In this document: in pieces, positions 1 to 40,933 of the stretch
How the letters are laid out: every line of letters begins with the position of its first letter
Position numbering within the stretch: the first letter of the stretch is position 1
Virus record (IMG/VR): IMGVR_UViG_3300017963_000129
DNA: 40,933 bases
Source: a virus
Strand: one strand, 5' to 3'
The notes under the pieces: model-generated
Database searches by the model: none
Told to the model about the DNA's origin: nothing
What the model saw: only the letters and a program-made list of their open reading frames with translations
Program-made: the position numbers and the translations under genes

Positions 1-123
1 CGCCGATGATGTCTATTTGACAGGTGATATTATCGGTTGCATCCACGTAATACTGCCACAACGTGTGCTCCTGCATCACGCCAGCCACCGGATAGCCGGG
101 CTGGATCCAGCCCGCCACCGTAA
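1..123. repeat. Terminal direct repeat; identical to 40811-40933 (circular assembly overlap or terminal redundancy)
   Basis: Read directly: cgccgatgatgtctatttgacaggtgat...ccagcccgccaccgtaa occurs at both window ends. A minus-strand frame crosses the junction without a stop. Confidence 0.9.
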
Positions 124-1306
124 ACTCGCCCGCCAGCTCATCATCCAGGTCCCAGCGCAGCGTACCCGCTGTCCGCAAACTCGAATCGTACGCCGCCGAC
201 ACCCAATCACAGCCGATTTCGGTGCCCGCGCAAAATGGAGCCGGTCGCGACGCGGGATCTAGCAAAGCCGCCGCCGCGATTTGCACATTATCCACGATTA
301 TCTCAGAACCCACCGCCACCTGCAGCCCATGCGAGCTGCTCACCGCCACCGCGTCATACGTGTCGTGACAATGATACCACGGCCCGCCATCAATCTGATC
401 CGTTGTCGGCGTGCCCAGCGCCGCCGCCTGGCCCCAGAACTGAAAATCAGCCGATGGATCCGCTCCGTCCGGACGCCGTACCATAGCGCTGATCGATTTG
501 ATCCCATCCCCCAGCGTCTGCGTCTGTGTGAACTGGTGCACCGCCGTCCCCTGGTTGATCAAATGCGCCGCGCTATCATGCGACAGCGTGAAGCCCGGCC
601 GCGTCTCCTGATACGCTACCAGATCCGCATCCGAGGCCGTCCAATCGTTATCCCACGTGCCATGCGCGAATTCCGCATTAGTAACCAGATTTGTCAGCGC
701 CATGGCCATCAACACGCCCTTATGCGGATCGATCTCAAGCTGGCCAATGCCTACGCCCGCGCTTTGCTGAAGCCCCTTTGCCACCGGCCCACACGTCAGC
801 GCCGCCACCATGCCCAAAATCGCATTATCCGATTGCAGCGCCCCGGCGTGCAGCGAGTCCGGCCAGCTGGGCACATTAATATCCAGCACGCGCTGGTAGT
901 GGTACATCTGCCCAAATACCGGCGCCGGGAGATCTGCCAGCGCCGACTCCATCAAGTACATCAGCCATACCGGTTCCCCCTGTGCGCGTTCCTCGTAATC
1001 ACGCACATCCAGCGCCACCCGGCCGATCTCTCGCTGCCAATATGCCAGCTGCGCCACCGAACTGCCGCGCAACTGGTAAACCAGCTCAAACACCGCATTA
1101 TCTCGCGTCGAATCAATTCGGTCCTGACCCTCTCTGCGCAGCGTCCCCCCGGACCACACCACCTGTTGCCCCCCCGGTCCAGGCGCAAACCCGCCCAGCA
1201 TCATCGCCAGATTCTTATCTGCCTGGTTCAGATCCAGCGTCCGGCTTGGATTCCGAGGTGGATAACGCTTGCTTCCGCCATACACCAGCTTCAGCGTCGT
1301 GATCAT
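1..1306 (-). CDS. Large tail-tip/baseplate protein, N-terminal part. The gene wraps the junction and continues 40810 down to 39540, about 858 aa in total.
   Basis: The ATG at 1306-1304 overlaps the tape measure stop (ATGA). My manual translation (MITTLKLVYGGSKRYPPRNPSRTLDLNQ...) stays open down to base 1. It is in the same frame (coordinate mod 3 = 1) as ORF 39540..40928. It is missing from the ORF track because there is no stop before the window edge. Confidence 0.65.
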   Translation of the reverse strand, partial: MITTLKLVYGGSKRYPPRNPSRTLDLNQADKNLAMMLGGFAPGPGGQQVVWSGGTLRREGQDRIDSTRDNAVFELVYQLRGSSVAQLAYWQREIGRVALDVRDYEERAQGEPVWLMYLMESALADLPAPVFGQMYHYQRVLDINVPSWPDSLHAGALQSDNAILGMVAALTCGPVAKGLQQSAGVGIGQLEIDPHKGVLMAMALTNLVTNAEFAHGTWDNDWTASDADLVAYQETRPGFTLSHDSAAHLINQGTAVHQFTQTQTLGDGIKSISAMVRRPDGADPSADFQFWGQAAALGTPTTDQIDGGPWYHCHDTYDAVAVSSSHGLQVAVGSEIIVDNVQIAAAALLDPASRPAPFCAGTEIGCDWVSAAYDSSLRTAGTLRWDLDDELAGEFTVAGWIQPGYPVAGVMQEHTLWQYYVDATDNITCQIDIIG

Positions 1307-2697
1307 AATCGCGCCCTACCTCCCATCCTGGCGCCCTGTCGCGCCGCCCTGCCCTGATAACCATCCACCACGCTGGCCAGTACCGCGCCATCCACCACCA
1401 GATTAATCACCCGCGACTCGCTGGGCATAATATATCCATCCTGCCCTGGCACAAACCTTTCGGGACCGCGTTCCCCGACCATATATGAGCGCCCCTGAGC
1501 CACCGGCCCGCCGTGCTGCCGCCCGCCGCCAAACAGCGCGCCCAGCCCGCCCTCCGGGAGCAATTGCCCGGGCGATACATTCTGCGTGCCCATTGCCCAG
1601 CCTTCACCCTGAGTCAACCCTTTGAGCTTATCCCACTCTTCCGACGCCCACTCAATCGCCGATGCCACGCCCTGAAACGCGACGGCCAGCAACTCCACGC
1701 TGACCACGATCGCATCCAGCCCGGCGCCAAAGATCGCCATAACCGCGTCCAGGCCCGTCACCTCGCCCGTAGTCAGCCCCAGCGCCGCCCCGATCCGCGT
1801 CAGCGCGTCGTTTATGGCCACCATCGCCGGTCCGACCGTAACACCCAGCTGCGAGGCAAACTCCGCAAACCGGCTCACCATCAGCGGCAACAGCTCCTGA
1901 GCGATAGGCACAATTGCCCCCAGGAACTTGGTCGCGATGGGTAGCAATTGCGTCCCCATCTCTGTCCCCGCCTCCGCCAATTGCGCCTTCAGCGCCCGCA
2001 TCTGATTCGCCCAGCTCCCCGAGGTGCGCGCCGCGTCGCCTTGCGCGTCCGTTGTGCCCGCCATGACAATATTCATCCTGGCCATGACTTTTTGCTGCTC
2101 CGTGGCCGCCTTGATCCCGTCGGCAATGCCCATCCTCATCAATTCCTGATCCAGCGTCGCCTGCGTAATCACGATGCCGTACTTCCTGACCGTCTCGTGG
2201 TTGCCCACCAGCGCCGACTGGAAATCGTTGATCACGTCCGTTTCCAGCGTGTTGTTAAACGAGGCCACGTCGACGGCCAGCTTCGTCATATCCGTCGACA
2301 GCCGCGCCGCCTCCCCCCGGGCAAAGCCCATGGGCACAAACGTGTCCTGCAACGTGCTGGCCATTTCCATCAGCTCGAACTTGTTGCGCCCCACCGCGTT
2401 ACCAAACTCATCCAGCCACATCTCCGCCGACTGCGCCGACGTGCCAAACACCGTATCAAATTTGGCCTTCATCTCCTCCGCATCGCTGCCCAAACCCACC
2501 AGCTTGGCGCCGATGCCCGCGCCCGCCGCGCCCAGCGCCGCCAGCGCGCCCACACCGCCGATCGCTGCCGTCTTGAGTCCCCTGGTCAATACACCGCTGA
2601 ACCTCTGCAGCCCGCCCCGCGCCTGCTTCATCCCGCGCTCATAGCCAGAACTGTTCAGACCCAGCGTCGCGTATAGCGATGCAGCCTCAATTGCCAT
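1303..2697 (-). CDS. Tail tape measure protein (short, 464 aa)
   Basis: Gly/Ala-rich hydrophobic N-terminal stretch (AAIGGVGALAALGAAGAGIGAKLVGLG). TP901-type TMP core-like region (FGTSAQSAEMWLDEFGNAVGRNKFELMEMASTLQDTFVPMGF). Sits directly after the G/T chaperone pair. GGAG RBS before the ATG. Confidence 0.85.
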   Translation of the reverse strand: MAIEAASLYATLGLNSSGYERGMKQARGGLQRFSGVLTRGLKTAAIGGVGALAALGAAGAGIGAKLVGLGSDAEEMKAKFDTVFGTSAQSAEMWLDEFGNAVGRNKFELMEMASTLQDTFVPMGFARGEAARLSTDMTKLAVDVASFNNTLETDVINDFQSALVGNHETVRKYGIVITQATLDQELMRMGIADGIKAATEQQKVMARMNIVMAGTTDAQGDAARTSGSWANQMRALKAQLAEAGTEMGTQLLPIATKFLGAIVPIAQELLPLMVSRFAEFASQLGVTVGPAMVAINDALTRIGAALGLTTGEVTGLDAVMAIFGAGLDAIVVSVELLAVAFQGVASAIEWASEEWDKLKGLTQGEGWAMGTQNVSPGQLLPEGGLGALFGGGRQHGGPVAQGRSYMVGERGPERFVPGQDGYIMPSESRVINLVVDGAVLASVVDGYQGRAARQGARMGGRARL

Positions 2698-2869
2698 TTC
2701 TTATCTCCACAAAATTCTCCGCCTCGTGGACCTGCAAAACTGTCTCAAAATCGAACCACCCCAACTGATCGATATAACCCAATGGCCAGCCCGTGATCAA
2801 CGCCAATTTAGCGCGTTGGTAAACCGCCCCCGTCCAGGTATCCATGGGCTGCCGGAACTTCGCCGACAA
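2687..2869 (-). CDS. Tail assembly chaperone, -1 frame extension (T-like part of a G-T fusion)
   Basis: The -1 frame is open from the A9 slippery run (2889-2897) into this ORF (AKKKVGERVW then the ORF). It ends 11 nt inside the TMP gene. The position matches the conserved G/T arrangement. Confidence 0.6.
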   Translation of the reverse strand: MSAKFRQPMDTWTGAVYQRAKLALITGWPLGYIDQLGWFDFETVLQVHEAENFVEIRNGN

Positions 2870-2883
2870 CCAAACCCGCTCGC

Positions 2884-3192
2884 CTACCTTTTTTTTTGCA
2901 GCATCCGGATCGCCTGCTCCAGCGCGTTATCCACCCGCTGCGCATCGTGCATCGGCAGATCCATATATGAATCTGTCGTGATCGACACCTCGTACGGCCA
3001 ATCCACCACCACGCGCTCGATCAGCACGCCCGTATGCTGATCCGCCTCCAAGCCCTTGGCCGCCATCTGCGCCGCCGCGATCTCGCCCATCAGCTCGTGA
3101 AACTCGCGCCGCGTCACCCGGTTCAGATCGATCTGGATGCCGTCGATGTCCTGAACCGTCACCACCGGCCCCGTTTGTGTCCCCTCCATCAT
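2884..3192 (-). CDS. Tail assembly chaperone (G-like)
   Basis: 102-aa acidic protein between the major tail protein and TMP. It ends ...LQKKR-stop on an A9 run. GAGGGGGG RBS. Confidence 0.65.
   Translation of the reverse strand: MMEGTQTGPVVTVQDIDGIQIDLNRVTRREFHELMGEIAAAQMAAKGLEADQHTGVLIERVVVDWPYEVSITTDSYMDLPMHDAQRVDNALEQAIRMLQKKR
2889..2897 (-). other. Candidate programmed -1 ribosomal frameshift site (A AAA AAA slippery run)
   Basis: The minus strand reads CTG CAA AAA AAA AGG TAG. Slipping -1 gives GCA AAA AAA AAG GTA GGC GAG CGG GTT TGG, which is open into ORF 2687..2869. Confidence 0.55.
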
Positions 3193-3207
3193 TCCCCCCT
3201 CACTGGC

Positions 3208-3606
3208 CTAATATGACGATTGTACCACGCCCGAGTTGTCGCTGAATTGGAAGTTGACATTCAACGTCACCACGTCGTTATATCCCACCGACCGCGCCCG
3301 CTCGCTCACGATCGCCGTCACCGTGTATTTCGGCTTCCCGCTGGCTGTGCCCTCCGGAGCCCACTCCAGTGTCCCACTCGTGCCGTTCGCCACCGCCGCC
3401 CACAACGCTGTGCCGCTGGTCTGATCCACCAGCTCCAGCGTCGCCTGGCCGTTGGTCAGCGTCGTCACGTGCGTCGTGCCCGTGTCGCTGCCCGCGCTGG
3501 CATCCACCAGATCCATGGTCTCCGTCACGTCAAAACGCCGATAATCGCCATCCAGCACGGTCGATCCAAAGATCAAATATAAATTGGTTCCTGAATATTC
3601 TGCCAT
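3208..3606 (-). CDS. Major tail (tube) protein
   Basis: 132-aa protein immediately upstream of the chaperone pair. AGGAG RBS. The position is canonical for siphoviruses. Similarity to known families was not verified. Confidence 0.6.
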   Translation of the reverse strand: MAEYSGTNLYLIFGSTVLDGDYRRFDVTETMDLVDASAGSDTGTTHVTTLTNGQATLELVDQTSGTALWAAVANGTSGTLEWAPEGTASGKPKYTVTAIVSERARSVGYNDVVTLNVNFQFSDNSGVVQSSY

Positions 3607-3662
3607 CGTTCACTCCTGTTTTTGAGTCCTGACTTGTTCATGCTCCCTGAACTTGTTCAGGC

Positions 3663-4073
3663 TTAGTCCAAATCGATCCGGATCCGATAAAGCCCCCCCA
3701 CCTGGTACTTCGTGACGCCCCCTGCGTCTTCCTGAGCTAAATTTACGTCCTCTTCCCTGGCCGTCCAAAAGTTTGTCCAGCCAGAGACGCTCACAGACGA
3801 CTGGTGCAGCGCCGCGTCAATCGCGCTGTCAATCCCGGCCGCGTCCGCCTGCGTCGCAGCCACGCCAAACACCGCGTACACGACGTTTCGCGTGCGATTA
3901 GGCGTCTCGTTCTCATCGCCGCCGCCCTGCCACTGGAAAATCACGTACTTCTCCGGAGGCGACTGAGGAGCGCGCTTGTTGTAGATCGCCGTACCTCCCA
4001 GCTCCGTAATAAGGCTGGCATCTCCGGATAACAGACTGTAAATCCCCGTTTCCAGCGCCTCCACCGGCATCAT
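3663..4073 (-). CDS. Tail completion/terminator-like protein (DUF3168-like)
   Basis: 136 aa, directly upstream of the major tail protein, overlapping the upstream gene (ATGA-type). The N-terminus (ALETGIYSLLSGDASLITELGG..IYNKRAPQ) resembles the DUF3168 pattern from memory. Confidence 0.5.
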   Translation of the reverse strand: MMPVEALETGIYSLLSGDASLITELGGTAIYNKRAPQSPPEKYVIFQWQGGGDENETPNRTRNVVYAVFGVAATQADAAGIDSAIDAALHQSSVSVSGWTNFWTAREEDVNLAQEDAGGVTKYQVGGLYRIRIDLD

Positions 4074-4393
4074 TTCACCTTCCGCGTCGTGATCGAGTTT
4101 TTATAGGCCCCCGTGTCCACATTCACATCCGAGGCCCACATCGTCTGCACGTCCTTCGCCATCTTGTTGATCGCATCATCCAGTGACACCCCCCGCTCCA
4201 GCGCCTCCGAAATCACCCGCCGAAACACCCGCCGCGTCTTCTCCATGGCTGGCACGAGCGACGGATGCCCTGAGCTGGTGAATTCCTGGTACACGCCATA
4301 ATGCACCCCATCGTGCACCTCATACACCGGAGACTCGGTCGCCTGGATCAGATCGTCCATCTTCTTTGTATCCAACCGCACCCGTACGGCCAT
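4070..4393 (-). CDS. Head-tail joining protein (HK97 gp10-like by position)
   Basis: 107 aa, translationally coupled to both neighbours, in the connector gene string. Confidence 0.45.
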   Translation of the reverse strand: MAVRVRLDTKKMDDLIQATESPVYEVHDGVHYGVYQEFTSSGHPSLVPAMEKTRRVFRRVISEALERGVSLDDAINKMAKDVQTMWASDVNVDTGAYKNSITTRKVK

Positions 4394-4761
4394 CAGTTCA
4401 CCCGTGCAAGAAGCGCCCGGCGTATGGTGCGATAGCTGTGATCGTCCTCCACCGCCAGCACCTCATACGTGTCGCTATCAAACGTGATCCGGTCCTCGAT
4501 GGTGATCGCCTGATCGTATGCCACGCTCAGCATCCACGTCGACCGTCCCTCCAGCGCGAAGTTGAAAACCTGCTCTGCCCGTTGCATACCCAACGGCGCC
4601 AGCCTGCAATCCACATCCTCGTACGTGTCCGACCAGCTCAGCGAGCTCCCCCCCAGCGCGTCCACGCTCTCCGTCCGCGTCTGGATAGTGCACGTATCCG
4701 GAAACCAATCATCGGCGATCACCCGCAGCGCCACCAGCTCCTGATCCGTCAGTCCGCTCAT
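4393..4761 (-). CDS. Head closure / head-tail adaptor protein
   Basis: 122 aa. The pattern DTCTIQTRTESVDALGGSSLSWSDTYEDVDCRLAPLG resembles the phage head-tail adaptor family. Position is consistent. Confidence 0.55.
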   Translation of the reverse strand: MSGLTDQELVALRVIADDWFPDTCTIQTRTESVDALGGSSLSWSDTYEDVDCRLAPLGMQRAEQVFNFALEGRSTWMLSVAYDQAITIEDRITFDSDTYEVLAVEDDHSYRTIRRALLARVN

Positions 4762-5369
4762 CCGATATCCGTCCTGACAAACTGTGCCATCCGGATCTCC
4801 CCCGCCGCGTTGGTCACCACGTTCGCCCCGGCCCGGGCCCGCAGAATCTTTTCCATCTTCTCCGCGTGCTCAAACGCCTGCTGACGCTGAAAACGCTGGC
4901 CATCCGCCTGGAAATCATACCAGTCCGAGAAATAGGCCGCCCGCTCTGCCCAGATATCGGCCGCCGCCGCGTTGATGTCGTAACTGTAGCCCGTCAGATA
5001 GTAGGCCGTGCCGCCCTGGCTGGTGGTGAAGGAAATCCTTCCCGAGCGATAATCGGCCGTGTAATTCGCCGTGCCGATCTCCGCCCCCGGGCCATCGCGC
5101 ACGATCCAGCGCGCCGTACCGCTGGCCGCCGTCTCGAAATCGCGATACTCCGCCGCGCACACCAGATACGTCACCGTACCCCCGCCGATCGACTGCGGCA
5201 GCCACGTCAGCGGAGCATCGATCATAAACGTGCTGTGACTATCCAGCGTGTCCTGGATGTGCTGATCCGACCACCATCCCTCCGCGTCGATATCATACTC
5301 ATCCGTACGCGCCTTCGTCAGACCCCGCACCCTCAGGATCAGATCCGACATACCAGCTCTTAGAGCCAT
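4758..5369 (-). CDS. Hypothetical virion protein (possible head-tail connector)
   Basis: 203-aa ORF coupled to the adaptor gene. No motif recognised. Confidence 0.4.
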   Translation of the reverse strand: MALRAGMSDLILRVRGLTKARTDEYDIDAEGWWSDQHIQDTLDSHSTFMIDAPLTWLPQSIGGGTVTYLVCAAEYRDFETAASGTARWIVRDGPGAEIGTANYTADYRSGRISFTTSQGGTAYYLTGYSYDINAAAADIWAERAAYFSDWYDFQADGQRFQRQQAFEHAEKMEKILRARAGANVVTNAAGEIRMAQFVRTDIG

Positions 5370-5372
5370 AGT

Positions 5373-5681
5373 TTACTCCTGCCCATACACATACCCCCAC
5401 GCCTCCACCACATTCGTGCCCACCGTAAACTTAATCTCCATCCGGTAGCGCGTGCCAGAGGTCAGCGACGTGATGGTGCCCGTCGTGATCTCATCCCCGC
5501 TCACAGAGGCCGTGCCAGAGACGTTGGTGCTGGTCACATCCGTGCCCGCCTCATCATACATCGCCACCGATGGTGATGTCGGGCTGGATCCCCACGGCGT
5601 CGTGGTCAGCACGTACTGGATCTGCTCATCCTCACCCTGATACAGAGGATGCTCTTTGAACTGCCGATCTGTGCTCTTCAT
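5373..5681 (-). CDS. Hypothetical small Ser/Thr-rich beta protein
   Basis: 102-aa ORF, tightly packed in the operon. Sequence VSGTASVSGDEITTGTITSLTSGTRYRMEIKF suggests an Ig-like/beta-sandwich fold, which is inference only. Confidence 0.45.
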   Translation of the reverse strand: MKSTDRQFKEHPLYQGEDEQIQYVLTTTPWGSSPTSPSVAMYDEAGTDVTSTNVSGTASVSGDEITTGTITSLTSGTRYRMEIKFTVGTNVVEAWGYVYGQE

Positions 5682-5687
5682 ATCGGC

Positions 5688-6113
5688 CTACCCTACGTTG
5701 ATAATGCCTTCAGATCCCCATTGGATGGTGAAGTCGCCGTTGGTGGAAGTTTTGTCTTCCGAGAAGTCAAAATACGCGATCAGGTTATCCGTCGCCGCCG
5801 CCCCCGTCGACTTGTACAGCACCGCCGCCCGCGCCGTGATGCTGGAGCTGCTCCAAGTCACATCCGCCGCGTCATACACGCCCTCATTGTCCGTGTTGTC
5901 CTGTGTTACCGTTCCGCTCGCCAGTGCCGTCCCCCCCGAAGTGTAACCCGTACCCGCCACCTCGTTGGTAACATCACTGCGCCGCGTATGGCTGTCCTGA
6001 TCTGGCGTATAACTGGAAGTCACCAACATCACCTTGATGGTGCCCGCCGCCATATCCCCGATCGAGCCATCCACCAACTCTTTCTTGAAACTGTTGTAAA
6101 CTACGTCTGCCAT
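5688..6113 (-). CDS. Hypothetical structural protein
   Basis: 141-aa ORF. It resembles a conserved phage virion-protein pattern I cannot name (KVMLVTSSYTPDQDSH...GYTSGG...LYKSTG). Confidence 0.45.
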   Translation of the reverse strand: MADVVYNSFKKELVDGSIGDMAAGTIKVMLVTSSYTPDQDSHTRRSDVTNEVAGTGYTSGGTALASGTVTQDNTDNEGVYDAADVTWSSSSITARAAVLYKSTGAAATDNLIAYFDFSEDKTSTNGDFTIQWGSEGIINVG

Positions 6114-6119
6114 TTTGGA

Positions 6120-7700
6120 TCACCTCGTTTCCAAAGTTAATGTCGCACTCCGCGACCACAAGGTGAGATCCCGCGTAACCGCCGCCCCGCTCACCACCGA
6201 AACCGTAACCGCAATCACCGCCACTGTCAGCGTCACCGTGCTGGGCAACACCAACCCGTCCCCCACCACCACTGGCGCCACCGTGCTGACCGTCAGCGCC
6301 TGCGTGCTGGCTGATACAATGATATCCCCTGCTAACACTGTAGGCGCCACCGTACTGGCCGTCAGCGCCTGCTCCCCAACCGCCACCAGCGCCCCGGCCG
6401 CGATCGTGGATGATACCGTGCTCACCGTCACCGTCTGCGTGTTGACCGCTACGGCAACCTCTCCCCCAATCAACACCGTCACCGCGATCGCGCTCACCGT
6501 CAGCGCCTGCGTATTGACCGCCACTGCGCAATCGCCGCTGATCGTGGGCGATACTGTGCTAACCGTCGCCGTCAGCGTGCTGACGTCCGCCGACACGTCC
6601 CCTGCGATGCTCACCGTCACCGCGATCGCGCTCACCGTCAGCGCCTGCGTATTGACCGTAACCAGCGCCCCGGCCGCAATCGTGGGCGAGACCGTACTGG
6701 CCGTCACACTCAGCGTGTTGACCGTAACCAACGCCCCGCCCGCAATCGTGGGCGAGACCGTGCTGGCCGTCACGCTCAATGTATTGACCGTAACCAACGC
6801 CCCGCCCGCAATCGTGGGTGATACCGTGCTGGCCGTCACGCTCAACGTGTTGACCGTCGTGCTTGCATTGGCCACCACGCTGATCGTGGGCGAGACCGTG
6901 CTGGCCATCACGCTCAGCGTGTTGACCGTCGTGCTCACATTGCCCACCACGCTGATCGTGGGCGAGACCGTACTGGCCGTCACGCTTAGCGTGTTGACCG
7001 TCGTGCTCACATTGCCCACCACGCTGATCGTGGGCGAGACCGTGCTGGCCGTCACGCTTAGCGTGTTGACCGTCGTGCTCGCGTTGGCCACCACGCTGAT
7101 CGTCGGCGTAACCGTGCTCACCGTCGCCGTCAGCGTATTCGGCGTAGCCGTCACGCTCACGGCCCCCGATAAGTTGCCCCCCTCCCAGTCGTCGATGCGA
7201 AACGCCGCACTCTCGTTATAGCCCGATACGCCAGCGGAACCCGAAGACATAGCCGAGTCGGTATCGGATGTTTCTTCCACATCGTCAATCAGCGCTGTTA
7301 TCGTCGTGCCTTCGGCCTCAATGCGCATCACCTCCGAGGCCGAGAGAGCGGTACCGTTGCTGCCTAACTGCGTCCAGGAACCGGACACCATCTTGAACAG
7401 ATACGAATTGGTATTATCTGTGTAAAAGCCGTAATAGGTCGCGGCCGACGCGTGACACCGCACAGCTACACCAATAGCGTAGGCAGCGCTACCAATTGCG
7501 ACTGCTGTCGCCTCGGCGTACTGATCGTTATTAAAGCTGTCCGCGTTCCAATGCGCGCCAGCCTCATCAACAGCTTCATCCGGCCCCAGCGCGTTGGTCT
7601 GGATGTGGAAGTCGCCAGTATTCAGCGTCCAGTTCGCACTATGTGCGGTTAGCTGCGTGCCATTGCTATTGGTAAAACTGTCGGTTGCCGGTAAAGCCAC
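6120..7700 (-). CDS. Fibre protein: N-terminal jelly-roll (LamG/concanavalin-like) domain plus about 15 tandem 22-24-aa repeats
   Basis: The N-terminal ~180 aa look like a globular beta domain. The rest is repeats of the type VNTLSVTASTVSPTISVVGNVSTT. The C-terminal end LTLWSRSATLTLETR is paralogous to the end of 8380..9573. Confidence 0.7.
   Translation of the reverse strand: MALPATDSFTNSNGTQLTAHSANWTLNTGDFHIQTNALGPDEAVDEAGAHWNADSFNNDQYAEATAVAIGSAAYAIGVAVRCHASAATYYGFYTDNTNSYLFKMVSGSWTQLGSNGTALSASEVMRIEAEGTTITALIDDVEETSDTDSAMSSGSAGVSGYNESAAFRIDDWEGGNLSGAVSVTATPNTLTATVSTVTPTISVVANASTTVNTLSVTASTVSPTISVVGNVSTTVNTLSVTASTVSPTISVVGNVSTTVNTLSVMASTVSPTISVVANASTTVNTLSVTASTVSPTIAGGALVTVNTLSVTASTVSPTIAGGALVTVNTLSVTASTVSPTIAAGALVTVNTQALTVSAIAVTVSIAGDVSADVSTLTATVSTVSPTISGDCAVAVNTQALTVSAIAVTVLIGGEVAVAVNTQTVTVSTVSSTIAAGALVAVGEQALTASTVAPTVLAGDIIVSASTQALTVSTVAPVVVGDGLVLPSTVTLTVAVIAVTVSVVSGAAVTRDLTLWSRSATLTLETR
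6649..7134. repeat. Near-perfect tandem repeats inside the fibre gene: 3 x 66 bp (6649-6846) then 4 x 72 bp (6847-7134)
   Basis: The anchor gt(g/a)ttgaccgt recurs at 6649, 6715, 6781, 6847, 6919, 6991 and 7063. More diverged copies extend from about 6185 to 7150. Confidence 0.9.
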
Positions 7701-8369
7701 TTAAAACTCCACACCACCCATCACAAACGACTGACCTTCCCAGAGATTGCCAGCTTGCTTAACCAATTGCCGTAACCGGGAATTGCGACTCACCAAGGTC
7801 CGATCATACCCAAACGATTCGAGCGTGAGATAAAACCACTCCTCCTCTTGCGCCGACATCTCGCGCAAGCGATCATCCAGCGTCGCCGTATCAAAAATAC
7901 TATGTAGCTCACCGCTCTGATCCGCCGCAATCCCGCCATAGCGTTGGTTAAACTGAAACATACCTGCCAACTGCCTGAGCAATTCGCGATACGTTGTGCT
8001 CGGCGTCAGCCAACCCGTAGGAATATGCAGCGTCTCAAAAAACACATCGATAGTCGGATCACTGACTGGTTGATCCACGTCCTCCGGGAATGCGTAAACG
8101 TCCGCATTCAAAACCAGTGCATCGTGATCTGCCTGCTCGATGTCGTGAGCCAACACCAGCATCGTCGGCACAAAACCATAATCCATCGCCGACCATCGAC
8201 AATCAATACCGGACGGGTTGAAACGCCACTTAAAATACTCCGGCCCTCGTGCGTTCCCCACCGTCTCCACTGGTACCAGATAAAAACGTCCCACAATTTC
8301 CTCCTGCGCTTGAACCGTAACCGGCCACAGAACCGTCAGCAGAACCAACAGCAATAATGCGCGTTTCAT
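7701..8369 (-). CDS. Secreted protein of unknown function (cleavable signal peptide)
   Basis: MKRALLLLVLLTVLWPVTVQAQEE with a GGAGGAG RBS before the ATG at 8369. The longer track ORF (to 8393) lacks an RBS. Confidence 0.65.
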   Translation of the reverse strand: MKRALLLLVLLTVLWPVTVQAQEEIVGRFYLVPVETVGNARGPEYFKWRFNPSGIDCRWSAMDYGFVPTMLVLAHDIEQADHDALVLNADVYAFPEDVDQPVSDPTIDVFFETLHIPTGWLTPSTTYRELLRQLAGMFQFNQRYGGIAADQSGELHSIFDTATLDDRLREMSAQEEEWFYLTLESFGYDRTLVSRNSRLRQLVKQAGNLWEGQSFVMGGVEF

Positions 8370-8379
8370 CCCTCTCCTC

Positions 8380-9573
8380 CTATAACACATCATTCAGCGT
8401 CAATCCCGTCGATCGATCGTTCAGCGTCAGCGTGATGATATTCCGCACCGTCGATACCGTCACCACAATCGCGGCCACCGTCACCGCCTGCGTGCTGGCC
8501 ACCGCCACCGCGTCCCCGCTGATCGTTGGATCCACCACGCTTGCCATCAGCGACTGCTCCCCCACCGCCGCCAGCGCACCGGCCATGGCCGTGGGCGATA
8601 CCGCGCTGACCGTCGCCGTCAGCGTGCTGACCGTCACCGCGCAATCCCCACTGACCATCAGAGATAGCACACTGGCAGTCAACACCACCGGAACCGTCAG
8701 CGCAACCGCGTTTGAATTGGTAGTTACCGCCCGATCCACCAGGCTCGTCGTCAGCGTCTGCGTATTGACCGCCGCCAGCGCACCGGCCATGGCCGTGGGC
8801 GATACCGTGCTGACCGTCACCGCCAGCGCGCTTAGACTGATACTCTGGTTAGTGCCCAGCGACACCGTAGGCGATACCGTGCTGACCGTCACCGCCAGCG
8901 CGTTAACCGCCGCCAGCACCCCGGTCACGGCCGCGGGCGATACCGTGCTGACCGTCACGCTCAGCGTGCTGACCGTAACCCCGCTGTCCCCGCTCACCGT
9001 CGGCGCCACCACGCTCACTGTCACGCTCAGTGTAGTAGCCGCCGCTAGCGTCCCCACCGTATACTCAATTATCAGCCGCGCTCCGTACGAGTTGCCGGTA
9101 TAATCGTACATTCGCGGCTCAAAATCCACCCCACTCGTGCTATTCAATAGCACAGCCAGCGCGTTGTACTGGCTCCACCCTCCCCGGTCGATGATTTCCT
9201 GAATGATCGTTGTGATGTCCGGACTCGCCTGCCAGCCCACGCCCACGCTGGCGCTGTCCCAGCTCACTGATCCGGAGGTCGTTGTCCGATTGGATATATT
9301 GCTGGCCGTCGCCGCAAACGTCGCCGCGTCGTCCTCATCCTCTCCATAGATCACAAAATGAATTTCGTCATTGGCGCTATCGTGAGCATACATCTCCAGA
9401 TATGCGGACGTAATTGTATAACTGCCCCCCAACGGCACGGTCGTGAACCGCGCTCCCAACCACGCACCAGCTTGCACTATCGTCGGGCTGGAATCCGACG
9501 TTAATACCTGAGTTCCGCTTGTCTGGTTTGCATCGTCAGACGATGCGTTTACCTGCAATATGACACTAGGCAT
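8380..9573 (-). CDS. Fibre protein paralog: distinct N-terminal globular domain plus about 9 Ser/Thr/Val repeats
   Basis: The N-terminus QVNASSDDANQTSG... looks like a carbohydrate-binding-like beta domain. The C-terminal part carries TLSVTVSTVSPT-type repeats (about 8400-9050) and ends ITLTLNDRSTGLTLNDVL. Confidence 0.7.
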   Translation of the reverse strand: MPSVILQVNASSDDANQTSGTQVLTSDSSPTIVQAGAWLGARFTTVPLGGSYTITSAYLEMYAHDSANDEIHFVIYGEDEDDAATFAATASNISNRTTTSGSVSWDSASVGVGWQASPDITTIIQEIIDRGGWSQYNALAVLLNSTSGVDFEPRMYDYTGNSYGARLIIEYTVGTLAAATTLSVTVSVVAPTVSGDSGVTVSTLSVTVSTVSPAAVTGVLAAVNALAVTVSTVSPTVSLGTNQSISLSALAVTVSTVSPTAMAGALAAVNTQTLTTSLVDRAVTTNSNAVALTVPVVLTASVLSLMVSGDCAVTVSTLTATVSAVSPTAMAGALAAVGEQSLMASVVDPTISGDAVAVASTQAVTVAAIVVTVSTVRNIITLTLNDRSTGLTLNDVL

Positions 9574-11050
9574 TGTAGTACAACCACGTCTCCGCGCCGA
9601 CTAGCGCCGCCACAGCACTATCTGCCAGAATTCCCTCCGGATCGTCGCTGTCCGTGCTAATATTCGTATCCCGTTCATCAGCGCCGCGCCCGCTAAAATC
9701 AGAATCCTCAGAGATATACAATTTGAGATTCATCAGCAATTCATGCACCCACTCCGCCGAGTTATTCAGCCGCATCATATGTGATGTTCTGTGCTGGTCC
9801 TCGCCCCCGATCCGGTACGTGACATCCACGTAAATCATCCCCCCTCCCGACGTCACGTTCTCGATATCGTTCACGTACACACTCGTGCCAGCATCGATGC
9901 TGATATCTGATCGACTGTTCTCCTCGAAACCCCAAACAGCTCGCACATATGACAGCGATCTCGATGTGCTGCTCACCTCCCAGCTCCCCGCGTCCGCATA
10001 GCAATTATAGTCGCTATCCAGCATTGACGTCGTTTCAGTGCAAATGTCGTCATCACTGTTTCCGCTAAAATAATTCCCCCGCAACTTTTGTTTGGTCGAC
10101 GTTCCCAAACCTGCACTGTTCAAATACCCGATGCCATAGCTGCCATCGATGAACGCACAATTCAACGTCTGATTGGCATCGCCGTACATAAACATTCCGC
10201 CTTCGTCAGCCGTCATTCCGACAGACGTGCACTCCCTAACAACATGCCCCGTATAGTTCAGACTGGGATCGTGCCCGGCCATATAGGCCCCGTTTTGAAA
10301 CGCCCTGTTCGCGATTGTACCCGATCCCGTAACATATACCCGCTGCACTATATTCCGCGCCCCGCCCAGCATCAGCGCCGCAGGTTCCCAATCGCCACAG
10401 TCTGTTATCACGCAATCCTCAATGAGACAATCATAACAGCCCTGCTTCATATCAATCCCGTTTGATCTCGTATTTGAAACAGTGCAATTCGATATCGTTC
10501 CATAATTTAGCTCTAATGTGTAACTTGCAGCATTACCGAAATAGATCCCCTCCTCGCTCATGGTATCCACTGTGCAATTCTGGACTAAAATATGATTGCC
10601 GTCTCTTATTTGGATACCGCGCTCCGCGTCATGAACATAAACATCGTCAATTTCCAGATACTCCAATTCTTGCACTTGTATGCAATTCACCCCGCTGCCC
10701 GTCAATTCCAAAACCCTGATCTTCATATGATCAGCGCTGGGCCAGCTCACCGAACGATGCAACGCCCAACTGTTCACCCCATTGCCATCGATCACCGGGC
10801 GCCCCGTCCCATATGCCTGAATTACGAATTCATTCCCAGAAGACCCCGAGCAATCGCGGATAAACAACACGTCGTCCGCATCAGTATGCGTCCATGTATC
10901 GCCGCCCTGGAAATTAATTGAATCGCCCGCCCCGAACGTGCCAGCATAAAAGTTATCATCAACCTTATCCAGCGTCTTCCACGCCTGCCCCGAGGCCGTC
11001 CCGCTATTGCTATCGCTCCCCCCATCCTGATCCACGTAATACGACGTCAT
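9566..11050 (-). CDS. Right-handed parallel beta-helix protein (pectate-lyase fold; tailspike/depolymerase-like)
   Basis: N-terminus YYVDQDGGSDSNSGTASGQAWKTLDKV. Repeated NCTV..N.GI...C.D motifs (VQNCTVDTMSEEGIYF, ISNCTVSNTRSNGIDM, IEDCVITDCGDW). Confidence 0.75.
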   Translation of the reverse strand: MTSYYVDQDGGSDSNSGTASGQAWKTLDKVDDNFYAGTFGAGDSINFQGGDTWTHTDADDVLFIRDCSGSSGNEFVIQAYGTGRPVIDGNGVNSWALHRSVSWPSADHMKIRVLELTGSGVNCIQVQELEYLEIDDVYVHDAERGIQIRDGNHILVQNCTVDTMSEEGIYFGNAASYTLELNYGTISNCTVSNTRSNGIDMKQGCYDCLIEDCVITDCGDWEPAALMLGGARNIVQRVYVTGSGTIANRAFQNGAYMAGHDPSLNYTGHVVRECTSVGMTADEGGMFMYGDANQTLNCAFIDGSYGIGYLNSAGLGTSTKQKLRGNYFSGNSDDDICTETTSMLDSDYNCYADAGSWEVSSTSRSLSYVRAVWGFEENSRSDISIDAGTSVYVNDIENVTSGGGMIYVDVTYRIGGEDQHRTSHMMRLNNSAEWVHELLMNLKLYISEDSDFSGRGADERDTNISTDSDDPEGILADSAVAALVGAETWLYYNA

Positions 11051-11652
11051 GCATCCCTCACATTCGGATTTGCCCAGCGCTCATAATACTTCGCGTTCCC
11101 GTCGTAGACCGCCTCGATCTCCCCTACCTGGTCAAGACCCAAGTCCCGAAACAACCGCCTCACAAACCTCTCCGGCCGCATCACCAGCGCCTCATACGAA
11201 ACGATCATATACGACACCGCCAGCCGCTCAAACGCATCGAATATTCTCGTGTACACATCCATCGCCGCCTGGCTATTCAAGCCGTAATTAGCCCCCGCCT
11301 TGTACTCCGTGTCCACCTGGCTCTGCACCATACAACACCAATCACGCACCAGCACCAACCCAAACACCTCATAGCCGTGCTTCCGCGCCTGTCCCACATC
11401 CCGATCGTAAAATCGCGGCCAATTCCCCCGAGGAACCATCCCCGGCACACTCCGACCCCACACGATCAGCGGCTCATCCTCCGCCAATGGCAGCCTCTGA
11501 TCAAACCTCTGCTCCAGATCTCGATCCCCCGCGCATCCCGCCCCATCGATCAGGATCCTCCGCAAAAGTCGATTCCCGCTGCTCTCCGGACCGTAAATCA
11601 TAAACGCCCTGCCAGTCACCTGTCCATCCCTGTAAAACTCACCGCTCCCCAT
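11047..11652 (-). CDS. Sulfotransferase-like protein (tentative)
   Basis: N-terminal loop FMIYGPESSGNRLLRRIL is like a PAPS-binding 5-prime-PSB loop. C-terminal VSYEALVMRPERFVRRLFRDLGL resembles the YEDL...P......FLG motif of bacterial sulfotransferases. The start at MGSGEF is chosen to limit overlap. Confidence 0.4.
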   Translation of the reverse strand: MGSGEFYRDGQVTGRAFMIYGPESSGNRLLRRILIDGAGCAGDRDLEQRFDQRLPLAEDEPLIVWGRSVPGMVPRGNWPRFYDRDVGQARKHGYEVFGLVLVRDWCCMVQSQVDTEYKAGANYGLNSQAAMDVYTRIFDAFERLAVSYMIVSYEALVMRPERFVRRLFRDLGLDQVGEIEAVYDGNAKYYERWANPNVRDA

Positions 11653-12367
11653 GCACAATGTGCGTGCTCGTATCACACCACACCTCAAAACCCGCCTCCC
11701 GAGCCATCACGCACAACCCGTGATCCACATCCTCCGCCGTGTGCCGACATCCCGCCCGTGGCACATCCGCCCGCATCAACATCATCCCCCCCGTCGTCTC
11801 CATCTCAATCGCCCCCTGCGGATAATGCGCCGCGTACCACGCCGGACCGTACGGCGGAAACGGCCTCCCCTCCCGGATGAAACCCCACACGTCGTAAAAT
11901 CGCATCCCGTTCGCGTTCTGCACCGGATCCCCCTGGTGATCCCCAATCCAGAACATAGGGCTGATCACGTCCTTCTCCCAGCTCAGCAACCGCCGCAGCG
12001 TATCCGGCTTATAGATCACATCGCTGGGAATAAACCACACGTAATCAGCCCAATCATCCTCGATCGCCACCTCCAGCCCGTGATTAAACACCCTGGCCAG
12101 CGTCGCAAACCGCTCTGGATGCACGATGCTCCCATAATGTGGCTTCCCCGTGTCGCACTTCGTGATCTTCCGTCGCCGATCGCCATGCGCCCACGCATCC
12201 AGCATCGCCAGCGTGTTATCCTCCGAGTCCCCTTCCACGAGGACCCAGCGCAGCCGCTCGGGAGGATAGTCGATCGCCTCAGCTTGCTGTATGTATTGAT
12301 CGATGTGCCGCTCGTTGTTCCGAAACGGCGTCTCTATGGTGACGTTGTAAAACCGTTCTGTACTCAT
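11639..12367 (-). CDS. Glycosyltransferase family 2-like protein
   Basis: FYNVTIETPFRNNERHIDQYIQQAEAIDYPPERLRWVLVEGDSEDNT matches the GT-A N-terminal layout. DYVWFIPSDVIY is DxD-like. The start at 12367 has an AGGA-type RBS. Confidence 0.55.
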   Translation of the reverse strand: MSTERFYNVTIETPFRNNERHIDQYIQQAEAIDYPPERLRWVLVEGDSEDNTLAMLDAWAHGDRRRKITKCDTGKPHYGSIVHPERFATLARVFNHGLEVAIEDDWADYVWFIPSDVIYKPDTLRRLLSWEKDVISPMFWIGDHQGDPVQNANGMRFYDVWGFIREGRPFPPYGPAWYAAHYPQGAIEMETTGGMMLMRADVPRAGCRHTAEDVDHGLCVMAREAGFEVWCDTSTHIVHGER

Positions 12368-13076
12368 CCAGATTCCTGACTTCCTCTCCATACACCGTCG
12401 CGTACGGCAACGGCGGATACGTCATAGCCCGAATAAACCGCTCCACCTGATCCTCCGGCCAATTCGGATCGATCCGCCCCCCATACGGCGGACCCGCGCT
12501 GTGATAGCTCATATTGCTTGTTAGCCCCGCCGTTTGCTCCCAGCCCGTCAACCCCCACTTCACCATCGTTAGCGCCGTAGACCAGTATTCCACCGTCGCA
12601 TCGTCGACCTTAGAAAATAGACTCGCCTGCGTCTCATCTGGCGCCACCCGGATCGGTACCTGCAAAATCACCTTGCCCGTGTCGATCCCTTCATCTATAT
12701 AATGAAACGTCACACCCGTAGTAAAATCCCCCTCCACAATCGCCCACGCCACCGGCGACCTTCCCCTGTGCCGTGGCAACAGCGACGAATGCGCGTTGAA
12801 AATCCGCCCCCCTACCGCATCGATCACGTGCGGCTTAACGATCGTCCGGTAATACACACTCGAAATCACGTCGGGCTCAAACGGCCATAGGCCCATCTGA
12901 TTAACGCTGCCCGTCGTGCACCACACCCCCAGCTCCCCGGCCGCACCCATCAAGCTCTGACCCAGCACTCCCGCCTCGTGCGTAAAAACCGCCACCTCAT
13001 TAATATCTGGCCGCTTCACCACACGCCGCAGCACGCTCTCCCCTGCCACCCCAAAACCGCACAAAAACAGCTTCAT
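12279..13076 (-). CDS. Formyltransferase (Fmt/ArnA/sugar N-formyltransferase family)
   Basis: IFNAHSSLLPRHRGRSPVAWAIVEGDFTTGVTFHYIDEGIDTGKVILQ carries the N..H..D formyltransferase signature. The ATG at 13076 overlaps the GT4 stop (ATGA). Confidence 0.8.
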   Translation of the reverse strand: MKLFLCGFGVAGESVLRRVVKRPDINEVAVFTHEAGVLGQSLMGAAGELGVWCTTGSVNQMGLWPFEPDVISSVYYRTIVKPHVIDAVGGRIFNAHSSLLPRHRGRSPVAWAIVEGDFTTGVTFHYIDEGIDTGKVILQVPIRVAPDETQASLFSKVDDATVEYWSTALTMVKWGLTGWEQTAGLTSNMSYHSAGPPYGGRIDPNWPEDQVERFIRAMTYPPLPYATVYGEEVRNLDEYRTVLQRHHRDAVSEQRAAHRSIHTAS

Positions 13077-14371
13077 TCCGCTTGCTCCCCTCCCAGCGGG
13101 AGGGGCTCGGGGAGGGAGAAACTCTTCCCCGCATCCACCAACTTCTTGATATCCCGCAATGCAGGCCGCCAATACTTCTCAAAAACCGCCTCCTGATCGT
13201 ATTTGGCCACGCCCTTCCGCGCCTTCTCCCTCAACTTCGGATTATCCCGCTCCTGCCATGCCTCTTCCATGGCATCCGCGATCTGGCCCGGCTCCACCTC
13301 CATCCGCCACGCCTCCGCCCCCGGATACCATGCCCGGTGTCCCCCCACCTTCCATCCCGCGCTCAGCAGCTCATCCGTGTTTGCAAAATCCGTCGCGATC
13401 ACCGGACATCCGCACATCTGCGCTTCCACCAGCGGCAAGCCAAACCCCTCCGATTTAGCCGGATTTAGCAGCACATCCGACGCCCGGTACACATCCACCA
13501 TATATTGCTCGCCCAGCATCCCCATAATGTACCCGTACTGATCCGGCTGCACCACGTGCTCGCCCACTCCCAGCGACTTCGCGATCTCCCCCACCTTTAT
13601 CGGCCCGCCCCAATCCGTGTGCACGTACAGCACCGCCTGTGCCTCTGGCCGTCGCTCCACGAACTGCGCAAACCCCTGCAGCGCCACAGCGAACCCTTTG
13701 CGATCGTTCGCGTCTTTGTTCGCCGCTATCATACTCACCAGGAAATCAAACTCCCGTCCCAGGTCGAACCGCGTCCGCGCCTCCGCCTTGTCTCCCGGCG
13801 TAAACACATCCATCGGAGCCCCACACGGCACATATTTCGCATTAATACCCGCCTTCGCCAGCTCATCCACTCCAAACTGGCTATAGCACATCGGATAAAT
13901 CGCCGGACCCAACGCCCGCACGATACCCCCAGCCACCGGGCTCGTATCGATTGGCAGCCACGGAGCGAAATTCGTTTTGCTTGTCTCCTCTGGCGGAAAC
14001 ACAAACACGTCACACACCGTCATCATCACGTCACACTCATTGCGGCGGTAATTCTCCACCATGATCGCCTCGCCGTACGTATTCCCCCCCACCTGGTGAT
14101 GCGGCAACACCCGTACAGACGTCGCTTTCTTCCCGTTCGCCTGGATCGTCCACGGCATAGGTTGACCCTGCAAACCGTACCACGTCCCCAGCACCACCTC
14201 ATACCCCGCCCGTACAATCGGCGGAACCGCCCGCATCGTCAACACCGAATAACTGCTCGGGCTCCATGGTGCCGTACTATGCCAATATATCCTCACAACC
14301 TCCCCCTTTTCCAGGATCCCCCTCCCCATCCCCCCTCCCACTGGGAGGGGTTGGGGGAGGGAGATCCTCAT
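13073..14371 (-). CDS. Glycosyltransferase family 4 (GT-B, retaining type)
   Basis: NPAKSEGFGLPLVEAQMCGCPVIATDF is the classical GT4 E-x7-E region. The true start is probably 14329 (ATG) or 14296 (GTG, VRIYWHS), because codons upstream lie in a repeat element. The last ~15 codons also run through a repeat element. Confidence 0.85.
   Translation of the reverse strand: MRISLPQPLPVGGGMGRGILEKGEVVRIYWHSTAPWSPSSYSVLTMRAVPPIVRAGYEVVLGTWYGLQGQPMPWTIQANGKKATSVRVLPHHQVGGNTYGEAIMVENYRRNECDVMMTVCDVFVFPPEETSKTNFAPWLPIDTSPVAGGIVRALGPAIYPMCYSQFGVDELAKAGINAKYVPCGAPMDVFTPGDKAEARTRFDLGREFDFLVSMIAANKDANDRKGFAVALQGFAQFVERRPEAQAVLYVHTDWGGPIKVGEIAKSLGVGEHVVQPDQYGYIMGMLGEQYMVDVYRASDVLLNPAKSEGFGLPLVEAQMCGCPVIATDFANTDELLSAGWKVGGHRAWYPGAEAWRMEVEPGQIADAMEEAWQERDNPKLREKARKGVAKYDQEAVFEKYWRPALRDIKKLVDAGKSFSLPEPLPLGGEQAE
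13085..13122 (+). repeat. 38-bp C-rich/G-rich palindromic element, copy 1
   Basis: ctcccctcccagcgggaggggctcggggagggagaaac. Lies inside the 3-prime end of the GT4 CDS. Confidence 0.85.
14329..14365 (+). repeat. Palindromic element, copy 2 (diverged)
   Basis: cccccctcccactgggaggggttgggggagggagatc. Lies at the 5-prime end of the GT4 ORF. Confidence 0.8.
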
Positions 14372-14394
14372 TACCTACCTACCCCATTACCTAC

Positions 14395-14799
14395 CTACCC
14401 CGCCGTAGTGATCCCTTCCACGTACTCCACGATCACGGTCGCGTCCGCCGTCAGATCGTTTCCGGCAGCCGCCTCCACCTTCTTCAGCACCAACCACTCA
14501 CCGCTATCGATATAGGCGTTTGCCGCCGTGGTTGTCACCGTCAGCGACTGCGGCGTATCTGCCGCCCACACGGTCGCCGTCCCGCTGGCCATCGACGCCA
14601 CGGTACCGCCCGCCACCGTGCCGCCCGAACCATAGTTCTGCAGCACGAAATCCAGCGTACCCGCCACGCCCGTCACCGCGTGCGCAGCGATCACCGTAAA
14701 CCCGCCATACGTCGAACTCGCTTTTGCCAGATAGCACAGATCGCCATCACCCGGCATCGTGTCCGGCGCCACTACCAAAAACTTGCTTCCCTGACCCAT
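14395..14799 (-). CDS. Hypothetical protein downstream of the capsid gene (possible decoration protein)
   Basis: 134-aa ORF with an AAGGAG RBS. Gly/Thr/Ala-rich beta-type sequence. Function inferred from position only. Confidence 0.5.
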   Translation of the reverse strand: MGQGSKFLVVAPDTMPGDGDLCYLAKASSTYGGFTVIAAHAVTGVAGTLDFVLQNYGSGGTVAGGTVASMASGTATVWAADTPQSLTVTTTAANAYIDSGEWLVLKKVEAAAGNDLTADATVIVEYVEGITTAG

Positions 14800-14851
14800 C
14801 GTTTTCTCCTTATCGTTTCGCTAAGCCACTAAGACGCTAGTCGCTAAGTCG

Positions 14852-15706
14852 CTAAGACGTCGGTGCCGCCGCGTCAAACGTCATACACACGCCCCACTCC
14901 GGTCGCCAGACGCCATGCGCGTACATCGCCGTCATATTCAGTTCCCAACCGCGCCGACTCGCATCCCGTTCCGGCTCCAGCCGCGGCGCCCGCCTGGTAT
15001 CCAACGCCAGCGCCAGCGGGCTGAACATCGCCCCATTTGCATCGTCCGTAGCGTCCACAGTGACGTCCGAGGTAATAAACACATCTACATTACCCACGCG
15101 GCCTACAAACCACTGCCGCGTCACTTCGTCCTGGAACTCTGGCGCGTTCGCTTGGGTCGTGGTCGCGATGCTGGCCGCCTTTGCCAACTGATGCCACTGG
15201 TAAACGTGCAGCACGCATCGGTACGGCATCGGCGCCTTCGCATTGCGCAGCGCGCTCAGTGCCGCGAAGAAGTGCCCCCACGTAATCGTAGTGCCCGCGG
15301 CGCCGATCGTACCCGCCGTCAGACTGGAGAAGTTCCCCAGGATGTCCGTGTTGATCTTCTCCGCGATCGCGTACCCCAGCTCCATCGCCGCGTCGCTGCG
15401 CACACCCATGGGATCCGACTCGATCCTGGTGTCAGGCAGGAAGAATTGCGCCCCCTTCTCTGCCGGAGTCAGCGTTGCGATATCGCTTGGGGTAAACGCC
15501 TGGCTCTGGAGATCGTCCAACTCGCCCAGCGTCGCGATTGTCGCTTCACTATAGCGCGTGCTGGTTCGATCCCGAGTCCCGGTCGCGTCGTTAAACGTGG
15601 TCACCAACCGCGGCATAATCGCGTTGTCCCGGGCGATAAACCACGCATCGTTGTAAATCGTCTGGATATAGGTACTGATATCTGTGCTTGGATTCGTTGC
15701 TGCCAT
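14852..15706 (-). CDS. Major capsid protein (HK97-fold by position and size)
   Basis: 284 aa with an AGGAG RBS, directly after the scaffold gene. The composition is typical of small HK97-like capsid proteins. No search was run. Confidence 0.7.
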   Translation of the reverse strand: MAATNPSTDISTYIQTIYNDAWFIARDNAIMPRLVTTFNDATGTRDRTSTRYSEATIATLGELDDLQSQAFTPSDIATLTPAEKGAQFFLPDTRIESDPMGVRSDAAMELGYAIAEKINTDILGNFSSLTAGTIGAAGTTITWGHFFAALSALRNAKAPMPYRCVLHVYQWHQLAKAASIATTTQANAPEFQDEVTRQWFVGRVGNVDVFITSDVTVDATDDANGAMFSPLALALDTRRAPRLEPERDASRRGWELNMTAMYAHGVWRPEWGVCMTFDAAAPTS

Positions 15707-15730
15707 TTTTCACACTCCTATTAGTCTTAG

Positions 15731-15799
15731 CTCCCCTCCCAGCGGGAGGAGCTGCTTCCTACTCCCCTCCCGCTGGGAGGGGCTGGGGGAGGGAGAAAC
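15731..15799 (+). repeat. Palindromic element, copy 3 (composite: half unit plus full unit)
   Basis: ctcccctcccagcgggaggagctgcttcct a ctcccctcccgctgggaggggctgggggagggagaaac. Fills the scaffold-capsid intergenic gap. Confidence 0.85.
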
Positions 15800-15801
15800 C
15801 C

Positions 15802-16485
15802 TCACCCTCTCTCGTCTGGCAAACCCTTCGGCCAAAAAACCCCGCCGCCCTGCGACTCTGGGTTTTCCATATCCCAGATACCGCCGCCGCCGTAGATCCT
15901 CTGGCGCATCTGCGCCGCCGTCTCGCGCACCGGGCTGCCTTCCGAGCCCGGCGCAAACGGCTCCAAAGAGCCCGCGCCCCGTTTCAACAGATAATCCCGA
16001 TCCTTCGCCAGCTTTTCAACTAGCGCCTCTGCGTTTTTCACCTGACCCTCATCGTCAAACTGTATTTGTGATACATCGATCAGCGCAAACGCATCATTCG
16101 GATCGTTGAAATTTAGCTTCGCCGCCGCCGCGATCACTGCCGATCGCACCGCCGTATCCCTGGCCAGCGTCTCAGCCTGCCCCTTAGCCTGCTCCAACTC
16201 CGCCAGTTTTTTCTGCAGCCGTTCTGTTTCAGACAATTGAGTTTCCTCAATCTCTTTCAACTTCGCCGCCGCTGCCTGCAGATCCTTATAATCCGCATAC
16301 TTCTCCCGCTCCCGCTTCAGCCGTTGGCCGATCTCATATTCCATATCTGCCTGCGTAAATAGCTTCTGCTTTGGCGTTTCCTCCCTTGTAGGAGTCTGCT
16401 TCTCCGGCATTTGCTCCGAACCTGCGCCCGGATCCTGGCCGCCGTCGCCCTGCTGTTCAACCTTCTCATCTTTCTCTGCCATCAT
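15802..16485 (-). CDS. Scaffolding protein
   Basis: Acidic, Lys/Glu-rich, coiled-coil-like 227-aa protein between the head morphogenesis and capsid genes. Confidence 0.65.
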   Translation of the reverse strand: MMAEKDEKVEQQGDGGQDPGAGSEQMPEKQTPTREETPKQKLFTQADMEYEIGQRLKREREKYADYKDLQAAAAKLKEIEETQLSETERLQKKLAELEQAKGQAETLARDTAVRSAVIAAAAKLNFNDPNDAFALIDVSQIQFDDEGQVKNAEALVEKLAKDRDYLLKRGAGSLEPFAPGSEGSPVRETAAQMRQRIYGGGGIWDMENPESQGGGVFWPKGLPDERG

Positions 16486-16515
16486 CCTCCACCTTTCCCG
16501 TAGGAGTCACGTCAA

Positions 16516-16659
16516 TTACTTTCGCTCTTTTTCTGCCAACTGTAGCTTGATCGCTGCCATCAACACGCCCTTATTCTGGATTGACCACTCATTCGCCTTC
16601 TCATCGTACAGCAACTTCACAACCTGCGCCGTCACCTCTTCCGGAGTCTTTGCGGCCAT
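16516..16659 (-). CDS. Small hypothetical protein (47 aa)
   Basis: Manual translation: MAAKTPEEVTAQVVKLLYDEKANEWSIQNKGVLMAAIKLQLAEKERK. Its ATG shares one base with the upstream stop (TAATG). Below the track cutoff. Confidence 0.35.
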   Translation of the reverse strand: MAAKTPEEVTAQVVKLLYDEKANEWSIQNKGVLMAAIKLQLAEKERK

Positions 16660-18497
16660 TAGAACCTCGTACTTTCAATAATATCCGCCAATTGCATCTT
16701 CCGATAGGCATCGATCGTCGGCACATTCAGCGGATCCTGCGCCGCCAGATCGCAAACCGCCGCCAGATCATAATCCACCGTCTCCGCCAAAATCCGCCGC
16801 GTCTTACTTGGCACCTGGTCAATTGATTGTAAATCCCCCCGTGCCTTCCTGTACGGCTCTTTTCGCCCTATCTCCCTCACCACCCGCCGCCGCTCCCCAA
16901 ACGTCGCGTGCTGGATATCCTCTGCCGTAAAGCCTACCCGTTGCAACAGCTCCCCATACGCCTCACTCAGCTCATCCTGCGCCCTGTCCCACATCTGGCC
17001 CCGGATCCGCGCTGCCTCCCGTACACTGAATTGCCCCCGCTGCACTTGTACCACCTTCCCCCCCACGTCCGCGTACCCGTCAAATTTCGCCCCCCTCATC
17101 TCCTGCACTTTCAAATTAATCCCCTCTTTGCTGTATTTCTTGTACAGCTCATATCCCTCATCCCGCAGATTATTCGCCATATATTCCCATTCAACCCGGC
17201 TCAAATCGTTCGGCATCTTCTGCAAATAAGTCCACACTGCCTCATTCAAATCTCGCTCTTCCTTGTGCATCTCCTGCAGCGTATCCAGATATCCCTTCAG
17301 CCCTTCCGCCTCGCCCGCGTTCCCGCTAGCCAGTGCCGCCTGATAGGCTTGCTGCACTTGCTGAATCTCCTCCCCCGACTCAAGCTCAAAATCACTTCGT
17401 GGCCGTGGTGGTGGACCCGATGGTACGCCGCTCCTGCCCTTCCCATTCCCCCCCAACAAATCCTTCAGACTATTCTCCCGCAACAGCTCCCCATACACAT
17501 CATCCTCATAACTCTTCGTCAAATCCCCAAACTCAAACTTCCCCTCTTTCCACGCCTGGTACATCCCCGGCCCCATCATCTCCCGCTGCACGCTCTCCGC
17601 TTGCCTGTTAAACCAATCCTCACCCCGCTCGATCTCTGATGTAATCTCATCAATCGGAATTCCCAAATCCCGATAGCTAATCGTTTTCGGCAATGGCGCG
17701 CACCGCCCGTTATGATGATCCCGCATCGTCTCCGTCGCTGGATGTTCGCTCCCGTGCAGATTCACACAACTCATACACGTCCTACCGTCCAGCGCGCTGT
17801 GCCAGATCCACATAGGCACAATATTCGGGTTTGCCAAATACGTCGACTGATTAGCCAATTGATACGACTTGATCTGCGCCGTCCTCACCGTCGTTAGCGC
17901 CGAGCTCAACCCCGGCCCCATCCCCTCCCGCAAATTGCCCATCATTTTGCGCGCAATCTCCCGCGGATTCAGACCCGCCGCCACCCCCGTCAGCAAATGT
18001 CGCTTCACGCTCTCCGCAACAAATTCCCCATACGCCTCCTGCAGCCGCGTCGCCAGTGGACTCTCCGCCCCCAGCAAACCTGCCACGCTCTCCACCGCGT
18101 CCGAATGCAACCGCGTAAACGAGCTTACGATCCGCCGCCGCCCACCCTCGCCGATCTCTGGCAAACTCGCCTCCATCAACCGCAGCGCATCATCCACCCC
18201 CTGCTCAATCGCCTCCCCCTGGATCGTCGCCACTTCGCCCTGCACAATCACTCCAAACTTCTCCGCCTCTTCCGCCACCTGCGCTAATATCGCCCGTCCC
18301 CGCGCCAATTCCCACGCCTGCCCGATCTTGATCTCCTCCATCCCCGCCAGACGCTCCACCAGCGCCCCTATATCCCCTTCCATGTCGACATAAATCCTGG
18401 CATAAATCCGGCCCATCCGCGCCGCCGCCTCCGCCTCCCGCGCCGCAAGCTTCTCCCGGAACTTCCGCGCCGCCTCAATCGCCCCTGGCCGCGGCAT
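16659..18497 (-). CDS. Head morphogenesis protein (SPP1 gp7 / Mu F family) with long C-terminal extension
   Basis: MWIWHSALDGRTCMSCVNLHGSEHP is the gp7/Mu F signature. Lies downstream of the portal. Confidence 0.8.
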   Translation of the reverse strand: MPRPGAIEAARKFREKLAAREAEAAARMGRIYARIYVDMEGDIGALVERLAGMEEIKIGQAWELARGRAILAQVAEEAEKFGVIVQGEVATIQGEAIEQGVDDALRLMEASLPEIGEGGRRRIVSSFTRLHSDAVESVAGLLGAESPLATRLQEAYGEFVAESVKRHLLTGVAAGLNPREIARKMMGNLREGMGPGLSSALTTVRTAQIKSYQLANQSTYLANPNIVPMWIWHSALDGRTCMSCVNLHGSEHPATETMRDHHNGRCAPLPKTISYRDLGIPIDEITSEIERGEDWFNRQAESVQREMMGPGMYQAWKEGKFEFGDLTKSYEDDVYGELLRENSLKDLLGGNGKGRSGVPSGPPPRPRSDFELESGEEIQQVQQAYQAALASGNAGEAEGLKGYLDTLQEMHKEERDLNEAVWTYLQKMPNDLSRVEWEYMANNLRDEGYELYKKYSKEGINLKVQEMRGAKFDGYADVGGKVVQVQRGQFSVREAARIRGQMWDRAQDELSEAYGELLQRVGFTAEDIQHATFGERRRVVREIGRKEPYRKARGDLQSIDQVPSKTRRILAETVDYDLAAVCDLAAQDPLNVPTIDAYRKMQLADIIESTRF

Positions 18498-18839
18498 CTA
18501 TCGCGTACGGGCAACCCCCCGTGGTTGCCCTCCTTCTTCCCTAATCACCATCCCGTACAGCACCCCGTCCCCCCGCTCATACAAACCCTCGATCACCCGC
18601 AACCTCTTAAAACCCTGCGCCTCATAAAACAACTGCGCCCCTACATTCGATAATTCCGTAAACAGATACACATACCGCACCCGAGCGCTTCGCATCGCAT
18701 TCAGCGCCTTCAACACCAACCCCGTCCCCACACCCTGCCTGCGATGCTCGCTTTTCACCACGACATTCGTGATCTCCGCCGTCCCGTGCCCCCGCAGCTC
18801 CCAATCCAAAAACCCCTGATCCGTCCCCACGCCATTCAC
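18498..18839 (-). CDS. Minimal GNAT-family N-acetyltransferase
   Basis: VVKSEHRRQGVGTGLVLKAL (acetyl-CoA motif A, R/Q-x-x-G-x-G/A) and LFYEAQGFKR. Only 113 aa, so the N-terminal part of a canonical GNAT is absent. Confidence 0.65.
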   Translation of the reverse strand: MNGVGTDQGFLDWELRGHGTAEITNVVVKSEHRRQGVGTGLVLKALNAMRSARVRYVYLFTELSNVGAQLFYEAQGFKRLRVIEGLYERGDGVLYGMVIREEGGQPRGVARTR

Positions 18840-18842
18840 AAA

Positions 18843-19592
18843 TCAAACCGCCCGAGGCTCCCACGCAATCCAATGTGTCACCTTCCCATCCTCCATCAGC
18901 ACCAATCCCGCATCCCCCAATGATGGCATCCCTGGCCTAAATGAAATATGATCTGTGATCCGTCCCGTTTTATCCACATTCGCCAGATACTTCGTCCCTT
19001 CAGGTATCGGTACAGGAAGATCTCCGCCTTTGCGCATCACCTGAAAAATCGGATTAGGTACAATATGCTCATCCCACCAACCCAGCCGCCCCACTGCGTC
19101 GCTGCCCATCCTCCGAATTTCCGGGGCCCAATCCTTCGGATCCGACGTTGCCCATACCATAAACGGTCCGCCCTCTGGCCCAATGTGGCTTTCCTGCCCA
19201 AACCCCCAGCCCACACTTCCACGTCCCGCCGTCCGCCCAATCTCTCCCGTCTCCGCATATCGTGGATCAAAGTCTGGATGCAGCTCCGATGCATCTGGCC
19301 ACGACAATATCAACCAAATATCGTGACCCTCGCCCGTCAACATCACCCCATCTTGCCCCCACACCTGCGGTTGTAACACGGCTGGACCTGCTTTTAGCTC
19401 AAACCCCGCCAGCCCCCACCACAACTGCCCCGCCTGCGCCCGCTCATATCCGTGCGTAAACAACACCTCAAATTTATAAAATGCCCGCAGCCGCTCGATA
19501 TCCCCCACCCCGAGCCGCTCCAGAACACTCAGCGAATGATGCCCGTTTGGTCTTGTGTCATACACCTTGATCTCATACGGATCCATACTCAT
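18843..19592 (-). CDS. Hypothetical protein
   Basis: 249-aa Trp/Gly-rich ORF between the portal and GNAT genes. No motif recognised. Confidence 0.55.
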   Translation of the reverse strand: MSMDPYEIKVYDTRPNGHHSLSVLERLGVGDIERLRAFYKFEVLFTHGYERAQAGQLWWGLAGFELKAGPAVLQPQVWGQDGVMLTGEGHDIWLILSWPDASELHPDFDPRYAETGEIGRTAGRGSVGWGFGQESHIGPEGGPFMVWATSDPKDWAPEIRRMGSDAVGRLGWWDEHIVPNPIFQVMRKGGDLPVPIPEGTKYLANVDKTGRITDHISFRPGMPSLGDAGLVLMEDGKVTHWIAWEPRAV

Positions 19593-21010
19593 ACACCCCT
19601 ATTAAACCCCCGATTCTGCGTCAGCAGGCCCAATATGCTCGCTCCCACGTCCCCCGTCTGCGTCTCCTCCTCCAGCCGATCCAGCTCCATCTCCTCATCA
19701 TATCCCCGGATCTGCCGGTACGTCCGCTTGCTGATAATCCCCGCCTCCATCTCCCTGAGCAATGTCTCCGCCACCAACCGATCATCCTCCGGAAGCGCGT
19801 CGCTCCACACCGTATCTATCCTCTCACTCCCACTCCGCCCCATCAACTCCAGCGCCTGCCGTATAATCTTCTCAAACCCCTCCCCATAAAGCAATCGCTT
19901 CTTCTCCGTCCGCCTGATCGCGTTCGCAAACAGCACCCGCAATCCAAAATTCGTCAGATCCCCCACCATGTCCTTCACTGAGCTCTGATCGATCATTCCC
20001 CCGCTCTGCCACAGCCCCGCCTGGATCAGCTCCGTCAGCCACCGCACCATCGCCCCGTCGCTCTCCATCTCCAGGTTATAGATCTTTGCGTCCGGATTAG
20101 CCACCGTATAGAACCCACCCACCGCCGTGTGAACCAATTCCTGCGCCGTAAAACCCGTGCCCACCGTCTTCGGATCCGCGTGATGCTTCACGATCCGCTG
20201 CGCGTTGCTCAATATAAAATTCAGCGCGTCATTCAGCCCGATCGCCCCCTGCAAGTCATCCCGTCCATAATACCCGTTGTTATTCGGCAGGTTCTGCCAG
20301 TCTACAATCGGCGCCCATGCGTATGGCCACTCCTGCGCGCTCACAAACGTCCAACGAGGTGAGCTCCCTGGCACATCCCCCACCTCCCGCGCCTGATATA
20401 CCACCTCCGTCCAAACCTCTGCGTCATGATCCCATCCTGAATCCGTCGCAGCCCCGTCCCCTCTCCCTTTGACGTAATCAATTCGCTTTCCACGCCCCCC
20501 TGCCTCATGCTGCAGCCGGTACCATAATACCCGGCTCATATCAAATGCGTCCCAAAATGCCGTAAAGTGCGTCTGCTTAATACGGATCAGCCGAGGATAG
20601 GCACCCTCAACCTGTTCAGGCGATATCCGCACCGCCACGTGCCCCTCCACAGCCCCCCCCAGAACCAAACCTTCCTTCAGGATCTCCCCTCGGCTGGCCT
20701 CCCACAGCGCCTCAATCACCTCATCCGCTTCACTCTCAGCATCGTCGGAACCCGCATCAAACCTGATACCCTGCCCGATCACAAACGCCGTCACCCGGTC
20801 CGCCAGCGCCTCCACGTGATTCACGATCACGTTATCATCGTATCCGTCGCTCTGCACCTTCAGCGGACGATCGTGATCGCCCGCGTAATATCGCCATCCC
20901 CGCTCAATCGCCTTCACCCGCGCATTATGCTCATCCGCAAAAGCCTCCTCAATCGCATCCCCCTCCCGGCTCCGCGTGTCGCTCCTCACATATCCCACTG
21001 CTTCCGGCAT
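19589..21010 (-). CDS. Portal protein
   Basis: 473 aa immediately downstream of terL. Size and order fit an SPP1-type portal. Confidence 0.8.
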   Translation of the reverse strand: MPEAVGYVRSDTRSREGDAIEEAFADEHNARVKAIERGWRYYAGDHDRPLKVQSDGYDDNVIVNHVEALADRVTAFVIGQGIRFDAGSDDAESEADEVIEALWEASRGEILKEGLVLGGAVEGHVAVRISPEQVEGAYPRLIRIKQTHFTAFWDAFDMSRVLWYRLQHEAGGRGKRIDYVKGRGDGAATDSGWDHDAEVWTEVVYQAREVGDVPGSSPRWTFVSAQEWPYAWAPIVDWQNLPNNNGYYGRDDLQGAIGLNDALNFILSNAQRIVKHHADPKTVGTGFTAQELVHTAVGGFYTVANPDAKIYNLEMESDGAMVRWLTELIQAGLWQSGGMIDQSSVKDMVGDLTNFGLRVLFANAIRRTEKKRLLYGEGFEKIIRQALELMGRSGSERIDTVWSDALPEDDRLVAETLLREMEAGIISKRTYRQIRGYDEEMELDRLEEETQTGDVGASILGLLTQNRGFNRGV

Positions 21011-21040
21011 AGTCCTATCCTTCGCTAAGACATTACAACG

Positions 21041-22588
21041 CTAGTCATAAAACGGGTTCTCCCCCTCATACTCCAGCACCCCCGGCCGCCACATCATCGC
21101 CACCGCCCCGCTCACTGCGTCCACCTGATCGTCGTGCGCACCCCGCGGAAACGCCAGCGCCTCGCTCAAAAATCCATCCACCCACTCCCCGCCGCGCACC
21201 AGGTACACCAGGCGATCCGGGATCCTGCTCGCCCAGACGTTCGCTCGCACTTCCTTATTCCCGTACCGCGTCGGGTTAACCCCCTGGATCACCCGCCCCT
21301 GCAGCCGCGCATCGCGTTGCAATTCCTGAAAATATCCCGCCTGCTGACCCGCCACCTCAATCCCTTGGGTCACCTCTGGCGGATCGTCCTGCATCACCTG
21401 GATCATTCGCCCCTTCGCATCCGCCCACGGACCCGGCATCTTCGCCACGTCCAAAATATACAACCGCCCGTCCCGGCTTCGTCCCACCCGGGCCCCGGCG
21501 ATAAAATCCGCGCCCTCTCTCCCGCTCACTGCCAGATCCCAATACCGGCATTCCTGCATCCTCTCCGGTAAATCTCGTTCCATAATTTGAATAATATCGT
21601 ATGCCTTGATCAGCGCCCCTTCCAACCGCCGCGGTCGTTGCTGGTATAGCGCGTCCCACTCATATCCGCCGATATTCCGTTCAATCGCGCTCAACCGCTC
21701 CAGGCCGTACTTCCCCGGCCACAACGCCTCCCCCGGCTGCCGCACCAGCGCATCCACGCCTTGCCACCATCCATCCTCCAGCGCCCTGATAACATCCTCC
21801 GCCTCAACCTCATCCGCCCAATCCTCCGCCACCGCAGGCAGACACAACACCTCCCACCTGTCAACCTGCCCGCCTGTTTGCTGATTTGTCTCTACCATCC
21901 GTCGCAAAAGCCGCCCCGCCAAATCATCGCTGTGCCACCGCTGGTGCATCAACACCACCGCCCCCCCCTTCTCCAAGCGTGTGTACAGCGTCGATCTATA
22001 CCAATCGTCCACCCCATCTCGCACGCTCTCGCTCTCCGCGTCCTTCCGATCCCGAAACGGATCGTCAATCACCGCCAGATGCGCCCCCCGGCCGATAATC
22101 GCGCCGCCGACACCGGCAGCAACCAATCCGCCCCGTTGCCTGGCCAGCGTCCATGCATTCGCCGCCCGGCTGTCCTCCGCCACCATCACTGCCTTATTCA
22201 CCGGCCGTCCGCTCCTTGCCCCAAAAACATTTTGAAACGGACCATCCATCACGATATTCCGCACCCGTCTCGCGAAACTGACCGCCAAATCCGCTGTGCA
22301 CGACGTCAAAATCACCTGACAATCCGGATTGCGCCCCAGAAACCACGCCGGGAATCGCACGCTCACCAGCTCGCTCTTCCCGTGTCTCGGCGGCATAAAT
22401 ACCATCAACCGCCCGATCCCCTCTCTTCCCCCCGTCGCGATATACCGCTCAACCTGCTCTAGCTTCGCCGCCAATGCCCCATGCACCCGCGCCCGCTCGT
22501 ATTGGCGGAACGTATACCACGCAAAGTCAATCAGCGACCGCCGCGCCAGCTCCCGCCGCGCCAGCTCCCGCTTCGCTATATCCCTCAT
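21041..22588 (-). CDS. terL: Terminase large subunit
   Basis: Walker A FMPPRHGKSE and Walker B LAVIDDPF, plus a C-terminal nuclease-type region. Start set at MRDIAKRELARR. The upstream WRRIWRRW extension in the track overlaps terS and looks non-coding. Confidence 0.9.
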   Translation of the reverse strand: MRDIAKRELARRELARRSLIDFAWYTFRQYERARVHGALAAKLEQVERYIATGGREGIGRLMVFMPPRHGKSELVSVRFPAWFLGRNPDCQVILTSCTADLAVSFARRVRNIVMDGPFQNVFGARSGRPVNKAVMVAEDSRAANAWTLARQRGGLVAAGVGGAIIGRGAHLAVIDDPFRDRKDAESESVRDGVDDWYRSTLYTRLEKGGAVVLMHQRWHSDDLAGRLLRRMVETNQQTGGQVDRWEVLCLPAVAEDWADEVEAEDVIRALEDGWWQGVDALVRQPGEALWPGKYGLERLSAIERNIGGYEWDALYQQRPRRLEGALIKAYDIIQIMERDLPERMQECRYWDLAVSGREGADFIAGARVGRSRDGRLYILDVAKMPGPWADAKGRMIQVMQDDPPEVTQGIEVAGQQAGYFQELQRDARLQGRVIQGVNPTRYGNKEVRANVWASRIPDRLVYLVRGGEWVDGFLSEALAFPRGAHDDQVDAVSGAVAMMWRPGVLEYEGENPFYD

Positions 22589-23153
22589 CCTCCCCCTGCT
22601 CTGGTTCTCCGCCCGGAACCTGTGCCAGCGCCACCAGATCCTCCGTCTCCATCTCCTCCAGATCCTCCGCCACCACCGGCCCCACACTCATAACCTGCTT
22701 CGGCACATAATCCCCCAGCATCTCCAGCGCCAGCTTCCGGTCCGAATGTGCTCGCGGATCCGCCTTGCTCGCCGATTGTATCAGCGCTTCATAGATCTCC
22801 GCCCGCGCCTTCCCCAGCGCGCTCGCCGCCAGCTTCGCAATCCGCGCATCCATGGCTGGGTTTTTATCCCGCCACTCGCGTATCTGCCGGTCCGACGTCA
22901 ACCCCAGCACCTCCCGCGCCAAATCATACTGCGTCCGTGGCACCCGCTGATCCTTCGGCAAACTAGACCACACCATGTAAATCGCCTGTCTCCATGGCCA
23001 GCCCTCCCCGATCAGCGCCCAATAATCATCCATCCACGGGCTCACCTCATCCGCCGCCTCAAAAATCGCCCGCGCTCGGTCGCTTCTCATCTGTGCTTCA
23101 TCCCGAGGATTCAACGCGCCCTCCATCCCCGGTAAACTCTGAATCTCATGCAT
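22527..23153 (-). CDS. terS: Terminase small subunit
   Basis: 208 aa directly upstream of terL, with an HTH-like segment (QYDLAREVLGLTSDRQIREW) and an acidic tail. Confidence 0.65.
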   Translation of the reverse strand: MHEIQSLPGMEGALNPRDEAQMRSDRARAIFEAADEVSPWMDDYWALIGEGWPWRQAIYMVWSSLPKDQRVPRTQYDLAREVLGLTSDRQIREWRDKNPAMDARIAKLAASALGKARAEIYEALIQSASKADPRAHSDRKLALEMLGDYVPKQVMSVGPVVAEDLEEMETEDLVALAQVPGGEPEQGEDEGYSEAGAGAAGAGAAVAD

Positions 23154-23176
23154 ACGCTTACCTGTCTCGCATCCTT

Positions 23177-23260
23177 AGATCTGAAGTGGAGCTAAGTTGG
23201 GGGAATTCCTCACCTAGAGGGGTCCGGCTCGGAATGGGATCTCAACTCCACCCCAGATCT
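23177..23260. promoter_or_regulatory. Large imperfect inverted repeat upstream of terS
   Basis: agatctgaagtggag (23177-23191) pairs with ctccaccccagatct (23246-23260), 13 of 15 positions, with a 54-nt spacer. Confidence 0.4.
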
Positions 23261-23278
23261 AAAAACGCGAGAAACCCC

Positions 23279-23635
23279 CTACCACCTTGCCTCAATCGCC
23301 TCAACAAACTTCACCAGGTCGCCCTCCTCGCTCTCTGCCACCGCCTCCGCCAGCACCTCCGGCTCGATCACCCGAATAAACTCTTTGGCCAGCGCCGTGT
23401 CCACGCTCATCATTAACCGCCAGCATTCCGGCTGCGCCAGTTGCCTCGCATCCGCCACCCTATCCATCAGCCGTGACAAATCATTCCCCACCACCATCAA
23501 CCGCTTGCCGATATCCATACGCACGCTGCCCACGACGTCCCTGATCTCCAGGACCGCCCGCTCGATCTCCTCCTGTATGTATTCTAATCGGCATTCTACC
23601 CCGTTCATCCTAGGCATTTTCGGATCCCGCGTCAT
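23279..23635 (-). CDS. Hypothetical protein
   Basis: 118-aa helical ORF. No motif recognised. Confidence 0.5.
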   Translation of the reverse strand: MTRDPKMPRMNGVECRLEYIQEEIERAVLEIRDVVGSVRMDIGKRLMVVGNDLSRLMDRVADARQLAQPECWRLMMSVDTALAKEFIRVIEPEVLAEAVAESEEGDLVKFVEAIEARW

Positions 23636-24038
23636 CCGAATTTCGCTCCTTTAGATACCCCAACAGCTCGATATTTTTGTCACACATCTTCGTAATCGTG
23701 ATATTCAGCACCGACACCAGCGCGTTTGTCCGCTGCACCTCCTGCACCACTTGCCGCATCCGCGTTTCTAATTCCTCCTGCGCGTGCCAGCTCTGTTTTA
23801 GTGACTCTTCCAGTAGCGTCAGTAATTTGGTGTCAATCAGCACATCATGCGCCTGCTCCGCTGCGTGTGAGTTTAGCTCGTGATGGACCTTTGCCTGTCG
23901 CACCTCCACCCATTGCCCCAATGAAGGCACAAATACGCCCAGCTCTTTAACCGTCGCAGGCAACAGTCGGAGCGCAATCACCACCGCGATCACCCAAACC
24001 GGCAGTGAATTCAGCTCCACCCCATTTAGCACATCCAT
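23610..24038 (-). CDS. Membrane-anchored coiled-coil protein (lysis-associated?)
   Basis: One N-terminal TM segment (LPVWVIAVVIALRLL) followed by a long helical region. Lies next to the holin-like gene. Confidence 0.5.
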   Translation of the reverse strand: MDVLNGVELNSLPVWVIAVVIALRLLPATVKELGVFVPSLGQWVEVRQAKVHHELNSHAAEQAHDVLIDTKLLTLLEESLKQSWHAQEELETRMRQVVQEVQRTNALVSVLNITITKMCDKNIELLGYLKERNSDDAGSENA

Positions 24039-24044
24039 ACATTG

Positions 24045-24353
24045 TTAATGAAACAAACGCACCGCATTTTTAGCCACCTCATACCCCGAGGTCGCCACCA
24101 CCGCGCCTCCCAGCCCGGTCAAAAACGCCTGCAGCACGCCATAATGATTCAGCCCCATCCACACCGCCGCCGCCACCATTGCCAGCGCGATCGCCAGCAC
24201 CAGCGCCGTCCCGTTGATGATCAGCCCCCGCCACTTCTCCGGAGATTCAAGGCCCTCCAACAACGGCTTTAGCACCAACTGCATCAGGATCAGCGTCACC
24301 GCCCCCACGCCGCCTACCGTCAGCAAATCCGCCACGCTATACTCCACCTGCAT
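24045..24353 (-). CDS. Holin-like small membrane protein
   Basis: 102 aa with three predicted TM helices and a charged C-terminus. First gene after a terminator and upstream of the packaging genes. Confidence 0.5.
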   Translation of the reverse strand: MQVEYSVADLLTVGGVGAVTLILMQLVLKPLLEGLESPEKWRGLIINGTALVLAIALAMVAAAVWMGLNHYGVLQAFLTGLGGAVVATSGYEVAKNAVRLFH

Positions 24354-24375
24354 CGTTATCCTCCCTCGTTATCAT

Positions 24376-24412
24376 AAAAAAAGAGGGACACCACACCCCG
24401 TGTGTGCCCCTC
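24376..24412 (-). terminator. Rho-independent terminator (minus strand)
   Basis: The minus strand reads GAGGGGCACACACGGGGTGTGGTGTCCCTC followed by TTTTTTT. It is an imperfect hairpin of about 12 bp. Confidence 0.55.
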
Positions 24413-24489
24413 CTTATAACCAAACCTTCTTAACGTACCGCGTCGACGCCCCCGCGTCCTCACCAGTTAACCAAATTTATAGTAAAATG

Positions 24490-24972
24490 TCAATCCCTCC
24501 CGATTTTTTGATCGCGCTCCCCCCTCCCATTCGCCCCCCCCACCGATTCGCGACTCCCAACCTCCCCAGACTGCCCACTCTGCCCAGGCGGCCCAGGCGC
24601 ATACCAGCGCTTAATCTGCCTCACCACCGTCTTCGGCGGGAACATCAACCGCCCTGAGCTCCTCCCCTTCCGATCCTGCACCGCCCCGATCTCCCCCAGA
24701 AGCGCCACCAATGCGTCATACCGCCCCCTGCTCCCATAAAACGGCGCCCGCTCCAGCCAATACCCCCGCGAAAATGGCCGCTCTCCCTCCCTCTGCCGCC
24801 GCCATGCCCCCTTCACAAACACCGCCACCTGTCCCTCACTAAACTCATACCCTCGCACCCAAATTGTCACACACCGCGGACAAACCAGCTCCGGCCAGTG
24901 TGTGCCCACCAGATCATCCGCGTGCTCCTCACAAATCCCCCGCGCCTCCTCCCAACTCATCCCCTCAATCAT
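24490..24972 (-). CDS. Hypothetical protein
   Basis: 160-aa ORF. Contains CPRC. No family recognised. Confidence 0.55.
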   Translation of the reverse strand: MIEGMSWEEARGICEEHADDLVGTHWPELVCPRCVTIWVRGYEFSEGQVAVFVKGAWRRQREGERPFSRGYWLERAPFYGSRGRYDALVALLGEIGAVQDRKGRSSGRLMFPPKTVVRQIKRWYAPGPPGQSGQSGEVGSRESVGGANGRGERDQKIGRD

Positions 24973-25029
24973 CTCCCCCCCTAATTCATCCTGTTGATCC
25001 TGTCCATCCTTGTTAAATATTGCCCTACA

Positions 25030-25443
25030 CTAAAGCAATTGAACCCACACCGTCCCATTATCCCCCGGCCGCCGCCTCGCTGGTATCACCTGGAACCCCC
25101 CCGGCAACCCCGCCAGCTCCGTCCAATCCGCTGGCGCCCACCCCTCCGCCTCCAATCGTTCCACCGCCGCCAGCGTATCCGGATCCCCGACCTCCCTATG
25201 GTGCCCGCTCGCCACCTCACCCCGCGCCTGCCGCTCCAGCTTCCTCTGCGCTGCCCATTGCCGCCGCGACGCCCGGCATTTGTTACATTGCCTGTATTCC
25301 TTCTCCCCATCCTGGAATTCATCCGCCCGCAGCGTCCGCTTGCATCCCTTGCAATACCGCCAGAACTTCCCCCCCTCAGAGCACCCTAATTCGCCCCCTG
25401 CGCTCTTCACCCTTCCATTCGTCCCATTGTCCTCATTCGCCAT
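25030..25443 (-). CDS. Zinc-ribbon protein
   Basis: CKGC...CNKC pair. Start set at MANEDNG, because the upstream part of the track ORF is a translated 24-bp tandem repeat. Confidence 0.5.
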   Translation of the reverse strand: MANEDNGTNGRVKSAGGELGCSEGGKFWRYCKGCKRTLRADEFQDGEKEYRQCNKCRASRRQWAAQRKLERQARGEVASGHHREVGDPDTLAAVERLEAEGWAPADWTELAGLPGGFQVIPARRRPGDNGTVWVQLL

Positions 25444-25489
25444 TTTAGCGCCTCCTGACCCCTCTCTCGCAATCCATACGCTGGCCCCT

Positions 25490-25560
25490 ACGCCAGCATA
25501 ACCGCCAGCCCACACGCCAGCATAACCGCCAGCCCGCACGCCAGCATAACCGCCAGCGTC
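25490..25560. repeat. 3 x 24-bp tandem repeat, equal to six CGCCAGC heptamers at an exact 12-bp phase (candidate centromere)
   Basis: Heptamer starts are at 25491, 25503, 25515, 25527, 25539 and 25551. The array lies immediately downstream of the RHH gene stop. Confidence 0.85.
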
Positions 25561-25924
25561 AATCGTGGTTTTCCTCGTTATACGCGTCAATAAACGGAGT
25601 CTCCAACACAAAATCAAACCTCAAATGCCTCACCGCTCGATAATACCCCTCAAAATCGATCTCCCCTCGCTCGTATGCCTCCAGTGCCCTCACCAGCAAA
25701 AAACACACCACCGAAGAGATCGAGCACCGCTCCTCCGCCGCCAGATCCGCCACCCGTCCCTGCAGCCAATCGGGGATATCGTACGTTGCCTTGCTCCGCT
25801 CCTCATCCCGCCGTGCCTTCCGTCGTTCTCCCGGACTCTTTGTTCTCAATCGCGAACGTCGCTCCCCATCCCCCAAAATCGAGAGCACAGCCGGATCCAC
25901 CCCCGCCTCACGTCGCTCACTCAT
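25559..25924 (-). CDS. Ribbon-helix-helix protein (ParG/CopG-like centromere-binding candidate)
   Basis: SKATYDIPDWLQGRVADLAAEERCSISSVVCFLLVRALEAYERGE has an RHH layout. The ATG at 25924 overlaps the ParA stop (ATGA). The longer track ORF is an out-of-context extension. Confidence 0.6.
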   Translation of the reverse strand: MSERREAGVDPAVLSILGDGERRSRLRTKSPGERRKARRDEERSKATYDIPDWLQGRVADLAAEERCSISSVVCFLLVRALEAYERGEIDFEGYYRAVRHLRFDFVLETPFIDAYNEENHD

Positions 25925-26688
25925 AATTCCCCCCTCAATCTCTCCACCACCTTGCGATATCCCCCCACCATCTCTCCCCGGATCTCCACCCCCTCCAACG
26001 CCCTGCACCCTGGCGCATATTCCCATAGCGTCTTCCCATACGCCGTGCACTCCCGCGCCTTCACATCCACCGGGATCGGCGGCCAAACCCACTTTCCATA
26101 CTGCCTGGCCAGCGTCTGGAGCTGCTCGTGGCTCTCATTCGTCTGCCGCTCCCACATGATCGGCAGGATCCCCAAAAATTGCCCCCCCATCGCCCCCTGC
26201 CGCAACGCCGCCGCGCTGGCCAGCGCGTCTCCTGCCCCCACCAGCGCCAGATGTGATAGTGAAACTGGGATTATAAACATCGTGCACGCCACCAGCGCGT
26301 TAACCTGGAGCAGATCCACACCCGGCGCCACGTCCAGGATCACCACGTCATACGTATACGGCATCTGCGCCAACGCTTCCTTCAGCGCGTACTCCCGAAA
26401 ATCCCGCCCCGCCAGGATCTGCTTCGCCTCTACCGTCCGTTTATCCCCGAGCAGGCAATCCAACCCATCCCGCCCGCTCTCGATAATACACGTGTTATCC
26501 CCCATCAACATCCGGTACAACCCGCCCCATTTCTCCAGCCCCAGGCTATCCGCCACATTCCCCTGCGCGTCCAGATCTACCACCAAGACTTGCAGCCCAG
26601 CCAACGCCAGCCCGTGCGCACACGTCACCGCCGTCGTTGTCTTCCCCACTCCCCCCTTCTGATTCACCACTGCCAATGTTTCCATCAC
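25921..26688 (-). CDS. parA: ParA/Soj-family partition ATPase
   Basis: Deviant Walker A VVNQKGGVGKTTT and VVDLDAQGN. 255 aa without an N-terminal HTH (type Ib-like). Confidence 0.9.
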   Translation of the reverse strand: MMETLAVVNQKGGVGKTTTAVTCAHGLALAGLQVLVVDLDAQGNVADSLGLEKWGGLYRMLMGDNTCIIESGRDGLDCLLGDKRTVEAKQILAGRDFREYALKEALAQMPYTYDVVILDVAPGVDLLQVNALVACTMFIIPVSLSHLALVGAGDALASAAALRQGAMGGQFLGILPIMWERQTNESHEQLQTLARQYGKWVWPPIPVDVKARECTAYGKTLWEYAPGCRALEGVEIRGEMVGGYRKVVERLRGEL

Positions 26689-26735
26689 GCACCCCCTTCC
26701 CTGTCTACTGTTTACCCTCTACCGTCTACCGTTGA

Positions 26736-26981
26736 TCAATGTGAAACCAATCGCCCGATCTGCTCCCTCACTTCCTCATCCAGCTCCAGTCCCTGAAACA
26801 CCGCTCGCGCCCCGCTGTGCAGCGCCAGCACCGGCGCCGTCTGGCTCAAAAAACCAACCATCGGGCTCCGAGGCCCCAAATGATTCTCCAACGCATTCCG
26901 AGCCAAAGCCGTCCCCACCGACAGGAATTGCAAGAACTCCCCCATCAACTCATCATCCGATTTACCATTATCGTGGTACAT
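26736..26981 (-). CDS. Hypothetical protein (81 aa), first gene of the par operon
   Basis: GGAGGG RBS 5 nt before the ATG at 26981. The longer track ORF runs into operator-like repeats. Confidence 0.5.
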   Translation of the reverse strand: MYHDNGKSDDELMGEFLQFLSVGTALARNALENHLGPRSPMVGFLSQTAPVLALHSGARAVFQGLELDEEVREQIGRLVSH

Positions 26982-27013
26982 GTTATCCCTCCATTCTAAA
27001 ATTGTACCATTTT

Positions 27014-27065
27014 GGAACTTTGGAACTTGACCCGAAAACCGTGTAAAATAAAGTTCCAAAGTTCC
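27014..27065. promoter_or_regulatory. Inverted pair of GGAACTTTGGAAC motifs upstream of the par operon
   Basis: ggaactttggaacttga at 27014-27030 and gttccaaagttcc at 27053-27065. Further copies lie at 27139-27150, 27255-27271 (17-mer identical to the first) and 27328-27346. Confidence 0.6.
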
Positions 27066-27182
27066 ATGACATAACACATAGCAGTCGCCGACATAGTAAA
27101 GAATCGCTCTCAAACCTCATATAAGTAAGTTCTACAAGCTCCAAAGTTCCATACTCCACTCCTCCAAATCTATGTAACTCTA

Positions 27183-27250
27183 CTCCCCTCCCATCGAGAG
27201 GGCTTCGCCTTCCTGACTCCCCTCCCAGCAGGAGGGGCTGGGGGAGGGGA
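27183..27250 (+). repeat. Palindromic element, copy 4 (composite)
   Basis: ctcccctcccatcgagagggcttcgccttcct ga ctcccctcccagcaggaggggctgggggagggga. Confidence 0.85.
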
Positions 27251-27355
27251 TTTCGGAACTTTGGAACTTGAATCCCCCCAAAACGTAATTTGCAAAAACA
27301 TTTTGTCAGAAGCAGAAAAACGCGATTCAAAGTTCCAGAAGTTCCGAAGTTACGC

Positions 27356-30022
27356 CTACGCATCCAACAATAGCTCCTTTTGCTCTCCCACCAACCCCAT
27401 TCCCTCCCGTAATACCTGGATAATGTGCTTCAGCGCAGCCTCATCAATCCCAAACCGCCTCCGCAGCGCGTTCATCCGCTCGTGATCGATCATCACCACA
27501 TACGCTCGCCCCGCGTCGCTGCGCCGCTCCGTGCCGAAGTGCAATTGTTTGCGTACCACCTCACCGATCTTTTTCGGCTTCACCCGCAGATTCCCCTCCG
27601 GCCCCCCCTCATCCTCCTCATCCACATCCTCATTCTCCGCATCGATCAACACATTCGTCGCTCGTGCTACCCGTTTCACCGCCAAATCTGGCGGGATCCG
27701 CTTATCCTCCAGGTCCATATAATACAATCCCACCATCGCCTCCAGCACCCGCGCCGTCAGCGACGCCCCCCGCTCCACAATCAGTTGCCGGTTGTACTCC
27801 CGGATAAACCCCCGCAGCTCTCCCTGCAACTCTGGATCATCAATCAGCGTCTGCAGCGCCACCGTCACCTGGTTCAAACGTTGCTCCACACTGACGTCCA
27901 TCTGGCTATAATCCAGCTCGATCTCCGGCTTCCATTGCTCCAGCCGGAACCGCAACAGCGCGTTGCGGATCGGCAGCACCTCATCCTCCCAAAACCTCAA
28001 CGGCATGTCGATCGGGATATCGGTCCGCAGCGTCGGACCCCCTGCCTCGTGCGTCAGACATCGCGACTCCAGCGCCCAATCCCGGAATCGCTTTCGTGTA
28101 GCCAATATCTTGCACCCATAAACCTCAAACACCTCCGTTTCAAACCCCGCGTGCTTGTCTCCGGACCGCAGCACCACGCCCTGCGTCTTCTGATACCCCG
28201 TGTTAAGAATCTTCACGATATCCGCCGCTTCGTCCGAGCTCCGGAAATCCCCCTCATCCAGCACCAGAGTGCCCCGGTATCGATCCAGCAGGCGAAAAAT
28301 GGGAGAAGTAGTAGCCGCGCCCGTCACGAATATCGGCCGGTAGCACATCGCCCCCACCACCTGGATGAACCGACTTTTGCCTGTCCCCGCATCCCCCAGC
28401 ATCCGCAGATAAGGCACCGTGTTGAAACAGTCATACAGCCAGGAGAAGAGCACGTAGTATGATGCTAAGCTCTCATAAAACTTGTCTACATCCACATACT
28501 TGTTGATCAGTCCCTGCACCGACCCCACGAGTTGCCGCAGGCTGGGCGACTCCCCTGGTAGCTCCGCGGGAAAGAGGACCACGTGCTTGGTCAAGACCGG
28601 ATTGAGCGCCGACACTGGCCGATATCGGATCCCGTGCAGATCCAGATGATCCACCACCCCGATGCGCTCATCCGGATAGCGCACCGCGAACTTGGTACGC
28701 CACCGCCCCGGTCCATGCCCGTTGCGGCTGGGCTCTGGCGGTATCACCATCATCTCAAATAGATGCTCCGAAAGATACCCGCCTGGGGTCTCGATCTGCA
28801 TCTCCGGTTCGATCTCGCTGTCCCGCGCTCCCTGGATCTCCCCCCGCTTTTCCTTATCCAGCCGGTTGAACATCCGCACCTGGATTCCCAGCCGCTTCGC
28901 CAAATTGTCTTTCATCATCGACGCGTTGAAGGTATCCAGCCGAGCTATCAATTCAAACGCCCGCTCGATTGCCCGCGGTCGGTCCACGCCATCCACCTGA
29001 CCGCACTCATCCGCCACCAGCTCCACCCACGTCGGCGATTCATCGATCAGCGCCGTCGCCTCTTCCTCTGTCCCCCCTGCCTGCAGCCAGTCATTCCAGT
29101 CGTGGATCTCATCCGCCAGCTCCGCCACTCGCACCATCGGCCCCAACGCATCCGCCAGTGTCTGCACCTTCACGCCCGCATCCAGCCCGATCACCACCGT
29201 CTCGTGCTTGCCCAGCATCCGCGCCAGGCTCTCCAGTTCCTCCGCAGCCAACCCCACGCCTGCTAACGCCACGCTGGCCAGCCCCCACTGAGCTAATGTG
29301 ATTGCGCAAGCCGGACCCTCCACCACCACCACCAGGTCCGAAAACCCCGAGTACTCATAATTCAGATATCTCTGCCGAGCCCCCACAAGCGGAACAGGCG
29401 GGTTCCAATGTTCCTTGCTCTCCGAGCTCGCGGACCGGCATAAGTAATACACCACCCGGCCGCCTCGCACACACGGATACACCAGCATCCCCCCAGGCGT
29501 CGACAGCACCGCCCTCGCCGCATCACTGCCCACATCCGCCCCGTGCAGCTCCAACGTCGTTCTCAGCGACTTCACATCCCCATCACAATACCCCAGCCCT
29601 GCCGCCCGGATCGTCTCATCCTCCCAGCCCCGGGCGCGACAATAGGCCAGCGCATCAGGCGTCTCCCGCAACCGCTGCACCCAATGCCTAGCCGCCATCG
29701 TCAGCACGTCCGTTCGCTGCCTGGTCGCCGCCACCACCGCCGTATCCTGACCCCACGTCGGAGCTGGCAGCCCCCCTCGCCCCGCCAGATACTCAACCGC
29801 CTGCCTGAAATCCATCCCGCGACGCTGGGCAAGCCACTCAATCACATCGCCGAATTCACCGGTCGAATTCCAGTGATACATCTGCCGCTGCGTATCCACC
29901 ACCAGACTATCATGCTCGACCCCTCGCAAATAGCGCCCCCGCCGCTTCGCCAGTGTCACATCTTCGTCAATGATCGTCTCAATTGAGACTGCGCCTTTGA
30001 TCTCTTCGAGGTCGAAACTCAT
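27356..30022 (-). CDS. DNA primase-helicase fusion (DnaG-like Toprim primase plus P-loop NTPase)
   Basis: The DnaG-like N-terminus aligns by eye to the CHC2 zinc-binding region but has lost the Cys ligands. Toprim-like VVVVEGPACAITLAQWG and VVIGLDAG. Walker A GDAGTGKS and Walker B TLVLDEGD. Confidence 0.8.
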   Translation of the reverse strand: MSFDLEEIKGAVSIETIIDEDVTLAKRRGRYLRGVEHDSLVVDTQRQMYHWNSTGEFGDVIEWLAQRRGMDFRQAVEYLAGRGGLPAPTWGQDTAVVAATRQRTDVLTMAARHWVQRLRETPDALAYCRARGWEDETIRAAGLGYCDGDVKSLRTTLELHGADVGSDAARAVLSTPGGMLVYPCVRGGRVVYYLCRSASSESKEHWNPPVPLVGARQRYLNYEYSGFSDLVVVVEGPACAITLAQWGLASVALAGVGLAAEELESLARMLGKHETVVIGLDAGVKVQTLADALGPMVRVAELADEIHDWNDWLQAGGTEEEATALIDESPTWVELVADECGQVDGVDRPRAIERAFELIARLDTFNASMMKDNLAKRLGIQVRMFNRLDKEKRGEIQGARDSEIEPEMQIETPGGYLSEHLFEMMVIPPEPSRNGHGPGRWRTKFAVRYPDERIGVVDHLDLHGIRYRPVSALNPVLTKHVVLFPAELPGESPSLRQLVGSVQGLINKYVDVDKFYESLASYYVLFSWLYDCFNTVPYLRMLGDAGTGKSRFIQVVGAMCYRPIFVTGAATTSPIFRLLDRYRGTLVLDEGDFRSSDEAADIVKILNTGYQKTQGVVLRSGDKHAGFETEVFEVYGCKILATRKRFRDWALESRCLTHEAGGPTLRTDIPIDMPLRFWEDEVLPIRNALLRFRLEQWKPEIELDYSQMDVSVEQRLNQVTVALQTLIDDPELQGELRGFIREYNRQLIVERGASLTARVLEAMVGLYYMDLEDKRIPPDLAVKRVARATNVLIDAENEDVDEEDEGGPEGNLRVKPKKIGEVVRKQLHFGTERRSDAGRAYVVMIDHERMNALRRRFGIDEAALKHIIQVLREGMGLVGEQKELLLDA

Positions 30023-30144
30023 AATATCTCCATTCTAAGTGCACATAACGACTTGTGATAATCCCTGTTATCAGAACTGCAACCCTCAGATCCGCACCAT
30101 CCAACCCTGCGCCACACAGCGCCCCGCCAAAGACCGTCCCGGCA

Positions 30145-30249
30145 GGGAATATTCGGAACTTTCGAGGGAATATTCGGAACTTTCGAGGGAATATTCGGAA
30201 CTTTCGAGGGAATATTCGGAACTTTCGAGGGAATATTCGGAACTTTCGG
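30145..30249. repeat. Five perfect tandem 21-bp iterons (gggaatattcggaactttcga)
   Basis: Units start at 30145, 30166, 30187, 30208 and 30229. Only the last base of unit 5 differs. Each contains the GAATATTC palindrome and a CGGAACTTT core shared with the 27.0-27.35 kb motifs. Confidence 0.95.
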
Positions 30250-30671
30250 ATTTATCTCGCTGCTGACTTCTCATCATCCTCCCCCGTCTACGTTAGACAT
30301 GGTGATCTCCTTTCTACACCCCGCATTGCCATGCTTGACCTTGCCTTTACTTCGCTTCGCTGTGTTATGCCTGGCCATGCCCTTGCGCTGCGCCGCTTGA
30401 CCCCGCATAACCTTGCCCCCGCCTCACGATGCTCTGCAACCCTACGCTTTGCCATGCCTTTGCTACGCTCTGCCGCGCGTTGCTCCGCCCCGCCCTCGCT
30501 ACACCAGGCTGTGCTCTGCTACTGCCTACTATCATCATCCGCCCCGCCGCGCCGTCTAGCTGGCGTCTTTTAGTTGCGCTCCTTCAGCATTAGTCACGCA
30601 CGCGGCAGGGAGATGATGCTTTGCTGAGCCTTTGCTTCGCGAAGCACAGCTCCGCCAGGCTGCGCCGCCGC

Positions 30672-31259
30672 CTAGAGGATCTCGTACTCAAACCGTCCCC
30701 AACCCGCGTTGCGCCACTGACCCAGACCCCGCAGCGCGCCATACTCCAGCCACTCCCGCAACAGCGCCTCATCCACGCCCCCCAGCACCAGCACCTCAAA
30801 CTCCATACTCGTGCTTGCCGGGCACATATCCGAGCGCGCCAGCGTAACCCGCTCCCCCTGCGCCGTGCTGGCTCGCAGTGGTCGCTCGTTCACCCCCATC
30901 TCGCCCGCCACCTGCAGCCCGATCTTCCGCGGGTTCACAAACACCAGCCCGTCGATCACCTTCCGGTACGCGGTCAGCTTCACCGACTGCGTGCCCTTCA
31001 CCCGCCGCAACATGCCGCACGCATCCTTGAAAAAACCCTTGATCACATAATCGTAGATCATCGGCTGGCCATCCGCCAGCTTGTGGAAACCCGTCCATCC
31101 CTTCTCCTCGATCGTCTCCACACTCGACAGCTCCTCCGCCAGCGCCTCATCCGTCAGCGCCGCCTTGCCCGCGATATACTGCCCATACACCTCCTCATCC
31201 TTGGGAACAGTCCCCAACACCGGCTCCACAAACGTCAACCTGATTCGATACTTGTCCAT
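30672..31259 (-). CDS. Hypothetical protein with a Cas6/RAMP-type glycine-rich loop
   Basis: AGGAGGGG RBS before the ATG at 31259 (MDKYRIRLTFVEPVLGT...). The C-terminus is GLGQWRNAGWGRFEYEIL, which fits GhGxxxxxGhG. IKGFFKDACG is reminiscent of RAMP motifs. Confidence 0.5.
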   Translation of the reverse strand: MDKYRIRLTFVEPVLGTVPKDEEVYGQYIAGKAALTDEALAEELSSVETIEEKGWTGFHKLADGQPMIYDYVIKGFFKDACGMLRRVKGTQSVKLTAYRKVIDGLVFVNPRKIGLQVAGEMGVNERPLRASTAQGERVTLARSDMCPASTSMEFEVLVLGGVDEALLREWLEYGALRGLGQWRNAGWGRFEYEIL

Positions 31260-32184
31260 CGTTACCCCTCCTCTGTAATAAGGTCTCAACATCCCGCCAT
31301 CCCTCATCCACAAACCCCCGCATATGCTTCAGATACCTCTGCGTTGTCTCCAGAGAGGAATGTCCCAGCAACCACGAAATCTCCATAAGCCCCCTTCCCG
31401 CCTCCACCCGCACGTGCGCCGCCGTATGCCGCAGCGTGTGCGCGTGCACCCACTCCCCCAGCCCCGCCAATCGCGCATAACGCTTCACCAACTGATTAAA
31501 CCACTCACCCGACAGCTCAGAGGCAGCGTCCCGTCCATTGTGGGCAACAAAAACGGGATCGCCAGCCTTCAATGGCCAGCGTCCCGCCGCCTCCAGATAC
31601 AGCACAATCGCCTGATACACCGGCTCCGGCATATCGTCCCAACGCGCCTTCCCCCCCTTGCCGCGCCACGCATAGCGCCGCTTGCCCTCCATCGTACACG
31701 CAATATCCCCCCAGCGCAGCCCCCGGATCTCCGCCGATCGCCGCCCCGTATACACCGCCATCAGGATCAGCGCGTAATCCCGCATACCCATCACCGTCCC
31801 ACGGTCGATCGCCCCCAACAGATCCCGCAGCTCCCCCACCTCCAGCGGCCGCGAATTCCCATAGCGCGCCACCCTGGGACGTTTCACCTGCGCCACCGGA
31901 TTATGCCTGGCCAGCGGCTCTCCCGCCGCGCTCGTATACGTCTGCGAGCAATATCGATAAAACGAACTCAGCGCCGCCAGCCGCGCCCGGATCGTCGCCT
32001 CCGAACACCCCCGCGCCCTCAACTCAGCCGCATACTCGGAGATCGTCGCCCCCCCTACTTCCCCGTAGCAGCAAGGGGCGATAAAGCTCCCAAAGTCGTC
32101 CGCCGCGAACTCATACGCCCGCCGTGTATGCTCGCTGCTCGCCGTCCCCAGCCAAAAGCGCCGCGCCCTGGTCCACTCACTCAT
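31195..32184 (-). CDS. Tyrosine recombinase (XerC/D-like), second recombinase of the element
   Basis: YTGRRSAEIRGLRWGDI (Arg), HTLRHTAAH (H-x-x-R) and LLGHSSLETTQRYL (His, Tyr). Confidence 0.85.
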   Translation of the reverse strand: MSEWTRARRFWLGTASSEHTRRAYEFAADDFGSFIAPCCYGEVGGATISEYAAELRARGCSEATIRARLAALSSFYRYCSQTYTSAAGEPLARHNPVAQVKRPRVARYGNSRPLEVGELRDLLGAIDRGTVMGMRDYALILMAVYTGRRSAEIRGLRWGDIACTMEGKRRYAWRGKGGKARWDDMPEPVYQAIVLYLEAAGRWPLKAGDPVFVAHNGRDAASELSGEWFNQLVKRYARLAGLGEWVHAHTLRHTAAHVRVEAGRGLMEISWLLGHSSLETTQRYLKHMRGFVDEGWRDVETLLQRRGNDGQVSNQVDVCGAGVGDCSQG

Positions 32185-32836
32185 TATTTACCTCTTCAAA
32201 TAATGGTAAACGTAAATTCCAAGTAGGACGAAACTCCGGATCAGCCAACCGGGTGGTACTCAACACAAGCGCACCTGGATCAACATCAAACCCTATCCAG
32301 CGCCGCCTGATTAACTCACAAGCAACTGCTGTTGTGCCTCCACCCAAAAACGGATCACATATCAAATCACTTAGACCACTAAAACAGTCGATATAATAAC
32401 GCGCCGTATCTACATCCTGCCCCCAATGATGGAACCGCTTATCCTTGCGCCCCGTATACACACCATGAACCCCCCCCACTCTAGGCTTGGGCAACACGCC
32501 ATTACTTGATTTACAACAAGCAATAATTGATTTAGCATGTGCCACCACCGATCGAGCCCACACAAACGGAACCTCCCCATTCAGCGCCAAATGCGTAAAA
32601 CGCCAAAAATACGTTAGCTCCGAAGATTTCAAAAAAGAAAAAATACGATCGATCCAAATTTCGCCAGCATAGACAAACATGAACCCGTTTGGCTTGAGAA
32701 TCCGAGATCCCTCAGAAAAAAGCCAACTATAACAACTCAGATATTCCTTCGAATAAGGTGGATCAGTAAAAACCATATCAACAGACTCGTCAGAAAGAGG
32801 TAATCTCTCAATCATCGCCTGCGCCAAACTATTCAT
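32177..32836 (-). CDS. Orphan DNA N4/N6 methyltransferase (beta class)
   Basis: Motif IV VFTDPPY precedes motif I DPFLGGGTTAVA. The start at 32836 is coupled to the upstream stop. Confidence 0.85.
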   Translation of the reverse strand: MNSLAQAMIERLPLSDESVDMVFTDPPYSKEYLSCYSWLFSEGSRILKPNGFMFVYAGEIWIDRIFSFLKSSELTYFWRFTHLALNGEVPFVWARSVVAHAKSIIACCKSSNGVLPKPRVGGVHGVYTGRKDKRFHHWGQDVDTARYYIDCFSGLSDLICDPFLGGGTTAVACELIRRRWIGFDVDPGALVLSTTRLADPEFRPTWNLRLPLFEEVNNE

Positions 32837-33110
32837 CCTCTTTCCACTCCCCCTGCCGCGCATCCCGCGCCTTCCTCTCGATGCGCGCCAGACCCTTCCA
32901 CAGATGCTGCTGCCGTTCCATCATCAGCGCCAGATTCCTGAGCATCACCGCGTCGTGCTGCAACTCCGCACGCCTGACCGCATCCAGCCACGGCTCCAAA
33001 ATGTCGATCTCCCACAGCGTCAGCAAAATCGCCTGGATTTCCTCCAGGTTCCAGATAACCTTATTCGCCAGGCGTTTCGTAGCGATCCTCTGTGTTTCGT
33101 CGTCGCTCAC
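32829..33110 (-). CDS. Hypothetical protein
   Basis: 93-aa helical ORF. Confidence 0.5.
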   Translation of the reverse strand: MSDDETQRIATKRLANKVIWNLEEIQAILLTLWEIDILEPWLDAVRRAELQHDAVMLRNLALMMERQQHLWKGLARIERKARDARQGEWKEDE

Positions 33111-33417
33111 CGTACCCCCCCCTGATGGTCAGCATCAACTCTTGCCACTCCATCCGCTCCAGATAAATCGAGCGCCCGATAATGCCAATCGCCGACAGTC
33201 CGATGACGGCCGCCCCCGGCCACCAGAACTCGAAAGGCACAATCAACAACATCAGCGCCAGATCCACTCCAATTCCGATCACGACTGTGATCCACGTCCG
33301 TTTATCCACCAACCAACGCAGAAATTCGAACTTTTCGAGAGCCAACGCATAGGCGATGCCCCACATCAGGGCCAGGAACAGAGCCAAAAGTACCATAAAA
33401 ACACTCGAAAACATCAC
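33061..33417 (-). CDS. Integral membrane protein
   Basis: 118 aa with three to four hydrophobic helices. Confidence 0.6.
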   Translation of the reverse strand: MMFSSVFMVLLALFLALMWGIAYALALEKFEFLRWLVDKRTWITVVIGIGVDLALMLLIVPFEFWWPGAAVIGLSAIGIIGRSIYLERMEWQELMLTIRGGYGERRRNTEDRYETPGE

Positions 33418-33524
33418 ACATCGCTCCTTCTATGCTATTATTAAAGACAGCTGCAGAACTGCGCACGACTCCGCGGTCGTGACAAAGCGGTTTTGTGGCT
33501 TCCCCTATGCAATTTTACGTCAAT

Positions 33525-33639
33525 TGGGACGGTCAGGAGTCGAACCTGATCAGGGGCCATCACCCTGTAGCCGGAGCCCCACGCGCCCACCCTGCTCGCT
33601 ACAATTCACGGCCGCCTACCGCGGCGGCTTCCCCGTCCC
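33525..33639 (-). ncRNA. tRNA-like structured element (115 nt, non-canonical)
   Basis: Minus strand: GGGACGG...TCAGG TTCGACT CCTGA CCGTCCC A. It has a perfect 7-bp acceptor-type helix, a canonical T arm and a GCCGCC/GGCGGC stem with a GCGGTA loop. No 7-nt anticodon loop is present. The middle forms a long hairpin (TGTAGCGAGC...GCTCCGGCTACA). Confidence 0.4.
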
Positions 33640-33695
33640 ACATCGGCCGTCTTCCTCCGCCAAGAAAAACGGCCTAACCAAACACCCGGAGCGCA

Positions 33696-34658
33696 TCAAA
33701 CCTCGATGCGCTCCGCCCCTTCTGGCGGGAAGTAAACCCCGTCACGCTCCACGCAGTACGTATCACTAGGCTCCATCACATCCACCTGCTCAATCATCGC
33801 CACGTGATCAAACAAACCTCTATATGCCGCTCGTGCCCCATAGGGTCTAAACAGATCCCACCACCCATTCTCATTCGGCTCCGATCGGAACGCCCACGCA
33901 CGGTCCGTACCTACATACTCATCTTCCCCATCCCGCGCCACCACCCCAAAAATGACGCGGTACACCCGGAACGGATAAAACGCCTCCGCCTGCGCTTTCT
34001 CCTGCTCCTCTGCCTCCTCTATCGCCCGTCGTTGCGCATCCGCCAGTGCCTGCGCCTTACAAAACAGCGTCGCCCGCGCCTGCGTATACAAGCTGACAAT
34101 CGTCTCTTCGCACTCCGGGAAGCGTCGCAACGCACCCGCCTTCGCCGCCTCCAGCGCCTCCACATCCTCCGCGTCCACAATGCGCGCCTCCGCCTCACTC
34201 ACCAAGCGCGCATAACGATCATGCGTCACCGCCATCAGCTCTCGCAAAAACTGCCCCCACTTCTCATCCGTCGCCGGTAAGTACAGAACCCTCATCCCCG
34301 GGAAAACGATCTTCACCTCCTTCAGCCCATCATCATTCCGACGCCAGAACTCCAGCCAGCCGCCCAGCATCACATACTCACTCGCTTCGTAACACAGAGT
34401 ATAGCGCAGCAACGGCGTCGCCGCACCCACCATCTCCGGAAACTCCAGCTCATCCATGGCCAGTCCCAGCGCTGCCAGCAATTCCCCACGCCCCATTTTG
34501 AGGATAAACGCCTCCGCCAGATCTCGCAGCGACGCCTGGAATTCCGCCTTCGTCTCCGCCAGGCTGCGCGCCTGTCTCTCCTCCTCATCCCGCGCCGCCT
34601 GCACATAGCTCTCGAAAAGATCCTCATACATCATGCGCTGCATCCGGATCCCTCCCAT
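33696..34658 (-). CDS. Hypothetical protein
   Basis: 320-aa ORF with acidic/coiled segments. The start is ambiguous (34658, 34643 or 34634). Confidence 0.6.
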   Translation of the reverse strand: MGGIRMQRMMYEDLFESYVQAARDEEERQARSLAETKAEFQASLRDLAEAFILKMGRGELLAALGLAMDELEFPEMVGAATPLLRYTLCYEASEYVMLGGWLEFWRRNDDGLKEVKIVFPGMRVLYLPATDEKWGQFLRELMAVTHDRYARLVSEAEARIVDAEDVEALEAAKAGALRRFPECEETIVSLYTQARATLFCKAQALADAQRRAIEEAEEQEKAQAEAFYPFRVYRVIFGVVARDGEDEYVGTDRAWAFRSEPNENGWWDLFRPYGARAAYRGLFDHVAMIEQVDVMEPSDTYCVERDGVYFPPEGAERIEV

Positions 34659-34899
34659 TCCGCGCCTCGTACCACGCCTTCACCCGCGCGTTGATCCGCT
34701 GCCAATCCGCCTCCGACGTCTCCGCCGACAGCTCGCCCACCACCGGGATGCGCTTGGCATTCTTCAGCGGAGGAAGCAACTTGTCTCCCCACCCCAAGCG
34801 CCCCACCACCCAGCCCGCCAAATCCATCAGGATCCCGTTTGGCCGTACCTTCAACTCACGCATCCGTCCTTTGACGTAATCTCTGCTAACATCACTCAT
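34624..34899 (-). CDS. Hypothetical protein
   Basis: 91-aa ORF in the early operon. Confidence 0.5.
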   Translation of the reverse strand: MSDVSRDYVKGRMRELKVRPNGILMDLAGWVVGRLGWGDKLLPPLKNAKRIPVVGELSAETSEADWQRINARVKAWYEARNGRDPDAAHDV

Positions 34900-34966
34900 A
34901 ATTTGCCCCTCCTAGAGACAAAGACGTCCTGGCCAGGCCCCCGCCCGTCACCAGGACGTCGATTAA

Positions 34967-35170
34967 CTACGCACAATCGGGCGTAGTATCCTTTGCCGCC
35001 TCGCGTACCATCTCATCCCACTCGCGGATGATCGTGCGCAATGCCAGGCTAAAGTTCACCGTGCCCTGCTGCGCCTCCAGCTCGTGCATCTTGGCTTCCA
35101 CAATTGCACGATCCTCCTCAAAAAAGGATATAGACAACCTCTCCGCCCTCCGCCTGCCGTTTTGATTCAT
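34967..35170 (-). CDS. Ribbon-helix-helix DNA-binding protein (Cro/antirepressor-like by position)
   Basis: RLSISFFEEDRAIVEAKMHEL has an RHH beta-strand plus helix layout. It is the first gene of the leftward operon, divergent from the CI-like gene. Confidence 0.55.
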   Translation of the reverse strand: MNQNGRRRAERLSISFFEEDRAIVEAKMHELEAQQGTVNFSLALRTIIREWDEMVREAAKDTTPDCA

Positions 35171-35198
35171 ATCTCCCCCCCTTGATTGTGTCCCGTCT

Positions 35199-35228
35199 GG
35201 AGCGAGGGCGCCATCACTCCCTCGCTCC
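35199..35228. promoter_or_regulatory. Perfect 10-bp inverted repeat in the early leader
   Basis: ggagcgaggg cgccatcact ccctcgctcc. Confidence 0.5.
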
Positions 35229-35421
35229 TTCCGAGATGGTCTCCAGGACAGCCGCCGTCACAGCCGCCCCCATGTGACTCCCGGCTCTGCACTCTATTCG
35301 GTTGAGGTTCTTCTGCACCATAGGTTTGGATACTCATCAGCTTCTCACTTCTGGAGGCTCACACTTTCTCGGTCAACAGATACACCAGGTACCGGGAGCC
35401 ACATGGGGATTGCCGTGATAT

Positions 35422-35455
35422 TTCGCAAAATCATTCCACCAGGTTATAATAACCT
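35422..35455 (+). promoter_or_regulatory. Candidate sigma70-type promoter overlapping a palindromic operator
   Basis: TTCGCA, then 17 nt, then TATAAT (35445-35450). The -10 box sits inside the 15-bp palindrome AGGTTATAATAACCT (35441-35455). A related palindrome AGGTAATACCT lies at 35500-35510. Confidence 0.4.
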
Positions 35456-35551
35456 TCCTACTGGAAAGTAATATACCACACTTCCTACTCGTTGTCAATA
35501 GGTAATACCTTAAAACCCAGAGGAAAGTATCCTCATAGTACAATAATACCA

Positions 35552-35929
35552 ATGGATACCTTCAGCGCTTGGCTTGAGGAGCAATTGCACATCCGAGGCT
35601 GGCGTCCTGCTGATCTAGCCCGCCACGCCGACATCCCAGACGCCACCCTGAGCCGCATCCTCAATCAAAGTCGCCAGGCAGGCCCGGATGTTTGCCGCGC
35701 CATCGCCTACGCGCTGAAAATAGAAGAAGAAATCGTGTTTCGTCGCGCTGGCCTACTCAGCCCCGTCCCCCCCGCCGTCCAGGACGAAAACGAGGCAATT
35801 ATGATCCTGCGCAGCCTCCCCGACGATCTACGCCGCATCGCCCTGCGCATCCTGCGCAGCCTAAAAAACGATTACCGGCAAAAACCCAGCCACCATACCA
35901 TCCACGAGGATCAAGACAACTATGAATAA
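35552..35929 (+). CDS. XRE-family HTH repressor (CI-like)
   Basis: WRPADLARHADIPDATLSRILNQSRQAGPDVCRAIAYAL is an XRE-type HTH. Start set at MDTFSAW. Confidence 0.75.
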   Translation: MDTFSAWLEEQLHIRGWRPADLARHADIPDATLSRILNQSRQAGPDVCRAIAYALKIEEEIVFRRAGLLSPVPPAVQDENEAIMILRSLPDDLRRIALRILRSLKNDYRQKPSHHTIHEDQDNYE

Positions 35930-36332
35930 ACCAACCCTCATCCTGATCGCCATCCTGACCTTTACCGCCTGCGGCCGCTCCCAAGCCCCCACACAACCCC
36001 CCGCCGCCACCGATCCGCCCGCCGCAGCCGCTGGATTACTCATAGAACTCAGCGGCGACACCGACACCGTATCCGACAACTACACCCTGACAAGCTGTCC
36101 CAAATCCGTCCTCACCTGGAGCGTCGAGCCTGGTGGATCCGGAGCTGCCGCCATCGCCATCAGCCTCCACAACGTCGACAGCGACCGCACGATCCAGCTC
36201 GTAACCACATTCAAAATGGAGCACCCCCAACCCCTGACCGGCGAAGCCCTGCACAACCTGGACGCAGGCACCTACTACCTGCAAATTCAGAACATCACCG
36301 GACCCTGGAGCATCCTATGGGAATGTAAATAA
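35922..36332 (+). CDS. Lipoprotein
   Basis: MNKPTLILIAILTFTAC has a signal peptide plus a lipobox-like Cys. Overlaps the CI-like gene end. Confidence 0.65.
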   Translation: MNKPTLILIAILTFTACGRSQAPTQPPAATDPPAAAAGLLIELSGDTDTVSDNYTLTSCPKSVLTWSVEPGGSGAAAIAISLHNVDSDRTIQLVTTFKMEHPQPLTGEALHNLDAGTYYLQIQNITGPWSILWECK

Positions 36333-36437
36333 CACCCCAGACCGCACAAGTCACCTAGTGCTGACCGCACAGCATCCTCCCCAACCCACACCGTGAGGCC
36401 AGCACCATCCATCCCCGCCCGCACACTTCACATCCGT

Positions 36438-36470
36438 GAGGTCACAAGTTCGAATCTTGTCGCGCCCACC
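36438..36470 (+). other. tRNA 3-prime-end fragment (probable attP core)
   Basis: acaag ttcgaat cttgt cgcgccc a cc gives a T arm, the 3-prime acceptor strand, the discriminator and CC, with no 5-prime half. It lies 119 bp upstream of the integrase start. Confidence 0.55.
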
Positions 36471-36588
36471 TACCCGAACACCCGTGCGCATCGCTGACCG
36501 CACCACAACCCAATACCCGCCTTGTGTGGCCTAACATATAAAAAAACGACCCTTGCGGTATGAATCCTTCACACCGGAGGCCACACAA

Positions 36589-37614
36589 ATGAACCTCACC
36601 CTCTCCCAAGCCATCGACGGATTCCTGCTCCACAAAGAGATCGCTGGCGCCTCACCCTACACCCTGCGCAACTATCGCCTAGCATTACGCAGACTTTCAG
36701 CCCACTTTGACCACGATCCCCCCCTGGCCAGCATCACCACCGACCACATCCGCGCCTTCCTGCACCAATTCCAGACCACACAACTCACCCCCGCAGGCGT
36801 CGCGCCCCGCCCCGCCAAACTCCCCTCCCCCAAAACCGTCCTCAACCTACATACCGCCCTCAAATCCTTCTGGAGCTGGGCCACAGATGAAGGATATACC
36901 CCGGCCCACATCGTCAAACCCATCCAGCCCCCCAAAGCCAGCGTGCAATCCATCCAGCCCTTCACCCAAAGCGACATCCAGGCCCTGCTTGCCGCCGTCG
37001 ACAGCTCCCAGCCCTGGCAAAACGCCCCCCACGTCCGCTCCCAGCGCCCCGAGGAGCTGCGCCGCCGCGATCGCGCCCTCATCCTCTTCCTGCTCGATAC
37101 CGGCGTACGCGCCTCCGAGCTGTGCGCGCTCACCATCGCCGACGTCGACCGCAAGTCCGGATCCGCCGCCATCCGTGGCAAATCCCGCCTCAACTCCGGT
37201 CAAGGCAAAACCCGCACCGTCTACTTCGGCTCCAAAACCCGTAAAGCCCTCTGGGAATATCTGGTGAAACGCCCCGCTCACGTTGGGAGCGGCCTACCCT
37301 CCCAGCGGGAGGGGCTGGGGGAGGGAGAAACTCCCCTCTTCGCCACCACCAAAGGAGTCCCCCTCGAGCGCCGCCACCTTGGTCGCCATCTCAAACGTCT
37401 GGGACAGCGCGCAGGCGTAAAGAACACAAACCCCCACCGCTTCCGTCATAGCTTCGCCATCAACTATCTCAGAAACGGAGGGGATGTCTACACCCTCCAA
37501 AACCTGCTTGGTCATTCCAGCCTGGACATTGTACGTCGCTATCTAAAAATCGCCGAGGCCGATTGCGCTACCGTCCACCGCCGCGCCAGTCCCGTCGACA
37601 ATTGGAATCTATAA
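36589..37614 (+). CDS. int: Tyrosine integrase
   Basis: GGAGG RBS before the ATG at 36589. LLDTGVRASELCALTIADVD (Arg), HRFRHSFA (H-x-x-R) and LLGHSSLDIVRRYL (His, Tyr). Confidence 0.9.
   Translation: MNLTLSQAIDGFLLHKEIAGASPYTLRNYRLALRRLSAHFDHDPPLASITTDHIRAFLHQFQTTQLTPAGVAPRPAKLPSPKTVLNLHTALKSFWSWATDEGYTPAHIVKPIQPPKASVQSIQPFTQSDIQALLAAVDSSQPWQNAPHVRSQRPEELRRRDRALILFLLDTGVRASELCALTIADVDRKSGSAAIRGKSRLNSGQGKTRTVYFGSKTRKALWEYLVKRPAHVGSGLPSQREGLGEGETPLFATTKGVPLERRHLGRHLKRLGQRAGVKNTNPHRFRHSFAINYLRNGGDVYTLQNLLGHSSLDIVRRYLKIAEADCATVHRRASPVDNWNL
37297..37331 (+). repeat. Palindromic element, copy 5, in frame inside the integrase CDS
   Basis: ccctcccagcgggaggggctgggggagggagaaac, translated as LPSQREGLGEGET. 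Confidence 0.85.
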
Positions 37615-39195
37615 TACCCCCGCCTCCCGCTGCGCAAAAAACACTTCTAAACTATCCTCTGGCAGATCCGGAGACAACGCGAGCATCGCCGTCTCCGCAT
37701 CATACGCCGTGTGCCGGATCACGAACACCGTGCCCGCCCCCACAGCCCCTGCTGCGGCATAATCCACGATCTTCACCCGCTTCCCGGCTCGCACCGTGCT
37801 CGCATCCCACCACATCCCGTTTTTGCCCCGGATCCTGCCTCGCAAACTGAACCGCGCCTTGTGCAGAGGATCCTTGTGATACGCCAGAAAACGCGCCCCC
37901 GCATAAGCCGCGATCGTCGCATCCGCGTGATCAATATCCAGTACGTAATCGCGCTGCCCATAACTCGCAATGGATGCCGCGTCGGTCAGCGACCCATCGT
38001 CTTCGGGAGTTAAAAACGTCGATCGGCCATTCTCATCCAGATAACGCACGATCACGTAATTATACAACTCATCATCCGACAGATCGTCCTGAAACTCCGC
38101 CAGCTCCCCCAGCCGCATCTCATATTCCCAATCATCTGTATCCGGCCGTTGCTCAAAGAGCAGCTTAGGTTTTCCATCGCTGGTGCCCACATCGTCCCAC
38201 ACACACGCCCCATACGAATTGAGCGAACTGTCCCCGAACAACGCTGCTCGCTGTATGATGCTATCCCCCGACTCGTAATCGTCCCCCTGCGTGATAAACG
38301 GGCTCAGCACATAGCCTGGATCCGTCAATTCGTCGTAATCGCTGCTCAGATCTCCCCCTATCTTGAGCAGCACATCCTCCACAATTTCATCCGCGTGATA
38401 CGTCTCGCTCCCGTCGTGACTGTGCCCGCTCTCAAATTCCCCATACACCACCACATTGTTAATCAACAGCACGTCGTTATCGTCATAATCATCCGTCGTA
38501 ATACACTGAAATCGAAACTCGATCACATTCGCGTTTGGGCTGATCGTCACGTCTGCCGATCCGCTGGTATCGTTATAAGGCGGACCGGCATTCGTCGCCG
38601 TACCATCCGCCGCGTCTTCGTCCACATTGTATGTGACAATCTCCCCCCCCTCACCCGTTCTGATCCAATAGTCAAACGTCACGCGTCGCGCCGTCGTGCT
38701 ATCTGGCATCGTATAGCGTTCGCGATACTTCTCCCCCGCCGTCCGCGTCGAATTGAAAAACTGCAACCCGACCTTGCAAAAGTCCTCCCGCTTAGTCACC
38801 ACAAACGTATCCTGCGGGCTGGCGGTTGTGGGCCACGTCGTGCGCGACATCGGCGCCGCGTCGATCCAGCGTTTGCGCATCTTGCGCTCCACCAACACCA
38901 CATACCAACCCAGCGCCGACACCTGGATCTCTTCCCCCCCCTGCCGCAGCGCCCGGTTCAACGAATTCAGCCGCCCCTGATACACAACCCGAGTCGGACC
39001 CGAACGCACCACCATCTCATATGCGTTCTTCACTGCCCAGCGCTTGGCGATATCCCGCGCCACCCGAAACGAGGCCATCCCATAGCCCTTCGGCCAATTT
39101 GTCTCCCATTCCAGCCCCGTCGCGTAATCCGCTGACCGGTTGGGGTCATTCACCAGCGCCCCATCCCGGTCATAAATATAAACCCGTTCCTTCAT
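37609..39195 (-). CDS. Tail/baseplate protein (distal tail protein-like N-terminus)
   Basis: 528 aa from MKERVYIYDRDG. Last gene of the late operon, convergent with int. The start is supported by an ATGA overlap with the upstream micro-ORF. Confidence 0.55.
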   Translation of the reverse strand: MKERVYIYDRDGALVNDPNRSADYATGLEWETNWPKGYGMASFRVARDIAKRWAVKNAYEMVVRSGPTRVVYQGRLNSLNRALRQGGEEIQVSALGWYVVLVERKMRKRWIDAAPMSRTTWPTTASPQDTFVVTKREDFCKVGLQFFNSTRTAGEKYRERYTMPDSTTARRVTFDYWIRTGEGGEIVTYNVDEDAADGTATNAGPPYNDTSGSADVTISPNANVIEFRFQCITTDDYDDNDVLLINNVVVYGEFESGHSHDGSETYHADEIVEDVLLKIGGDLSSDYDELTDPGYVLSPFITQGDDYESGDSIIQRAALFGDSSLNSYGACVWDDVGTSDGKPKLLFEQRPDTDDWEYEMRLGELAEFQDDLSDDELYNYVIVRYLDENGRSTFLTPEDDGSLTDAASIASYGQRDYVLDIDHADATIAAYAGARFLAYHKDPLHKARFSLRGRIRGKNGMWWDASTVRAGKRVKIVDYAAAGAVGAGTVFVIRHTAYDAETAMLALSPDLPEDSLEVFFAQREAGVL

Positions 39196-39350
39196 TGAAT
39201 CACCGCGCAACCGTACCCGATCACAACCCCGACCAACACCCACGCCAGTCGCTTAAAGCACACCAATAAAAAACCTGTGATGCGCTCCACACATCCTGCG
39301 GGCTTGCCTACCGGCTTCAGCACCATCGGCGTCCCAAAAATATTACTCAT
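39192..39350 (-). CDS. Small membrane protein (52 aa)
   Basis: Manual translation: MSNIFGTPMVLKPVGKPAGCVERITGFLLVCFKRLAWVLVGVVIGYGCAVIQ. Coupled at both ends (the ATG lies inside the upstream GAT GAG TAA, and the stop overlaps the next ATG). Confidence 0.4.
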   Translation of the reverse strand: MSNIFGTPMVLKPVGKPAGCVERITGFLLVCFKRLAWVLVGVVIGYGCAVIQ

Positions 39351-39543
39351 CCTTGATTCCTACATCATCCGGCTTCCGCTGCGCCTTATACTCCAGAAGC
39401 GACAACCGCGTACTAAGCGTATTTATCTCATGCTGCAGCTCCGCCATCCGGTTCTCCACTTCCTTCTCGTATTCCTTCCACGCCAAAAACAGCTTGGTAA
39501 ACCCATCCCGCAGCAAATCATCATCCAGCAACTGCTGATTCAC
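39343..39543 (-). CDS. Small coiled-coil protein
   Basis: 66 aa with a heptad-like sequence (KEYEKEVENRMAELQHEINTLSTRLSLLEYK). Confidence 0.5.
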   Translation of the reverse strand: MNQQLLDDDLLRDGFTKLFLAWKEYEKEVENRMAELQHEINTLSTRLSLLEYKAQRKPDDVGIKDE

Positions 39544-40933
39544 GCGATCACCCCACCCGGCAGAGTATAACGCGGCGTCACCTTAGCCGCCACCGTCGCC
39601 GACCTGGTCACCGTGTACGCCGTGTCCTCCTCCCCCAGCACAAAGTACACGTAATTGTACTCATTCGGCTTCAGCGTCACCTCATCCCCCGTGTGCATCC
39701 AGCGCTGGAGCTGCGAGTCATCATCGCTCGCGTCTTCCATCCACGCCTCCCAGCCATCCACCACCAGCGTGTCGCCGCTGGCCAGCGTCACCGTCCCCCC
39801 GCTGCCGCTCTCGCACTCCACCCGGCAGCTCGGCTCCGGTAGGAGCTGGATGAAATCCAGACGCACCGTACCCGCCGTCGCCACCGCTTCCGTCACCATC
39901 AAACCTGCCACCATCGTCGGCGGCACATTCGCCTGCGGCCAGTCGATCTCAAAATCGCCAAAATCGCGCAACTGCATCGCGCTCGCCGTCCCCCCCGTCA
40001 GCGTATCCCCATACGCCCGGTCCGACGCCCCCAGGCGAAAATAAGGCGCCACGTCATAATTCTGCCCGATCGCCCGGAAGCGGCCCAGTACCTGCACGTG
40101 CCCTCGAATCACTTCTATCTCGTTCATTGTCATATCGAAATCGTGCGTGTCGCTCCCCGATCCCGACGTCGTTCCCTGTTCATACGCATCGCCCGAGCTA
40201 TTACCCGTATCCGACGTGCCATCGTACTCCAGCCACAGCGTACGCGGGGATGCAAACGGCTCCGTAACCGCCTTGCGCCCCATCCACACCACACGCGGCG
40301 CCTCCGCCGTATCCAGATCGATGCGCCACTCCACCTCCGCAGGCATATCGCCGCTCACCCCGCCCAGAATCGCGTAGTTATGGCTGGCCGTACCGCTCAC
40401 ATCGCCCGACACCGCGTCAATCTCGGCGTCGCCGTCCTTCGTCCAGATAAACGGCGGCATGCCGATCACCCCATGGTCCTGCTTCACGGGCAGCTCCGCA
40501 TCATACAAATCGCTCACCTGCGTCGCCGTCAACCCCTCCCGCCAGATGCGCCAGCCGTCCAGATAGCCGTTCAGCGCCTGCTCCTCCTCCACCGAAAAGC
40601 CCAAGCACAGCGTCCCCCCGGTGGAATAGCCCAGCGGCAGAGCCGTCGATCCATCCGCCGCCCCATTCACGTACATCGTAAGCGTGCCATCCACGTGCAC
40701 CACCGCCACGTGCATCTTATCATACGCATCAAACGACAGCGACGAACCATTCAGCGCAAACGCGGCCCCATCCCGGTCGCCTACCACCTCAAATCGCGCC
40801 GTCCCCGGCCCGCCGATGATGTCTATTTGACAGGTGATATTATCGGTTGCATCCACGTAATACTGCCACAACGTGTGCTCCTGCATCACGCCAGCCACCG
40901 GATAGCCGGGCTGGATCCAGCCCGCCACCGTAA
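39540..40933 (-). CDS. Large tail-tip/baseplate protein, C-terminal part with LamG/concanavalin-like domain (continuation of 1..1306)
   Basis: FALNGSSLSFDAYDKMHVAVVHVDGTLTMYVNGAADGS...LNGYLDGWRIWREGLTATQVSDLY is a LamG-type jelly roll. The frame is open to the window end. Confidence 0.7.
   Translation of the reverse strand, partial: TVAGWIQPGYPVAGVMQEHTLWQYYVDATDNITCQIDIIGGPGTARFEVVGDRDGAAFALNGSSLSFDAYDKMHVAVVHVDGTLTMYVNGAADGSTALPLGYSTGGTLCLGFSVEEEQALNGYLDGWRIWREGLTATQVSDLYDAELPVKQDHGVIGMPPFIWTKDGDAEIDAVSGDVSGTASHNYAILGGVSGDMPAEVEWRIDLDTAEAPRVVWMGRKAVTEPFASPRTLWLEYDGTSDTGNSSGDAYEQGTTSGSGSDTHDFDMTMNEIEVIRGHVQVLGRFRAIGQNYDVAPYFRLGASDRAYGDTLTGGTASAMQLRDFGDFEIDWPQANVPPTMVAGLMVTEAVATAGTVRLDFIQLLPEPSCRVECESGSGGTVTLASGDTLVVDGWEAWMEDASDDDSQLQRWMHTGDEVTLKPNEYNYVYFVLGEEDTAYTVTRSATVAAKVTPRYTLPGGVIA
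40811..40933. repeat. Second copy of the 123-bp terminal repeat
   Basis: Base-for-base identical to 1-123. Confidence 0.9.

Follow-up and report, generated by a model that had tools for sequence, protein, structure and literature searches.

What do the four sugar-modifying enzymes encoded amid the virion structural genes of IMGVR_UViG_3300017963_000129 act upon? This record is a complete 41-kb phage genome (circular assembly, ~40.8 kb); the window, that is, the whole stretch of DNA analyzed, comprises 40,933 nucleotides. The phage is a temperate siphophage encoding an integrase and ParA, and MAG bins point to conflicting taxa for its host. Its late structural operon has the order terminase, portal, MuF, scaffold, capsid, p134, GT4, FT, GT2, ST-like, 5.7-kb insert, and connector genes, all co-directional and with start and stop codons that overlap or abut. 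The four enzyme ORFs lie back to back on the minus strand (11047–14371), and encode a GT4 glycosyltransferase, a WbkC-type sugar N-formyltransferase (FT), a GT2 glycosyltransferase, and a small sulfotransferase-fold protein (ST). The original prediction of a four-enzyme cassette within the virion structural operon is borne out by this arrangement, as are the flanks it described: the capsid gene (Phage_capsid_4) is upstream, and genes for a beta-helix protein and repeat proteins, and then connector genes, are downstream. A KD19-type hydrophobicity scan found no transmembrane segments in the four proteins, which are predicted to be soluble.

The GT4 gene (13073–14296, minus strand) encodes a GT-B, retaining-type enzyme of ~407 amino acids. 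The protein matches Pfam Glyco_trans_1_4 (3.8e-12) and Glycos_transf_1 (1.6e-11), both over the cut-off, as well as PHROG 2170, glycosyltransferase (1e-26). Its PDB matches are MshA-like and PimB-like, and its NCBIfam and PDB relatives are cell-envelope enzymes, for example PimB, MshA, and EpsE. The expected E-x7-E motif is intact (E308-x7-E316, numbered from ATG 14371). The identity and motif foreseen for this protein hold, but its start does not: the longest ORF runs from ATG 14371, and because homologs begin at residue 26 of that ORF (MKILWHS...), translation probably starts at GTG 14296. The GT4 and FT genes overlap as ATGA, as had been noted.

FT (265 amino acids; 12279–13076, minus strand) belongs to PF00551 (6e-26). 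Its best PDB match is the Brucella GDP-perosamine N-formyltransferase WbkC (5VYS/5VYR/5VYT, E 7e-33), and the match spans residues 3–242, C-terminal subdomain included. Together with an intact N-H-D triad (N94, H96, and D132), this confirms the formyltransferase assignment. WbkC-type enzymes usually serve O-antigen synthesis. Homologs of FT occur in two related loci, L002 (47% identity) and L053 (49%). The last ~23 codons of FT overlap the start of the GT2 gene (11639–12367, minus strand), whose GT-A product has 242 amino acids from ATG 12367 or 250 from ATG 12391. With ATG 12367, the start favored by the L053 homolog, the overlap is the 89 nt originally reported; in L053 it is 62 nt. The GT2 assignment is secure in terms of PF00535 (2.6e-8; 34.4 bits, cut-off 23.3), and Anp1 also scores over its cut-off (30.6 versus 28.8 bits). 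An EGDS nucleotide motif is present, but the anticipated DxD is replaced by P-S-D. In the family alignment nine relatives have E-S/A-D at this position, and the GT2 of L053, also FT-linked and 53% identical, has IPSD there too.

The ST gene (11047–11652, minus strand) encodes 201 amino acids from ATG 11652, or may start at GTG 11619. Pfam matches to Stf0 (8e-4) and Sulfotransfer_3 (3e-3) are under the cut-off. However, the top 34 Foldseek PDB hits of its AF2 model (pLDDT 87.4) are all PAPS sulfotransferases, among them TPST2, SULTs, Stf0, and HS-3OST, and its 3'-phosphate motif R-D-x6-S aligns with that of TPST1. The canonical 5'-PSB Lys/Arg is absent, with GPESSGNR where PKSGTT is expected; a family-specific G-x-E-S-S-G-T/N-R loop takes its place. 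The original sulfotransferase assignment is supported in its fold, as modeled, and not in its PAPS loop, and since the canonical Lys/Arg is missing, sulfate chemistry is unproven. The family is large, its profile matching 1554 representative clusters. Of 151 diverse members, most retain G-x-E-S-S-G-T-R and R-D-x6-S-Q; fusions to methyltransferase or GT domains occur in the family, two proteins of which pass the Sulfotransfer_3 cut-off. Homolog N-termini fit GTG 11619 better than ATG 11652, which makes the start, and hence the predicted 14-nt GT2/ST overlap, uncertain: it exists only with ATG 11652, and GTG 11619 leaves a 19-nt gap. The 4-nt ATGA overlap between the ST and beta-helix genes stands. 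A search of 50,697 phage records yielded neither a full-length homolog of FT nor any homolog of ST, in keeping with the earlier statement that no described cassette combining formyl and possibly sulfate chemistry is known.

On the other side of GT4 are the genes for the major capsid protein (284 amino acids; 14852–15706, minus strand; Pfam Phage_capsid_4, 5.9e-9; PHROG 267) and p134 (134 amino acids; 14395–14799, minus strand). The capsid protein ends in ...AAAPTS, and an A-x-x-P-[ST]-[SG] tail is kept across relatives. The AF2 model of p134 is all-beta (pLDDT 89.5) and was matched by Foldseek to capsid chain J of Ralstonia phage GP4 (TMq 0.54), capsid chain H of cyanophage Pam1 (TMq 0.50), and, in BFVD, 'virion structural proteins' of S-TIM5 and MaMV-DC. 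Judging from this model, p134, which has more than 149 homologs, is probably a jelly-roll protein that decorates or cements the capsid.

The synteny among related phages to which the original prediction had pointed is extensive. We compared the 31 loci whose sequence extends 1.2 kb or more past the capsid gene (capsid identity 41–71%); in 30 of them a GT4 homolog follows in the order capsid, p134, GT4, the same order as in the isolate Microcystis phage Mae-JY09. The sole locus lacking GT4, L030, lacks p134 too, and its capsid protein has a 120-amino acid C-terminal extension instead. In three further loci (L046, L048, and L049) p134 and GT4 remain close (70% and 52% identity, respectively) despite a capsid just 36–38% identical, which suggests that these two genes are passed on together. 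By these comparisons, GT4 behaves as a lineage core gene tied to capsid and p134.

The region between GT4 and the first connector gene is a hypervariable island in the relatives. Its distal border is p203 (4758–5369, minus strand), the first conserved head-tail connector-region gene, which directly follows the island in relatives and is succeeded there by Phage_HCP, gp10-like, and tail-completion genes. The islands of relatives encode DegT aminotransferase, PglD-like N-acetyltransferases, O-methyltransferases, formyltransferases, UDP-Galp (Galf) mutase, B12-radical SAM enzymes, and extra GT2, GT4, and GT34-like enzymes. L053 repeats the FT-GT2-ST trio (49, 53, and 44% identity, respectively), with the connector gene directly next and no fibers. 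In a second phage lineage, a GT4 gene near the capsid gene is followed, a few genes on, by ST-like genes. Pontimonas phage phiPsal1, described as lytic (PMC6106888), has a related set in the same place (MCP-GT4-MTase-GT2-neck), with GT4 straight after the MCP gene.

These comparative data favor virion glycosylation over a seroconversion moron, as the original prediction did, and on balance we lean toward the cassette being a late-expressed island that glycosylates virion proteins. Phages of this group probably decorate their own virions with a variety of sugars. A precedent is offered by mycobacteriophages, in which phage-encoded GTs modify capsid and tail tube C-termini (Freeman et al. 2023, summarized in PMC11600133 and PMC12619734), although GT4 has no detectable similarity to those enzymes. 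The soluble GT4, as the core enzyme, would glycosylate a virion surface protein in the cytoplasm during late infection with host NDP-sugars, the most likely target being p134, the capsid C-terminal ...A-P-T/S-S tail, or both. The variable FT-GT2-ST module would then elaborate the GT4-initiated glycan. FT would N-formylate a host-made NDP-4-amino-4,6-dideoxyhexose (GDP-perosamine-like) with N10-formyl-THF as donor; GT2, which starts inside the FT tail and travels with FT, would move the N-formylated sugar onto the glycan; and the ST-fold protein would add a further group, sulfate if PAPS is the donor. As relatives exchange the tailoring set (methyl, acetyl, formyl, amino, Galf, and radical SAM), the island may act like an O-antigen-type diversity locus, but for the phage particle surface.

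Some observations weigh against virion glycosylation. Adjacency and co-inheritance are expected from simple linkage too, and the phage is temperate, so the cassette may be expressed in lysogens. The window has no sugar-nucleotide synthesis genes (no dehydratase and no aminotransferase), which means that the amino sugar has to be supplied by the host, a dependence that fits host-glycan modification as well. ST lacks the 5'-PSB Lys/Arg and GT2 has PSD rather than DxD. In addition, p230 (7701–8393, minus strand), encoded in the nearby insert, has an N-terminal signal-peptide-like segment (MKRALLLLVLLTVLWPVTVQAQ; KD19 hydrophobicity maximum 1.90 at residue 12), and with this predicted signal peptide the region is seemingly not wholly virion-structural. 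The cassette might instead modify host O-antigen, S-layer, or exopolysaccharide precursors (lipid-linked or nucleotide-sugar), either in lysogens, as seroconversion, or late in infection, masking receptors against superinfection or against loss of progeny on debris. This reading, which also draws on the O-antigen enzyme WbkC being the nearest characterized relative of FT and on the cell-envelope relatives of GT4, is possible but unlikely. GT4 is kept like a structural gene beside capsid and p134, unlike sporadic morons, and a related set occurs in the lytic-described phiPsal1. Sited in the middle of an operon and ~17 kb away from the integrase gene, the cassette has coupled start and stop codons, and promoter-like sites are not in excess in its interior. 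Nor did we find in the genome any Wzx, Wzy, GtrA, GtrB, flippase, or acyltransferase-type membrane proteins to accompany the four enzymes, which themselves lack transmembrane segments.

If virion proteins are the substrates, the adjacent Ser/Thr/Val-rich fibers, which the original prediction took to be natural substrates for O-glycosylation on the virion, are improbable as the main ones. They belong to the 5.7-kb insert, the first gene of which encodes a right-handed beta-helix protein (494 amino acids; 9566–11050, minus strand; Pfam Beta_helix, 2e-15) that is glycosidase- or lyase-like and resembles lacto-N-biosidase LnbX at its N-terminus. The fiber p397 (8380–9573, minus strand) has an N-terminal globular domain followed by S/T/V-rich repeats; it had no family match in profile searches and clusters by BLASTP with p526 (6120–7700, minus strand), which has a lectin-like N-terminal domain followed by 24-amino acid tandem repeats (TRF: 72-nt period, 6.5 copies, 87% match). 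Their position just downstream in the same operon, the S/T-rich repeats, and the lectin-like look of the N-terminal domains speak for such a role. However, the insert with its fibers is found only in the present genome among the loci examined, the beta-helix protein, p397, and p526 having no homolog in any related locus, and GT4 is kept across relatives without such proteins. The GT4...FT-GT2-ST set recurs in L053, where fibers are missing, and p397 and p526 are only putative virion components.

We consider it very unlikely that FT-GT2-ST is cargo, inactive or in decay. The PSD of GT2, the P-loop of ST without Lys/Arg, the sub-threshold Pfam scores of ST, and the long gene overlap could be taken as signs of decay, but both motif 'defects' are conserved family traits, as seen in the IPSD of L053 and the loop of most ST family members. 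No ORF is disrupted, the FT triad is complete, and L053 shares the overlap between FT and GT2. Hypermodification of phage DNA, by glycosylation of modified bases against restriction, is hardly credible: DNA-decorating GTs are familiar from phages (cited in PMC12619734), but base-modification genes of the hydroxymethylase or thymidylate-synthase type are absent from the window, the cassette belongs to the head module and not to the replication module, and a sugar-nucleotide-type FT with a GT-A/GT-B pair is more typical of glycan assembly.

The earlier remark that no terminator or promoter was visible remains valid only for canonical terminators, none of which occurs in the cassette interior. 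The p134-GT4 gap contains a GC-rich extended hairpin (14313–14368, minus strand; MFE -50.5 kcal/mol, z -2.8). With GT4 starting at GTG 14296, the 75 nt upstream become part of a 98-nt intergenic region with this hairpin, which would probably hold enzyme expression below that of the abundant capsid and decoration proteins. The hairpin has no U-tract and carries a CCCCTCCC-AGT-GGGAGGGG element, one of seven copies of CCCTCCC-N3-GGGAGGG in the window (zero expected). A second copy of the palindromic element (13088–13104, minus strand) lies across the 3' end of GT4, shortly before FT begins.

The genome carries an exact 123-nt terminal direct repeat (1-123 and 40811-40933), which indicates that the contig was assembled as a circle and that the genome is complete at ~40.8 kb. 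Essentially every gene lies on the minus strand. The annotated head genes on this strand are the large terminase (22687..21041), an SPP1-type portal (21010..19589), a MuF-like head morphogenesis protein (18497..16659), the scaffold (16485..15802), a major capsid protein of the Phage_capsid_4 family (15706..14852), and a 134-amino acid protein, p134 (14799..14395). The four enzymes of the cassette, a GT4 glycosyltransferase, a formyltransferase (FT), a GT2 glycosyltransferase, and a sulfotransferase-like (ST-like) protein, come after p134 and before a β-helix protein (11050..9566, minus strand). Two repeat proteins, p397 and p526, lie on either side of a signal-peptide protein, p230; small connector and tail genes (6113..2884) and the tape measure protein (2697..1303) are also on the minus strand. 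The distal tail genes are located at 37.6-40.9 kb. A tyrosine integrase (31195-32184) and a ParA-type ATPase (25921-26688), both on the minus strand, are present together, which would allow the prophage to be either integrated or plasmid-maintained. Genes for a DNA methylase and a primase occur elsewhere in the window, in which no tRNA genes were found.

The cassette was compared with related phage loci, comprising 32 viral contigs from a capsid alignment, 10 MAG-binned contigs, and more obtained through p134 and ST homologs. A GT4 homolog follows the capsid gene in 30 of the 31 loci having at least 1.2 kb downstream of capsid, usually at a distance of 400-700 nt and with a p134 homolog in between. 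The sole exception, L030, has neither p134 nor GT4, and its capsid protein has a C-terminal extension of ~120 amino acids. In L046, L048, and L049, the capsid is 36-38% identical to that of the window, yet p134 is 70%, GT4 52%, portal 55-58%, and p203 (the first conserved connector gene, 4758..5369) 60% identical, which indicates that p134 and GT4 travel together even when the capsid gene has been exchanged. The L049 MuF-like head morphogenesis gene (5823-8090) contains an intein (755 amino acids, Intein_splicing), and the MuF match of L011 (7454-9304) is interrupted by ~0.8 kb, suggesting an insertion there too.

The predicted structure of p134 is a jelly roll (pLDDT 89.5) that resembles chains in the capsid structures of Ralstonia phage GP4 and cyanophage Pam1, as well as cyanophage 'virion structural proteins', and would suit a protein that decorates or cements the capsid. 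The p134 family is abundant and unannotated, and over 149 homologs were found. Throughout the lineage, capsid proteins terminate in a conserved A-x-x-P-[ST]-[SG] sequence (L001-L053; 14852-14866 in the window), and by analogy with mycobacteriophages, this C-terminal tail is a candidate glycosylation site. Capsid-adjacent GT4 genes also occur in two isolates. Microcystis phage Mae-JY09 (PP395641) has a capsid gene (49% identity), a gene for a 132-amino acid protein, and then GT4, and Pontimonas phage phiPsal1 (MG835450) has the order MCP, GT4, SAM methyltransferase, GT2, and neck protein. The window GT4 is 33% identical to that of Mae-JY09 and 28% to that of phiPsal1. As in the window, these sets combine a homologous GT4 with further enzymes and a neck or adaptor gene, but they carry no FT or ST. 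Their records label the genes generically ('RfaG glycosyltransferase', 'group I glycosyltransferase'), and we found no published function for them in the literature.

GT4 scores 47.1 and 44.5 bits against Glyco_trans_1_4 and Glycos_transf_1 (cut-offs 27 and 26.4) and matches PHROG 2170 (1e-26). It is of the CAZy GT4-type GT-B class, having both a C-terminal domain above the curated cut-off and the E-x7-E motif, which is intact (E308-GFGLPLV-E316) and lies in a region that aligns with MshA. Both MshA and PimB are among the PDB structures that it resembles. Homologs of GT4 begin at window residue 26 (e.g., L053, with MKILWHSTAPWSPSSYS), and thus the start is likely GTG 14296 rather than ATG 14371. 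Membrane-like segments are missing from all four enzymes (maximal 19-residue hydropathy ≤1.14), none of which reaches an equivalog-level name or cut-off in NCBIfam.

FT matches PF00551 (91.7 bits, 6e-26), and its best PDB match is the GDP-perosamine N-formyltransferase WbkC of Brucella (PDB 5VYR/5VYS/5VYT; E 7e-33), which aligns with residues 3-242 of 265. Matches to other formyltransferases are far weaker (ArnA 1e-20, Fmt 7e-17, PurN 7e-15), and FT has the full-length architecture of a sugar-nucleotide enzyme rather than that of Fmt or PurN. Both enzymes have an unusual C-terminal subdomain as well as the HxSLLPxxRG motif and the Asn-His-Asp triad, with N94, H96, and D132 aligning with NLH...DTG of WbkC. 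FT differs from WbkC in falling below the NCBIfam equivalog cut-offs, in being phage-encoded within a head operon, and in lacking the partners Gmd and Per. No dehydratase or aminotransferase partner is encoded in the window, and no sugar-nucleotide biosynthesis genes were found among the proteins scanned. The alignment with WbkC stops at residue 242, and hence the last ~23 codons of FT, which overlap GT2, form a nonconserved tail.

This 89-nt overlap had been described and is borne out by GT2 homologs, which support ATG 12367. The related phage L053 has a 62-nt overlap at the same junction, indicating that the overlapping arrangement is conserved. GT2, of the GT-A class, matches PF00535 (Glycos_transf_2; 34.4 bits, cut-off 23.3) and Anp1 (30.6 bits, cut-off 28.8). 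At the position of the DxD (or ExD) motif, which binds metal and nucleotide sugar, it has P-S-D, as compared with E-S/A-D in nine relatives. The FT-linked GT2 of L053 (53% identity) likewise has IPSD, and therefore P-S-D appears to be a conserved subfamily variant; a first reading as a lesion, drawn from the nine relatives, was dropped.

The ST-like protein falls below the Pfam cut-offs for Stf0 (8e-4; 19.4 versus 22) and Sulfotransfer_3 (3e-3; 18.3 versus 27). Sulfotransfer_3 is matched by nine of 14 close homologs (best E-value 2e-4), and two distant, fused family members pass its cut-off of 27 (28.0 and 29.2). An AlphaFold (AF2) model built from 14 homologs (pLDDT 87.4) agrees with the sulfotransferase fold proposed originally, as Foldseek ranks 1-34 in the PDB are all PAPS sulfotransferases (best E 3e-5, TMq 0.37-0.53), including TPST2, SULTs, Stf0, and HS 3-OST. 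The PAPS-binding motifs are present in part. A 3'-phosphate binding motif is found, in that R103-D-W-C-C-M-V-Q-S111 (R-D-x6-S) aligns with VRDGRASVHS of TPST1, as does the C-terminal YEaLv-x-P region in a profile alignment, but the 5'-PSB loop (G21-P-E-S-S-G-N-R28) does not have the canonical Lys/Arg (PKxGTT or xRSGTT). Instead, Ser or Glu occupies this position, and an invariant Arg occurs two residues past the Gly. Conservation across 151 family members is strong for both the loop, G-[PA]-E-[ST]-[ST]-G-[TN]-R, and R-[DE]-x6-S-Q, the latter occurring as R[DE]x6SQ in 122. Compared with TPST1/2, Stf0, and HS 3-OST, with which it shares fold and these motifs, the ST-like protein is ~100 residues smaller and has a distinct G-x-E-S-S-G-T/N-R loop. 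Its fold and context are therefore sulfotransferase-like and glycan-related, and PAPS-dependent sulfation would be a candidate activity. Homology to RecA was rejected, the match consisting of just the Walker-A-like GPESSG string.

Homologs of the ST-like protein have merely 3-4 residues ahead of the first strand, which suggests that its start may be GTG 11619 instead of ATG 11652. The 14-nt overlap with GT2 noted in the original prediction exists from the ATG but becomes a 19-nt gap from the GTG. The family comprises 1,554 representative clusters by profile search and has no name in any source searched. The domain is repeatedly fused to a SAM methyltransferase and sometimes to GT47/CAP59-like domains (P0137, P0168, P0173, P0177, P0196, P0236, and P0244). 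In a second, unrelated phage lineage (L033 and L054), a capsid-proximal GT4 is followed, a few genes later, by an ST-like gene.

The gene content of the interval between GT4 and p203 varies from phage to phage. This island contains GT2 and a formyltransferase in L002; GT2 and a PglD-like N-acetyltransferase in L004; two GT2 and a DegT-type sugar aminotransferase (14201-15328) in L008; a B12-binding radical SAM protein and two more radical SAM proteins (12554-15227), a second GT4, and a CBM96/disaggregatase-repeat protein in L011; UDP-galactopyranose mutase (6652-7713) in L013; two methyltransferases and two GT2 in L019 and L021; a GT34-like transferase in L031; and GT2, with or without an acetyltransferase, and an O-methyltransferase in L046-L050. 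A recurring theme is the making and N-acylating of amino sugars, through aminotransferases, acetyltransferases, and formyltransferases. L053 has the order GT4, hexapeptide acetyltransferase, FT, GT2, and ST-like, followed directly by p203. Since L053 carries all three of FT, GT2, and ST-like (49%, 53%, and 44% identity to the window, respectively), these constitute a conserved module.

As compared with L053, the window has an extra 5.7-kb insert (11050..5373) encoding the β-helix protein, p397, p230, p526, p141, and p102. Of these, p141 alone is matched by a homolog among the related loci examined, in L015. The adjacent repeat fibres had been put forward as the substrates of the cassette, a proposal left unsupported by the occurrence of the module in L053 without them. 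The repeat regions of p526 (6120-7700) and p397 (8380-9573), both on the minus strand, are paralogous, rich in S/T/V, and composed of a 24-amino acid unit (72-nt period, 6.5 copies); the N-terminal domains of the two proteins differ and look lectin-like. Long open antisense frames across the repeats (e.g., 6115-7221, plus strand) were set aside as a compositional artefact. Between these proteins, in the midst of the structural operon, p230 (7701-8393, minus strand) begins with a signal-peptide-like segment, MKRALLLLVLLTVLWPVTVQAQ, and matches no family; a secreted or envelope moron is a possibility. The N-terminus of the β-helix protein (9566-11050, minus strand) resembles lacto-N-biosidase LnbX (GH136). 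This protein has no recognisable virion-anchoring domain, is encoded in the head module away from the distal tail genes, and could be a depolymerase or glycan-trimming enzyme.

The most economical reading of the sequence, predicted structures, and synteny is that the cassette is a virion-glycosylation island. The core GT4 would be a cytoplasmic enzyme whose target is the decoration protein, the capsid tail, or the two together, and the exchangeable tailoring enzymes would diversify the resulting glycan. The WbkC-like FT would formylate an NDP-4-amino-dideoxyhexose supplied by the host, the FT-linked GT2 would transfer the formylated sugar, and the ST-fold enzyme would add a further group. Judged from their position and from the coupling of the genes, the glycosyltransferases are placed among virion genes and would be co-expressed with them in the late operon.

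The main rival is that the enzymes modify a host surface glycan, as do the O-antigen conversion modules gtrABC, Oac, and Iap/Wzy-α, which are likewise glycan enzymes encoded by temperate phages and dependent on host sugar pathways. The O-antigen ancestry of WbkC is in keeping with such a role, as are the temperate lifestyle and the reliance on host sugar pathways here. However, those modules consist of integral membrane proteins expressed independently as morons near att/int, whereas the window enzymes are soluble and are encoded within an operon, after the capsid gene and ahead of the connector genes, with the integrase ~17 kb away. Membrane components are absent, and Pfam identified no GtrA/GtrB/Gtr*, Oac, or Wzy families among the window proteins scanned. 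Promoter and terminator scans gave only background, although the stable hairpin preceding GT4 may have a regulatory role. GT4 is also not sporadic as a moron would be, behaving as a core gene of the lineage, and a related enzyme set occurs in phiPsal1, described as lytic by its authors (PMC6106888). Glycosylation of DNA by the cassette is unlikely, as is decay of its genes.

Virion glycosylation has experimental precedent in mycobacteriophages alone, which the window cassette would parallel by analogy. Phage particle glycosylation was reportedly first demonstrated there by Freeman et al. in 2023 (Cell Host Microbe 31:1216) and judged to be rare elsewhere. Summaries of this work on phages of the Che8, Corndog, and Myrna type describe glycosyltransferases that are phage-encoded, often with an O-methyltransferase (PMC11600133), and whose targets are the C-terminal ends of the capsid and tail tube subunits (PMC12619734, PMC11600133). 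Both systems have soluble, phage-encoded glycosyltransferases with a virion surface target, a probable one in the window phage, and the C-terminal targets of the former have a counterpart in the conserved P-T/S-S tail of the window capsid. The two differ in that no sequence similarity was detected between the window GT4 and Mycobacterium phage glycosyltransferases. A tblastn search of 50,697 phage records with GT4 returned 17 matches, none from a Mycobacterium phage, which suggests that the window system arose from unrelated glycosyltransferases. The homolog in Tetrasphaera phage TJE1 is not capsid-adjacent and was not used as support. Further differences are that the window capsid is of the Phage_capsid_4 family, that mycobacteria are unlikely to be the hosts (the host of the nearest isolate being Microcystis), that GT4 belongs to the core genes of the whole lineage and is paired with a decoration-like protein, and that tailoring would include N-formyl and possibly sulfate chemistry.

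A DNA-level search with the whole cassette gave no match among the 50,697 phage records, in which we also found no ST-like homolog and no match to FT covering 80% or more of the query. Because isolated phages in these records thus lack full-length FT or ST, capsid-adjacent formyl and possible sulfate tailoring appears to be undescribed, and we found no paper on such a cassette. To our knowledge, a lineage-wide capsid-p134-GT4 unit with a hypervariable island is likewise unreported. The unit suggests that particle glycosylation extends much more widely than actinobacteriophages. In a large metagenomic lineage, a glycosyltransferase is fixed beside the genes for capsid and decoration protein, and the tailoring genes turn over fast, which suggests that particle glycans are common and under diversifying selection. 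Plausible pressures are recognition by antibodies, lectins, or grazers; particle stability; and adsorption. We regard as possible, though less likely than not, a reading in which virion glycosylation is a core trait of an abundant and almost entirely uncultivated siphophage lineage (nearest isolate Mae-JY09), carried out by GT4 with a jelly-roll decoration protein and an O-antigen-like hypervariable island, and yielding, in the window phage, an N-formylated amino-sugar glycan modified by an unrecognised clade of small ST-fold enzymes (G-x-E-S-S-G-T-R loop, ~1,500 representative clusters, often methyltransferase-fused). Were this reading right, the glycan would be the first formylated or sulfated one on a phage particle, and particle glycosylation would be widespread beyond actinobacteriophages. 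Mae-JY09 would serve as a test system, as would recombinant capsid or p134 co-expressed with GT4. The proposed virion role also provides a functional context for two poorly characterised groups, phage WbkC-like formyltransferases and the G-x-E-S-S-G-T-R sulfotransferase-fold family, and such cassettes could serve in the glyco-engineering of therapeutic phages.

The host of the phage was sought through genome contigs. A profile scan with a three-sequence capsid alignment gave no match in these, and a second scan returned only MAG-binned phage contigs with conflicting taxa (Chloroflexi, Lysobacterales, Saccharibacteria, Planctomycetaceae, and Staphylococcaceae). The window shows no enrichment of the cyanobacterial HIP1 palindrome, GCGATCGC (5 versus 2.7 expected), and a cyanobacterial host thus receives no support.

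The cassette had been described as having no visible terminator or promoter. No canonical intrinsic terminator was found within it, and promoter-like sites are at background, but a strong hairpin separates p134 from GT4. The 98-nt stretch from p134 to the probable GT4 start folds into this hairpin (-50.5 kcal/mol, z -2.8), which is built around a palindromic element, CCCTCCC-N3-GGGAGGG, and by which, we infer, expression may be adjusted relative to the enzymes, or the capsid-p134 transcript stabilised relative to them. The element occurs in seven copies in the genome versus 0 expected: a tandem pair upstream of the capsid gene (15734-15750 and 15765-15781), one before GT4 (14333-14349), one at the GT4/FT junction (13088-13104), a tandem pair near 27.2 kb (27186-27202 and 27220-27236), and one at 37.3 kb (37297-37313). 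The copies usually have the 5' arm TTTCTCCCTCCCC and form very stable hairpins with no U-tract. None of the 55 related loci contains the element, which is therefore uninformative on the lineage. It may have come from the host, as a REP-like or regulatory sequence, and could help to identify that host.

Follow-up and report, generated by a model that had tools for sequence, protein, structure and literature searches.

The question raised by this locus is what a small phage protein, carrying near its C-terminus a glycine-rich loop of the kind found in Cas6 and other RAMP proteins, does next to a repeat-rich non-coding region. The DNA that we have analysed, referred to below as the window, is the IMG/VR virus record IMGVR_UViG_3300017963_000129 in its full length of 40,933 nucleotides. 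An earlier reading of the letters alone (the sequence-only reading) had described the protein as a solo Cas6/RAMP-type protein, and it considered both a phage-borne RAMP derivative that binds or processes RNA and a convergent motif in a replication protein. The analyses described here indicate that the locus is very probably a VIPR system, consisting of a Vipr protein and a staggered vrRNA array, of a temperate tailed phage.

The VIPR systems (short for Viral Interference Programmable Repeat) combine the protein Vipr with vrRNA (bioRxiv 10.64898/2026.04.26.720920,.720927; 10.64898/2026.10.15.759431). In the accessible parts of the first of these preprints, Vipr proteins are described as phage-encoded stand-alone RAMPs flanked by vrRNAs of 9–16 YNNGG (GGY/NN) units and a 3' tail, and the systems are divided into seven types with six vap accessory genes, the presence of a vap gene beside vipr being typical, not universal (bioRxiv 10.64898/2026.04.26.720920). 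The same source reports alternative repeats of the forms NNNGG, YNNNG, and NNNNG as well as "staggered" arrays (fig. S18 legend, methods), and a mode of DNA recognition in which the NN dinucleotides are read with one base skipped and rival phages and satellites are thereby silenced (bioRxiv 10.64898/2026.04.26.720920). The system taken as reference, of type II, is that of Escherichia phage SUSP1, whose Vipr co-purifies with RNA and forms a filament with six subunits per turn; its GGY bases are held by W178 and R179 of the G-loop together with D177, H17, and the thumb residue R138, as given in the structural paper (bioRxiv 10.64898/2026.04.26.720920,.720927). The published work, to the extent that its text was accessible, demonstrates anti-satellite and anti-prophage targeting and reports no self-targets (bioRxiv 10.64898/2026.04.26.720920,.720927).

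The open reading frame noted by the sequence-only reading is real, and it lies on the minus strand, which that reading had left unstated. The gene and its ribosome-binding site are as follows.

30672..31259, minus strand: vipr gene, encoding a 195-aa stand-alone protein predicted to be a Cas7-like RAMP (translation, AF2, Foldseek, VIA, hhalign).
31267..31271, minus strand: Shine–Dalgarno sequence GGAGG (sequence read, conserved N-terminus).

The translated protein begins with MDKYRIRLTFVEPVLGT and ends with GLGQWRNAGWGRFEYEIL. The Shine–Dalgarno sequence (31271–31267) is placed 7 nt 5' of the ATG, inside the 3' end of a recombinase ORF, and the start of vipr overlaps the final 65 nt of this upstream ORF. 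Among the homologues M1 is invariant and both L15 and G16 are invariant or nearly so, and this conservation of the N-terminus indicates that the start codon giving 195 aa is correct; the version of the protein present in the protein collection is a shorter call of 181 aa.

The window encodes a terminase large subunit, a portal protein, a head morphogenesis protein, and a tape-measure protein, in addition to an integrase, ParA, and primase, and its source is a temperate, tailed phage. On the minus strand the genes follow one another in an operon-like order, viz. an N6/N4 DNA methyltransferase, a tyrosine recombinase, vipr, the array described below, five 21-bp repeats, the primase (888 aa, DnaG-type, starting at 30022) and, further on, ParA. 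The tyrosine recombinase (31195–32184, minus strand) is complete; in just one further locus, L033, does a recombinase lie directly upstream in the same orientation, and so it does not count among the conserved partners of VIPR. No vap gene, i.e., no small co-oriented gene, is present among the recombinase, vipr, array, and primase, and a search of the window for tRNA genes yielded none. The sequence-only reading had also remarked that cas genes and a CRISPR array are missing, and in this it was right: PADLOC found no cas genes in the window, where the neighbours of vipr are the recombinase, methyltransferase, primase, and ParA genes, and no Cas10, Csm, or Cmr gene was found among the window genes. 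A repeat search of the window likewise revealed no CRISPR-like array, the sole long-period repeats (66–72 nt) being located within long ORFs.

Several other repeats were observed in the window. About 20 copies of the 66–72-nt repeat (6269–7137 and 8464–9034) lie within two minus-strand ORFs (6120–7700 and 8380–9573), neither of which has a PHROG match; in appearance these encode structural proteins built of repeat domains and do not resemble a CRISPR array. Positions 30144–30248, which lie between the pentamer array's end and the start of the primase gene (30022), are occupied by five perfect tandem copies of a 21-bp sequence (AGGGAATATTCGGAACTTTCG, plus strand); each contains the 8-bp palindrome GAATATTC, they have no pentamer rhythm, and a role as iterons or operators in the replication module is probable. 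At 25479–25557, some 360 bp downstream of the gene for ParA, there are three tandem repeats of 24 bp (CGCCAGCC..CACGCCAGCATAAC) that could serve as a partition site. Lastly, two pairs of a 21-nt element (ACTCCCCTCCC....GGGAGGG), with 31–34 nt separating the members, are found in intergenic DNA at 15730–15781 and 27182–27236 and may be terminators or regulatory hairpins.

The 195-aa protein matched no model in Pfam, PHROGs, or PADLOC, and it had one meaningless match in NCBIfam. Its relatives nevertheless form 3,510 clusters at 90% identity, all of them unnamed or "hypothetical", and at least 1,653 clusters at 50% identity. The segment G178-L-G180-QWRNA-G186-W-G188 is an exact match to the GhGxxxxxGhG pattern that the sequence-only reading had pointed out near the C-terminus. 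In 49 homologues sharing 43–64% identity with the protein, G174, R183, and G188 are invariant, and G178, Q181, and W182 are conserved in at least 90%, so that the match to the pattern is not due to chance. The G-loop covers residues 178–190 (GLGQWRNAGWGRF) and a thumb hairpin extends over residues ~122–146. Four blocks are conserved in the 49 diverse members: LTFTExxLGT, KGFFK, ERPLRAxTAQGERVALAxSE, and GLGQWRNxGxGRF. When the family profile was compared with the PDB, it matched the type VII Cas7 (E 1.6e-4) and Csm4 (E 3e-4), in both cases over the G-loop region, and thus it aligns with the corresponding loop of solved RAMPs. Two double-length relatives, P0134 (458 aa) and P0161 (432 aa), were also encountered in the representative search; P0134 contains an entire Vipr domain at residues 237–425 (hhalign E 8e-36) as well as another match, less strong, elsewhere in its sequence, and the two proteins may be tandem-fused Vipr proteins, reminiscent of the Cas7 fusions.

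The AlphaFold2 model built with the family alignment (pLDDT 94.5, pTM 0.89) consists of a beta-alpha-beta core forming a single RRM, a long beta-hairpin (residues 122–146), and a terminal strand that follows the glycine loop. Foldseek searches with this model against the PDB returned 172 matches at E<=1e-3; the best of these (~1e-7) were the type VII Cas7 and Csm3, followed by domains of Cas7-11, and the PDB matches listed were CRISPR effector complexes throughout. In the VIA-align comparison with structure representatives, the highest scores were Z 11.4 for a chain of the type III-B Cmr complex, 11.2 and 10.8 for Csm3, and 10.5 for the type VII Cas7, and 28 RAMP entries precede the first non-RAMP entry in the ranking. 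The Cas6 chains reached only Z 6.3–7.2, below more than 25 entries of the Cas7, Cas5, and Cmr types. Weak fold matches were also seen to two archaeal-virus proteins, one from Los Azufres archaeal virus 2 and the other from a betalipothrixvirus.

On the evidence of the model, the protein is a Cas7-like RAMP with one RRM and a thumb, and it is not Cas6-like. It resembles Csm3, Cmr4, the type VII Cas7, and the Cas7-11 domains in its RRM core, thumb beta-hairpin, C-terminal G-loop, and length of about 200 aa, but its identity with the type III/VII Cas7-group RAMPs is only 9–17%, and unlike theirs its locus lacks partner Cas subunits, a CRISPR repeat handle, and a 6-nt periodicity. The protein also does not belong with Csm3/Cmr4 in terms of context or profile, as there is no Cas10 operon and no match to a Cas model of Pfam, NCBIfam, or PADLOC. 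With Cas6 it shares the GhGxxxxxGhG loop near the C-terminus and the RRM fold; however, Cas6 has two tandem RRM/ferredoxin domains and is associated with a CRISPR array, whereas here one RRM with a thumb is predicted and no CRISPR array is present. Thus, of the Cas6/RAMP assignment made earlier from sequence, the RAMP part stands and the Cas6 part does not, and the duplicated ferredoxin/RRM fold for which a structural search had been suggested turned out to be a single RRM plus thumb. The suggestion of a phage-borne RAMP derivative is in agreement with the structural matches of the model to Cas7-group chains (Foldseek E 1e-7, VIA Z 10.5–11.4).

The non-coding DNA adjoining the gene is indeed repeat-rich, as had been noted earlier. 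It contains, on the strand of the gene, about 52 pentamers of the form N-G-Y-N-N that tile the region almost completely from the stop codon of vipr onward. The array and its parts are listed below.

30316..30672, minus strand: vrRNA-type array, ~52 N-G-Y-N-N pentamers (tiling; shuffle z 26.5).
30632..30666, minus strand: module M1, 7 pentamers, starting with GGC and ending with AGCAA, then 1 extra base.
30533..30618, minus strand: non-repeat hairpin that interrupts the array, with a stem of ~24 bp.
30316..30520, minus strand: distal run of modules M3–M8 (tiling).
30496–30520, minus strand: module M3, short, 5 pentamers.
30460–30494, minus strand: module M4, end RGCAA or AGTAA.
30419–30458, minus strand: module M5, 6–8 pentamers.
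30383–30417, minus strand: module M6, end RGCAA or AGTAA.
30347–30381, minus strand: module M7, end RGCAA or AGTAA.
30316–30345, minus strand: module M8, 6–8 pentamers.

The first base of the array is the G of the stop codon of vipr. At position 1 the pentamers have A (0.41) or G (0.39), at position 2 mostly G (0.80), and at position 3 C (0.70) or T (0.14); positions 4 and 5 are variable. The local chaining score of the array is 78, in comparison to 10.0 ± 2.6 (maximum 24) in 1000 dinucleotide shuffles (z = 26.5) and to a maximum of 17 among 776 other segments of the contig scanned on both strands. All of the longest runs of in-phase NGYNN in the window fall within the array, and RGYNN runs occur on the minus strand only. 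As a positive control, the pentamer detector was applied to the 90.7-kb SUSP1 genome, where it picked out the segments 27605–27966 (score 79.5) and 29148–29236 (32.5), the next best score being 14. Both of these segments are on the vipr strand in the gaps flanking vipr-vap1, and they agree with the published vrRNA positions, of which three are reported downstream and one upstream (bioRxiv 10.64898/2026.04.26.720920). Strict GGY-NN runs of four or more units are absent from the window, and on this account the array is of the looser "related consensus" (YNNNG-type) form; in the alternative YNNNG-type repeats of the preprint, as described in its accessible part, only G and Y are fixed, as is the case here (bioRxiv 10.64898/2026.04.26.720920).

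The modules mostly open with GGC and typically end with RGCAA followed by one purine. Modules M4–M8 contain 6–8 pentamers each with a single purine between modules, which gives a period of 36 or 41 nt. The same "GGC...RGCAA + 1 nt" punctuation is seen in the related loci L001 and L084–L089, and across the family modules of 6 pentamers are the most frequent and 62% of the modules have AA as their final NN. No 3' tail was found for individual guides; the modules abut, with only a single additional base at each junction. A similar arrangement is described for the preprint's "staggered" arrays: as far as its accessible text describes them, their guides are contiguous, the end of one module being the start of the next, and they also seem to be without separating spacers (bioRxiv 10.64898/2026.04.26.720920). 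Approximately 85 nt between the proximal and distal parts of the array do not tile and form a long hairpin (fold of 30521–30632: dG -46.4 kcal/mol, z -3.0), with 2 of 200 shuffles being as stable. Rfam contains no family matching the array and none matching the hairpin at E<0.1. The hairpin (30533–30618) may serve as a tail, as a site of processing, or as a terminator element; the accessible parts of the VIPR preprint contain no description of an internal hairpin like it (bioRxiv 10.64898/2026.04.26.720920). We have also considered the tract as coding DNA, since spurious ORFs cross it on both strands, yet a 5-nt unit with 1-nt punctuation cannot hold a reading frame, and the tract is therefore not coding. 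Between vipr and the array no promoter-like site was found, and hence their co-transcription is likely.

The relationship of the protein to a known Vipr was examined using the SUSP1 genome (KT454805.2), in which vipr is a 195-aa gene (28474–29061) and vap1 lies at 28031–28471, both being flanked by long intergenic gaps. This vipr gene was located from its published description and the intergenic gaps, and it was confirmed by the presence of H17 and the loop GVGDWRPRFGRF (DWR motif). In hhalign comparisons, the family profile matched the SUSP1 Vipr sequence with a probability of 85% (E 5.9e-6, 173 columns) and a 27-member profile of the SUSP1 clade with a probability of 84% (E 7.6e-6, 177 columns), the loop GLGQWRNAGWGRF being aligned to GVGDWRPRFGRF. 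A BLASTP comparison with SUSP1 Vipr covered the last 32 residues only (E 6e-4), and vipr went undetected when the family profile was run against the SUSP1 genome. By these profile matches, which are of moderate strength, the 195-aa protein appears to be a full-length homologue of SUSP1 Vipr. In the alignment W182/R183 correspond to W178/R179 and Q181 to D177; H17 of SUSP1 falls in an insertion beside T17, and the placement of the thumb arginine (R138) is unreliable.

The two systems have much in common. In each, the protein is a stand-alone RAMP that measures about 195 aa and combines one RRM with a thumb and a G-loop of the form G-h-G-x-W-R...G-R-F; both systems are encoded by phages without cas genes or CRISPR arrays; and in both, 5-nt repeats with fixed G-Y and variable NN are present on the strand of the gene in the flanking intergenic DNA. 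There are also differences between them, and their sequence relationship is a distant one. The repeat is N/R-G-Y-N-N here in contrast to G-G-Y-N-N in SUSP1, and two of the published GGY-recognising residues, H17 and D177, appear not to be conserved, T17 and Q181 being found in their place. Further, SUSP1 has separate vrRNAs of ~14–16 units, each of which continues into a 3' segment without repeats, the tail of the published description, whereas here there is one continuous array of 36/41-nt modules that starts, unlike in SUSP1, at the vipr stop codon; and vap1 is present in SUSP1 but a vap gene is absent here.

To determine how widely the gene and array occur together, we have surveyed 160 homologous loci spanning 6–20 kb each, 80 of which are from GTDB species genomes and 80 from the at least 553 loci in IMG/VR. 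The search for related loci used a closer alignment of 16 sequences; the 49-sequence alignment had no conserved stretch. In 130 of the 160 loci, the best pentamer array (score >=30) shares the strand of the gene and is no more than 200 nt away from it, in 119 cases downstream and in 11 upstream, and several of the remaining 30 loci have weaker arrays in the same place. These arrays usually begin within tens of bases of the stop codon. No neighbouring or accessory gene was shared across 81 homologous loci, whose usual setting is the early region of a temperate phage, after the integrase, repressor, and cro genes. Among the 80 GTDB loci, the nearest relatives (54–65% identity) are from Anaerolineae and other Chloroflexota, and others are from Oscillospiraceae, Ruminococcus, Faecalibacterium, Bacteroidota, Planctomycetota, Actinomycetota, and further groups. 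The Vipr clade spans Bacillota, Bacteroidota, Chloroflexota, Planctomycetota, and other phyla, with at least 553 loci in IMG/VR. The longest array in the survey, of 1.6 kb and ~312 pentamers, was observed on a Thermodesulfobacteriota chromosome (L078, 10596–12207).

The survey of homologous neighbourhoods that had been proposed thus revealed a recurrent pentamer array beside the gene amid otherwise varied neighbours. The region 30250–30671, whose transcripts the sequence-only reading had suggested for tests of RNA binding and cleavage, corresponds to a pentamer array of the guide-RNA type that accompanies the family in 130 of 160 loci. As the array is the partner of Vipr, the description of the protein as "solo" holds true only with respect to cas genes. 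The idea of a convergent motif in a replication protein found no support, in view of the RAMP fold and of the lack of a shared replication gene in the homologous loci.

The content of the guides was also analysed. The 52 NN dinucleotides fit best to codon positions 1–2 on the sense strand of the phage's own genes (log-likelihood -139.8, versus -154.4 or lower for the other frames and strands), which is a prediction of the published wobble-skip rule, and this margin shrinks once the constant AA is removed. Each module has only 5–7 variable dinucleotides (10–14 nt), which is short for specific targeting, and with 10–14 specified bases per module the searches for targets were of low power. Within the 40.9-kb window, no module matched better than shuffled guides under skip rules 0–3; the perfect skip-3 self-matches were rejected as targets, being the array itself. 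The 313 unique modules of the family showed no excess of targets under any skip rule in the 4 Mb of the 160 loci with arrays masked, nor did adjacent modules joined with offsets of 0–7 nt in the same loci. A scan of IMG/VR with the longest module (16 specified bases) gave 32 matches where ~28 are estimated by chance. These matches were rejected as targets, as apart from a few duplicate contigs they are scattered over unrelated samples, and their in-frame bias is not evidence of targeting, since the R-N-x pattern alone produces it in coding DNA.

These results bear upon what the system acts on, and a VIPR with another job may be considered, in which the short guides would act on the phage itself or on host genes, e.g., in the control of lysogeny or replication or in silencing of host defences. 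The location of vipr inside an early/replication operon, between the recombinase and primase genes, would suit such a role, as would the very short guides and the lack of a rival-element target in the 160 loci and the IMG/VR scan. We consider it unlikely, as none of the modules outperformed shuffled guides in matching the 40.9 kb of the phage itself, and the published work, in its accessible parts, reports anti-satellite and anti-prophage targeting and no self-targets (bioRxiv 10.64898/2026.04.26.720920,.720927). The same location, beside five perfect 21-bp repeats and in a genome with ParA, also invites the interpretation that the pentamer tract is a DNA element (an origin, iterons, or a centromere) of a plasmid-like prophage, for which the RAMP-fold protein would serve as a DNA-binding initiator or partition adaptor. 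However, the array is on the strand of the gene in 130 of 160 loci, usually within tens of bases of the stop codon, which points to a transcript; the neighbours of the homologous loci vary and include no shared replication gene; the fold and G-loop are those of RNA-binding RAMPs; and the homologous SUSP1 protein is reported to co-purify with RNA (bioRxiv 10.64898/2026.04.26.720920,.720927). A DNA element is thus highly improbable.

It is scarcely credible that the protein is a remnant or decoy of a Cas system, i.e., a stray Cas6/Cas7 surviving from a CRISPR-Cas locus that has decayed, or an anti-CRISPR imitating a Cas7 subunit. The RAMP fold, whose closest structures are in type III and type VII effector complexes, could be read in this manner, and one member of the family bears the label "Cas system-associated RAMP superfamily protein" in UniProt. 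Yet neither cas genes nor a CRISPR array are present in the window and no Cas model of Pfam, NCBIfam, or PADLOC matches the protein, which instead belongs to a large conserved family (1,653 clusters at 50% identity) with a conserved pentamer array of its own, contrary to what decay or mimicry would produce. The family member with this UniProt label is the BFVD entry A0A8S5R426 (Siphoviridae sp. ctcMb1), with an identity of 52%.

A VIPR system is accordingly the reading that we prefer. The fold of the protein, its homology to SUSP1 Vipr, the array, and the co-conservation of protein and array across many phyla are shown by the analyses above, and the locus is very probably a genuine VIPR of a vap-less, staggered-array, and relaxed-repeat sort. 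By analogy with the SUSP1 system, the array would be transcribed together with vipr and cut into short, "staggered" vrRNAs corresponding to the 36/41-nt modules, on which Vipr protomers would polymerise, one per pentamer. The G-loop (W182/R183) and thumb would sequester the fixed bases and present the NN dinucleotides, and the resulting filament may bind dsDNA that matches NN-x-NN-x (the 1-nt skip rule), where it would prevent a competing phage, a satellite, or another mobile element from being transcribed. The first repeat base would not be read in this clade, since H17 and D177 of SUSP1 are T17 and Q181 here and position 1 is almost equally A or G.

The possibility that the clade represents a mechanistically distinct subtype of VIPR, with no vap, no guide tails, an unread first base, guides of 5–7 dinucleotides, and modules of 31–41 nt, is regarded by us as rather doubtful. 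If it were true, guides this short would have to act in combination or along a single long co-transcribed filament, and they may be aimed at short conserved coding motifs instead of unique sites. The modal module of 6 pentamers in the family equals the six-subunit turn of the published Vipr filament.

The VIPR class, its code, and both the staggered and the alternative-repeat variants have already been published in the 2026 preprints, and the locus opens no new question; its local peculiarities, viz. Q181/T17 together with the degenerate first base, the 36/41-nt modules, the hairpin within the array, and the direct fusion to the recombinase-primase operon, are not a discovery in themselves. 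The locus provides a compact example of VIPR from a phage of high GC content, the nearest relatives of which come from assemblies of Chloroflexota/Anaerolineae, and the survey reveals a large, uniform, and unnamed clade of Vipr proteins for which Pfam, PHROGs, NCBIfam, and PADLOC contain no model. In addition, the correlation of the Q181/T17 substitutions with the degenerate first repeat base provides a hint on how Vipr reads its repeat.
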